From positions 1 through 32,837 of the forward strand of contig CALVRK010000002.1 of the NCBI GenBank assembly GCA_944358565.1: 32,837 nucleotides of DNA. Reading direction: 5' to 3'. A model generated the notes under the pieces. The model ran no database searches and was not told the DNA's origin. It saw nothing but the letters and a program-made list of their open reading frames with translations. The stretch comes from an uncultured Bacilli bacterium. GTDB lineage: Bacteria; Bacillota_I; Bacilli_A; RF39; UBA660. A program made the position numbers and the translations under genes. Numbering within the stretch: the stretch's first letter is position 1; every line of letters begins with the position of its first letter. This document shows, in pieces, positions 1 to 32,837 of the stretch.

Positions 1-1
1 G

Positions 2-61
2 AAGATTGAAATGCCAGTTGATTTAAACATTGCTTATGCTGAATATCTTAATCAGTCATAA
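2..61 (+). CDS. 3' end of an upstream CDS (..KIEMPVDLNIAYAEYLNQS*), product unknown
   Basis: Frame is open from the window edge to TAA at 59-61. It is too short to assign a product. Confidence 0.25.
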   Translation, partial: KIEMPVDLNIAYAEYLNQS

Positions 62-150
62 AGTTGAACACAACTTTTTCATAAAAAAAAACTCAATTGA
101 CTTTATTTTCAGAAACCTTTATAATTATATTAAAAGGTAGGGGAAGACGA

Positions 151-663
151 ATGAAAAAAATGAATAGAACACAAAAAAGTTGGATGATTATTGGTCTATG
201 TTTAATAGTGTTATTTATGGCTATTGGTTATGCAAGTTTTGCCACCGATTTAACTATCACTGGATCTTCAAACATTACCAGTACTTGGGATATTAGAATT
301 ACTGATATTAAAGTAAAGTCATTTACTGGTGGAGCAACTAAAGCTGAAGAACCTACAGTTACTAGTAACACCACAGCTACATTTAAAACCAATTTAGTAA
401 GTCCTAGTGATAGCATGACATATACAGTTACTGTTGCTAACGAAGGTAATATCTCAGCTAGATTAGATGATATGACTGTAAGTGACGAAAATAATCCAGC
501 TATATTATTTCAAATAACCGGAATTAATGAAAATGATGTTTTAGGTGAACATTCAACTACCACTTTTGATGTTACTGTAACATATAATCCAGATGTTACA
601 TCACAGCCAGCCGATCTTAACAGTACGCTTGAAGTTGCCTTAGACTATGTTCAAAATAATTAA
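151..663 (+). CDS. Secreted or membrane-anchored protein, paralogue A of the GYAAF-signal family (TasA/camelysin- or CARDB-like)
   Basis: ORF 97..663 trimmed to ATG 151, with RBS aggtagggga at 135-145. Basic N-terminus and hydrophobic helix end in IGYASF, followed by LTITGSSNITSTWDIRI. The NLVSPSDSMTYTVTVANEGNISARL motif is present. The whole protein aligns to the N-terminus of the 14815 gene and to the 32506 partial gene. Confidence 0.6.
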   Translation: MKKMNRTQKSWMIIGLCLIVLFMAIGYASFATDLTITGSSNITSTWDIRITDIKVKSFTGGATKAEEPTVTSNTTATFKTNLVSPSDSMTYTVTVANEGNISARLDDMTVSDENNPAILFQITGINENDVLGEHSTTTFDVTVTYNPDVTSQPADLNSTLEVALDYVQNN

Positions 664-690
664 GCTTCTTTTATAGAAGCTTAATTTTTT
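662..690. terminator. Bidirectional hairpin terminator between paralogue A and clpP
   Basis: aagcttct (662-669) pairs with agaagctt (675-682) and is followed by a T-run. It overlaps the clpP stop codon. Confidence 0.6.
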
Positions 691-1256
691 AATATCTTAT
701 CGATTAATCCATATTCTAATGCTTCATCAGCCGACAAAAAATAATCTCTTTCCGTATCATGACTAATTTTTTCTAAACTTTGACCAGTATTTACACTTAA
801 AATTTTATTTAATTTTTCTTTTAACTTTAAAATTCTCTCTGCCGCAATCTTAATTTCAGTCGCTTGTCCTTGCGCTCCTCCCAAAGGTTGATGAATCATT
901 ACCTCACCATTGGGTAAAATAAATCTCATACCTTTCTCTCCAGAAGATAGTATAAATGCCGCCATACTGGCTGCCATGCCAATACAGATTGTTGACACTT
1001 TACTTTTAATATAATTCATCGTATCGTAAATTGCCATACCAGCTGTAATGCTGCCACCTGGAGAATTGATATATAAATTGATCGGATCGTGATTTAACGA
1101 ATCTAAATAAAGAAGTTGGGCCACAATCGAATTAGCTAAATTATCATCTATCTCCCCACTTAAAATAATAATTCTATCTTTCAACAGGCGAGAGTATATA
1201 TCATAAGCTCGCTCGCCATCACTACTTTTTTCAACTACACTTGGAATTAAATTCAT
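681..1256 (-). CDS. clpP: ATP-dependent Clp protease proteolytic subunit
   Basis: 191 aa. The sequence is a full-length ClpP: [35 protein letters not shown]. Confidence 0.95.
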
Positions 1257-1371
1257 AAAATCCCTCCCTATAATTATAATAGGTGTAAAGGATAAATATT
1301 ATTCATCAAAAAACATGACAAAATATTATATTTGTGTTAAGCTAAAATATAGAAAACTAAGGAGGCTGGCT

Positions 1372-3033
1372 ATGCGAAATCTTAAATTAAAATATAAAAA
1401 CACTTACTTAGAAGAAATACCAGAAGATACTACTTTATATGAAGTATCTAAAAAAGTTAAAGGTGAATTTAAATATCCAATAGTCGGAGCTAGACTTGGT
1501 GAATTTTTAGTCGGTTTAAATACCAAAGTAACTAGTAATGAAAGAGTTGAATTTTATGATTTAAGCACATTTATTGGTAATCGTATATATTCTAGAAGTT
1601 TAGAGTTTTTAGTTACAGTTGCTACTAAAAAAGTTTTAGGTGATGAAACGGATATCTTGATTAACTACTCATTAGAAAACGGTATTTATTGTGAAATCAT
1701 TGGCCAAAGAATTACTAAAATAACTGCTGAAAAAATAAAAGAACAGATGAAAAAAATGGTTGAACAAAAATTTACTTTTAAAGAAATGATTGTCGATAGA
1801 TTTGATGCAATTAAATATTTTAAAAAGCATCATCAAATGGATAAAGTTGAAAGTTTTAGATACATGACTAATCGCACTGTTACTTTATATTCCTTAGATG
1901 GTATATATGATTATTTCTATGGACCGCTCGTATATAACACCGGCCTTTTAGATAAATTTGATATGTTATATTTAAAAGATAATAGTTTTATTCTAACGTA
2001 TCCAAGTACTAAAGACCCTAATAAGATTGATAAATATATTCATCATAAACTAACCTTTGATACTTATAAAAGTTTTCAAAATTGGGGAAGAACAATTGGT
2101 ATCAGTACTGCTCCCGACTTAAACAAAATATGTACTGAAGGAAAGTATACTGATATGCTTAGACTATTTGAAACTCATTATGAAGATCAACTATCTTTAA
2201 TAGCTGAAGAAATCTATAAGAAAAAAGATCAAATAAAAATAATTTTATTAGCTGGTCCATCTTCAAGTGGTAAAACGACAACCGCTAAAAAATTGTCCCT
2301 ATACTTACAAGTAAAAGGACTTAATTGCCATAAAATATCCCTAGATGATTATTTTGTTGACCGTGATAAAGCTCCAAGAGATGAGAATGGGGACTTAGAT
2401 TTCTCAAGCATTGAATCAATTGATACAACTTTATTTAATAACCATTTAAATAAATTATTATCTGGACATAAAGTTTCCATGCCAACCTTTGATTTTATTA
2501 CCGGAAAAAAAGAATATAATGATAATTATCTAAAATTAGAAGAAGGGGAAATCTTAATTATCGAAGGTATTCATACCCTAAACGAAAAATTAACTAAAAA
2601 TATTCCAAGAGAAAATAAATTTAAAATTTTTATGAGCCCACTTATTCACTTAAAATTAGATAATCATAATAGAGTTCATACTACGGATGTTAGAAAAATT
2701 AGAAGAATTGTTAGGGATAATCAGTTTAGAGGAACTGATGCTGAAACCACTTTAGCTATGTGGCCAAATGTCGATAAAGAGGCAAGACTTAGTATTTATC
2801 CATATCAAGATGATGCGGATGCTATGATAAATTCATCATTAGGTTATGAGCTAAGTGTTTTGAGAATATATGCTGAACCATTACTATATGGAATTGATAG
2901 TAATAGTGCTCAGTATCCAGAAGCTATTAGACTAATTAATCTTCTTCGAAACTTCTTACCAATCACTAGTGAAGTAGTTCCAAAAGATTCTATCTTAAGA
3001 GAATTTATTGGTGGAAGTGTTTTTGAAGAATAA
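1372..3033 (+). CDS. Uridine/nucleoside kinase family protein with an N-terminal TGS/ThrRS-like extension
   Basis: ATG 1372 follows aaggagg (1359-1365). P-loop GPSSSGKTTTAKKL is present, with a uridine-kinase-like C-terminal half. The track start at 1315 lacks an RBS. Confidence 0.75.
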   Translation: MRNLKLKYKNTYLEEIPEDTTLYEVSKKVKGEFKYPIVGARLGEFLVGLNTKVTSNERVEFYDLSTFIGNRIYSRSLEFLVTVATKKVLGDETDILINYSLENGIYCEIIGQRITKITAEKIKEQMKKMVEQKFTFKEMIVDRFDAIKYFKKHHQMDKVESFRYMTNRTVTLYSLDGIYDYFYGPLVYNTGLLDKFDMLYLKDNSFILTYPSTKDPNKIDKYIHHKLTFDTYKSFQNWGRTIGISTAPDLNKICTEGKYTDMLRLFETHYEDQLSLIAEEIYKKKDQIKIILLAGPSSSGKTTTAKKLSLYLQVKGLNCHKISLDDYFVDRDKAPRDENGDLDFSSIESIDTTLFNNHLNKLLSGHKVSMPTFDFITGKKEYNDNYLKLEEGEILIIEGIHTLNEKLTKNIPRENKFKIFMSPLIHLKLDNHNRVHTTDVRKIRRIVRDNQFRGTDAETTLAMWPNVDKEARLSIYPYQDDADAMINSSLGYELSVLRIYAEPLLYGIDSNSAQYPEAIRLINLLRNFLPITSEVVPKDSILREFIGGSVFEE

Positions 3034-3051
3034 AAGAAAGGATTTGATAAA

Positions 3052-4062
3052 ATGATAAAAGTCGCAATTAATGGATTTGGTCGTATTGGCCGTTTAGTAT
3101 TTAGAATTATGGAAGAAGATCCTGAAATGGAAGTTGTTGCAATCAATGACTTAACAGACCCAGAACAACTTGCATATTTACTTAAATATGATACATCTCA
3201 TCGAAGATATCTTCCAAATGAAATCACTTATGATGAAGATGGTATAATTGTTAAAGGAAGAAAAATCAAAATTTATGCCGAAATGGATCCAAGTAATTTA
3301 CCTTGGAAAGACTTAGATATCGATGCTGGTTTCGAATGTACCGGTAAATTTACTAGTAAAGATAAAGCTATGGCTCATATTAATGCTGGAGCTAAAAAAG
3401 TTATCATATCAGCGCCTGCTAAAGGTGATTTAAAAACTATTGTCTATGGAGTTAATGAGAATACTTTAGATGGCAGTGAAGAAGTTATAAGCGCGGCTTC
3501 ATGCACGACTAACTGTCTAGCGCCCGTTGCTAATGTTTTAAATAATGCCTTTGGTATTAAAAAAGGTTATATGACTACTGTTCATGCTTATACTAATGAT
3601 CAAACAGTATTAGATGTACCTCATAAAAAAGGTGCTAAATCAAGAAGGGGTAGAGCAGCTGCTGCTAATATGATTCCAACATCTACTGGTGCTGCTAATG
3701 CGTTAGGTAAAGTCATTCCTTCTTTAAATGGAAAATTAGATGGAAGTGCTATTAGAGTTCCAGTAACTACTGGTTCAGTTGTCGATTTAACTTTAGAGCT
3801 AGATAAAAAAGTAACCAAAGAAGAAATTAATGAAGTATTTAAACAAAATCAAAATGAAACCTTAGGTTATACTATAGATCCAATCGTTTCAAGTGATGTT
3901 ATCAGTGAAACCCACGGCGCTATTGTCGATGGCTTATTAACTGATGTTTTAGAAACTGAAACTGGTGATTTAGTTAAAGTTGTTGCTTGGTATGATAACG
4001 AAATGAGTTATTCATCTCAAATGGTTAGAACTGCTAAATATTTATTTAAAGATAATATTTAG
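3052..4062 (+). CDS. gap: Glyceraldehyde-3-phosphate dehydrogenase
   Basis: [13 protein letters not shown] Rossmann motif, catalytic [14 protein letters not shown] near the C-terminus. Confidence 0.95.
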
Positions 4063-4123
4063 TAGTTTTTTCTAATTTGTAAAAAAATATAAAAAGGTTA
4101 TAATATTACTGTGAGGTGATATT

Positions 4124-4933
4124 ATGCGTTACTGTCCAAAATGTGGAATCGAAAATGATGAAGATTCATTATTCTGTAAAAAATGTGGTTTTCCACTTGA
4201 TGAGGAGCCAGAAAACTATAATCAAAAAGAAGATAAAAAAGTAAAACAAAAACGTGGAAAAACCAAAACGAAAAAAAGTAAAATCAAAAATAAAACAAAA
4301 GTTAAATATAAAGATCAAGGTAATGGTAAACAAAAAGGAAAGATGAGTTTCTTTCAATCATTTATGATGTTCTTCTTTATATTGCTAAGTATATGTGCCT
4401 TAGGTGCTGCTGGTTTCTTAGGTTATTATATCTATCAAAATAGTAATATCGTCGTTCCAGATGTTGAAGGTTATACATATGAACAAGCTGAAAGAGTCTT
4501 AGGTGAATCAAACTTGCAAGCTGAAAGAGTCGAAAAGACTGTTACCGATGAAGATGAAGTTGGTGTTGTCATTGAACAAAATAAAAAAAGTGGTTCTAAA
4601 GTTATGGAAAATACCGTTATCAAATTAACTGTTGGTGTCCTAGATACTAGAGTAACCGTTCCAGATGTTGAAGGCTTAACCTTAGATGAAGCTTTAGACC
4701 TTTTAAATGAAAACAATGTCAAATATGAAATAGTTTATGAAACTTCAGATAAAGAAAACAATATTGTTTTAGATCAAAGTGTTAGAGCTAATAAAAAAAT
4801 CGAAAATACTGAAACTGTTACCATAACTGTTTCTCGAAATGAAGAACCACAAACTAGTCAACCTGAAGATAAAGTAGATGATACTACTCAAAATAGTGAT
4901 ACTACTCAAGATAATCAAACTAGTGTTCGATAA
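4124..4933 (+). CDS. Zinc-ribbon / Lys-rich linker / TM / 2x PASTA-domain membrane protein
   Basis: CPKCG..CKKCG zinc ribbon, K-rich stretch and a TM helix (FFILLSICALGAAGFLGYYIY). Two PASTA-like repeats begin VPDVEGYTYEQAERVL and VPDVEGLTLDEALDLL. There is no kinase or PBP domain. Confidence 0.7.
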   Translation: MRYCPKCGIENDEDSLFCKKCGFPLDEEPENYNQKEDKKVKQKRGKTKTKKSKIKNKTKVKYKDQGNGKQKGKMSFFQSFMMFFFILLSICALGAAGFLGYYIYQNSNIVVPDVEGYTYEQAERVLGESNLQAERVEKTVTDEDEVGVVIEQNKKSGSKVMENTVIKLTVGVLDTRVTVPDVEGLTLDEALDLLNENNVKYEIVYETSDKENNIVLDQSVRANKKIENTETVTITVSRNEEPQTSQPEDKVDDTTQNSDTTQDNQTSVR

Positions 4934-4937
4934 GTAG

Positions 4938-4970
4938 AAATCTCATTCACAAAGTGAAATGAGATTTTTT
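4938..4970 (+). terminator. Rho-independent terminator after the PASTA gene
   Basis: aaatctcattcac pairs with gtgaaatgagattt (one bulge), followed by tttttt. Confidence 0.6.
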
Positions 4971-5078
4971 AAATAAAAAATAAATTAATGTAAATAGTAA
5001 TTAATATAAGCTAGGAAACCCTAAAATAAACTTGTTATTATTAAAAAAATAGTATAAAATAAAAGATAGGTGATAAGA

Positions 5079-5447
5079 ATGAAAAATGGGTTTACACTAG
5101 TCGAACTACTAGCTATATTAGCTATATTAGGCGCTATCGTTTTAGTATCTGTTCCAAGCATTGTATCGACAAATAGAAGATCGCAAGAAAGTAATTATGA
5201 ACAGTATACTCAAAATATTGAAAACGCCACTGAAGTATACGTTGAAACACATCCAGATAGATATGCCGAATTAAAATCCACCCCAGGTACAACTGTAACT
5301 ATCAATACCGAAGATTTAGTTGCTAGTGGTGTTATTCAAGGTACTTTAAGAAATCCAAAAACTGATGTTCAGCTAATAAATGAAGCAAGTAGCGTAACAG
5401 TTCAAAATCAAAGTGGCACACTTGTATATACTTATGTTGCCCCATAG
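5079..5447 (+). CDS. Type IV prepilin-like protein (N-terminal cleavage/methylation motif)
   Basis: MKNG|FTLVELLAILAILGAIVL has the classic G/F cleavage site and E at +5. ATG 5079 was chosen over the GTG at 5070. The stop codon overlaps the pgk RBS. Confidence 0.8.
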   Translation: MKNGFTLVELLAILAILGAIVLVSVPSIVSTNRRSQESNYEQYTQNIENATEVYVETHPDRYAELKSTPGTTVTINTEDLVASGVIQGTLRNPKTDVQLINEASSVTVQNQSGTLVYTYVAP

Positions 5448-5458
5448 GAGGAAAATAT

Positions 5459-6643
5459 ATGAAAAAGACTATCAAAGATTATGATTTAAGTGGTAAAAAA
5501 GTAATTATTAGATGTGACTTTAATGTTCCAATCGAAAACGGAATTATCAAAGATGAAAGTAGATTAAAAGCTAGTTTAAAAACCATTAGATATGCGAGAA
5601 AAAATAACGCTAAAGTTATTTTGTTATCTCACTTAGGCAGAGTACAAATGGAAGAAGATAAACAAAAATATACCTTAAAACCTGTGGCTGAAAGATTAGG
5701 AAACCTTCTAAGAAAAAAAGTAAAATTTATTGCTCAAACTAGGGGAGAAGAATTAGAAAACGCTATTAATACCATGAAAGATAGAGATGTTATCTTAATT
5801 GAAAACACGAGATTCGAAGATTTAGATGGTAAAAAAGAAAGTGGTAATGATAAGGAATTAGGAAAATATTGGGCTAGTTTAGGTGATATTTTTATCAACG
5901 ATGCCTTTGGAACTATTCATAGATCACATGCCTCTAATTTAGGTATTGCGAGTAACCTACCAAACGGTATTGGTTTCCTTGTCGAAACAGAAATTAAAAA
6001 ATTACAAAAACTAACCCATAAACCTAAAAAACCTTATACAATCATTTTAGGTGGCGCTAAAGTTAGTGATAAAATTGGCGTAATCAGTAATTTAATTACT
6101 AAAGCTGATTATATATTAATCGGTGGTGGTATGGCCTTTACTTTCTTAAAAGCTGCTGGTTTTAATATTGGTAGTTCAATATGTGAAAAAGAAAAATTAT
6201 CATTTTGTAAAGAAATGTTAGATAAATATCAAGATAAATTAATCTTACCAATTGATGTTATTACTGCTACTGAAATGAAAGAAAATGTTCAGACCCATGA
6301 AAGATTTATCAATGAAATTGAAGAAGATGAAATGGGATTAGATATTGGACAAAAAACTATCGAAGTTTTTAAACAATATTTAGATGACTGTAAGACAATC
6401 TTTTGGAATGGACCAGTTGGTTGTTTTGAAATCGAAGAATTTTCAAATGGTACCAAAGAACTATTAAATATAATTACGAGTACTAAAGCCTATACCTTAG
6501 TTGGTGGTGGCGATACTGCTAGAGCCGCAGTAACCTTTAATTATCAAGATAAAATCAGTCATATTTCAACTGGTGGTGGAGCATCTCTCGCATTCTTAGA
6601 AGAAGTAAGCTTGCCAGCTTTAGATATAATCGATGAAAAATAA
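5459..6643 (+). CDS. pgk: Phosphoglycerate kinase
   Basis: 394 aa with RCDFNVP, LSHLGR and GGGDTA motifs. Confidence 0.95.
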   Translation: MKKTIKDYDLSGKKVIIRCDFNVPIENGIIKDESRLKASLKTIRYARKNNAKVILLSHLGRVQMEEDKQKYTLKPVAERLGNLLRKKVKFIAQTRGEELENAINTMKDRDVILIENTRFEDLDGKKESGNDKELGKYWASLGDIFINDAFGTIHRSHASNLGIASNLPNGIGFLVETEIKKLQKLTHKPKKPYTIILGGAKVSDKIGVISNLITKADYILIGGGMAFTFLKAAGFNIGSSICEKEKLSFCKEMLDKYQDKLILPIDVITATEMKENVQTHERFINEIEEDEMGLDIGQKTIEVFKQYLDDCKTIFWNGPVGCFEIEEFSNGTKELLNIITSTKAYTLVGGGDTARAAVTFNYQDKISHISTGGGASLAFLEEVSLPALDIIDEK

Positions 6644-7631
6644 TAAAAGAAACTTTATAATTATTTTTGTTATCACCGCCATAATTTTATATTTTGCTCT
6701 AAAAGATAATTTTGCTGAAAAAATAAAATACTTACTATCATTTGATATCAAATGGTTAGGACTCGCATTCATATTGATTTTAGCTTATTGGTTTTTAAAA
6801 GGCCTAGTTTTATATTACTGCGCCTCAAAAGTAAATAAAGATTATACCGAAAAAAAGGGAATTCTTCTTATGGTTACCACTCAATTTTTTCATGCCATAA
6901 CTCCATTTGCGGCTGGTGGTCAACCATGGCAAATATATAAATTAAAAAAAGATGGTCTTTCCTTAGGTGAATCTACCAACGTTGTTATTCAAGATTTTAT
7001 CGCTTACCAAATTGCTTTAGTTTTGTTGGGCGGACTTGCTATAACTTCTAACTATATATTTCATATTTTTCCAAGCGATTCACTTTTAAAAAGATTAGTT
7101 ACTATTGGCTTTATTATTAATACGGCTGTAGTTATCGTCTTGTTCTTAGTCGCCTTTAGTAAAAAATGGAATAAAAAAATTATCGATGGTTCTATTTCTT
7201 TTCTAGCAAAATTAAAAATCATTAAAAATAAAGAAGAAAAATTAAAAAAATCCGAAAAATTCATTCATAATTTTCATAATAGTGCCATCATTTTGTTTAA
7301 GGATAAATTTAACATGTTTAGAATAATTTCTCTAAACTTTATTGCATTAGTCGGACAATATTTAATTCCATTTACTTTACTGATGGGACTTGGTATATAC
7401 ATAAATCCATTAATCGTCATCATCACATCAGCTTATGTTATGTTGATTGGCTCAATGGTTCCAATTCCTGGTGGAACTGGTGGCTTAGAATTTAGTTTTA
7501 TGGCTTTTTTCAAAAACTTTATAACTGGACCAGAACTTTCAATCATTATGATTGTTTGGCGTCTAGTCACATACTACTTTGGAATCATCGTTGGTGGATT
7601 TACTTTAAACTTTAACAAGGAGGCAAAATAA
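6633..7631 (+). CDS. Polytopic membrane protein of the lysyl-PG-synthase-TM / flippase-like (UPF0104) type
   Basis: About 8 predicted hydrophobic helices and an IPGGTGGLE motif. ATG 6633 lies 11 nt inside the pgk 3' end. There is no aminoacyl-transferase domain. Confidence 0.65.
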   Translation: MKNNKRNFIIIFVITAIILYFALKDNFAEKIKYLLSFDIKWLGLAFILILAYWFLKGLVLYYCASKVNKDYTEKKGILLMVTTQFFHAITPFAAGGQPWQIYKLKKDGLSLGESTNVVIQDFIAYQIALVLLGGLAITSNYIFHIFPSDSLLKRLVTIGFIINTAVVIVLFLVAFSKKWNKKIIDGSISFLAKLKIIKNKEEKLKKSEKFIHNFHNSAIILFKDKFNMFRIISLNFIALVGQYLIPFTLLMGLGIYINPLIVIITSAYVMLIGSMVPIPGGTGGLEFSFMAFFKNFITGPELSIIMIVWRLVTYYFGIIVGGFTLNFNKEAK

Positions 7632-8854
7632 TGCGTATCGGAATATTTACAGAAACCTATACTCCATATATTAGTGGTTTAGTTACTAGTGAACTTATGT
7701 TAAAAAAAGCCCTAGAAAAAAAAGGCCATGAAGTTTATGTTGTTACTGCCAACTTAACTAGTTCTAAATATGAGTATGATGAAAAAGAACGAGTACTCAG
7801 AATTCCAGGCATTCCAACTGGTATATACGATTCAAGATTAACAAGTATTTATCCAATCAAAGCCATCAATAAAATTAAAAGTTGGGATTTAGACGTCATT
7901 CATTCACAAACCGAATTTGCTATTGGAACTTTTGCTAGACTATTTGCTAAGCAATATAACATTCCAATCGTTCATACATATCACACGATGTATGAAGATT
8001 ATGTTCATTATATTACTAGGGGACATTTCGATAAATCTAGTAAAAAATTACTTGAATATTTAACTAAATTCTATTGTGATAGAACTATTAATGAACTTAT
8101 TGTTCCAACTAAAAAGGCCTATGATTTATTTAAAAAGAAATATAATGTTGAACGTAATATTCATATCATTCCAACCGGAATTGAAGTCGAAAGATTTTAT
8201 AAAGAAAAAATTGATTCTAAAAAAATATCTAAATTAAAAAAACAATATAATATTTCCAGAAGAGATTTTGTCGCTGTCTTTGTCGGACGAATTGCCGAAG
8301 AAAAAAACATTCCATTTTTAATTAACATAACTCAGGATTTAATTAAAAATAGACCAAACTTTAAACTTTTAATTATTGGTGATGGGCCAGATAAAGAAGC
8401 CTATGAGAAAATGTCTAAAGAAAAAGGTTGTGAAAAAAATATCATCTTCACTGGAAAAGTTCCTTGGGATGACATACCAATCTATTATCAGCTTGGCTCT
8501 GTTTTCATCTCAGCTTCTCAAAGTGAAACCCAAGGTCTAACAATCATTGAAGCTATGGCTGCTTCACTTCCAGCTTTATGCATCGATGATGAAAGCTTTA
8601 GAGATACGGTTGTTGATGATTTAAATGGGTTCTTATTTAAAGATGAAACGTCATGTAAAGAAATAATTAATAAAATTATGGATGATAAAAAATTATTAAC
8701 AAACCTTCAAAATGGTGCTCAAAATAGTGCGGAGATGCATTCATCTAAATACTTTGCTGAAAAAGTTTTAGACGTTTACAAATTAGCTATTAATAACCGT
8801 AAACCAAGCTATAAAGAAAAAATTACTAATTTCTTTAAGAAGGTGTTTTCATGA
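7631..8854 (+). CDS. Family 4 glycosyltransferase (diacylglycerol glucosyltransferase-like, glycolipid synthase)
   Basis: MRIGIFTETYTPYISG N-terminus and a GT-B C-terminal motif (ETQGLTIIEAMAASLP). The start overlaps the previous stop codon (TAATG). Confidence 0.8.
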   Translation: MRIGIFTETYTPYISGLVTSELMLKKALEKKGHEVYVVTANLTSSKYEYDEKERVLRIPGIPTGIYDSRLTSIYPIKAINKIKSWDLDVIHSQTEFAIGTFARLFAKQYNIPIVHTYHTMYEDYVHYITRGHFDKSSKKLLEYLTKFYCDRTINELIVPTKKAYDLFKKKYNVERNIHIIPTGIEVERFYKEKIDSKKISKLKKQYNISRRDFVAVFVGRIAEEKNIPFLINITQDLIKNRPNFKLLIIGDGPDKEAYEKMSKEKGCEKNIIFTGKVPWDDIPIYYQLGSVFISASQSETQGLTIIEAMAASLPALCIDDESFRDTVVDDLNGFLFKDETSCKEIINKIMDDKKLLTNLQNGAQNSAEMHSSKYFAEKVLDVYKLAINNRKPSYKEKITNFFKKVFS

Positions 8855-9546
8855 GTAAACTCGTTTTAGCTAATTTAAAAATGTATCAAAGTACTAAAGA
8901 AAGCGTTGATGATTATATAAATAAATTAAAAGAAGTAAAAGATAAATTCATCGTTTTTCCTTCTACAATTTATTTAGAAAAATTCATCCAAAATAATTTT
9001 ACTTGTGGTGTTCAAAACGCCTCAGTTCATAATCCGGGTCCATACACTAGTGAAGTTTCAATTCATTCATTAAAAAACATGGGTATAAAATATGTTTTAC
9101 TAGGTCATAGTGAAGTTAGACAAAATATGGCTGAAGATGATGAACTAATTAACCGTAAAATAAAACAAGCCATTAATAATAATTTAAAAGTTATTTTGTG
9201 TATTGGTGAAAGCCTAGAAGCTTATAATCAAAGCCAAACTAAAATAATATTGAAAAGTCAAATAGAAAAAGCTTTAAAAGATATTAGTGAGGAAGTAATA
9301 ATTTCTTATGAACCCGTATGGGCCATCGGTAGTGGCAAAACTCCTACTAATAATGAAATTGAAGATATCACAAAATATATTAAAAGTTTATTTGATTATG
9401 ATGTAAAAGTATTATATGGTGGTAGTGTATCAGATGAAAATATTAATACATTAAATGAAATACCAAATATCGATGGTTTTCTAATCGGGAAAGCTGCCAT
9501 TGATCCAAGTAGTCTAATGAAAATTATAGAAGTTGCTGAAAAGTAA
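8851..9546 (+). CDS. tpiA: Triosephosphate isomerase
   Basis: NLKMY, GHSEVR, YEPVWAIGSGKT and YGGSV motifs. An ATGA overlap joins it to the GT4 gene. Confidence 0.9.
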   Translation: MSKLVLANLKMYQSTKESVDDYINKLKEVKDKFIVFPSTIYLEKFIQNNFTCGVQNASVHNPGPYTSEVSIHSLKNMGIKYVLLGHSEVRQNMAEDDELINRKIKQAINNNLKVILCIGESLEAYNQSQTKIILKSQIEKALKDISEEVIISYEPVWAIGSGKTPTNNEIEDITKYIKSLFDYDVKVLYGGSVSDENINTLNEIPNIDGFLIGKAAIDPSSLMKIIEVAEK

Positions 9547-9569
9547 CTTCTATTTTTTTGAAAAAGTCA

Positions 9570-9576
9570 TTCGACA
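9570..9576 (-). promoter_or_regulatory. Candidate Spo0A box (TGTCGAA on the minus strand) upstream of spo0A
   Basis: ttcgaca at 9570-9576 is an exact match to the 7-bp 0A-box consensus, about 80 nt upstream of the spo0A ATG. Confidence 0.35.
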
Positions 9577-9596
9577 AAACTAGCTATTTTTTACTC

Positions 9597-9625
9597 TAGA
9601 AAATAGTGTCAATCTTTTGTATAAT
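9597..9625 (+). promoter_or_regulatory. Candidate sigma-A-type promoter of spo0A
   Basis: TAGAAA (9597-9602), 17-nt spacer, TATAAT (9620-9625). Confidence 0.3.
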
Positions 9626-9651
9626 TTGAATATAGTAAAGGGGAATGAAAA

Positions 9652-10416
9652 ATGGAAAGAATAAATATTTTAATGATTGATGATAATATAAACCTAATAG
9701 AAATGGTTAAAGAGTATTTTAAAGATAATGAGGATGTAAATATTGCCTTTGAAGCCCATGATGGCGAAGAAGGAATTAATGAAATAACTAAAAATAAAGA
9801 TAAAATAGACTTAATAATCTTGGATTTAATTATGCCAAATAAAGACGGTATCTATGTCTTAAACGAAATGAAAAAACGTGGTATTAATAAGAAAGTAATC
9901 GTTGCGACTAGCTATAATGCCGCTGAAGTTATTAGAGAAGTATCTGAATTCGGAGTAAGTTATTATATTTTAAAACCTTTTGATTTGTCTGATTTAGAAA
10001 AGAGAATTTATGGTATTACTAAAAAAGAAAATAATAATAAAAACATCGACTTTTATACTAGTAACTTGCAAGTTGCTATTACTAAAATGCTTCATGAATT
10101 AGGTATACCTTCACATATAAAAGGTTATCAATATATCAGAGAAGCTGTTAATATAATTTTTGAAAATCCATCAGTAATTGGTGGAATTACTAAAGAGTTA
10201 TATCCAGAATTAGCTAAAAAGTTTAATACTACAACCTCTAGAGTTGAAAGAGCTATTAGACATGCTATCGAAGTAAGTTGGAATAGGGGAAACTTAGATT
10301 TTATGGAAGAAATATTTGGATATAGTGTTGATATTGATAAAGCCAAACCAACTAACTCCGAATTTATGGTGACAATTGCCGACAAATTAAGATTAGATTT
10401 TCATCAAGTAAACTAA
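9652..10416 (+). CDS. spo0A: Sporulation master regulator Spo0A
   Basis: Receiver domain (DLIILDLIMPNKDG) plus the Spo0A-specific C-terminal domain (HIKGYQYIREAV, SRVERAIRHAIEVSW). Confidence 0.9.
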   Translation: MERINILMIDDNINLIEMVKEYFKDNEDVNIAFEAHDGEEGINEITKNKDKIDLIILDLIMPNKDGIYVLNEMKKRGINKKVIVATSYNAAEVIREVSEFGVSYYILKPFDLSDLEKRIYGITKKENNNKNIDFYTSNLQVAITKMLHELGIPSHIKGYQYIREAVNIIFENPSVIGGITKELYPELAKKFNTTTSRVERAIRHAIEVSWNRGNLDFMEEIFGYSVDIDKAKPTNSEFMVTIADKLRLDFHQVN

Positions 10417-10433
10417 TCTTTTTTTCTTATTTG

Positions 10434-10442
10434 TGATATAAT
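10434..10442 (+). promoter_or_regulatory. Extended -10 promoter element for the two-pilin operon
   Basis: TGaTATAAT at 10434-10442 is a perfect TGnTATAAT, 22 nt upstream of ATG 10465. Confidence 0.45.
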
Positions 10443-10464
10443 TGTTCTAGAGTAGGTGAAGACA

Positions 10465-10860
10465 ATGAAAAATAAAGGATTTACTTTAACAGAACTATTA
10501 GGAACGATTGTTATTTTAGCCATTATTGCTTTAGTTGCTTTCCCAGCTGTATTGGGACTGCTTAATAATTCTCAAGATGAAACCGATGAAGCTTTACAAA
10601 ACTTCGCTATAGCAGGAGCTAGAAGCTATGTCAATGATAATATGGATTCATTTCCTAAAGCTTTATCAACCTCATCTTCTGTTAGATCTTATGGTAGTGC
10701 TGGAAACCTTACTGTTCAAAAATTAGTTGATGAAGGGTATATTAGTGATACAACTATAGATTCAACTAAAAACTGTGAAATGTTAAATGATTATGTCAAA
10801 GTAACTAGTGATTCTAAAAAGTATCTATTTGAATATGTTGAGGTCGATGGAGGATGTTAA
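10465..10860 (+). CDS. Type IV prepilin-like protein
   Basis: MKNKG|FTLTELLGTIVILAIIALVAF. ATG 10465 lies within track ORF 10456. It has an internal Cys and a C-terminal Cys (..VDGGC). Confidence 0.8.
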   Translation: MKNKGFTLTELLGTIVILAIIALVAFPAVLGLLNNSQDETDEALQNFAIAGARSYVNDNMDSFPKALSTSSSVRSYGSAGNLTVQKLVDEGYISDTTIDSTKNCEMLNDYVKVTSDSKKYLFEYVEVDGGC

Positions 10861-10862
10861 AT

Positions 10863-11336
10863 ATGAAAAAAAATGCATTTACTTTAGTTGAACTTTTGGC
10901 CGTTATTACTATTTTAGGAATTTTAGCTACTATTACTGTACCGATTGTTATAAATGTTTTTAACTCAGCATCAGAAAGTGCTTTTGAAGATGATGCTATG
11001 ACTTTATCTAAAGCCGCTGATAATTATTACACATCACTTACTTTAGAAAGTGATACTAAACTGCCGCTTTTAGTAACTTTTAATAGTGGAAAAGAAACTA
11101 ATAAATATAAAAACAACGTTAATAATGCTTGTGAAACATCTTCAGAAAGATTATTAGAATATAATGGGCAAACTCCTGATAGCGGTAATATATTTATCGA
11201 TAGTAATGGAGAAGTTACTTTAGCTATTTACGATAGACAATCTAAAAAATGCGCTATTAAAAATCCGGGTGATAAAACAGTCACCTTTACAGAAAAATCA
11301 GAAAGTGAATGTAAATTAACAAATAACCCTTGTTAA
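10863..11336 (+). CDS. Type IV prepilin-like protein (Ala at position -1)
   Basis: MKKNA|FTLVELLAVITILGILA. RBS ggagga (10847-10852) fits ATG 10863. Four Cys residues, including the C-terminal residue (..NNPC). Confidence 0.8.
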   Translation: MKKNAFTLVELLAVITILGILATITVPIVINVFNSASESAFEDDAMTLSKAADNYYTSLTLESDTKLPLLVTFNSGKETNKYKNNVNNACETSSERLLEYNGQTPDSGNIFIDSNGEVTLAIYDRQSKKCAIKNPGDKTVTFTEKSESECKLTNNPC

Positions 11337-11360
11337 CACATATAATGTGTTAACATTTTT
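11332..11360 (+). terminator. Rho-independent terminator ending the pilin operon
   Basis: Perfect 10-bp stem: gttaacacat (11332-11341) pairs with atgtgttaac (11345-11354), loop ata, followed by attttta. Confidence 0.7.
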
Positions 11361-11417
11361 ATAAAATTGCATAAAATAATAATATATTGCAGTTTTGGGA
11401 GATATTTTCTCTTAAAC

Positions 11418-11446
11418 TTGCAAAAAAGCATTAATAATGATAAAAT
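11418..11446 (+). promoter_or_regulatory. Candidate sigma-A promoter of the ATPase/RloB operon
   Basis: TTGCAA (11418-11423), 17-nt spacer, TAAAAT (11441-11446). RBS aaaggaaggg precedes ATG 11470. Confidence 0.45.
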
Positions 11447-11469
11447 ATGGCTAAAGGAAGGGAAAAATT

Positions 11470-12672
11470 ATGTTAATTCAATTTAAATTTAAAAATCATA
11501 AAAGCTTTTATGATGAAAATGTATTGGATTTAATGGCGACCAGTGAAAAAAGACATATTGAAACTACTGTTAATATTAATGGTAATAAAATTTTACCAGT
11601 AATAGCAATTCATGGAGCCAATGCTTCTGGAAAAAGTGGTATTCTTGAGGCTTTAGAGTTTATGTTTAAAACGATTAAAGAGTCTAGTCACATTGACATT
11701 AATCAAGACCTACAAGTAAATCCATTTGCTTTTTCTACCAAGTCGTTAGTTCAAAACAGTGAATATGAATTTTCTATTTGCTTAGGAGATTATGAATATA
11801 GATATGGATTTGCTATAAATAAAGATGGCTTTGATGAAGAGTGGCTTTATCAAAAAAAATTCGCCGCTAATACTAGAGTATCTCAAAAAATCATCTTTGA
11901 AAGATCTGAAGATAAAGTAGAATTTGGATCATCATATAAAAAATATAAGAAAATTTGGGATTTGTTTGGTAACGATAGTCCAAGTTCTAAAAAAATATTA
12001 ATCTTAAGTAATGTAGCAATTAAAGAAACAGATGGTGTTTTAAGACAAATTTATGATTATGTATGCAAATTCAATTTTAAAATTGAACATTTCTATAATA
12101 AGACGAGTATTGATATTTTAACTAAAGATAGTTCATTATATAATAAATTTCAAAAAATTATTAATGAATTTGATCCTTGTTTATTAGGTATCAAAATTGA
12201 TGAAATAAATTATGAAAATGGTGAAAAAAGATATGTTATTAATGGTATTCATAAAAATTTAGAAAATAACGTAATTCATTCTTTAATTCCTCTGCACAAA
12301 GAATCAGATGGAACAATTAAAATTTTTAATATTATGCCAACAATTTTAAAAAATCTAGAAGAAGGTGGATTATTGTGTATTGATGAATTAGATATAAAAT
12401 TTCACCCATTATTATTTAAAAAAATAGTTAATATGTATAAAAATAGAAAAATTAATAAAAATAATGCCCAATTAATCTATACTGCTCATTCGACATTTAT
12501 GTTTAATAATGCTGATTTAAGAAGAGACCAAATTTATTTAGTAGATAAAGATAAACTTGGAAAATCTCATTTATATTCATTATCTGAATTCAGAAATTTA
12601 AGAGCTGATTCAGATTATGAAAAAAAATATTTAACCGGCCAGTTTGGAGCAATTCCTTTTGAAGATGAGTAG
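11470..12672 (+). CDS. AAA_21/AAA_15-type (ABC-like) ATPase, AbiLi/RloA-like
   Basis: Walker A GANASGKS, Walker B LLCIDELD, and the QLIYTAHS...LRRDQIYLVDKD tail typical of COG1106-type ATPases. Confidence 0.8.
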   Translation: MLIQFKFKNHKSFYDENVLDLMATSEKRHIETTVNINGNKILPVIAIHGANASGKSGILEALEFMFKTIKESSHIDINQDLQVNPFAFSTKSLVQNSEYEFSICLGDYEYRYGFAINKDGFDEEWLYQKKFAANTRVSQKIIFERSEDKVEFGSSYKKYKKIWDLFGNDSPSSKKILILSNVAIKETDGVLRQIYDYVCKFNFKIEHFYNKTSIDILTKDSSLYNKFQKIINEFDPCLLGIKIDEINYENGEKRYVINGIHKNLENNVIHSLIPLHKESDGTIKIFNIMPTILKNLEEGGLLCIDELDIKFHPLLFKKIVNMYKNRKINKNNAQLIYTAHSTFMFNNADLRRDQIYLVDKDKLGKSHLYSLSEFRNLRADSDYEKKYLTGQFGAIPFEDE

Positions 12673-12680
12673 GTGACATT

Positions 12681-13373
12681 ATGGGAAGTGACAACCTATT
12701 TGTTAGAAGAAAAAATGAACGAAAAAAAAGAAAAGAAAACATTTCCAAGCAAAAATCAAGTAACTGGCTTATAGTATGTGAGGGGACTAAAACAGAACCA
12801 AATTATTTCATTGAAGCAGTAAATGAAATTAACAAAAATATTGAAGATAAATATAAATTAAAAGTAAATGTTATAGGAACTGGTAAAAATACAGTATCTT
12901 TAGTAAAATCAGTAGAAGATTTGCAAGTTGAAATAGACAAATATAATAATAGATTAATTCCATACAGTAAAATATTTGTCGTGTTTGATAAAGATGATTT
13001 TAGTGATAAAAATTTTGATGAAGCTATTAATATGTGTCTAACAAATGGATATATTCCATTATGGTCTAACCAGGCTATTGAATTTTGGTTTCTATTACAT
13101 TTCAATTATATTGATGGAAAAATAGATAGAAAAATGTATGCCACCAAAATAAATGAATATTTTAAAAAGAAAGGATTAAAATATACTTATCATAAAAATG
13201 ATTCTAAAATATATTCTAAACTTTGCGAACATGGCTCTTTAAATAAAGCTAAAACAAATGCTAAAAAAATACATTTAACTCATATTAAAGATAAACCATC
13301 GCAGTCAGAAAGCTGTACATCAGTATATAAATTTTTTGAGGCAGTAGACGAAAGATTAGATGAACTAAAATAA
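12681..13373 (+). CDS. RloB-like (Toprim-related) protein, AbiLii-like
   Basis: WLIVCEGTKTEPNYF, IFVVFDKDDF and WSNQAIEFWFLLHF are the hallmark RloB motifs. It lies 8 nt after the ATPase gene. Confidence 0.8.
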   Translation: MGSDNLFVRRKNERKKRKENISKQKSSNWLIVCEGTKTEPNYFIEAVNEINKNIEDKYKLKVNVIGTGKNTVSLVKSVEDLQVEIDKYNNRLIPYSKIFVVFDKDDFSDKNFDEAINMCLTNGYIPLWSNQAIEFWFLLHFNYIDGKIDRKMYATKINEYFKKKGLKYTYHKNDSKIYSKLCEHGSLNKAKTNAKKIHLTHIKDKPSQSESCTSVYKFFEAVDERLDELK

Positions 13374-13382
13374 TATTCCTAC

Positions 13383-13412
13383 AAAAGCATACTAATATTA
13401 AGTATGTTTTTG
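13383..13412 (+). terminator. Hairpin terminator after the RloB-like gene
   Basis: aaaagcatact pairs with agtatgttttt, loop aatatta. Confidence 0.45.
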
Positions 13413-13465
13413 CTTGCTTATTAAACTAAATTAGTATATAATCATTTAAGAAAAACGGTGATAAC

Positions 13466-14440
13466 ATGAAGTGGAAAATTGGAAATATTGAAATAAAAAA
13501 TCAAGTTGTTTTAGCCCCTATGGCTGGTATTAGTAACAGTAGTTTTAGAAGAATTGCTAAAGAAATGGGCTGTGGTTTAATAGTCGCTGAAATGGTTAGT
13601 GATAAAGCTATTTGTTATGGTAGTAAAAAAACATTAGATATGCTTTATATGACTGACTTTGAAAGGCCTCTTTCCCAGCAAATCTTTGGTAGTGATAAAG
13701 ACTCTTTTACTAAAGCTGCTAAATATATTGAGGAAAATATGCATCCAGATATTATTGATATTAATATGGGATGTCCAGTCCCTAAGGTTGCTGTTTCTGC
13801 AGAGGCTGGTAGTGCCTTATTAAAAAATCCAAATAAAGTATATGATATAGTTAAGGCAGTTGTTGACATTGTAAATGTTCCAGTTACTGTTAAAATAAGA
13901 AGTGGATGGGATAGTAATCATATAAATGCTGTTGAAATTGCTAAAATCTGTGAAAAAGCTGGAGCTAGTGCTATCACTATTCATGGCAGAACAAGAGCTC
14001 AAGGTTATAGTGGAAAAGCTGATTGGAATATTATTAAAAAAGTTAAAGAAAATGTCAGTATTCCTGTAATTGGTAATGGTGATATAAAATCTCCTTTAGA
14101 TGCTAAAAAAATGTTAGATGAAACAGGCTGTGATGCTGTTATGATTGCTCGTGGTGCTTTAGGCAATCCTTGGATCATTAAAAATACTATTCATTATTTA
14201 GAAAAAGGTGAACTTTTACCAGATCCGACTAAAGAAGATAAAATAAATATGATTAAAAAACATTTAGATTATCTTTTAGAGACAAAACCTGAAAAAGTAG
14301 CTCTTCTTGAAATGCGAACAGAAGCGAGTTATTATTTAAAGGGACTGAAAGGAGCTTCTCCTTATAAAATAAAATTGTTTCAAACAAATACTAAAGAAGA
14401 CTTTTTAAAAGTTATTGATGAATTTTCTAAAATGACCTAG
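13466..14440 (+). CDS. dusB: tRNA-dihydrouridine synthase B
   Basis: 324 aa with LAPMAGISN, DINMGCP and IHGRTR motifs. Confidence 0.9.
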   Translation: MKWKIGNIEIKNQVVLAPMAGISNSSFRRIAKEMGCGLIVAEMVSDKAICYGSKKTLDMLYMTDFERPLSQQIFGSDKDSFTKAAKYIEENMHPDIIDINMGCPVPKVAVSAEAGSALLKNPNKVYDIVKAVVDIVNVPVTVKIRSGWDSNHINAVEIAKICEKAGASAITIHGRTRAQGYSGKADWNIIKKVKENVSIPVIGNGDIKSPLDAKKMLDETGCDAVMIARGALGNPWIIKNTIHYLEKGELLPDPTKEDKINMIKKHLDYLLETKPEKVALLEMRTEASYYLKGLKGASPYKIKLFQTNTKEDFLKVIDEFSKMT

Positions 14441-14462
14441 TTTTTAATTAAACTAGGCTTTT
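14436..14462. terminator. Bidirectional hairpin between dusB and the minus-strand HTH gene
   Basis: cctagttt (14436-14443) pairs with aaactagg (14450-14457), followed by cttttc. Confidence 0.5.
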
Positions 14463-14656
14463 CAATACTAAGTAATTCTCCTGGGTTACAGTTTAAATAT
14501 AAACAAAATTCTTCAATATATTTAAATGATATAGAACTTGTTTCCCCCCCTAATTATTCTATTTAAATTTCTAGAAGTAATATTCATCTTTTGACATAAC
14601 CAGTATTTACTTCTTTTTTCTTTTTTTAAAAGCTTCTCAATATTGACATTTACCAT
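14437..14656 (-). pseudogene. XRE/Cro-type helix-turn-helix regulator interrupted at a G7 (plus-strand C7) tract
   Basis: Hand translation from ATG 14656 gives MVNVNIEKLLKKEKRSKYWLCQKMNITSRNLNRIIRGG, then an early stop. With one G fewer the frame continues ..RGETSSISFKYIEEFCLYLNCNPGELLSIEKPSLIKN* (72 aa), a typical XRE HTH protein. It is absent from the ORF track because both pieces are under 60 aa. Confidence 0.65.
14544..14550. repeat. C7/G7 homopolymer tract inside the HTH gene
   Basis: tttccccccctaa. This is the longest G/C run I could find by eye in this AT-rich window. Confidence 0.95.
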
Positions 14657-14814
14657 TTATTCACCACTTTCTATACAAATTGTACATAATATGGTAAATA
14701 TAAATAAGATACTTGCATTACCCCCTATAAATGGTTTATAATTAAAATAAGATAAAATATGACAATAATTGATATAACTTAGTTACTATAATTTAAAATA
14801 AGAGGTGGAGTATA

Positions 14815-17800
14815 ATGCATAGAAGTAAAAGAAAAAGAAATATTATAATATTTAGTTTAGTGGGCGTATTACTTTGTATGGTAGTAGGATATGCGGCCTT
14901 TCAAACTAGATTAGAAATAAAAGGAACAAGTAAAGTAACTAGTAACTGGGATATTAGAATAACTAATGTCACAGATGGCACTTCAACAGGTCAAGCTGAA
15001 AATGCGATTAAACCATCTTATACAGCATTAACTGGCAACTATGGAGGCAAATCTTTATGATAAAGGTGATGCCATGGAATATGATGTCACTATCGAAAAT
15101 AAAGGAACTTTGGATGCTAAATTAAATGATATTTTAACTAATTTAGAAAATTCAAACAATGAAGCAGTATTAATAACATTCTCGGGTTATACTAAAGGTG
15201 AAATATTAAAATCAGGAGAAAGTAAATTAGTCCATGTAAAAATAGAATATAATCCCGAATATGAAGGTGGGGAAACATCTAGTGAAGTTGAAATAGTTTT
15301 TGATTATATTCAAGATGATAAAAGTGAAGATACTCCAACGACATATTTATTAACTTATGATTATAAGACCAATGGAGGTGAACGAGTTGATAGCGAAGGA
15401 GAATATTTAGCTAGTGGAAGTAATGTAGATTTAACTAATATCGCTTATAAAACAGGTTATAGATTTGTAGGATGGAATACAGATAAAGATGCTAAGGTAG
15501 GAATGACTAGTTATCAAATGAAAGAAGGACCGGCAACTTTATATGCTATTTATTCAAAAGATTTAAAAGTAACTTATGAAAAAGGAAATAATATCCAAAG
15601 TATAGGAAAAATAGAAGATCAATGTACTATTTATAATAATGAAGCATCATGTGAAGTAACTTTGCCATCTATTACACCAAATAATGGGTATAGTGTAGAT
15701 GGATGGTATAATGGTAATAATAAAATAGGGAATTCAAATGATAAATATAAAGTGACAGCTAATATTACTTTAACTTCAAAAGTAAAACAAAATATATATA
15801 CAGTAACATATGACTATAAAACAAACGGTGGAACAAATTCTACTAAAACAACAGATAAAGTGGGTTATGGAGAAAATGTTGATTTAACACCAACAGCTAC
15901 CAAAGAAGGTTGGACATTTGTAGGATGGAATACAGATAAAGATGCGACAACTAAGTTATCATCATTAACTATGGGTAATAGTAATGTTACTTTGTATGCG
16001 ATATATAGAAAAGAAGCTAAACAGGTAACTATAACCTTTAATAAAAATGGAGCTACAAGTCAAACGCCAAATGGAGGTTCAGCTAATAGTAATACTACTA
16101 TAACTCAAAGCTGTACTATTCCAGCAGTTTATAATAATGCTACGCAAGAGAGTAGCTGTAATATAACAAGTCCAACAATTAATGCATCAAGCACAACTCC
16201 AACAGTAGTTGGATATAATACTAGTGCCCAAGCTACTTCTTCATCATGGAATCAAAATACAAGTAAAGCCGTAAGTAGTGATGCAACATATTATGCAATA
16301 ACTAGAAGTGCAACTCAATTAACGGCTTCATTTAATGCTAATGGAGCTACTATTGGTGCAACTAATGCTTCATGTTATAGATATAATGGAGAAGCAAGTT
16401 GTAATGTCACTACTCCAAGTATAACTAGAAGTGGTTTTACTATAACTGGTTGGGGAACAAGTAGCTCGGCGACGACCGCAGAAATAAATGCTAATTCATT
16501 GCTTAATTTAACAGAAAACAAAACATATTATGCAGTAACGAGTAAAGTGGTAACAGTTACATATAATAAGGATTCAACAGTATCAGCTATTGGAAGATCA
16601 GAGGATACTTGTACAATTCAAAATAGTGCAACAAATTGTGGGGTAACTTTACCAAGTATTACAGTTGATGATACTCATATTTTAGATGGATGGTATAAAG
16701 GTTCTACTAAAATTGGAAATCCTAATGCCAAATATAATGTTAGTGACAATATTACTTTGACGGCTAAAGGTAAGGCTGATACTACGGCGCCTACTATTAC
16801 TTTTACTCCAAATAATTATGCTACTTATGTTGCCGATGGTTTAGATGTTGAAGTTACTGTTAAAGATGAAAAACCATTAAGGTTTAGTAATGTAAGTTAT
16901 GGTTGGAGTACTTCAGCAACTACTGCTCCATCAGAATATACTAGTATCGATGTTGATTCTAGAACAAATGAAACATCATTTATTATTCCAGGTGAGTCTA
17001 ATTCAAATATATCAGGCATTTATTATTTATGGTTAAATGGTACTATTTCTGATGCTGCTGGTAATAATTCTAAAACCCCTGCTATTAGTGGTGCTTTCTA
17101 TTTTGATAATGAAAAACCTACTGTTAGTATTACATCTACAAAAACAGGAAATGATGTTAGTGTAAAAGCAATTGCAAATGACGGTTATAGTGGTATTAAT
17201 AAATATTATTTTAGTAAAGATGGTGGTCAAAATTATATAGAAACTACTAATGATAATTATACTTTTATCGATTTAGAGCCAGGTAATTATATAATAACTG
17301 TTTATGTTACTGATAAGGCAGGTAACCAATCAGAGTTGGCTACGAAAACTGAAGGAATAGGTGCAGAAGATTTCTGTAAAGGTAATGGTATTGATGATTT
17401 TGGTGATTGTTTAATTGCAACTGAGGCTAAAGAGTCTAATATCAATACAGCCAAATCAATTATTAAAGGAAAAGGTACAACTGATGTTACAAAAGCTAGT
17501 CCAAGTGTGGTATATAAAGAAGTGCATTCAGCATCTACTACTACTGTAACTAGTAGTAGATCAGAGATATATGTTGGAACCGGTTATACATTTGATTCAT
17601 CGAAAGGTATGTATACTTTATCTAACTGGCAATTGCGAGATACGGAAAGCATTGATTTTAAATCTAGTAATTATTATGTTACTGCTAATTTTGATATAAA
17701 TTCTACAATATCAGGCTGGACAAGTTCTGGTACAATTTATAAAATTGTTAATATGAAAACAACAACTGCGGCATCTGGTCAAAAAACTTATACATATACA

Positions 17801-18982
17801 GTTTATAAGTATAATATTGCTCCAATATCATACAATACTGCAGATGTGGGAATGTTTTCTGATGTAGATGATCAAGGTGATTCGTTTTATTATCGCGGTT
17901 CTATCAGTAATAATTATGTTAAATTTGCCAATAAGATATGGCGAGTTATTAGGGTAAATGGTGACGGTAGTGTTCGAATGATCTATGATGGTACTTCAGC
18001 ACATAGTAATGGTGAAAAGAGTGATAATAGACAAGTCGGAACATCAAGATTTAATTCGTATTATGCCGATAACACATATGCGGGATATATGTATGGAAAT
18101 CCGGATGATTTTGGAGCAACGAAACCAAGAGATACATTTTTATGGGAAAAAAGTGATATTCAACCTGATACAACGTATTATTATGGGACAAGCTATACCT
18201 TGTCGGGCCGGTCTTATAAATTAGCTGGGACAATTACTTCTGGTAAATATAATTCTAGTAGAGTTGGAAAATATACTTGTTTTAGCACTTCTAAAACAGG
18301 CACTTGTCAAAGATTGGCTTTAATTAAGGAATATAAATCTGAAACTACTGCTTTGTCTCAAGTTTTGGCATATGGAAGTCAAAATAAAACTGCAGCGAGA
18401 AGTAATGTTACAGATAGTAGTATAAAAACGTATTTAGATGATTGGTATGTTGATAACTTTACTACAGCGCAGCGTAATAAATTATCTAAAAGTGCTGTTT
18501 TCTGTAATTCACGTGTTGTTTATCCTAACTTAACAGAGCCAGATAATTATAATAATTATGCCTATGGATTAAATCCAACAAGTTATTCTATTGGAAAAAT
18601 AAGAAGTTTATCTACGTATGGTGCGACATATAGCTGTGAAAATATTGATAGTTTTAGTGTAAATACGACATATGGTAATGGTGATTTGACTTATCCGATA
18701 GGTCTAATTAGTTTAGATGAAGCATTAAGATCCGGTTTAACTGCGGGTGTTTCAAATACGCTTAATTATTTGTATACTGGTAATGGTTATTGGACTATGA
18801 CACCTGCTGGTATAGGTTCATCTGCATATATGACAATTATTCATATAGGCATAAGTGGCGCTCTAGGTAATTATCAATCTAGTATTTCTTCTGTAGGTGT
18901 AAAACCAGTTATTAATATAACCACTTCGTCAATTAGCTATTCTGGAAATGGTACACAAGATGATCCTTATGTATTATCATAG
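14815..18982 (+). pseudogene. Giant mosaic surface protein (about 1388 aa if repaired), paralogue B of the GYAAF-signal family, split by a +1 frameshift near 15034-15035
   Basis: Track ORFs 14815..15060 and 15041..18982 overlap. Removing one G of the GG at 15034-15035 gives ..SYTALTATMEANLYDKGDAMEYDVTIENKGTLDA. That matches ..TTATFKTNLVSPSDSMTYTVTVANEG in paralogue A and ..LSATFNANLTTPGSSVTYDVTV in paralogue C. RBS aagaggtgg precedes ATG 14815. Confidence 0.7.
15344..16771 (+). repeat. Six tandem repeats of about 75 aa (Listeria-Bacteroides/Flg_new-like) inside the giant gene
   Basis: Units recur as Y.(V/L)TYDYKTNGG...GY.FVGWNTDKDA...LYAIY and a Cys-pair variant C..N..ASC.VTLPSIT..G..(V/L)DGWY. 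The 30-nt stretch atttgtaggatggaatacagataaagatgc occurs twice (about 15470 and 15910). Confidence 0.6.
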
Positions 18983-19025
18983 ATTTTTGATAATAAGTTA
19001 TTAATTAAAGAAAGTTGGAATTGCT

Positions 19026-19415
19026 ATGAAAAAAACAAGTAAAATAGTTTTATTCTTTGTTTTGACACTTATAATAATTTTAATAATAGTTTTAATTTTA
19101 TTATTTGGAAGTAAAAAAAATGAAAAGGTTGAAATTGATACAGTTGAAGATTTATATAAGCAAGTTGTTGACAAAAACAAGAAAAATGAAAATTATCATT
19201 ATAAGTTATATGGGTATACTTATGACGAAAATCAAAATGTAGAAATGTCTATTATGCAGGCATATGTAGAAAATAATAAAGTGTATGACATGGACGGGAA
19301 AGAGATTGGCGATTATTCTGATGATACAATAGATGAAATGTTAGATAAAGCTACTACTAAAATATATTATTTTACATTTAAAAATGGGAAATATGTTTTA
19401 AAATCATCAAAATAA
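19026..19415 (+). CDS. Small N-terminally membrane-anchored protein, unknown function
   Basis: 129-aa ORF with one TM helix (IVLFFVLTLIIILIIVLILLF), 43 nt after the giant gene. Confidence 0.55.
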   Translation: MKKTSKIVLFFVLTLIIILIIVLILLFGSKKNEKVEIDTVEDLYKQVVDKNKKNENYHYKLYGYTYDENQNVEMSIMQAYVENNKVYDMDGKEIGDYSDDTIDEMLDKATTKIYYFTFKNGKYVLKSSK

Positions 19416-19656
19416 ATTTTTGAAAGTTTGGCACTTCCGTGTTAACTTTTTAAGTGCTATATGTATGTTTTTAAGAAAGATTAATAAGCTAGTGTTTATG
19501 CTGGCTTTTTTCTTTACCACAATTTCCCATATTTCTATCAAAATTTTACCATAATAATTTAGTATGATTATTACAGAGCAAAGATGAAAAGCTCTTAGAA
19601 AGGTTGTGATAGATGATATTAAAAAATAGTGTTATACTATAAATGAGGCGATAATA

Positions 19657-20310
19657 ATGTATAAAATTTGTTTAGTTGAAGATGAAAAAAATTTAAATGA
19701 TCTGATCAAGTCTTATTTAGAAAGAGCAGGTTATGAGGTAGTTCAATATTATAATGGAACAGATGCTTTAAATCACGTAGGTGATAAAACCGATTTATGG
19801 ATATTAGATATAATGTTAGGCGACGAAGTAAGTGGCTATGACATTATAAAAAAAATAAGAGAAAGTAAAGATGTTCCAGTAATATTTACATCTGCTAGAG
19901 ATCAAGACTTAGATAAAATTATAGGCTTAGAGTTAGGAAGTGATGATTACGTAACTAAGCCATATTCACCAAAAGAACTAGTGTTAAGAGTTAATAATAT
20001 TATAAAAAGAACTTATATGGGGCAAACCCAAAAGATAATGTATGATACTTATGAAATTGATGTTGATAAAAGACTAGTTAAAGATGAATCTAAAGAACTT
20101 TCTCTCACTACTTTGGAATTTGACCTACTATTAATGCTAGTCCAAAATAAAAATAAATCATTTTCAAGAAGCCATATATTGGAGACTGTTTGGGGTGAAA
20201 ACTATTTCGGTAGTGATAGGGTAGTAGACGACTTAGTCAGAAGATTAAGAAAGAAAATGCCTAAACTAAGATTAAACACCATTTATGGATACGGGTATAG
20301 ATTATCATGA
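19657..20310 (+). CDS. OmpR-family response regulator
   Basis: Receiver domain (LWILDIMLGD) plus a winged-helix output domain (LTTLEFDLLLMLV..YGYGYRL). Confidence 0.9.
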   Translation: MYKICLVEDEKNLNDLIKSYLERAGYEVVQYYNGTDALNHVGDKTDLWILDIMLGDEVSGYDIIKKIRESKDVPVIFTSARDQDLDKIIGLELGSDDYVTKPYSPKELVLRVNNIIKRTYMGQTQKIMYDTYEIDVDKRLVKDESKELSLTTLEFDLLLMLVQNKNKSFSRSHILETVWGENYFGSDRVVDDLVRRLRKKMPKLRLNTIYGYGYRLS

Positions 20311-21566
20311 ATTTAAGACATAATTTATACCGTCAAATTTTAACTATCGTTTTAGTCATGTTTGCTCTCATATATATAAGTTTTGCGATTATACTCCCAA
20401 AAGTCTTAATACCGTTTTATGAAAAGAACATCTATCTTTACTTGCAAACTCCACTAGATATCATAAGTGATGACTCGATTGCCACTGAAATAGATAGTAG
20501 TGTAGCGTATATTTATGAAAAAGATGATGATATTACAGTTTCTAGTAACTTAGGTGAAATAATAGATCTTAAAGCTAATCAAATTTTAGAAAACATAAAC
20601 GGGAAATATGGTAAATTCACTTACCAGAATAAAACTTACTACTATAATACACTTAATGACGTCTTTGGTTATAAAATCGCAATAACTAGTGATAACTATA
20701 TTCGTCAAATGCGGGCTGATATTTTAGAAGCTTTATTCCCAGTTCTCTTGATCACTTTGTTACTAATGCTTGCTATAGTAGCTTGGTGGAGTCAGTCCCT
20801 CGCCCAAAAAATTCGTCATCTAAAAGAAAAAGTAGATAATCTAGATAATGATAACTACGTCGACAAATATAATTATAAAGTAGATGATGAATTAAAAGTC
20901 CTATCTAAAGCCATCGATGAAATGAAGCTTACCCTACATAAACAAGAAGAATATAAAAACAAAATGTATCAAAATATTTCTCATGATTTTAAAACCCCTC
21001 TCACCGTTATAAAATCATATATTGAAGCTATTGAAGATGGTGTTGAAGATGAAAAAGATGGACTAAAAATTATAAAACAAGAAATTAAAAAATTAGAAAT
21101 TAAAGTACACTCCTTACTATATTTAAATAAATTAACGTATTTTAAAGATATGGAAAATTATAAAAGTGGACAGACTAATATAGTTGATTTACTTGAAACT
21201 TCCGTATCTAAGTTTAAAGTGGCTAGGCCAGATATTAAATGGCAAATCGATATTTTAGATAAAAAAACGGATTTTAAAGGAACTACAGAAATGTGGGAAG
21301 CTATTATTGATAATATCTTAAGTAATTTTATAAGATATGCAAAAAAAGAAGTAAAAATAACGGTAAAAAATAGACGTATTACTTTCTATAATGATGGACC
21401 AAATATCGATAAAAACATTTTAGACGACATGTTTACTCCTTACAAAAAAGGTATCAACGGTCAGTTCGGATTGGGGTTATCTATTGTTAAGCAAACCCTA
21501 TCCCTACTAGGGTATGAAGTAACCGCTAAAAACGAACGTACTGGGATATCCTTTATAATAAAATAA
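20307..21566 (+). CDS. Sensor histidine kinase
   Basis: Two TM helices, H-box SHDFKTPLT, N-box IIDNILSNFIRYA, G-box GLGLSIVK. An ATGA overlap joins it to the regulator gene. Confidence 0.9.
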   Translation: MNLRHNLYRQILTIVLVMFALIYISFAIILPKVLIPFYEKNIYLYLQTPLDIISDDSIATEIDSSVAYIYEKDDDITVSSNLGEIIDLKANQILENINGKYGKFTYQNKTYYYNTLNDVFGYKIAITSDNYIRQMRADILEALFPVLLITLLLMLAIVAWWSQSLAQKIRHLKEKVDNLDNDNYVDKYNYKVDDELKVLSKAIDEMKLTLHKQEEYKNKMYQNISHDFKTPLTVIKSYIEAIEDGVEDEKDGLKIIKQEIKKLEIKVHSLLYLNKLTYFKDMENYKSGQTNIVDLLETSVSKFKVARPDIKWQIDILDKKTDFKGTTEMWEAIIDNILSNFIRYAKKEVKITVKNRRITFYNDGPNIDKNILDDMFTPYKKGINGQFGLGLSIVKQTLSLLGYEVTAKNERTGISFIIK

Positions 21567-21598
21567 GAAAGCTTTCTTTCTCTCGAAGCTTTCTTTTT
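21566..21598 (+). terminator. Rho-independent terminator after the kinase gene
   Basis: agaaagctt (21566-21574) pairs with aagctttct (21586-21594), followed by a T-run. Confidence 0.6.
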
Positions 21599-21611
21599 GC
21601 ATATTAATATA

Positions 21612-21638
21612 TGAAAAAAAGTCCATAATCATGGACTT
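21612..21638 (-). terminator. rpmB terminator
   Basis: aagtccat (21619-21626) pairs with atggactt (21631-21638). The A7 run on the plus strand is a T-run on the minus strand. Confidence 0.55.
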
Positions 21639-21810
21639 ATGCAGCTAACATTTTTTTAATAGTTTTTAACTCACGAGCAGTTACTCTATATTTTTTACCA
21701 TTAATAGTTACTGTTTGTAAATTTGGTTTAAATGCATGTCTAGTCGCATTTAAAGCGTGTGAACGACGATTACCAAATAAAGGTTTCGTATCTGTTATTT
21801 TTTTTGCCAT
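21637..21810 (-). CDS. rpmB: 50S ribosomal protein L28
   Basis: Hand translation gives [57 protein letters not shown] (57 aa). RBS aaggaggg is present. It is below the ORF-track length cutoff. Confidence 0.85.
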
Positions 21811-21901
21811 GATTATCCCTCCTTAAGTTTTTTCTTCGCTATATAACTTTATCACAATATCTGTGATAAGTCAAATACATATAAGTAAATATATGAAAAT
21901 A

Positions 21902-23317
21902 TTAATGAAATCCAACCTTTTTTCTGTTTTCTGAAGCTTTTTTTCTTGCAACATATGATTTACTTTGATCTTTTGGAACTTTTAAATGCACTTCTTTCTT
22001 ATCTCCAGAAAATACATCAAATAATTCGTCACTTATAATCCCATCAAATACTGTTTTTAAGCTTCTGGCTCCGCACTCTAATGCTTCCGCTTCAGCAACT
22101 ATATAATTGATTAATTCATCATCATAAGAAAATTTAATTCCTAACTCCTCAAATAATTTTTGATAAGTATTAATTGGACTCAATTTAGATTCAAGTAAAA
22201 TTCTTCTATAATCATTCTTGGAAAAATGGTTCATTGGCACTAATTTAGAAAATCTTCCCATAACTTCACGCATAATTCCTTGATCAATAAAATCTTTTAT
22301 TGAAACATCTGAATAATCATCATTCTTCTTTATTCCACTAAAAGCGCCTAAAGCAACAACTGTTAACTTAGATGTATTAAAGTCAATTAAATTACCATCA
22401 TAATTATCTTCTCTAAAGGTAATTGTTCCGCCATCAAGTAATTTTAAAAGTGATCTTTGAACTCCATTTCTAGAAGGGCCTTCTGTCGCACCATCCGCAC
22501 CGCCTTCACCAAGCTTATCAAACTCATCGATAACTAGAATACCTTTTTCTGCTAAATGGACATCATTACCAGCGAGAGAGTAAAGATCACCAAGCATTTC
22601 TGACACATCTCTTCCAACATACCCTGTTTCTGAAAATGAAGTCGCATCCTCAATGACAATTGGCACATCACAAAGCTTAGCTATTTGCGTTAATATTTCT
22701 GTTTTACCAGTACCTGTTGGTCCATATACAATTATATTTTCTTTTAATTTTGCTATTGTTCTATCATCTAATGAAGAGTTAATAATTTTCTGATTTTTAT
22801 AAACTGATGCAAGAATTTGTTTAACTTGTTCATCTTGGGAAATTATTGTTTCTCTAATCTGATCATACATTTTTAAGATATTTAAATTGATCTCTGTTTT
22901 TTTCTTCTTTTTCTTATTTGCTTTTAAAAACTGTTTATCTTTTATCTCTTCAAATTCATTTTTCTTAAAGTTCCATAAATAACACTTGCCAACTTTTTTT
23001 TCAAACATTTTTAAAAATTCTATAGGCTTATAATCACCATATTCTTCACATAGTTCAGAAATATATTTAAAATCTACTGCAAACTTATTTCCATCAAACT
23101 CATTTACAAATTCAAATTCTTCACCAACATTTTCCATCAAAGATACAAATGTATAATCCTCAGTTCTAAAACCAATGTCGGCGCATTCAACCTCATAATA
23201 TTCTCTAACCCCTTTACCTTCTTTAATAACTCCGCGTTTAGGCTTATAAATAAAAGTAATTCCTAAATTATCTAAAATATAATCTGCCGAAAACACTTGT
23301 ATTAATTCGTGGTTCAT
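21902..23317 (-). CDS. ClpX/HslU-like AAA+ ATPase with a novel N-terminal domain of about 170 aa
   Basis: Walker A GPTGTGKTE, pore-loop-like ETGYVGRDV, Walker B ILVIDEFDKL and a C-terminal ARSLKTVFDGIISDELFDV. There is no Cys4 zinc-binding domain and no IGF-type loop. Confidence 0.75.
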   Translation of the reverse strand: MNHELIQVFSADYILDNLGITFIYKPKRGVIKEGKGVREYYEVECADIGFRTEDYTFVSLMENVGEEFEFVNEFDGNKFAVDFKYISELCEEYGDYKPIEFLKMFEKKVGKCYLWNFKKNEFEEIKDKQFLKANKKKKKKTEINLNILKMYDQIRETIISQDEQVKQILASVYKNQKIINSSLDDRTIAKLKENIIVYGPTGTGKTEILTQIAKLCDVPIVIEDATSFSETGYVGRDVSEMLGDLYSLAGNDVHLAEKGILVIDEFDKLGEGGADGATEGPSRNGVQRSLLKLLDGGTITFREDNYDGNLIDFNTSKLTVVALGAFSGIKKNDDYSDVSIKDFIDQGIMREVMGRFSKLVPMNHFSKNDYRRILLESKLSPINTYQKLFEELGIKFSYDDELINYIVAEAEALECGARSLKTVFDGIISDELFDVFSGDKKEVHLKVPKDQSKSYVARKKASENRKKVGFH

Positions 23318-23494
23318 TCATAACAGTCCTTTCAAATTTTATAAATTAATTATAACAGTTTATCTGATATTTTGTAAATAAAAATAAGACCAAAACGTAT
23401 GAAAAATAAGGTTAAACTCAAAAATAAAACAAATTTGTAATCAATTTTTGTAATAATCATCAAAAATATAGTAAAATAAAAGAGGAGGGATATT

Positions 23495-26374
23495 ATGTAC
23501 GCACCACTTAATATAAAAACATGTAATTCACTTTTAAAAAGCATGATTAATATTGATAATTTAGTTAAAGTAGCTAAAGAAAACAATATCAAAGCTTTAA
23601 CTATTACCGACGATAACATGTATGGTGTCATAGAGTTTTATAGTGCCTGCACCAAAAACGGTATTAAACCAATTATTGGTTTAGAAATATCCTTGCCAGA
23701 AAAAATAATCTTTTATGCGATGAATTATGAAGGTTATAAAAACCTCATGAAACTAACAACCCTTAAATCAGAAAAAAGGTTAACTACAACTGATTTATCA
23801 AAATATGCATCTGATTTAATTTGTCTAGTTCCTTATGAAAGCCGAAATGTTTATAATGAATTAAAAAAATTATATAAATATATTTTTATTACTTATAAAA
23901 ATGATGAACAAAAAACCAAAATTAAAGCTACTAATTCTTTATATATGAATGAAATTTTATGTATAAATAAAGAAGATGAAAAGTATTTAAAATATCTTAA
24001 AGCTATTAAAGACGGAAAAAAAATTAATGAAATAGATGAAAATTTTACTAATGTTAGTTTATTTCCTTTAGAAACATCTAAAAATAATGAGCTTTTAGTA
24101 AGTTTATGTGATGTTCAAATTAAAACTCATCAAGATCTACTTCCAATATTTGATAAAAATAAAGATGCCTATGAAGAATTAAAAAAAGCCTGCATTGAAG
24201 GGATGAAAAATATATTTGGTGCGTCTGCACCCAAAAAATATGCAGTTAGACTAAAGCATGAATTAGAAATTATAAATAAAATGGGATTTTGTGATTACTT
24301 TTTAATCGTTGCCGATTACATCAAATTTGCGAAAAACCATGGAATCTTAGTTGGACCAGGTAGGGGAAGCGCGGCTGGCTCTTTAGTTGCTTACTGCCTA
24401 AACATTACAACTATTGATCCTTTAAAATATAATTTACTTTTTGAAAGATTTTTGAATCCCGAAAGAATAACTATGCCCGATATTGATGTCGATTTTGAAG
24501 ATACAAGAAGAGAAGAAGTTATCGAATACTGTATGCATAAATATGGTATAAAAAGAGTTGCTTTAATCATTACTTTTGGTACCTTAGCGGCTAAACAAGC
24601 TGTCAAAGATATTTGCCGCACCTTAGATATTGACCAAAAAAAAGTCGATAACTTAAGTAAACTTTTGGATTCTAAACTTTCTTTAAAACAAAACTATCAA
24701 AATCCAAAAATAAAAAGATATTTAGAGATGAATCCAGAATTCAAACCAGTTTATAAAATCGCTTCCAAATTTGAAGGTTTAAAAAGACATACTTCTTTGC
24801 ACGCTGCTGGAATTGTCATGTCTAAATATGACCTCGATGATTACATTCCTTTAGATAAAACTCATGATGAATTTTATGCAACTGAATATGATAAAGATCA
24901 TCTAGAAGAATTAGGCTTATTAAAAATGGATTTCTTAGGTTTAAAAAACCTAACATTAATTACTAATATTTTAAAAGAAATATCGGATTTAGAGTTTGAT
25001 ACTATTCCTGAAGATGACACTAAAGCTTTAAATATTTTTACTACTGTCAATACCGTTGGTATTTTCCAGTTTGAATCAGAAGGTATGAAAAAATTCTTGC
25101 AAAAATTTAAACCAACTACTTTTGAAGATATCGTTTCCGCACTTGCTCTTTTCCGTCCAGGACCGATGAAAAACATCGATTCATATATTAGAAGAAAAAA
25201 AGGCTTAGAAAAGATTGACTATTTCCATGAAGATCTAGAGCCAATTTTAAAACCAACTTACGGAATAATTGTCTATCAAGAGCAGATTATGCAAATAGCG
25301 AGCATTATGGCCGGTTATACTTTAGCTGAAGCTGATTTACTAAGAAGAGCTATGAGTAAAAAAAGTGAAAGCATTCTTTTAAAAGAAAAAGATAGATTTA
25401 TTAAAGGTAGCACACAAAAAGGTTATGACAAGGATTTAGCTATAAAAGTTTATAATATGATTTTTAAATTTGCTGACTATGGTTTTAATCGTTCACATTC
25501 TGTCGCTTATGCCATGATATCTTACCGTATGGCTTATCTTAAGGCTCATTATCCTAAATTATTTATGAAACATTTATTATCTAGTGCGATTAATAGTGAA
25601 ATCAAAACGAAAGAATATATTTATGAATGTGCAAAAAATAACATTTCTATTCGTAAACCAGATATTAACCTAAGTATGGATACCTATGAAACTATAAATA
25701 GCAGTATTATTTTTCCTTTAACTAACATTAAAAATGTTGGTGTGAATGCCGCTAGAGCCATATTGAAAGAAAGAGAAAAAGGAAAATTTCATGATATCTT
25801 TGACTTTACTGCTCGTTGTTATGGCGGACCAGTAAATTCTAAAACTTTAGAAAATTTAATTTATGCTGGAGCTTTTGATTCTTTTGGCTTTAATAAAAAT
25901 ACTTTAATTCAAAATCTCGATATTATTATAAATTATAGTGAAATAGGTTCTTACGTGTCCGATGACACATTTAAGCCAGAGCTTGAACAATTTAAAGAAT
26001 TATCTAAAAAAGAATTGATGCAAAAAGAACTTGAAGTATTTGGCTTTTATTTAAGTAATCATCCAATCACTGAATATAAAAAACAAAATCCTAAAGCTAT
26101 CGAATTAAAGGAGTTAAGTAGTTTCTTTGATAGGATGGTTGAAGCTATTGTCTATGTTGATAAAACTAAAGAAATAGATACTAAAAATAAAGATAAAATG
26201 ATGTTTATTACGGGCAGCGATGAATTATCGCAAGTTGATATTGTCGTTTTTCCAAGAGTTTATCAAATAATGCCGGCAATTACTTCAGGTGATATTTTAA
26301 AAATAACCGGCAAAGTTGAAAAAAGATATGATCAATATCAAATAGTTGCGAATAACGTAATAAAGTTAAATTGA
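23495..26374 (+). CDS. dnaE: DNA polymerase III alpha subunit, DnaE type
   Basis: N-terminal PHP domain, PDIDVDF catalytic motif and an OB-fold near the C-terminus. RBS aggaggg is present. At 959 aa it is rather compact. Confidence 0.9.
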   Translation: MYAPLNIKTCNSLLKSMINIDNLVKVAKENNIKALTITDDNMYGVIEFYSACTKNGIKPIIGLEISLPEKIIFYAMNYEGYKNLMKLTTLKSEKRLTTTDLSKYASDLICLVPYESRNVYNELKKLYKYIFITYKNDEQKTKIKATNSLYMNEILCINKEDEKYLKYLKAIKDGKKINEIDENFTNVSLFPLETSKNNELLVSLCDVQIKTHQDLLPIFDKNKDAYEELKKACIEGMKNIFGASAPKKYAVRLKHELEIINKMGFCDYFLIVADYIKFAKNHGILVGPGRGSAAGSLVAYCLNITTIDPLKYNLLFERFLNPERITMPDIDVDFEDTRREEVIEYCMHKYGIKRVALIITFGTLAAKQAVKDICRTLDIDQKKVDNLSKLLDSKLSLKQNYQNPKIKRYLEMNPEFKPVYKIASKFEGLKRHTSLHAAGIVMSKYDLDDYIPLDKTHDEFYATEYDKDHLEELGLLKMDFLGLKNLTLITNILKEISDLEFDTIPEDDTKALNIFTTVNTVGIFQFESEGMKKFLQKFKPTTFEDIVSALALFRPGPMKNIDSYIRRKKGLEKIDYFHEDLEPILKPTYGIIVYQEQIMQIASIMAGYTLAEADLLRRAMSKKSESILLKEKDRFIKGSTQKGYDKDLAIKVYNMIFKFADYGFNRSHSVAYAMISYRMAYLKAHYPKLFMKHLLSSAINSEIKTKEYIYECAKNNISIRKPDINLSMDTYETINSSIIFPLTNIKNVGVNAARAILKEREKGKFHDIFDFTARCYGGPVNSKTLENLIYAGAFDSFGFNKNTLIQNLDIIINYSEIGSYVSDDTFKPELEQFKELSKKELMQKELEVFGFYLSNHPITEYKKQNPKAIELKELSSFFDRMVEAIVYVDKTKEIDTKNKDKMMFITGSDELSQVDIVVFPRVYQIMPAITSGDILKITGKVEKRYDQYQIVANNVIKLN

Positions 26375-26431
26375 TTATATTTATTTTTCTATTAAAATAT
26401 GTTATTCTAATAATAGAGAGGTGAATAAAAG

Positions 26432-27136
26432 ATGAAAGGGGAAAAAAGTAAAATAATTTTAGTATATGTCTTAATGCTTTTAGTTATAGGATTAATTGTC
26501 GCTTTAACACTTTTTGTTTTAAATAGTAATAAAAAGAAAGAAAATCATAGTTCATCTACTAATAACGCACCGAAAGTTGATGTCAATCCATTTCCAAATA
26601 TATCACAGGAGTGTACTTTTAATCTTACATTAGATGAGTATAACGCTTTGACTGGACCTAGATGTAAAAATGGTTATAGTCGTTATAACGTAAATGGACT
26701 TTCACTTGGTGGAAAGACTATGAATGTTTCAGTTATTTATACTGATCAAGATGGTAACAAAGCGGGTATATATGTTAATGATAGACGTGCAACTACGGTA
26801 GTTAATAATGTTACAAATATTAAGTTTGGTATTTTTGACGATAAGTTATTTATATTAGATAATAATAACGAAACTAATGTTTTAGTGTTTGCTAATGATT
26901 CTACAAAAGTATACGATTTAAAAGAAGCATTAGAATCTTCTAAAATAACTGATCCAACACTTAATCAAGTTTTAAGCTCAACTACTATCAATCCAAATAG
27001 CTTTAATTTTACTGATGCGAATTTCACATTCCAAGCTGGAATAACAAGAGATAATCAAACTTTAGCTGGATCTACATATCAAGTAACTTTTAAAGGTAAC
27101 GAATTTTCTAAGCCAGAATTTTTAACTCAAAACTAA
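26432..27136 (+). CDS. N-terminally membrane-anchored extracellular protein, unknown function
   Basis: 234-aa ORF with RBS agagagg, a single TM helix and an Asn/Thr-rich ectodomain. Confidence 0.55.
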   Translation: MKGEKSKIILVYVLMLLVIGLIVALTLFVLNSNKKKENHSSSTNNAPKVDVNPFPNISQECTFNLTLDEYNALTGPRCKNGYSRYNVNGLSLGGKTMNVSVIYTDQDGNKAGIYVNDRRATTVVNNVTNIKFGIFDDKLFILDNNNETNVLVFANDSTKVYDLKEALESSKITDPTLNQVLSSTTINPNSFNFTDANFTFQAGITRDNQTLAGSTYQVTFKGNEFSKPEFLTQN

Positions 27137-27163
27137 AAGAATAGCTAACTAAGGCTATTCTTT
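27137..27163. terminator. Bidirectional hairpin between the 26432 gene and sspI
   Basis: aagaatagc (27137-27145) pairs with gctattctt (27154-27162). Confidence 0.5.
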
Positions 27164-27351
27164 AAAATATCTAAAATTCTATTTTTTTCATCATCTGAAC
27201 ATTTATTCCATACTATTTTAAAAAACACTCCTAATCCCGGTAAAGTAATTTCATCTTTATCATTAAAAGATGAAACAATTGACTCTTTAATATCATCTAT
27301 AGATGCTCCTTTAAAATTATTCATAATATGATTTTTAATACTTATATTCAT
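27145..27351 (-). CDS. sspI: Small acid-soluble spore protein I-like
   Basis: MNISIKNHIMNN...ITLPGLGVFFKIVWNKCSDDEKNRILDILKNSL resembles SspI (LPGLGVLFE.IW...E.E..IL). The second ATG (27351) fits the RBS aaaggaa better than 27360. Confidence 0.65.
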   Translation of the reverse strand: MNISIKNHIMNNFKGASIDDIKESIVSSFNDKDEITLPGLGVFFKIVWNKCSDDEKNRILDILKNSLS

Positions 27352-27373
27352 TATCACCATTTCCTTTCAAATT

Positions 27374-27403
27374 TATTATGTGTTTAAATTATATTAATTA
27401 TGC
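27374..27403 (-). promoter_or_regulatory. Candidate forespore (SigG/SigF-type) promoter of sspI
   Basis: Minus strand reads GCATA, 18-nt spacer, CATAATA, which matches the GnATR / CAtnnTA consensus. Confidence 0.3.
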
Positions 27404-27436
27404 AAACACATTTTAGTTATAAGCATATGATATAAT

Positions 27437-27658
27437 ATGAGAAGTTTAAATGAATTAAAAATTAATGAAGAAAGTACTATTGTATCGGTAAACACTGATA
27501 CAAATATTAAAAGGAGACTTATGGATATTGGTTTTGTCAAAGGTGAAAAAGTAAAATTACTATTAAAAAATTTTGGTGATAATATGCGAGCTTATAAAAT
27601 TAAAAATACTGTTATGGCTTTAAGAGTAAGTGATACTAAAAATATTTTAATTAAATGA
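27437..27658 (+). CDS. feoA: FeoA-domain protein (no feoB in the window)
   Basis: 73 aa, SH3-like FeoA pattern L.EL..GE...I..V......RRLMDIGF.KGEKV. Confidence 0.7.
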   Translation: MRSLNELKINEESTIVSVNTDTNIKRRLMDIGFVKGEKVKLLLKNFGDNMRAYKIKNTVMALRVSDTKNILIK

Positions 27659-27679
27659 AAGAAGAATACTTCTTTTTTT
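27658..27679 (+). terminator. Terminator after feoA
   Basis: aaagaag pairs with cttcttt, loop aata, followed by a T-run. Confidence 0.55.
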
Positions 27680-27735
27680 CTTTACAAGAACAATTGTTTG
27701 TGATATATTGAATACATCAAAGAAAAGGTGAGAAA

Positions 27736-28509
27736 ATGAAAATTAAAAACATCAAAAAAGTTGGAACTAAATATAAGATAATTTTAGATAATAATGAAGT
27801 GATAACAACTAGTGATCATGTAATTATAAATCATAATCTTTTATACGATAAAAAAATAAATCAAAAAGAGTTAAATAAAATAAAAGAAGATACTAAATAT
27901 TATGAAAACTATAATAAAGTTTTAAAAATGATCAACCGTAAAATTCGTAGTGAACACGAAATAAGAAAAACTTTAAATAAAAATGAGGTTTCTCAAACCG
28001 ACACTGATAAAATAGTAAATACTTTAAAAGAAATAGGACTTATAAATGATGAAGTCTTTGCCGAAAGCTATACTAATGACAAAATAAACTTAACTTTAGA
28101 AGGACCATATAAAATAAGAAAGGAATTAGAAGACCACGAAATTGATAGTACATATATTGAAAAAGCCTTATCTAATTTCACCCAAGATTTAATCGATAGT
28201 AAATTAGATAAAATAATTAGTAAAAAAATCAAAAGTAATACCAAAGACACAACTTATATTTTTAAACAAAAAACCTCACTATACTTGTCAAATCTTGGTT
28301 ATAGTAGGGAAGATATAGCTAATCATTTGGAAAATATTAAACTTGATAATAGTAAATTAGAGAAAGAAATGGAAAAAATATATAATAAATTAAAAACCAA
28401 ATATGAAGGTTATGCTTTATATAGTAAATTAAAACAAAAACTATATTCCAAAGGTTTTACTTCTGAAGAGATAAATAATTTCATAGAAAAAAACAGCTCA
28501 TTAATTTGA
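27736..28509 (+). CDS. recX: RecX-family regulatory protein
   Basis: Repeated three-helix RecX-like units (RSEHEIRKTL.., DKIVNTLKEIGLINDEVFAESY, LYSKGFTSEEINNFI). Confidence 0.7.
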   Translation: MKIKNIKKVGTKYKIILDNNEVITTSDHVIINHNLLYDKKINQKELNKIKEDTKYYENYNKVLKMINRKIRSEHEIRKTLNKNEVSQTDTDKIVNTLKEIGLINDEVFAESYTNDKINLTLEGPYKIRKELEDHEIDSTYIEKALSNFTQDLIDSKLDKIISKKIKSNTKDTTYIFKQKTSLYLSNLGYSREDIANHLENIKLDNSKLEKEMEKIYNKLKTKYEGYALYSKLKQKLYSKGFTSEEINNFIEKNSSLI

Positions 28510-29499
28510 ACTGTTTTTATTTGCGTTACTACTTAGTGCAGTATTAACAGAATTATCATAAGATTCTTTTAGTCCATCATCAGTTATATCTAAATTATAT
28601 TTTTTTCTTAAAGCAACTAGTGCTTTAGTTTGTAAAGTTGAATCTTCATTCATTTTTTCTTCAACTAATTTATCGATAACTTCATCTTTAACATCTTCTA
28701 ATTTTGGTTTTTCTTTTTGACTAATACGGTAAATAACATGATAACCATATTCTGATTTAACAGGTTCTTTAGTGTATTTACCATCTTTTAATTTGTTGGT
28801 AGCATCCCAGAACTCATCGACAACAGCGCCATAAGTTACTGTAAGTTTTCCACCGTCTTTAGCAGTCCCTTCATCGTCAGAATACTCTTTAGCAAGTTTG
28901 GCAAAATCTTCACCTTTATCAAGCTTTTTAATAATATCTTCCGCTTCTTTTTTAGCTTTTTCTTCTGCCTTTTCTTTTTCATCTTCACTCATATCATCAT
29001 CAGTATTTGGACTAATTAAAATATGTCTAGCTTCGATATCGCCATAAATATTATCATCGTAATATTTTTGAATATCTTTATCAGATATTACTTCATCTTT
29101 AACGTAATTTTCAGTAACAATATTCTTCTTATACTCTAAAATCAATTCTTCTTTAAACTCATCTTCACCAGAATATCCGGCTGATTTTAAAGCTGCACCA
29201 AAATCTTGACCATAACTTTGATAAGATTGTTTGTATGAACTTAATTGTGAATCAGCATAAGATTTAGCATCATCATCTGTTTTAATCTCTTTACCAACAA
29301 TAAAATTATCGATCATATTAGTTAGAGTAACTGCACCGCCTTGTTTTTTAAGCTCAGAATATAAATCTTCTGCAGTAATTGTTTTACCATCTAATTTTGC
29401 TACAACTTCTTCGCCATTTTCTAAAGTTGCTATTTTACCACAACCAGTAAGCATTAATGTCATAACTAAAACTAAGACAAATATTTTTTTCTTATTCAC
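28501..29499 (-). CDS. prsA: PrsA-like foldase lipoprotein (parvulin PPIase)
   Basis: Lipobox LMLTGC and a parvulin core (ARHILI ... EYGYHVIY). The GTG at 29499, preceded by aaaggaag, is preferred over the track start at 29535. Confidence 0.8.
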   Translation of the reverse strand: MNKKKIFVLVLVMTLMLTGCGKIATLENGEEVVAKLDGKTITAEDLYSELKKQGGAVTLTNMIDNFIVGKEIKTDDDAKSYADSQLSSYKQSYQSYGQDFGAALKSAGYSGEDEFKEELILEYKKNIVTENYVKDEVISDKDIQKYYDDNIYGDIEARHILISPNTDDDMSEDEKEKAEEKAKKEAEDIIKKLDKGEDFAKLAKEYSDDEGTAKDGGKLTVTYGAVVDEFWDATNKLKDGKYTKEPVKSEYGYHVIYRISQKEKPKLEDVKDEVIDKLVEEKMNEDSTLQTKALVALRKKYNLDITDDGLKESYDNSVNTALSSNANKNSSN

Positions 29500-29657
29500 G
29501 TCAACTCTTCCTTTCACATGTATGCTTTCATACATATTAAATAATATCAGATATTCCTTTAAATTTCAATAATTTTATTTATTTTTACCCATAAGTAATC
29601 ACACAAACCAAATTTTTCCATAAAATAATGTGAAAGGTAAAAAGGAGGATGATTTAT

Positions 29658-29741
29658 ATGTGTAATACCGGAACAAGTTCAGCAGCAATCGTATTAGTAT
29701 TATTTATTCTTTTAATAATCATACTTGGAGCTTATCTATAA
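29658..29741 (+). CDS. YjcZ-like tiny transmembrane (sporulation) peptide, 27 aa
   Basis: Hand translation gives MCNTGTSSAAIVLVLFILLIIILGAYL*. RBS aaaggagg lies 8 nt upstream. The (A)IVLVLFILLII.GA.. core is typical of the tiny_TM_bacill/YjcZ family. Confidence 0.55.
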   Translation: MCNTGTSSAAIVLVLFILLIIILGAYL

Positions 29742-29760
29742 GCCCTAGAAAGGAGTAATT

Positions 29761-29880
29761 ATGTCTTGCAATAATTCTTGTGAAAGACCTTGTGAAAGAC
29801 CATGTAACAATAATAGTTATTTAATTATTTTAGTACTATATATTTTACTTGCTATTTTATTAGGGTCTGTATTCTTTTAA
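29761..29880 (+). CDS. YjcZ-like tiny transmembrane peptide, 39 aa, Cys-rich N-terminus
   Basis: Hand translation gives MSCNNSCERPCERPCNNNSYLIILVLYILLAILLGSVFF*. RBS aaaggag is present, and it sits in tandem with the previous micro-ORF. Confidence 0.5.
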   Translation: MSCNNSCERPCERPCNNNSYLIILVLYILLAILLGSVFF

Positions 29881-29885
29881 TAAGG

Positions 29886-29910
29886 GAAAAGTCCATGGAC
29901 TTTTCTTTTA
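29886..29910 (+). terminator. Terminator after the tiny-peptide pair
   Basis: gaaaagtc pairs with gacttttc around a catg-type loop, followed by tttta. Confidence 0.6.
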
Positions 29911-29975
29911 ATGTTGGCTGCGTATATGTCAGGCTGATAATAATCATAATAGCTTATGAAATAGTGCACATGGTT

Positions 29976-30003
29976 TTGACATCATTTAAATTTTTGCTAT
30001 ATT
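29976..30003 (+). promoter_or_regulatory. Strong-looking sigma-A promoter upstream of the toxN relic
   Basis: TTGACA (29976-29981), 16-nt spacer, TGcTATATT extended -10 (29995-30003). Confidence 0.45.
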
Positions 30004-30099
30004 ATCGGTACATAAGTAATTATGTGTTACAAGATATATAAGAAAGTTGTATTTTGTAGCAAAAAAAAGCGGCGACTTCGGTCATATAACAGGAACTAA

Positions 30100-30493
30100 A
30101 AAAAGAATTAGAGGACAAATCTCTAGTTTTATATTTTGTGTTTTATATTCTAAACCTAAACACTTAAAATTAAATTGGATTTTTTAAAAATAGATAATGG
30201 GAAGTTAGGCGCTATTAATTTTAATAATATGTTACCTGTAACAGAAGAAAACATAATAAAATTAGATCTAGATAAGACGGTTTCAACAAAAGACGAAGAA
30301 ATGTATACAAAACTTTTAAAAAAGCAGATACTTTGGTTAAATCGTAATAAAAAATATATGGTAGAGCTTAAAAATCATATTATAAATATATGAACGAAAC
30401 ATTGAATTATCGTATAGCAAAGCGTTACATGATTTTAAATTACTAGAAGAAAAATGTCTAGAATATAATAAAATACTATCTTTAGTATCTTGA
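30100..30493 (+). pseudogene. Decayed ToxN/AbiQ-family endoribonuclease toxin gene (type III TA); 5' boundary uncertain
   Basis: Three pieces lie in two frames. Piece 1 is ..ISSFIFCVLYSKPKHLKLN (frame 2). Piece 2 is DFLKIDNGKLGAINFNNMLPVTEENIIKLDL...YTKLLKKQILWLNRN (track ORF 30175..30393, frame 1). Piece 3 is ..LHDFKLLEEKCLEYNK* (frame 2, ending at 30493). They align in order with ToxN ..APLTSPKKWH.., ..LGLINLKFMIPIIEAEVSLLDL..YKRMLYKQLQFIRAN.. and ..NFSLLEEKYRDF. Confidence 0.6.
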
Positions 30494-30540
30494 TACAACA
30501 GTTTGACAAACAAACTATAATTATATATAATTAAATGCAA

Positions 30541-30745
30541 GGCAACAGGGAAAATAGTAATAAGTTAAATATATTTATAGTGAACTGGGATTAGTGGAAG
30601 CCTAGTAATATATCCTTATGAACGCGTTCCTTGAATAAGCTGTTTGTATAATCTGCATTAAAGATTAAAGTCGCATAGAATCTCTATGAAGTAAGGTGGC
30701 ACCGCGGGGTAAACTCGTCCTTATTTTATAGGGATTTTTATATTA
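30541..30745 (+). promoter_or_regulatory. T-box leader (tRNA-Arg-responsive riboswitch) of argS
   Basis: AGTA box at 30556-30559. The Stem-I 3' side reads atGAA-CGC-G (specifier CGC at 30623-30625). Stem III catagaatctctatg is at 30673-30687. The conserved T-box sequence aaggtggcaccgcg is at 30693-30706. A weak hairpin tccttat/ataggga plus a T-run follows at 30718-30739. Confidence 0.8.
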
Positions 30746-30760
30746 TAAGGAGGGAACAAT

Positions 30761-32446
30761 ATGAATACTAAATTGGAAAATATTTTAAACGAAACTTTAA
30801 ATTTATTAAACTATGTTTATGAAACAAAAGTTATTAAATCAAATGTTGATGGTGTTGACTTTCAATGTGATGATGCTTTTAAATTAGCAAAACTTTATCA
30901 TAAAGCTCCTTTTATGATTGCTGAAGAAGTAGTAAATAAATTAAAAGCAAGTGAAAATTTTAATGATTATTTCAAAGAAGTAAGTGTAGCTAAACCGGGC
31001 TTTATCAATCTTATTGTCAGCGATAAATTAATTAATGAATCATTAACTGAATTAATGCAAAAAGATAAATTAGGCGCTACTAAAGAAAATGAAACTATAG
31101 TTATCGATTATGGTGGACCAAATGTTGCCAAACCACTACATGTTGGTCATTTAAGAACTGCAATAATCGGACAAGCTATTAACAATATTTTAAAATTTAA
31201 AGGAAATAAAACAATTGGTGATGTCCATTTAGGTGATATTGGTGCCCAAATGGGACAAGTTATTTATGGAATTCTCCATGACTTTCCAAATACTAAATAT
31301 GAAGATATCGAATTTGATTTAAATTACTTGAATGTTACTTATCCTAAGATGAGTGCTTTATGTAAAGAAAATGAAGAAGTTCGTAAAGAGTGTGCTGAAA
31401 TAACCAAAAAATTGCAGGAAGGCGATCCAAATTATCATATATTATGGAAAAAAATATATGATCTTTCAGTAAATGATATTAAAAGAATTTATGATTATCT
31501 AGATGTTCATTTTGATTATTGGTATGGCGAAAGTGATGCTTATAAACAGTTTCCTGAAATGATGAATTATCTAGATAAACAGCCTTGCGTTAGGATTGAT
31601 AATGGGGCCAAAATTATTGATGTTAAAGAAGAAACAGATAAAGTTGATATTCCACCTTGTTTGATTCAAAAAAGCGATGGCGCTTATTTATATGCTACGT
31701 CAGATTTAGGAACTATTTGGCAAAGGAAGAAAGATTTTAATCCTGATGAAATTATTTATGTTGTCGATGCTCGTCAAAGTATGTATTTCACACAAGTATT
31801 TAGGGCTGCTAAAAAAACACATATTTATGATGGTAAATTAGTTCATTATGGTAACGGAACTGTTAATGGAAAAGATAATAAACCATTTAAAACTAGAACC
31901 GGTGGTGCTTTAAAACTTGAAGATTTAATTAAAGAAGTAAAACAAGAATTTGTCAATTTACGTCAAGAAAATCAAAATATGGATAGAGAAGATTTAGATA
32001 AAATTGTTGTTTCAATTTTAAAATTTGCTGATTTACAAAATGATTTAACTAGAAACTATATTTTCGATATTAAAAAATTTAGTGAAGTTAATGGTAAAAC
32101 TGGTCCATATATTTTGTACACATATTTAAGAATTAATAAATTATTAACATCAAATGATGGTAAGTTATCTGAAAATATTTATAATGATATAGATAGAAAT
32201 TTACGCTTAAAATTGCTAGAAGTAAGTTCTATAATTGATGAAGCTGCCAAAGAAAGAAGACCGCATATTATTGCTAGTTACTTGTATGATTTAGCCGTTA
32301 TTGCCAACAATTTCTATCAAGCAAATCATATGGCTGACTTAGAAGGACAAATCAAAAACGATTATGATATTATATTAACTTATAATAATGTTGTTTTAAA
32401 AACACTCCTAGAATTATTAGGAATTCATATTCCAAAAACAATGTAA
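30761..32446 (+). CDS. argS: Arginine--tRNA ligase
   Basis: 561 aa with the HIGH motif PLHVGHLRTAIIG and a class I ArgS layout. RBS aaggaggg is present. Confidence 0.95.
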   Translation: MNTKLENILNETLNLLNYVYETKVIKSNVDGVDFQCDDAFKLAKLYHKAPFMIAEEVVNKLKASENFNDYFKEVSVAKPGFINLIVSDKLINESLTELMQKDKLGATKENETIVIDYGGPNVAKPLHVGHLRTAIIGQAINNILKFKGNKTIGDVHLGDIGAQMGQVIYGILHDFPNTKYEDIEFDLNYLNVTYPKMSALCKENEEVRKECAEITKKLQEGDPNYHILWKKIYDLSVNDIKRIYDYLDVHFDYWYGESDAYKQFPEMMNYLDKQPCVRIDNGAKIIDVKEETDKVDIPPCLIQKSDGAYLYATSDLGTIWQRKKDFNPDEIIYVVDARQSMYFTQVFRAAKKTHIYDGKLVHYGNGTVNGKDNKPFKTRTGGALKLEDLIKEVKQEFVNLRQENQNMDREDLDKIVVSILKFADLQNDLTRNYIFDIKKFSEVNGKTGPYILYTYLRINKLLTSNDGKLSENIYNDIDRNLRLKLLEVSSIIDEAAKERRPHIIASYLYDLAVIANNFYQANHMADLEGQIKNDYDIILTYNNVVLKTLLELLGIHIPKTM

Positions 32447-32505
32447 AGCTGTTGAAAAGAATTTCTAATTATGATATAGTAAATATCAAGATAGGAGATA
32501 GATAT

Positions 32506-32837
32506 ATGGAAGATATGCATAAAACCTCAGTAATAATGGTTTTACTAGCAGTTGTTTTAATTATGGCTATAGGATATGCCGCATTTGCACAACAATTAAC
32601 AATCAATGGTAGTGCAGAGATTAGTTCAAGTTGGGATGTTCACATTGAAGATATTGCCGTTAATAATACAACATTAGATGCTGAAAATGTCGGTGCAAAT
32701 GTTGGTGAGAATAGTTTAAGTGCTACATTTAACGCTAATTTAACTACACCTGGCAGTAGTGTTACATATGATGTAACAGTTACAGGAACTCAAGTAAACA
32801 ATACCGTTACACCGAATGATGGAAAGCATTCATATAC
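32506..32837 (+). CDS. Paralogue C of the GYAAF-signal family (5' part, runs off the window)
   Basis: ATG 32506 follows ataggaga. MEDMHKTSVIMVLLAVVLIMAIGYAAFAQQLTINGSAEISSSWDVHIEDI...ATFNANLTTPGSSVTYDVTV. There is no stop before the window end, so it is absent from the track. Confidence 0.6.
   Translation, partial: MEDMHKTSVIMVLLAVVLIMAIGYAAFAQQLTINGSAEISSSWDVHIEDIAVNNTTLDAENVGANVGENSLSATFNANLTTPGSSVTYDVTVTGTQVNNTVTPNDGKHSY

Follow-up and report, generated by a model that had tools for sequence, protein, structure and literature searches.

In the TasA/SipW/TapA system of Bacillus subtilis and the BsaA/SipW system of Clostridium perfringens, an archaeal-type signal peptidase (S26B) is linked to its substrates. 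SipW is approximately 190 residues long, and we know of no DUF5305 gene in the tapA-sipW-tasA operon of B. subtilis. LepB cleaves sites with an aromatic residue at P2' poorly, and TasA needs SipW (PMC10269814). The secretion of BsaA and BsaC is assisted by type IV pili (PMC11580942). In the loci of haloarchaeal Tat-fimbriae (tafi), the dedicated signal peptidase TafD is paired with the DUF5305 protein TafG; when tafD is deleted, tafi are lost and TafA is no longer processed (PMC11821415, PMC12337348). The TasA superfamily also includes AbpX of Pyrodictium abyssi, which has bacterial and archaeal homologues (bioRxiv 10.64898/2026.01.04.697558). AbpX-type loci encode a signal peptidase I with ten transmembrane (TM) helices, a DUF5305 protein, and minor or tip subunits; two TM helices are typical for prokaryotic signal peptidase I (10.64898/2026.01.04.697558).

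Here, we describe three paralogues, A, B, and C, in a 32,837-nucleotide stretch of DNA from an uncultured Bacilli bacterium (contig CALVRK010000002.1), which is called the window below. Among described systems, the AbpX-type locus with its ten-TM signal peptidase and DUF5305 protein comes closest. The conserved export signal of the three proteins and the SipW-type peptidase encoded nearby in relatives indicate that they are probably building blocks and adhesin carriers in surface fibres similar to those of TasA and AbpX.

Three paralogues in the window

Re-reading of the sequence found the three paralogues where the preliminary description had placed them and reproduced the peptides quoted from them. 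The features of the window are the following:

97..125, + strand: promoter-like site of paralogue A (TTGACT, 17 nt, TATAAT; 11 of 12 positions match), predicted purely from the consensus match
151-663, + strand: paralogue A, intact open reading frame of 170 residues; module only, stand-alone subunit
151..234, + strand: predicted signal peptide of A, residues 1-28, based on the sequence, the AF2 helix 6-25, and conserved positions -5, -3, -2, and -1
235..309, + strand: N-terminal segment of mature A, SFATDLTITGSSNITSTWDIRITDI, conserved and amphipathic; putative donor strand
310..660, + strand: β-sandwich body of A according to AF2 models, with the TATFKTNLVSPSDSMTYTVTVANEGN hairpin motif and a C-terminal LDYVQ strand
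658..686, + strand: terminator-like hairpin 3' of A, common to A and the convergent clpP
14815..18982, + strand: paralogue B, family module and cargo of approximately 1,200 residues, split by a +1 frameshift
15034..15035, + strand: GG dinucleotide in B, in which one extra G disrupts the reading frame
32506..32837, + strand: first 110 codons of paralogue C; the window end cuts the gene

Paralogues A, B, and C have in common an N-terminal signal helix, a nearly invariant M-x-[IV]-G-Y-A↓A-F...L.I.G...I.S.W block (the arrow marks the proposed cleavage junction), and a β-sandwich with a PGD...Y.V.V.N.G motif. A profile built from database homologues, with B and C left out, matched the N-terminal open reading frame of B (E 1.5e-23), the second open reading frame of B (E 8.1e-19), and C (E 2.3e-33). 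The similarity of the three proteins is therefore far above chance. None of the remaining open reading frames of the window matched the profile. The signal peptide of A begins with basic residues, continues as a helix about 20 residues long, and ends in the c-region M-A-I-G-Y-A. Cleavage is predicted after A28 of A, which would yield a mature protein of 142 residues, and after residue 27 of B (nucleotide 14895). Residues 29-47 of A form a coil in both AF2 models, and the tail of the segment, residues 48-53, opens the first modelled strand, which begins at residue 48, slightly 5' of the coordinates given for the body.

The start and the quoted peptides of B in the preliminary description are right, but a one-base frameshift had been read across. 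An open reading frame at 14815-15060 (81 residues) is followed, in the +1 frame, by one at 15041-18982 (1,313 residues), and the second motif quoted for B, ATMEANLYDKGDAMEYDVTI, sits in a different frame from the start of the gene. Removal of one G at 15034/15035 restores a single stop-free reading frame of 1,388 residues. The truncated 81-residue product is also recorded in two further assemblies, and a database look-up found no record of the exact sequence of the 1,313-residue product. The cargo of B contains Flg_new/InlB-B repeats and a Y_Y_Y-like domain, which agrees with the earlier suggestion that one member of the family carries an adhesin-like cargo.

A family with a conserved export module

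The family is matched by 9,532 cluster representatives at 50% identity, and genomes of 1.3-1.5 Mb contain at least 9-17 copies each, so the large genomic family anticipated from the three copies is real. Most members are dispersed and distant from a peptidase gene. The matches nearly always span residues 1-170 of proteins that are 160 to more than 1,000 residues long and thus define an N-terminal module, and cargo elsewhere in the family includes LRR/DUF285, DUF6273, and ALK-type glycine-rich domains. The mature proteins have a pI of 4.05-4.4. No Pfam or NCBIfam model exists for the family, and its members are therefore now annotated as hypothetical proteins. A, B, and C belong to this large unannotated family, whose members are probably exported to the surface of low-GC Bacilli from the gut that are uncultured (Firmicutes bacterium CAG:822 / Candidatus Coprosoma).

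The block around the end of the signal is the most conserved region of the protein among 145 cluster representatives. Upstream of the GYA↓AF junction, methionine occupies position -5 in 139 representatives, glycine -3 in 133, tyrosine -2 in 132, and alanine -1 in 139. Downstream, alanine is found at +1 in 114, and position +2 is phenylalanine in 106, leucine in 30, and tyrosine in five (141 together). Further positions are L+6 (all 145), I+8 (138), G+10 (139), I+14 (123), S+16 (127), and W+18 (128), and the conservation reaches +25 with a strictly alternating hydrophobic pattern. Mean identity among eight paralogues is 54% in the signal and 54% in the post-signal strand, in contrast to 32% in the body, which bears out the unusually strong conservation that had been noticed at the signal end. 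Features of a SipW-type junction are present: positions -3 and -1 are small, and P2' is aromatic. The resemblance to the TasA junction, TWA↓AF as checked against the 8aur sequence, was confirmed, since both are aromatic at P2', the property through which TasA is cut poorly by LepB and depends on SipW (PMC10269814).

It could be argued that the helix is an uncleaved signal-anchor, and that the members are type II membrane proteins in which the conserved juxtamembrane segment and the Ig domain serve as a stalk that keeps adhesin cargo clear of the membrane, whereas the peptidase acts on a minority of members or on different proteins. AF2 models residues 6-25 as one continuous helix, and the dispersal of most members away from the peptidase would fit such an arrangement. 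Paralogues A and B also have no LPXTG motif or other anchor and would have to be retained in some other way. However, the nearly invariant small residues at -3 and -1 together with the aromatic residue at +2 constitute a classical SipW-type site, and small members stay linked to the peptidase, as described below, across lineages that are approximately 30% identical. Furthermore, proteins consisting of the module only, such as A, would be bare stalks without an evident function. We therefore regard retention of the helix as quite improbable.

Two other classes of surface proteins were considered and rejected. Paralogue A has no lipobox (leucine precedes Cys17), eight mature subunits contain no cysteine, and cysteine is the commonest residue at its signal-helix position in only about half of the representatives, so the proteins are not lipoproteins. 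They are not sortase substrates either, as A and the repaired B have neither a [LIV]PX[TSA]G motif nor a C-terminal hydrophobic segment.

Linkage to a signal peptidase and DUF5305

No peptidase gene is located inside the window. Contigs L094-L098 from relatives are 89% identical to positions 24738-32782 of the window and encode, in this order, ArgRS, the orthologue of C, three to five more family members, a 380-residue peptidase, and a DUF5305 protein. C is a 166-residue gene in these relatives and heads an array of small paralogues that ends at the peptidase gene. The final 55 nucleotides of C in the window (32783-32837) fail to align with the orthologues. In close relatives, the peptidase and DUF5305 genes are situated 3.5-4.5 kb past the window end. 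The window is 96-97% identical to scf16 of CAG:822, to which species it belongs, and the record CCY46436.1, [quoted passage not shown], belongs to the same 90% cluster as the 380-residue peptidase. The peptidase is linked to the window strain through the 89%-identical syntenic contigs and this protein record. Paralogues A and B do not adjoin the peptidase gene. The extended cluster also encodes a GGDEF protein, and the repeated leaders in the paralogue array matched no known family in Rfam.

The association recurs in other lineages. Locus L010 encodes a 183-residue member, a 382-residue peptidase, a DUF5305 protein, and a 538-residue member. Residues 248-375 of the 382-residue protein match TIGR02228 with 99.8 bits (cutoff 51.85), and the protein scores 79 bits against the SipW model, under the 190-bit equivalog cutoff. 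The DUF5305 protein matches PF17231 with 55 bits (cutoff 29). The trio of small member, peptidase, and DUF5305 is also present in L057, L066, L068, L072, and L093, although the lineages are only about 30% identical. In all peptidase loci examined (L010, L057, L066, L068, L072, L093, and L094-L102), the S26B peptidase gene comes immediately 3' of family members, and DUF5305, with two TM segments, lies 3' of the peptidase in all full loci. The DUF5305 fragment of locus L041, used as a query, matched only fragments on short contigs. The peptidases contain the motifs SGSMSPTF, HR, and GDHNN..D, and a crude Kyte-Doolittle scan of the 380-residue enzymes identified ten hydrophobic segments, with the catalytic SGSM after the ninth. 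The sipW-type gene that the preliminary description had proposed to look for was thus found as a polytopic S26B peptidase in relatives and in CAG:822. Its position directly after family members supports the idea that a dedicated peptidase of the SipW type processes them.

The window contains three true pilin-like genes of the N_methyl type, and the gene after DUF5305 is pilin-like in L057, L066, L068, and L072. These neighbours could suggest that the family itself consists of type IV pilin-like proteins or pseudopilins processed by a prepilin peptidase. Nevertheless, the linked peptidase is of the S26B type and not a PilD-type aspartic enzyme, and this explanation is extremely improbable. Identification of A, B, and C as type IV pilins was rejected, because they have no G↓FTLxE motif and, unlike the three pilin-like genes of the window, no match to N_methyl (PF07963).

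Comparison with described systems

The loci of the family resemble AbpX-type loci in several respects. Both have a dedicated peptidase, a signal peptidase I of about ten helices, together with a DUF5305 protein with two TM helices, several small paralogous subunits, and larger tip or cargo proteins in or near the locus, and in both the wider cluster encodes a GGDEF protein. The mature subunits are about 140-165 residues long with a pI of about 4, and their N-terminal extensions of approximately 16-19 residues are unstructured in predictions of monomers. The junctions are AIG..YA↓QW in AbpX and AIGYA↓AF in the A/B/C family, with an aromatic residue at mature position 2; across the family this position is aromatic or large hydrophobic, matching the AbpX-like clade. 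In contrast, mature position 4 is threonine, serine, or glutamine in the A/B/C family and a conserved acidic residue in AbpX-like proteins, and the calcium trigger may therefore not apply. The A/B/C family also differs in being hugely expanded and dispersed, in the fusion of its module to varied C-terminal adhesin domains, and in its hosts, which are uncultured gut Bacilli.

The TasA and BsaA systems share with the family an S26B peptidase linked to its substrates, a small-aromatic-A↓A-F junction with phenylalanine at P2', an NL.PGD...N.G hairpin within the β-sandwich, and an N-terminal donor strand, which is proposed in the A/B/C family. Type IV pilin genes near the family recall the pilus-assisted secretion of BsaA and BsaC. 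However, the peptidase linked to the family is polytopic and 380 residues long, whereas SipW has two TM helices, and the family body falls about 90 residues short of TasA in length. The haloarchaeal tafi system (TafA/C/E, TafD, TafG) likewise pairs a multi-TM peptidase with DUF5305 and has several subunit paralogues. Its fibres are assembled by strand donation, which is only proposed for the A/B/C family. The tafi subunits have Tat signals, whereas those of the family are of the Sec type and have no twin arginine; the catalytic domain of TafD is N-terminal and accompanied by four TM helices; and sequence similarity between the two systems was not detected.

Homology and fold

Membership in the TasA/camelysin family, which had been suggested for the three paralogues, was not borne out. 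Neither a Pfam scan with Peptidase_M73 (PF12389) nor an NCBIfam scan with the SipW-cognate signal model TIGR04088 matched A, B, or C at E ≤ 1. Peptidase_M73 matched nine of 36 homologues below threshold (best E 5e-4), and the one match examined spans the PGD hairpin alone (residues 77-106, profile positions 50-79). Of the models for SipW-dependent families, TIGR04090 was matched by four of the 36 homologues, at 17 bits or less (cutoff 60), and TIGR04089 by one (22 bits, colinear over 61-169 against 63-168 of 179). The family members thus stay under the thresholds of Peptidase_M73, TIGR04088, and TIGR04090. The predicted structural likeness to TasA was found with one model and lost with the other. 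The best Foldseek match of the full-length model of A was the TasA fibre subunit 8aur_A, with weak scores (E 3.5e-3, TM 0.38), and TasA, whose solved structures are 5of1 and 8aur, was absent from the top 50 matches of the mature-domain model, which included adaptin-ear, VP28, and FixG-like sandwiches. Because the second model did not reproduce the match, the fold is not counted towards homology to TasA. The search with the full-length model also suggested donor-strand pilins.

Comparison of the family by hhalign gave 7.7% for TasA and 38.6% for AbpX (E 3.2e-4, 90 colinear columns). The family HMM scored TasA with 12.0 bits and AbpX with 10.2 bits, values that were reached by none of 2,000 shuffles; with the signal kept in the shuffles, the AbpX score was reached by two of 2,000. 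BLASTP found no similarity to AbpX. The hhalign value for AbpX and the HMM scores are weak links in favour of a relationship and fall short of a significant sequence match. A search of PDB sequences with the family profile returned nothing relevant. The family scored no better than shuffles on the donor-strand 26-mers of AbpX and TasA, and a likeness to the AbpX family in donor-strand spacing (aromatic 2, L6, aliphatic 8, small 10) was rejected as statistically unsupported. Sequence comparisons and fold searches thus gave weak or conflicting results, which do not establish that the family is homologous to TasA.

The body of A scores 16.6 bits against DUF7507 (PF24346; cutoff 27) and E 0.21 against DUF11 (PF01345), and DUF7507 was matched by 28 of the 36 homologues, in all cases below threshold. 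Choice-of-anchor D was also among the best sub-threshold body matches. CARDB (PF07705) had no Pfam match in A, B, or C and reached its gathering cutoff of 22.7 bits in one homologue. The CARDB-like alternative raised earlier has about as much support from the body as the TasA reading, from sub-threshold matches and the one homologue at the cutoff. The sub-threshold matches to DUF11, DUF7507, and CARDB are as good as those to the TasA models or better. CARDB, DUF11, and DUF7507 domains are the most frequent sub-threshold matches of the body and share its PGD...Y.V.V.N.G..A hairpin, but they form internal repeats and come without a fixed N-terminal signal, a post-signal extension, or linkage to a dedicated signal peptidase.

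Such body matches would agree with proteins that are cleaved by the peptidase and remain monomeric, as secreted or wall-associated CARDB/DUF11-like Ig proteins. The conserved block would then do no more than mark the proteins, over an extended stretch, for recognition or sorting by the peptidase and DUF5305, for instance for surface retention. The generic sandwiches found by Foldseek and a donor-strand region without significant similarity to AbpX or TasA point in the same direction. However, conservation that continues for 25 residues past the cut with alternating hydrophobic positions is seldom explained by signal-peptidase recognition, and both AF2 models leave the N-terminal segment out of the fold. 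Arrays of small subunits combined with a polytopic signal peptidase and DUF5305 are, moreover, the locus type of the donor-strand fibres AbpX and tafi. We consider it unlikely that the mature proteins stay monomeric.

Proposed mechanism of assembly

Based on the conserved module, its gene context, and the structure models, an assembly mechanism can be proposed: the signal is cut off by the SipW-type peptidase, and the subunits and cargo carriers form donor-strand fibres like those of TasA and AbpX. We assign this reading a probability of about 0.6. The sequence shows that each protein starts with a basic N-terminus, a helix of approximately 20 residues, and the c-region M-x-[IV]-G-Y-A. After Sec export, the S26B peptidase, which has a Ser-His catalytic pair and approximately nine extra membrane helices, would cleave at G-Y-A↓A-F, as the conserved gene linkage suggests, and may work together with the DUF5305 accessory protein. 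The new N-terminus, A-F-x-x-x-L-x-I-x-G-T-x-x-I-x-S-x-W, would be an amphipathic strand outside its own fold. The full-length AF2 model shows residues 26-47 as a coil of low pLDDT, and the mature model does the same for residues 1-19, whereas the sandwich has pLDDT above 90 in both. Predictions of the AbpX monomer show a likewise unstructured N-terminal extension (10.64898/2026.01.04.697558). We infer from the models that the segment following the cut acts as a donor strand when fibres assemble; it would enter the β-sandwich of the neighbouring subunit by donor-strand complementation, as in fibres of TasA, BsaA, and AbpX. In the fibres that A, B, and C presumably form, proteins consisting of the module only (A, C, and the array) would make up the shaft, and cargo-bearing members (B and others) may be shown along the fibre or at its tip.

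We speculate, more tentatively, that a single polytopic peptidase/DUF5305 machine and a single donor-strand module could build heteropolymeric fibres into which at least a dozen dispersed paralogues plug different adhesin domains. This would be a sortase-independent, mix-and-match display in the reduced genomes of CAG:822/Coprosoma and their relatives, with a branch of subunits too diverged from TasA and AbpX for current models to recognise.

Implications

The family makes up roughly 1% of the genes in the 1.3-1.5 Mb genomes of these uncultured gut Bacilli and carries most of their recognisable adhesin domains. The set of substrates is simple and defined by sequence, with a G-Y-A↓A-F junction, a 142-residue mature subunit, and one peptidase/DUF5305 pair, and the system is therefore suited to probing the roles of a polytopic SipW-type peptidase and DUF5305, and the modular attachment of cargo to donor-strand fibres. 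The family probably sets how these common uncultured commensals attach to their hosts or to other microbes.

Paralogues A, B and C share an N-terminal module

The housekeeping genes in the window (32.8 kb, 28.6% GC) are those of a spore-forming Firmicute (clpP, gap, pgk, tpi, spo0A, dus, dnaE, sspI, recX and argS). Its DNA is 96–97% identical to scaffold HF990843.1 of Firmicutes bacterium CAG:822 and 94% identical to one Candidatus Coprosoma MAG; complete MAG chromosomes of relatives measure 1.3–1.5 Mb. The preliminary description had pointed to a block shared by three genes, paralogues A, B and C.

Features of the three paralogues in the window
97-125: near-consensus promoter of A (consensus match)
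151-663: paralogue A, intact 170-aa gene
658-686: terminator of A
14815 (start): paralogue B, first ORF, frame broken after 81 codons
15041-18982: paralogue B, second ORF, +1 frame, 1313 aa, including the second motif quoted in the preliminary description
32506 to window end: paralogue C, 110 codons, cut by the window end

The common block is real. A family profile built from database homologues without B and without C matched the two ORFs of B (E-values of 1.5e-23 and 8.1e-19) and C (2.3e-33), with the caveats that B is frameshifted and C truncated, and matched no other ORF of the window. Deletion of one G from the GG at 15034/15035 turns B into a single 1388-aa ORF without stops. The 81-aa truncated product is recorded in two further metagenome assemblies, both of whose contigs end less than 60 nt past the site, which suggests strain heterogeneity or a local assembly problem instead of a simple read error. 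The C-terminal 1,200 residues of B contain five Flg_new (Listeria-Bacteroides / InlB-B) repeats and a Y_Y_Y/OmpL47-like domain, in agreement with the adhesin-like cargo anticipated for one member. Directly 3' of B (19026-21566) lie a small N-terminally anchored protein with a weak DUF4179 match and an OmpR-type response regulator/histidine kinase pair, which may be linked to B in regulation or be there by coincidence. The last 55 nt of the window (32783-32837) no longer align with orthologous C genes, and the translation of C ends in TGTQVNNTVTPNDGKHSY instead of the expected KNGGTLDAKL...; this switch could be a contig-end artefact or a recombination between paralogues.

When 1.84 billion cluster representatives were searched exhaustively with the profile, 9,532 proteins matched at E<=1e-3, 763 of them at E<=1e-30. 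Pfam and NCBIfam scans found no model covering the family. Nearly all representatives match within their first 170 residues and range in total length from 160 to more than 1,000 aa; the family therefore consists of an N-terminal module with variable cargo. The best conserved columns among 145 representatives, numbered from the G-Y-A|A-F junction, are M-5, G-3, Y-2, A-1 | A+1, F+2, L+6 (invariant), I+8, G+10, I+14, S+16 and W+18, and a hydrophobic residue occupies alternate positions over about 20 residues past the junction. Mean identity among eight paralogues is 54% in the signal and post-signal strand and 32% in the body. The large genomic family that had been suspected is evident from the 80 top-ranking loci retrieved with two narrow patterns, among which at least 8 belong to one 1.54-Mb chromosome and at least 14, with about 17 members, to one MAG. 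These searches establish the module, its conservation and its distribution.

Just 3' of gap, at window positions 4050-4074, an extra stretch of about 890 bp (L012 13901-14792) is present in HF990843.1. Three type IV pilin-like genes (N_methyl, KGFTLVELL motif) are dispersed amid housekeeping genes at 5070-5447, 10456-10860 and 10854-11336. A defence-island-type insert, an AAA_21 (AbiEii-like ATPase) and RloB-like pair, separates the pilin genes from dus (11470-13373); this spot is variable, since relative L001 has a different gene 3' of spo0A (564 aa; faint DUF6273/AAA_5). A 72-aa ORF at 30175-30393 is a type III toxin-antitoxin remnant, because it matches only the middle of the ToxN profile (64-124 of 159). 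No ToxI-like repeat array was found, and the surrounding stretch of about 550 bp (29952-30499) is absent from the 89%-identical relatives L094-L098.

In relatives, the paralogue array leads to a signal peptidase and a DUF5305 protein

A distant homologue, 36% identical to A, belongs to an operon (L010) with the order 183-aa family member, 382-aa protein, DUF5305 protein and 538-aa family member. The C-terminal 130 residues of the 382-aa protein are an archaeal/SipW-type signal peptidase I (TIGR02228, 99.8 bits, cutoff 51.85), scoring 79 bits with the SipW model, under its 190-bit equivalog cutoff. A polytopic membrane domain makes up the first 245 residues, and ten hydrophobic segments were counted over the full length of the protein. 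The peptidase motifs are SGSMSPTF, HR and GDHNN..D; the HR occupies the place of the catalytic Lys of bacterial-type enzymes, which would fit the Ser-His (ER/archaeal) type. The trio of small member, peptidase and DUF5305 protein was found again in L057, L066, L068, L072 and L093, with peptidases just 29% identical to the L010 enzyme. A pilin-like gene lies directly 3' of DUF5305 in L057, L066, L068 and L072 (at about 3.1–3.7 kb). The peptidase query gave 546 homologues, and nearly all of the 120 matches listed are 379–380 aa long. Record P0387, in the peptidase's 90% cluster, has 568 aa versus 380 aa and could be a fusion with a neighbouring gene or a gene-calling artefact.

Contigs L094-L097, which carry one of these peptidase homologues, are 89% identical to window positions 24738-32782 and extend beyond the window end. 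They share with the window the order dnaE, sspI, feoA, recX, PPIase gene and argS, and continue with a 166-aa C orthologue, three further small paralogues, a 380-aa peptidase and DUF5305. The window's own species possesses the S26B peptidase: CCY46436.1, 'peptidase S26B signal peptidase [Firmicutes bacterium CAG:822]', belongs to the same 90% cluster, in whose contigs six small paralogues lie between argS and the peptidase. No signal peptidase of this kind was found inside the window; synteny places its gene about 3.5–4.5 kb past the window end and makes C the opening member of the array that leads there. The linkage of the module to the polytopic S26B peptidase and DUF5305 is tight and evolutionarily conserved, and this gene context just beyond the window bears out the proposal that the family proteins are SipW-type substrates.

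In the array 5' of the peptidase of relative L098 (6397-10000), each small paralogue comes with a terminator of its own and with a promoter/leader that is repeated (AAATATGATAAT...AGAGTAGGGAAACTACTTAGAATAT...GGGAGG), for which an Rfam search returned no family; in the last gene, an in-frame stop after MESKHKNALIGPL truncates the N-terminus. An extended cluster 3' of DUF5305 is conserved (L094/L095 12309-21143; L040/L041 1-10495). It encodes, in order, a Zn-ribbon/DUF975 membrane protein, on the opposite strand a U32 peptidase, then a pilin-like protein (346 aa), a membrane protein (155 aa), a GGDEF protein, a BrkB-like protein, LtaS and a protein of 215 aa. Another family member, of 167 aa, follows the cluster, as in L040, which is another CAG:822 scaffold.

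Kinship and predicted structure

Scanned singly, 36 family members gave only sub-threshold matches, to DUF7507 (28 members), DUF11 (24–30), HYDIN/VesB Ig (22), Peptidase_M73 (9), CARDB (8), the TIGR04090 BsaA family (4) and TIGR04089 (1). The one Peptidase_M73 match inspected is limited to the PGD...N.G hairpin, and that to TIGR04089 is colinear across the whole body at 22 bits (cutoff 60). Comparison by hhalign gave 7.7% with TasA (sequence verified against 8aur) and 38.6% (E 3.2e-4) with Pyrodictium abyssi AbpX (sequence from the supplement of bioRxiv 10.64898/2026.01.04.697558), the latter over 90 colinear columns that begin in the signal helix, take in AIG..YA|QW and reach the EN.GTI.A hairpin. 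A larger family HMM scored TasA at 12.0 bits and AbpX at 10.2 bits, values reached by none of 2,000 shuffles of either; the donor-strand 26-mers of AbpX and TasA alone did not score above shuffles. On these sequence comparisons, membership of the TasA superfamily is plausible but unproven.

The AlphaFold2 model of A (pLDDT 89) has a helix (6-25), a coil (26-47) and an eight-strand beta-sandwich (48-168). In a second model, of mature A (pLDDT 88), the first 19 residues are again low-confidence coil, so the most conserved segment of the family lies outside the fold of the subunit itself. When the first model was compared with the PDB by Foldseek, the TasA fibre 8aur came out on top (best E 3.5e-3, TM 0.38), ahead of several donor-strand pilins (CfaB, the PapG pilin domain, the Sulfolobus 0406 thread, a FimD tip complex), and all of these matches were weak. 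With the mature model these were replaced by generic sandwiches (adaptin ear, WSSV VP28/VP37, a FixG-related protein), and the TasA/camelysin kinship put forward earlier is therefore not established by fold. Reading the body as CARDB-like, the alternative, is no less tenable; one homologue reaches the CARDB gathering score exactly.

Proposed fibre assembly

SipW cuts TasA at TWA|AF, a site that LepB, a bacterial-type peptidase, accepts poorly owing to Phe at P2' (PMC10269814). TasA fibres, Clostridium perfringens BsaA, archaeal AbpA and tafi (PMC9674648, PMC11580942, PMC9245690, PMC12337348), as well as AbpX (bioRxiv 10.64898/2026.01.04.697558), assemble by insertion of an N-terminal strand into the next subunit. 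Deletion of the dedicated peptidase TafD leaves TafA unprocessed and abolishes fibres, and TafG is the DUF5305 protein of the tafi locus (PMC11821415, PMC12337348). AbpX loci in archaea and Bacillota encode AbpX-like minor subunits and tip proteins, together with an SPase I that is distinct in structure and has ten TM helices, and an accessory protein of the DUF5305 type; AbpX-like proteins have a pI of about 4, an aromatic residue at mature position 2, an acidic one at position 4 and an N-terminal extension unstructured in monomer predictions (bioRxiv 10.64898/2026.01.04.697558). The locus described here resembles this type in its ten-segment peptidase, its DUF5305 protein of two TM helices, and the family's mature pI of 4.05–4.4, F at position 2 and unstructured conserved extension, but the acidic position 4 is absent, and the two also differ in copy number and in the cargo fused to the module. 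AbpX-type loci are also reported beside diguanylate cyclases, as with the GGDEF protein of the extended cluster, and the nearby pilin-like genes bring to mind C. perfringens, in which secretion of the SipW-dependent BsaA/BsaC is T4P-assisted. The family was also tested for being pilins, lipoproteins or sortase substrates, and these readings were rejected.

Based on this gene context, the linked peptidase would cut the family proteins at G-Y-A|A-F (probability about 0.8). Set against the conserved peptidase linkage, an N-terminal helix retained as an uncleaved signal-anchor with a stalk is improbable. The freed amphipathic N-terminus, coil in both models, would, with even or slightly better odds, serve as a donor strand joining subunits into fibres; processing without polymerisation is unlikely, if slightly less so than the signal-anchor. 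In the fibre, module-only proteins (A, C and its array) would build the shaft and cargo-bearing members would be displayed as adhesins, an arrangement we favour about as modestly as the donor strand. Besides B, examples of such members found elsewhere bear LRR/DUF285, DUF6273, Flg_new and ALK-type glycine-rich domains. The most fitting description of the system is that of a new variant, highly expanded and bearing cargo, within a family of fibre systems reported not long ago that depend on a dedicated signal peptidase and DUF5305.

Follow-up and report, generated by a model that had tools for sequence, protein, structure and literature searches.

Among the described systems closest to the locus considered here are AbiL, which has been known since 1999 and is included in every catalogue of defence systems, and PARIS (AriA/AriB), a toxin-antitoxin-like sensor-effector pair with Ocr as its trigger and tRNA-Lys as its target. 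According to the summary in PMC13064643, Deng et al. (1999) isolated the founding member of AbiL through the phage resistance that it conferred. The family has been classed with the systems that pair an ABC ATPase with a TOPRIM protein, its mechanism being unknown (PMC11464382; PMC13064643), and has been placed with PARIS in a single superfamily of systems powered by AAA_15/21 ATPases (PMC11464382). Toxin-antitoxin tests on AbiL members conflict (PMC10440598 vs PMC3985639): AbiLii of Fusobacterium nucleatum was toxic in E. coli and was not neutralised by its AbiLi, and AbiLii of Lactococcus lactis was non-toxic in the same host (PMC3985639), whereas an RloB-type/AAA pair of Clostridium algidicarnis, AAA(D29)/RloB-like(D44) in NetFlax, acted in E. 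coli as toxin and antitoxin, the RloB-type protein being toxic and the ATPase neutralising it, with no phage phenotype reported (PMC10440598).

The pair described here lies within a 32.8-kb stretch of DNA (the window) from an uncultured chicken-gut Bacilli of the Ca. Coprosoma / CAG:822 lineage. It has the gene order of AbiL from L. lactis pND861, as catalogued in PADLOC and DefenseFinder, namely an AAA_21 ATPase gene and then an RloB gene in a bicistronic arrangement, but the lactococcal system resides on a dairy plasmid and the present copy is chromosomal; tblastn returned no lactococcal plasmid at E <= 1e-5, and the sequences are thus distant from L. lactis AbiL. PARIS is similar in being split between an ABC ATPase, encoded first, and a small metal-dependent nuclease, although its effector is DUF4435/AriB and that of the cassette is RloB (PF13707), and neither the trigger nor the target of PARIS need carry over to the cassette. 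The OLD nucleases (P2 Old, class 1/2) and GajA share the combination of an ABC ATPase with Toprim-type catalytic residues, but in a fused form rather than as two separate ORFs, and Gabija also needs the helicase GajB, of which the cassette has no counterpart. The NetFlax pair, likewise from a Firmicute, is alike in its two domains, and RloA/RloB of Campylobacter belong to the same protein families but are embedded in hsd operons, whereas the present cassette is autonomous. Taken with the evidence below, we consider it probable that this is a chromosomal anti-phage pair of the AbiL family on a 2-kb inserted cassette, with the sensor-ATPase/nuclease mechanism and the operator that we propose (Table 1).

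Table 1. Features of the cassette and its borders, in window coordinates or residue numbers
Feature	Position	Strand	Description
Upstream hairpin	11331-11355	+	TGTTAACAC-ATATAAT-GTGTTAACA, then TTTTT; 11 pairs, loop of 3; likely terminator of pil2
Inserted segment	11337-13386	+	About 2,050 bp, between the last pilin gene pil2 and dusB
Upstream box	11370-11377	+	CATAAAAT, -10-like; 5' limit of conservation between cassettes
Palindrome	11393-11417		25 bp, TTTTGGGAGA-TATTT-TCTCTTAAAC; adjoins the -35 box
Promoter	11418-11446	+	-35 TTGCAA at 11418-11423; 17-nt spacer; extended -10 TGATAAAAT at 11438-11446
RBS of abiLi	11454-11462	+	AAGGAAGGG, 7 nt 5' of the ATG
abiLi	11470-12672	+	400-aa ABC-type ATPase, AAA_21 family
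abiLi motifs	G49-K55; S279/G281; D305-E306; D308; H340		Walker A; signature; Walker B; D-loop; H-loop
RBS of abiLii	12671-12676	+	AGGTGA, over the abiLi stop codon
abiLii	12681-13373	+	230-aa RloB-family protein
abiLii N-terminus	residues 1-28		Conserved basic tail
abiLii core			Four-strand alpha/beta; E34/E39 after strand 1; D103/D105 ending strand 3; E134 after strand 4
abiLii C-terminal helical domain	residues 151-229		Bears K172
Downstream hairpin	13382-13412	+	Native pil2 terminator, pushed downstream by the insertion

The gene pair and its protein families

A preliminary description of this DNA had reported two ORFs spaced by 8 nt and had read them as an AbiL / RloA-RloB architecture, and both parts of that account held. 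The ORFs and the spacing were confirmed, as were the motifs of the first protein (GANASGKS at 49, LLCIDELD at 301, YTAHS at 337 and LRRDQIYLVDKD at 350) and of the second (WLIVCEGTKTEPNYF at 29, VVFDKDDF at 100 and WSNQAIEFWFLLHF at 128). Profile searches against Pfam and PADLOC gave significant matches for both proteins: the 400-aa protein matched AAA_21 (E 1e-26, 95 bits; cut-off 27) and AbiLi (E 7e-78, 260 bits), and the 230-aa protein matched RloB (E 4e-38, 132 bits; cut-off 31.5) and AbiLii (E 4.5e-26), the last a model that was matched by all 125 of a diverse set of RloB homologues.

The gene layout is that of AbiL, with adjacent genes on one strand and the ATPase gene leading, and it is kept well beyond this genome. 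The ATPase-RloB adjacency recurs in more than 20 homologous loci, and wherever an ATPase locus of at least 50% identity had enough 3' DNA, an RloB gene followed 2-20 nt downstream; the 8-nt gap and the RBS over the stop codon are also retained among homologues. Such a short gap points to co-transcription and probably to coupled translation, and a contig from an RNA-labelled run that crosses the abiLi-abiLii junction is a weak sign of one operon. The two genes form a single unit with its own promoter, always co-inherited and moving between unrelated chromosomal sites.

The product of the first gene is an ABC ATPase of the Rad50/SMC/PtuA/GajA type and is intact. Across 41 homologues there is no variation in the residues of its Walker A, signature, Walker B, D-loop and H-loop, and a Foldseek search of the predicted structure against the PDB gave 46 matches at E <= 0.001, among them the retron-IA ATPase (1.9e-8), Rad50, SMC, SMC1, PtuA and GajA (range 2e-8 to 2e-4), with modest TM-scores of 0.3-0.44 and a conserved C-terminal stretch of 59 residues (342-400) that is poorly modelled. 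The protein also matched the AriA model of PADLOC at 6.5e-25, a model that is of a generic AAA_21 type, and AriA structures were absent among the best 50 Foldseek matches. The second protein had no AriB or DUF4435 match in PADLOC or Pfam, and in published work AbiLii superposes poorly on AriB (PMC13064643); membership of PARIS was rejected on the absence of AriB.

The second protein bears a conserved Toprim-like acidic cluster. Five residues (E39, D103, D105, E134 and K172) are invariant in 125 homologues of 29-70% identity, at least 90% of which also keep E34, and in the confidently predicted structure (pLDDT 91.6) E34 follows strand 1 and D103/D105 close strand 3, the positions expected of a Toprim domain. 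By hhalign, the EG-x-TE motif of RloB (EGTKTEPNYF) was placed on EGKTETNVLY of P2 Old, within the Pfam TOPRIM domain of the latter and in the right register; the probability was nevertheless 3-7%, which is not significant, whether the RloB profile was aligned with P2 Old or with a three-sequence OLD alignment, and the distance from the glutamate to the DxD is about 69 residues here against about 55 in P2 Old. HHpred has linked RloB to OLD_TOPRIM (PMC10440598). With the predicted RloB structure, Foldseek found nothing in the PDB at or below an E-value of 0.001, where DnaG (4edg), at rank 38 with E 0.12, was the highest-ranking Toprim protein, and no significant Toprim match in BFVD. HMMER searches of PDB sequences with the protein and its profile gave only chance calmodulin and cadherin matches, the Pfam OLD-like_TOPRIM model touched 1 of the 125 RloB homologues, and a homologue search started from the Toprim-bearing C-terminal half of P2 Old returned only five fragments, with no plasmid match for that region by tblastn.

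That the Pfam RloB family takes its name from genes of type I hsd loci suggested another role, as an accessory of restriction-modification that, like Campylobacter RloA/RloB, would need restriction genes in order to function, and one homologous cassette (L143) does lie near a Dam-type methyltransferase. Yet no ORF of the window has a restriction-modification domain, hsd, methyltransferase and restriction genes being absent both from it and from the surroundings of most homologous cassettes, and the pair travels alone with its own promoter. This reading is extremely unlikely, and was rejected for the want of hsd genes.

The insertion and its alternative cargo

Comparison of the pilin-dusB junction among relatives found the cassette to be variably present, not strictly conserved, and bore out the earlier view of an insertion between unrelated genes. 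In the relatives L004-L009 the pil2-dusB site is empty, and against the closest relative, L004, the insertion amounts to 2,050 bp, 11337-13386. Cassette presence varies even between near-identical strains: the flanks of L001 and L006 are 97.5-99.9% identical, and only L001 has the cassette, which is 93-94% identical to that of the window, where the flanking genes of the same two are 74-88% identical. All other lineages with a homologous cassette carry it in a different context. In a chicken-gut metagenome run (X1), independent contigs crossed both insertion junctions with zero differences, which excludes a chimeric assembly as the source of the insertion; no joint linking 11336 to 13387, as expected of an excision product, was present in that run.

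The junction itself hosts other defence-type cargo in related genomes, where L011 has a wHTH-TIR-like effector (PADLOC 1e-15) and L010 a PD-(D/E)XK protein in place of the cassette. Housekeeping genes make up the remainder of the window, and the cassette does not sit in a classical defence island. The earlier reading of a two-gene defence module has largely been upheld.

The similarity of the AbiLi model to Rad50, SbcC, SMC and RecF, and the RecG and UvrD helicases that neighbour the cassette in some other lineages, might instead be taken to mean that the pair is a housekeeping ATPase-nuclease for DNA repair or maintenance, of the RecF/SbcCD/OLD type. Against this are its presence in only one of two strains with such similar flanks, a location that differs in every lineage, HMM matches whose specific targets are AbiLi and AbiLii and not repair families, and the lack of a coiled-coil arm and of an Mre11-type partner, all of which make a repair function very unlikely.

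The inserted segment lacks a recombinase and has neither terminal repeats nor a target-site duplication, a search of its ends for terminal inverted repeats and target-site duplications giving nothing above chance, and an 8-bp palindrome, TGTTAACA, is present twice, with both copies inside the left hairpin. Homologues are rare on plasmids (7 records, distant) and on phages (1-2 records, with 2 remote matches among 2.9 million viral contigs), and on these numbers a prophage or plasmid origin was rejected. Base composition (GC 24.6% vs 28.9%, with host-like GC3) was set aside as a weak sign of foreign origin, and an Rfam search of the window and of L005/L009 found nothing.

The preliminary description had the cassette bracketed by two hairpins. 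The upstream one is present, although with the extent and the 11 pairs given in Table 1 rather than at 11332-11360; it overlaps the stop codon of pil2 (TAA at 11334-11336) and is specific to this junction, occurring in the window and in L001 but neither in L013 nor at the empty sites. The downstream one is also present, but it does not belong to the cassette, since the empty site of L004 has an identical hairpin immediately 3' of the pilin stop, which makes it the native pilin terminator. The cassette consequently does not bring its own terminator at each end, and the resident hairpin now closes the abiL operon, with the promoter region of dusB coming next.

The upstream control region

The promoter that had been proposed for the pair, TTGCAA-17-TAAAAT, is unremarkable by count, since with its upstream TG it is a 9/12 match of which 42 such sites were found against 29.6 expected in this AT-rich DNA. 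Its standing comes from conservation, both its position and its sequence being shared by 23 homologous cassettes, in which the six specified bases of TGnTAnnAT (T, G, T, A, A, T) vary hardly or not at all. Further upstream, a promoter-like TTAACA-16-TAAAAT (10/12, a higher score than that of the site at 11418-11446) ends at 11377, and the box at 11370-11377 may act as another promoter or as an additional binding site.

Between the two lies the palindrome, whose consensus TTTTRRGAGA-N5-TCTCYYAAAA is common to 26 distinct cassettes in unrelated contexts. Its GAG/CTC cores are invariant and exactly 10 bp apart, and its distance to the -10 box is nearly fixed at 36-39 nt. Across the arms, 86.9% of cells are paired and both sides change in 8 of the 10 pairs, values that were reached by none of 500 shuffles. 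One copy was observed in the window where 0.01 was expected; among 148 loci it was only upstream of abiLi, and the roughly 1.6 Mb of related DNA contained it nowhere else. We regard it as a candidate operator carried by the cassette. The arginine-rich N-terminal tail of AbiLii, in which R10, R14 and R17 are invariant, would be the prime candidate for binding it, and we tentatively suggest that an AbiL protein might occupy the palindrome in an autoregulated, toxin-antitoxin-like system. To our knowledge, neither a conserved upstream palindrome nor a basic N-terminal tail has been described for AbiL.

An intrinsic terminator was rejected, as no U-tract follows the palindrome on either strand, but a hairpin in nucleic acid could take other forms, such as an RNA leader transcribed from the 11370-11377 box or an insulator against read-through. 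As RNA the palindrome has a folding energy between -5 and -15 kcal/mol and z-scores as low as -6.4, its arms covary as expected for a stem, and the 10/12 site could put it in a 5' leader. However, mismatches are without strand bias (GT/TG 16, AC/CA 18, other 16), both half-sites share the one consensus TTTTRRGAGA, the L013 palindrome folds at the level of shuffled sequence (z -0.7), and the missing U-tract, the 10-bp core spacing and the nearly fixed distance to the -10 box also speak against it. We therefore hold the hairpin reading to be doubtful.

The promoter-proximal palindrome and the compact bicistronic layout are as in autoregulated type II toxin-antitoxin operons, and with the solitary position of the cassette amid housekeeping genes and the toxicity of the C. 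algidicarnis and F. nucleatum proteins (PMC10440598; PMC3985639) they raise the question of whether the pair is a selfish addiction module, AbiLii the toxin and AbiLi its neutraliser, with no real protection from phages. This is improbable: the clean empty sites in near-identical strains mean that loss of the cassette is tolerated, the junction carries other defence-type cargo in relatives, and AbiL itself was, in the summary of Deng et al. 1999 given in PMC13064643, found through phage resistance. Toxin-antitoxin behaviour and defence can, moreover, coexist, as they do in PARIS.

A proposed mechanism and its implications

For the defence pair that we favour, a mechanism can be proposed by analogy with PARIS, the OLD and Gabija nucleases and the published toxicity tests of RloB/ATPase pairs. 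An AbiLi oligomer would hold the AbiLii nuclease inactive and sense infection, and a phage product, or a state induced by the phage, would alter the AbiLi ATPase such that AbiLii is released or activated. AbiLii would then cut nucleic acid in a metal-dependent manner with E34, D103 and D105, E39 and E134 presumably binding a second metal. Because lactococcal AbiL acts following phage transcription, DNA is a less likely target than RNA of the translation machinery. Phage multiplication would be halted at the expense of the infected cell, and the palindrome by the -35 box would serve as the operator through which the cassette controls itself, much as in type II toxin-antitoxin operons.

None of this changes the classification of the pair, which PADLOC or DefenseFinder in routine use would label as AbiL. 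What the locus adds is, in the upstream box, the palindrome, the promoter and the basic tail, a concrete and testable way into the control of AbiL expression. If the palindrome is indeed bound by an AbiL protein, promoter occupancy would report the state of the ATPase-nuclease complex in a large AbiL subfamily of gut Firmicutes, and the co-variation of half-sites between lineages would reflect an operator co-evolving with a regulator encoded by the cassette. With the insertion mapped to the base, the near-identical strains with and without the cassette are a natural before-and-after pair that shows the gain or loss of a recombinase-free defence cassette in the core chromosome of a gut bacterium with a reduced genome, and the pil2-dusB gap is a small variable site with alternative defence-type cargo in relatives.

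An AbiL-type gene pair

The two genes of the cassette, abiLi and abiLii, lie on the same strand with 8 nt between them, and all of the motifs quoted for their products in the preliminary description were found in place. The first protein matched Pfam AAA_21 (1e-26, 95 bits, cut-off 27) and scored slightly below the cut-off for AAA_15, while the second gave a full-length match to RloB (4e-38, 132 bits, cut-off 31.5). AbiLi (7e-78) and AbiLii (4.5e-26) were the clear best PADLOC matches for proteins 1 and 2, respectively, and an NCBIfam search of both gave no specific match. Both families are large, with 2,870 RloB and more than 6,257 ATPase homologues in 90% clusters; an exhaustive search at 50% clustering gave 2,587 clusters for RloB. 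Two chicken-gut runs labelled RNA-Seq held small contigs within abiLi and abiLii, and one such contig crossed the gene junction (12574-13072, ~95% identity), which weakly supports co-transcription, since these contigs are assembler products and DNA carry-over is possible.

Features of the cassette and its junctions (window coordinates)
Feature	Position	Strand	Remarks
Hairpin with T-run	11331-11355		overlaps stop codon of second pilin gene
-10-like box CATAAAAT	11370-11377		first conserved element, 5' to 3'
25-bp palindrome	11393-11417		consensus TTTTRRGAGA-N5-TCTCYYAAAA
Promoter TTGCAA-17-TAAAAT	11418-11446		TG before -10; conserved among cassettes
Extended -10 TGnTAnnAT	11438-11446		after -35 box and 17-nt spacer
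abiLi ORF	11470-12672	+	400 aa
abiLii ORF	12681-13373	+	230 aa
Second hairpin	13382-13412		downstream of abiLii

AbiLi is an intact ABC ATPase. Its Walker A (G49-K55), signature (S279, G281), Walker B (D305, E306), D-loop (D308) and H-loop (H340) were invariant in 41 ATPases at 63-93% identity, and its AlphaFold model (pLDDT 77) matched the folds of the retron type I-A ATPase, Rad50, SMC1, SbcC, PtuA and GajA (E 1.9e-8 to 2e-4). The last 59 residues (342-400, window 12493-12669) are near-invariant in homologues yet modelled at pLDDT <50, and may become ordered only within an oligomer or upon its partner.

AbiLii belongs to the RloB family and has an acidic cluster that is conserved: among 125 RloB homologues (29-70% identity), E39, Y42, D103, D105, E134 and K172 were invariant, and E34, G35, T38 and H140 almost so. 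The confident model (pLDDT 91.6) has a four-strand alpha/beta core, with E34 right after strand 1 and D103/D105 ending strand 3; residues 151-229, after the core, form a helical domain. Acidic residues at these two positions reportedly define Toprim domains (an arrangement attributed to Aravind, Leipe and Koonin in 1998), and their placement in the AbiLii model is the Toprim-defining one. The similarity searches run here did not establish a link to Toprim. Using Foldseek, the model matched nothing in the PDB at E <= 0.001, where DnaG, in 38th place, was the best-ranked Toprim protein, and its sole significant match in BFVD was a myovirus RloB-like protein (2.5e-13, TM 0.74), with Toprim proteins solely among the insignificant matches; searching the PDB with the sequence and with the profile gave chance matches only. 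The alignment by hhalign of the RloB profile with P2 Old set EGTKTEPNYF over EGKTETNVLY, within Old's Pfam TOPRIM domain, at a probability of 7%, and the register was unchanged when the target was a small alignment combining P2 Old with GajA and Thermus OLD (3%). One of the 125 RloB homologues touched the OLD-like_TOPRIM model (3e-3), and the RT-Toprim, mad4 and GajA models were each touched by single homologues.

Judged by sequence, the locus has every feature required of AbiL, and the AbiL-type defence pair of the preliminary description is supported except in the attribution of its downstream terminator. Membership of other systems was rejected: the AriB that defines PARIS was not found at the locus; Gabija and OLD have ATPase and nuclease fused, whereas here they are separate proteins, and no helicase is present at the locus; and the hsd genes of RloAB restriction loci are missing near the cassette.

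Insertion at the pilin-dusB junction

The abiLi-abiLii pair is a single mobile, accessory and strain-variable unit with its own promoter. Its setting in the window is otherwise one of housekeeping genes, encoding ClpP, GAPDH, PGK, TIM, Spo0A, two pilins, DusB, a large surface protein, a two-component system, DnaE, RecX, PrsA and ArgRS. In the closest relative, L004, whose Spo0A protein is 99% identical to that of the window, the site is empty: the pilin stop TGTTAA runs straight into ACATACTAATATTAAGTATGTTTTT... and the dusB leader, a stretch identical in sequence to window 13387-13468. The insert is thus 11337-13386, and the hairpin downstream of abiLii, previously assigned to the cassette, is the resident pilin terminator moved 2 kb downstream. 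Contigs of the chicken-gut metagenome run X1 cross both junctions without differences. An 8-bp self-complementary word, TGTTAACA, occurs twice in window 11331-11355, 17 nt apart, the first copy including the pilin stop, and since the empty site carries TGTTAAACA at the point matching that copy, the left junction may owe its position to short homology. A recombinase, terminal repeats and a target duplication were looked for at the cassette and none was found. Its GC content is slightly low (24.6% vs 28.9%), with third-position GC like that of host genes.

A survey of 80 related dusB loci showed that those keeping the order tpiA-spo0A-pilin-pilin-dusB mostly do not have the pair: among them L001 and L013 alone carry it, and L004-L012 are without it. 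The flanking DNA of L001 and L006 is 97.5-99.9% identical, with the cassette in L001 only. The window and L001 share 93-94% identity in the cassette but 74-88% in the flanking genes, which points to a transfer that took place after these hosts had split. In L013 the cassette is placed after the resident pilin terminator, unlike in the window, and this difference indicates either that the cassette was gained more than once or that the site was later rearranged. Runs holding the cassette were mostly chicken-gut metagenomes. Homologous pairs at 50-72% identity had wholly different neighbourhoods in each lineage examined, always with the ATPase first and RloB 2-20 nt after, and the system was rare in plasmids (seven distant matches), phages (one) and viral contigs (two remote ones).

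The gap between the second pilin gene and dusB is a small hotspot with alternative cargo in relatives. L011 (7082-8011) encodes there a 309-aa protein with an N-terminal winged helix (AbiEi-like, 1e-4) and a TIR-like/nucleoside 2-deoxyribosyltransferase-like domain (PADLOC 'Effector TIR', 1.1e-15), a candidate single-gene defence system. L010 (6849-7727, minus strand) has a 292-aa PD-(D/E)XK_2 'nuclease family transposase' protein (Pfam 6e-12) that may bear on cargo exchange at the junction, and L019 (7444-7848) and L020 (minus strand) encode a small, multi-pass membrane protein of 134 aa, for which PADLOC gave only a faint match to '2TM effector' (0.004).

Other observations concern the surroundings. 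An extra element of ~300 bp lies between the pilin terminator and dusB in L005 (7600-7990), L009 (4480-4720) and L001 (9950-10230), and not in the window; it includes inverted repeats of some length (GCCGAGTGTCTACC ... GGTAGACATTCGGC) and gave no match in Rfam, and the L005 copy also holds a 30-aa hydrophobic ORF. The Spo0A orthologue (window 9652-10416) is 83-100% identical in protein across L004-L013 and L019-L024, and its gene adjoins type IV pilin genes in the window and loci L004-L024; complete genomes of this lineage are just 1.3-1.5 Mb, and their labels vary between Bacilli, Tenericutes and Mollicutes. An 81-aa ORF with a signal-anchor-like N-terminus (14815-15060) overlaps by 20 nt, in another frame, the start of a 1313-aa surface protein with Listeria-Bacteroides repeats (15041-18982), and the two may be one gene broken by a frameshift.

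The control region and its palindrome

Promoter-like matches are common in the window, which is 29% GC (42 vs 29.6 expected), so the proposed TTGCAA-17-TAAAAT site would by itself be little proof; what supports it is its conservation. In an alignment of the 140 nt preceding abiLi in 23-26 distinct cassettes, whose ATPases were as little as 34% identical, the order of elements was conserved: the -10-like box, the palindrome, the -35 box, a 17-nt spacer, the extended -10 and a ribosome-binding site. Conservation ends 5' of the first box, which places the left edge of the mobile unit there. The GAG and CTC cores of the palindrome are invariant and 10 bp apart, and its centre is 36-39 nt ahead of the -10 hexamer in 19 of 26 cassettes, so that its right arm touches the -35 box.

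Symmetry is preserved despite sequence changes, e.g., AGGAGA/TCTCCT, AAGAGG/CCTCTT and AAGAT/ATCTT. With the register picked from the same sequences that were tested, and anchored by the invariant core, 86.9% of cells were paired and 8 of 10 pairs had changed on both sides; none of 500 shuffles reached the observed value on any of five measures, and slid registers gave just 36-60% pairing. A hairpin acting as an RNA stem would be consistent with the predicted fold (-5 to -15 kcal/mol) and with a promoter-like site ending at 11377 that could put the palindrome in a leader. However, mismatches had no strand preference (GT/TG 16, AC/CA 18, other 16) and both half-sites have an identical consensus, which makes symmetric DNA bound by a dimeric protein the likelier reading and a strand-specific RNA stem the less likely one.

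A single copy of the motif is present in the window (0.01 expected) and, among 148 loci, it was found only upstream of abiLi (~1.6 Mb in total, mostly cassette-free related genomes); it is absent upstream of remote ATPases (<=38% identity). Given this restriction, a general host regulon reading the DNA site is unlikely, and a regulator encoded by the cassette would be the simplest reading. We conjecture that a candidate is the N-terminal tail of AbiLii, MGSDNLFxKRxxERxKRKENxxKQKSSN (residues 1-28, window 12681-12764), whose length is fixed in 108 of 110 close homologues; it is arginine/lysine-rich (net charge ~+5), with R14 and R17 invariant in the close homologues. Its conservation does not extend to remote RloB proteins, which are also without the upstream palindrome. 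In L013 (7269-7330), abiLii has, close to codon 14, an A-rich tract that falls short of the window's by 5 nt and shifts the frame of the basic tail, although an internal ATG could still yield a shortened product; assembly error, decay or slippage could account for this difference.

Proposed mechanism and significance

Precedents suggest how the pair might act: the mechanism of PARIS (PMC11464382), the toxicity of Fusobacterium nucleatum AbiLii (PMC3985639) and, in C. algidicarnis, the neutralisation of an RloB-type toxin by its own ATPase (PMC10440598). The ATPase oligomer would hold the AbiLii nuclease inactive and sense infection; upon the trigger, AbiLii would cut nucleic acid and the infection would be aborted. 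The target would somewhat more likely be RNA than DNA, as lactococcal AbiL is reported to act after phage transcription (table in PMC13064643). Against this mechanism, L. lactis AbiLii was non-toxic in E. coli, and F. nucleatum AbiLi failed to neutralise its partner (both PMC3985639).

The AbiL family was already known, and any defence-finder would call the pair. What is added here is an exact insertion map, polymorphism at the level of strains, a hotspot with alternative cargo and a conserved palindrome borne by the cassette, and it is the regulatory architecture of the cassette that deserves experiment.

Follow-up and report, generated by a model that had tools for sequence, protein, structure and literature searches.

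Homopolymers that switch regulators include the C-run of Bordetella bvgS and the A8/A9 tract of Bacillus subtilis swrA. In Klebsiella, a poly-G tract lies in the frame of the small regulator gene rmpA, where the gain or loss of one base truncates the product and where in-frame and out-of-frame alleles both occur naturally (10.1101/2025.09.12.675794). Homopolymer tracts, among them the 7C tract of glpK, undergo frameshifts in Mycobacterium tuberculosis; their alleles were traced over strain genomes, and the recurrence of the same frameshifts on many branches (homoplasy) is evidence of adaptive switching (PMC10334774). Among small helix-turn-helix (HTH) regulators, CylR2 of Enterococcus faecalis (PDB 1UTX and 2XIU), the 66-residue repressor of the cytolysin operon, is encoded head to head with that operon, and the promoters of the two overlap (PMC3709268). 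The locus described here shares elements with each of these systems: a run of seven G interrupts a small regulator gene that is divergent from a giant surface protein gene.

The stretch of DNA analysed (the window) corresponds to contig C2 in full (32.8 kb), which belongs to a metagenome-assembled genome (MAG) of 1.0 Mb with 28% G+C, 62% completeness and 116 contigs. ORF analysis, read-through and Pfam place a small Cro/C1-type (HTH_26) regulator gene of 72 codons with one extra G on the minus strand at 14437–14656. The frame opened by the ATG at 14656 passes through C7 (G7 in the sense of the regulator) at 14544–14550, which takes up codons 36–38, and terminates as a 44-residue ORF (14522–14656, minus strand) ending in ..RIIRGGNKFYII*. 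As described in the original prediction, this run is unique in the window, in which no other G/C run reaches 6 and the next longest is C5 at 14721–14725. It had also been called conspicuous, which is correct for the window alone, where 0.07–0.22 would be expected, but not for the genome, in which G/C runs of at least 7 occur at chance frequency (4 observed per 1 Mb versus 2.0 expected under an i.i.d. model and 6.6 under a first-order Markov model).

Reading GGGG as a single Gly yields exactly the 72-residue protein that had been predicted. Its assignment to the Cro/C1-type HTH proteins was confirmed by a match to HTH_26 with an E-value of 3.8e-13 over profile positions 1–62 of 63, at a score of 49.9 bits against a Pfam cut-off of 22 bits. 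A Pfam profile search with the 44-residue product as encoded gave no match. A search of NCBIfam gave no specific family for the regulator, and a sequence search of the PDB returned nothing at E ≤ 0.01.

An AlphaFold2 model of the read-through protein, built from 42 homologues, has a pLDDT of 90.6 and displays five helices (residues 6–12, 17–24, 28–36, 44–53, and 58–61) flanked by short N- and C-terminal strands. The model and a Foldseek search agree on a five-helix fold of the lambda-repressor type. The best PDB fold is CylR2, with TM scores of 0.78 and 0.85 and an rmsd of 2.0 Å over 66 columns; the N-terminal domains of SaPI2 Stl and of SinR score lower (TM 0.67–0.71 for SinR), and 434 Cro is also among the matches. 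According to the model, the frameshift falls directly after helix 3, so that the truncated product would be devoid of helices 4 and 5 and of the C-terminal strand. The regulator allele of contig L042 differs at 16 synonymous and 0 non-synonymous sites, and judging by such sequence comparisons the regulator is under strong purifying selection wherever it is kept. Truncation is therefore expected to abolish its function.

Other assemblies of the locus were recovered via exact-match anchors, namely the proteins encoded by the window and by the loci so recovered. The extra G is present in eight assemblies from different samples (the window, L017, L018, L019, L022, L033, L034, and L081), whose contigs carry four naming styles (scaffold_N, SPAdes NODE, ONAT22 scaffolds, and Logan) that we read as different assembly pipelines. 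The study behind L017 and L018 also yielded contigs with G4 and G6 at the same site, which indicates that its assemblies resolve these lengths. Over 13.6 kb, 113 substitutions but a single indel separate the window from L019; this assembly is thus not prone to indel errors. A sequencing or assembly error in a gene that is really in frame had been kept open as an alternative, and homopolymers are indeed error-prone on some platforms, just as the genome is a fragmented and incomplete MAG. The recurrence of an identical G7 in eight independent assemblies nevertheless effectively excludes such an error, to which we attach next to no probability.

A comparison of tract length between strains, which had been proposed along with the original prediction, revealed three lengths: G4, G6, and G7. 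In a lineage of the same species that is 96–97.5% identical to the window (seven contigs, L035–L040 and L043), the site reads AGAGGGGAA, with codons AGA GGG GAA and hence G4; the gene is intact and encodes exactly the 72-residue read-through protein. A single contig, L041, has AGGGGGGAA, with AGG GGG GAA and hence G6, again in frame and intact. Its regulator gene differs from that of the window at only two other sites, both synonymous, but it lies in another background, with a flank that is 86% identical and a truncated giant gene. Five congeneric species use AGA GGT/GGC GAA or CGC GGA GAA at the tract codons, as do the closest other species (85–88% DNA identity). Indeed, none of the other-species orthologues read at the DNA level has a G/C homopolymer at the tract site (AGA/CGC GGN GAA).

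Tract length follows haplotype, with exactly G7 in 8/8 assemblies of the clade and G4 and G6 on other haplotypes. The eight G7 contigs represent two haplotypes, a window type and an L019 type, which are separated by differences at 8 of the 379 sites of the locus and diverge by about 1% along 13.6 kb. Both carry a second, linked indel, C5 versus C4 at 14721–14725, and this shared indel argues for one origin of the allele followed by stable inheritance. The 34 codons (102 nt) located 3' of the tract show zero substitutions relative to the intact alleles and no second lesion in any G7 contig, which makes dN/dS for this segment uninformative and means either that the lesion is recent or that the frame is still under selection. 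The 73-residue product that a G9 tract would encode is not found in a collection of 15 billion proteins; the out-of-frame products of 44 and 54 residues fall below gene-caller size, so their absence from the collection carries no information. An exact-pattern scan of JGI metagenome contigs for the tract flanks gave no match, and the species seems to be absent from JGI.

The gene has also been lost by other routes. Of 60 congeners, 16 have an orthologue, intact in every case. None was found in the other 44, including the complete genome G012, in which the end of the dihydrouridine synthase (Dus) gene and the start of a giant gene are about 100 nt apart. Within the species complex of the window, a fourth haplotype (L076, L079, L080, and L083) contains a decayed regulator copy with several stops; its left flank is 98% identical, but the region from Dus to the giant gene is about 80% identical. 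By these comparisons the regulator gene is accessory and dispensable, and the losses elsewhere are independent events.

In the window, the Dus gene (13466–14440, plus strand; ORF and Pfam) is convergent with the regulator gene, their stop codons overlapping by 4 nt. On the other side lies the giant surface protein gene (14815–18982, plus strand; ORFs and Pfam), with the N-terminal domain of its family, InlB B-repeats, and Y_Y_Y. Its product had been called TasA-like, a label for which Pfam and NCBIfam offer no support: searches of both gave no match to TasA, camelysin, or Peptidase_M73 and returned Flg_new, Flg_new_2 (InlB B-repeats), and Y_Y_Y instead. The regulator and a gene of the surface family stand head to head, 100–315 nt apart, in all 12 species with an assembled flank, and at four of these 12 paired loci no match to Dus lies within about 2.5 kb. 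This divergent pairing makes a role as a local regulator reasonable. The MAG has one regulator copy and at least 17 copies of the N-terminal domain of the family; we therefore rejected the idea that the regulator serves the whole surface family, and any control would be specific to the locus.

The giant gene is itself split in the window, into frames of 81 and 1313 residues, and is intact (1388 residues) in strains of the G4 and L019 types. Alignment with L019 identifies the lesion as an extra G at 15034–15035 on the plus strand (ACTGGCAAC versus ACTGCAAC), which is limited to the window-type strain and identical in L017 and L018. In L015, L016, L041, and G066, the giant gene is a short remnant next to an intact regulator gene, and all combinations of intact and broken regulator and giant gene occur. 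Since both haplotypes carry G7 and only one of them has the lesion in the giant gene, the loss of the regulator probably came first. The resulting derepression may then have favoured inactivation of the giant gene.

Long poly-G tracts occur elsewhere in the genus near genes of the surface family. On contig C104 of the MAG, G13 sits precisely between TTGACA and TATAAC, with the start of a paralogue of 473 residues about 230 nt downstream, and tracts of G13–G16 are similarly placed in G060, G042, G007, and G044. Of the four tracts of at least G10 in the complete genome G012, three fall within a TTGAAA...TATAAT spacer, each about 20 nt ahead of the ATG of a close paralogue of the giant gene. An exact-pattern scan for the C104 promoter in genome contigs, a set to which the genome itself does not belong, gave no match. 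In a comparison aimed at the length of such promoter tracts in different strains, the best match to the glycosyltransferase beside the C104 tract is only 89% identical, and the giant-protein anchor P0163 returned one place, without a tract.

The intergenic region between the regulator and the giant gene spans 158 bp (14657–14814) and contains the small palindrome TACAAATTGTA at 14674–14684, both as originally described. Comparison of alleles shows that this palindrome belongs to a larger site beside the ribosome-binding site of the regulator (14671–14694): the 5-1-5 arrangement of the window corresponds, in L019 and in the G4-type contigs L035 and L036, to a perfect 14-1-14 palindrome that extends over the ribosome-binding site; these alleles differ from the window at 14685, 14687, 14690, 14691, and 14694. 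Further upstream, 45–69 nt from the ATG of the regulator, lies a conserved non-coding box of 25 nt, GGGGGTAATGCAAGTATCTTATTTA (14701–14725, minus strand). It is almost invariant in 13 of 14 species, in surroundings that cannot be aligned, and is a candidate promoter or operator element. Together, the palindrome site and the box are candidate binding sites for the regulator. The suggestion that it acts locally thus gains support from the pairing in 12/12 species, the CylR2-like model, the box, and the palindrome site, and is reasonable, with the surface gene as its putative target. A scan of 14380–14900 for consensus promoters found sites in numbers no higher than in shuffled sequences, so that no promoter was assigned, and an Rfam search of the entire window, including the intergenic region, gave no match. 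We also considered TTGCAT-N18-TATAAT around the intergenic C5 as a promoter and dropped it, as its −35 hexamer agrees at only 3/6 positions.

The original prediction had proposed that the tract is a phase switch. Read in this way, the locus would be a slow translational phase-variation (contingency) locus, in which G6 is the ON and G7 the OFF state of a repressor and the surface gene alternates between repression and derepression as the tract slips back and forth. The occurrence in nature of an in-frame G6 and an out-of-frame G7, with coding sequences that differ at only two other sites, is exactly what such a switch predicts, and a frame free of secondary decay 3' of the tract could be revived by one slip. 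The run lies in frame and just reaches the minimum length of seven G/C accepted as the cut-off for phase-variable tracts in PhasomeIt (PMC6321876), the pairing with a divergent surface-family gene is conserved in 12/12 species, regulators switched by homopolymers such as that of rmpA are known, and the genus has long poly-G tracts in promoters of paralogous surface genes. In addition, assemblies show the majority allele alone and may hide minority lengths such as G6 or G8. Against this stands the absence of length variation among near-identical strains: the length is 7 in 8/8 assemblies from two diverged haplotypes and several studies, and the only G6 is found on a different background. The repeat is also not maintained in orthologues, all 16 of which are intact in the genus; it is new and specific to this lineage, and other lineages have lost the same gene by ordinary decay or absence. 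Furthermore, mismatch repair is intact, with full frames for mutS (845 residues) and mutL (617 residues). For a 7G tract in Mycobacterium smegmatis, the gain of one base was measured at 3.1e-8 per generation (PMC10334774), a rate orders of magnitude below that of classical phase variation; by analogy with this other organism, slippage should be slow here. We consequently do not uphold the phase switch and regard it as unlikely. Doubtful to a slightly greater degree is an extended form of this proposal, in which G6/G7 would be a newly born, slow switch that acts through a CylR2-like repressor on a single locus of a surface family with at least 17 members, as one layer of a multi-layer phase-variation system that also comprises the promoter poly-G tracts. 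If true, the series GGT, G4, G6, G7 would show how a contingency locus is born by synonymous substitutions, in an uncultured genus of gut Bacilli with small genomes.

The intact frame downstream of the tract would also fit a bypass at the level of expression, in which tRNA-Gly slips by +1 on GGG-G during translation, or RNA polymerase slips on G7, so that some of the 72-residue regulator is still supplied at a reduced dose. On a run of G, a tRNA-Gly in the P site finds a perfect match again when it moves one base downstream. Such a slip would restore the exact ancestral protein, because GGGG would be read as one Gly, and every G7 contig retains an unaltered frame beyond the tract. However, there is no evident stimulatory element, the next codon, GGA, is common in AT-rich genomes, and the arrangement occurs in no other species, unlike that of known programmed frameshifts; the youth of the lesion explains the 102 nt with 0 substitutions equally well. 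We judge a bypass to be very improbable. The reading that we prefer, with a probability of roughly 65%, is that G7 marks a frameshift null allele that arose recently and is fixed, which makes this accessory gene a young pseudogene rather than a working on/off switch. The "plain pseudogene" that had been listed as an alternative fits best with the constancy of G7 in the clade and with the decay or absence of the gene elsewhere. The frame is disrupted relative to intact relatives, and the disruption is inherited over eight assemblies and two haplotypes; further degenerative mutations, a usual mark of pseudogenes, have not accumulated.

Inspection of the alleles offers a course of events for a fixed null allele. 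The ancestral gene encoded a single-domain Cro/C1-type (HTH_26, CylR2-like) DNA-binding protein of 72 residues, most likely a local repressor acting at the 158-bp region on its own gene, on the divergent surface gene, or on both. Two synonymous changes, GGT to GGG and then AGA to AGG, presumably in this order, would have turned the codons for Arg-Gly-Glu into a run of six G. A single +1 slip would then have extended G6 to G7, shifting the frame after helix 3 and ending translation at residue 44, and the resulting null allele would have been inherited unchanged since.

For annotation, this means that the regulator gene should be labelled a pseudogene and the giant gene a strain-specific pseudogene, neither being an assembly error. 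The finding itself is ordinary: an accessory regulator gene inactivated through a frameshift in a homopolymer. The public assemblies hold every step in the making of a slippage-prone run, from synonymous changes to the slip itself (GGT, G4, G6, and G7). The pairing of a CylR2-like regulator with one surface locus across species also provides an experimental handle on the control of a large, unannotated surface family in an uncultured gut lineage.

The original prediction had drawn a parallel to SinR of B. subtilis, which proves to be loose. Both proteins have an HTH of the XRE type, and the fold of the SinR N-terminal domain is among those retrieved, but SinR has 111 residues and a C-terminal domain for oligomerisation and SinI binding, which the single-domain regulator lacks; moreover, SinR is neither adjacent nor divergent to tasA and is not switched by a repeat, and the neighbour here gave no match to a TasA or camelysin domain. 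CylR2 is closer in fold. Like the regulator, it is a single-domain HTH protein of about 70 residues, and in both cases a short shared promoter region separates the gene from its divergent target, which for the regulator is putative. The two proteins share about 20% identity; at the present locus a CylR1-like partner gene is missing, a giant surface protein gene stands in the place of the lantibiotic operon, and the regulator gene is frameshifted. With rmpA, the locus shares a G/C homopolymer in the frame of a small regulator, truncation by a change of one base, and natural alleles in and out of frame. In rmpA, bvgS, and swrA, however, the tract is conserved and clones switch back and forth frequently, whereas here the run is new, specific to one lineage, and constant in 8/8 assemblies. 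The M. tuberculosis case is similar in its tract of 7 nt of G/C and in the +1 frameshift; in contrast to their homoplasy, the distribution found here fits a single origin, with the second linked indel present in both haplotypes. We therefore class the locus with the known pseudogenes that arise by frameshift in a homopolymer, here in the gene of an XRE-type regulator.

Two alleles occur just upstream of the start of the 72-codon regulator gene (window 14671-14694; L019:5143-5185), and they segregate independently of its G tract. The first, a perfect 14-1-14 palindrome that covers the ribosome-binding site, is found in L019, which carries the second G7 haplotype, and in the G4 alleles L035 and L036; the second, found in the window, in the G6 allele L041 and in locus L013, differs from the palindrome at five clustered positions. 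Farther upstream of the regulator lies a box, GGGGGTAATGCAAGTATCTTATTTA (window 14701-14725, minus strand), which is nearly invariant in 13 of 14 species and is surrounded by DNA that cannot be aligned. The box has no match in Rfam; it is a candidate promoter or operator.

The divergent giant surface-protein gene carries a +1 frameshift caused by an extra G at window 15034-15035, outside any homopolymer. This lesion is confined to the window-type strain, where L017 and L018 carry it in identical form; an intact protein of 1388 residues is encoded in four other assemblies. Compared with window 15003-19507, the sister lineages represented by L015, L016 and L041 lack the giant gene's body as well as the 129-aa gene that follows it; a 52-aa remnant is left in L015 and L016 and a 246-aa short form in L041. 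The regulator is intact in all three. From these comparisons, the giant-gene locus appears to be a hot spot at which cassettes are lost and exchanged.

Strains including L019 and L022 lack a 2-kb AAA_15/RloB (AbiL-like) cassette that occupies window 11344-13343, and their junctions at 11343/13344 are clean. When compared with window 8854-15378, the four contigs of a fourth haplotype of the same species complex (L076, L079, L080 and L083) prove to be mosaic: they match the window at 98% identity as far as position 11342, but only at 80-87% from 13384 onward, across the dihydrouridine synthase gene, the pseudogene of the regulator and the beginning of the giant gene. This drop in identity suggests that the mosaic arose at the site of the cassette, by recombination with a divergent lineage.

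Besides the C7 run of the window and a G13 tract on contig C104, the window's own genome contains two further G/C runs of at least 7: a G7 (C51:5144-5150) that resembles the Shine-Dalgarno sequence of a gene whose first residues look primase-like, and a G8 (C40:8716-8723) in a stretch without a same-strand ORF of at least 40 aa. The G13 tract (G in the gene's sense; C104:1772-1784, locus L044), which far exceeds chance expectation (2e-5 per genome), fits exactly between a perfect -35 element, TTGACA, and TATAAC, a -10-like element; the resulting spacer is 21 nt long. About 230 nt downstream follows a surface-family paralogue of 473 aa. Tracts of G13-G16 are similarly placed in four other species (L045 in G060, L046 in G042, L050 in G007 and L054 in G044), where they are frequently located at contig ends.

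Four tracts of at least G10 occur in G012, the complete genome of a congener; three lie within a TTGAAA...TATAAT spacer composed of N7+G12 (two cases) or N10+G11+AG (one case), with an ATG about 20 nt downstream that opens close paralogues (MHRGKKKR...) of the giant gene. The fourth has a similar spacer and precedes an ORF that, at a guess from its first residues, encodes an IS200-like transposase. Across this group, which comprises L067 (~803.1 kb), L070 (~924.4 kb) and L072 (~1056.4 kb) on G012:C1, together with L060 (G012, ~446.0 kb) and L061 (G066), the spacers measure 19-24 nt, above the optimal length. Poly-G tracts of the C104 type are candidates for phase variation through the promoter spacer.
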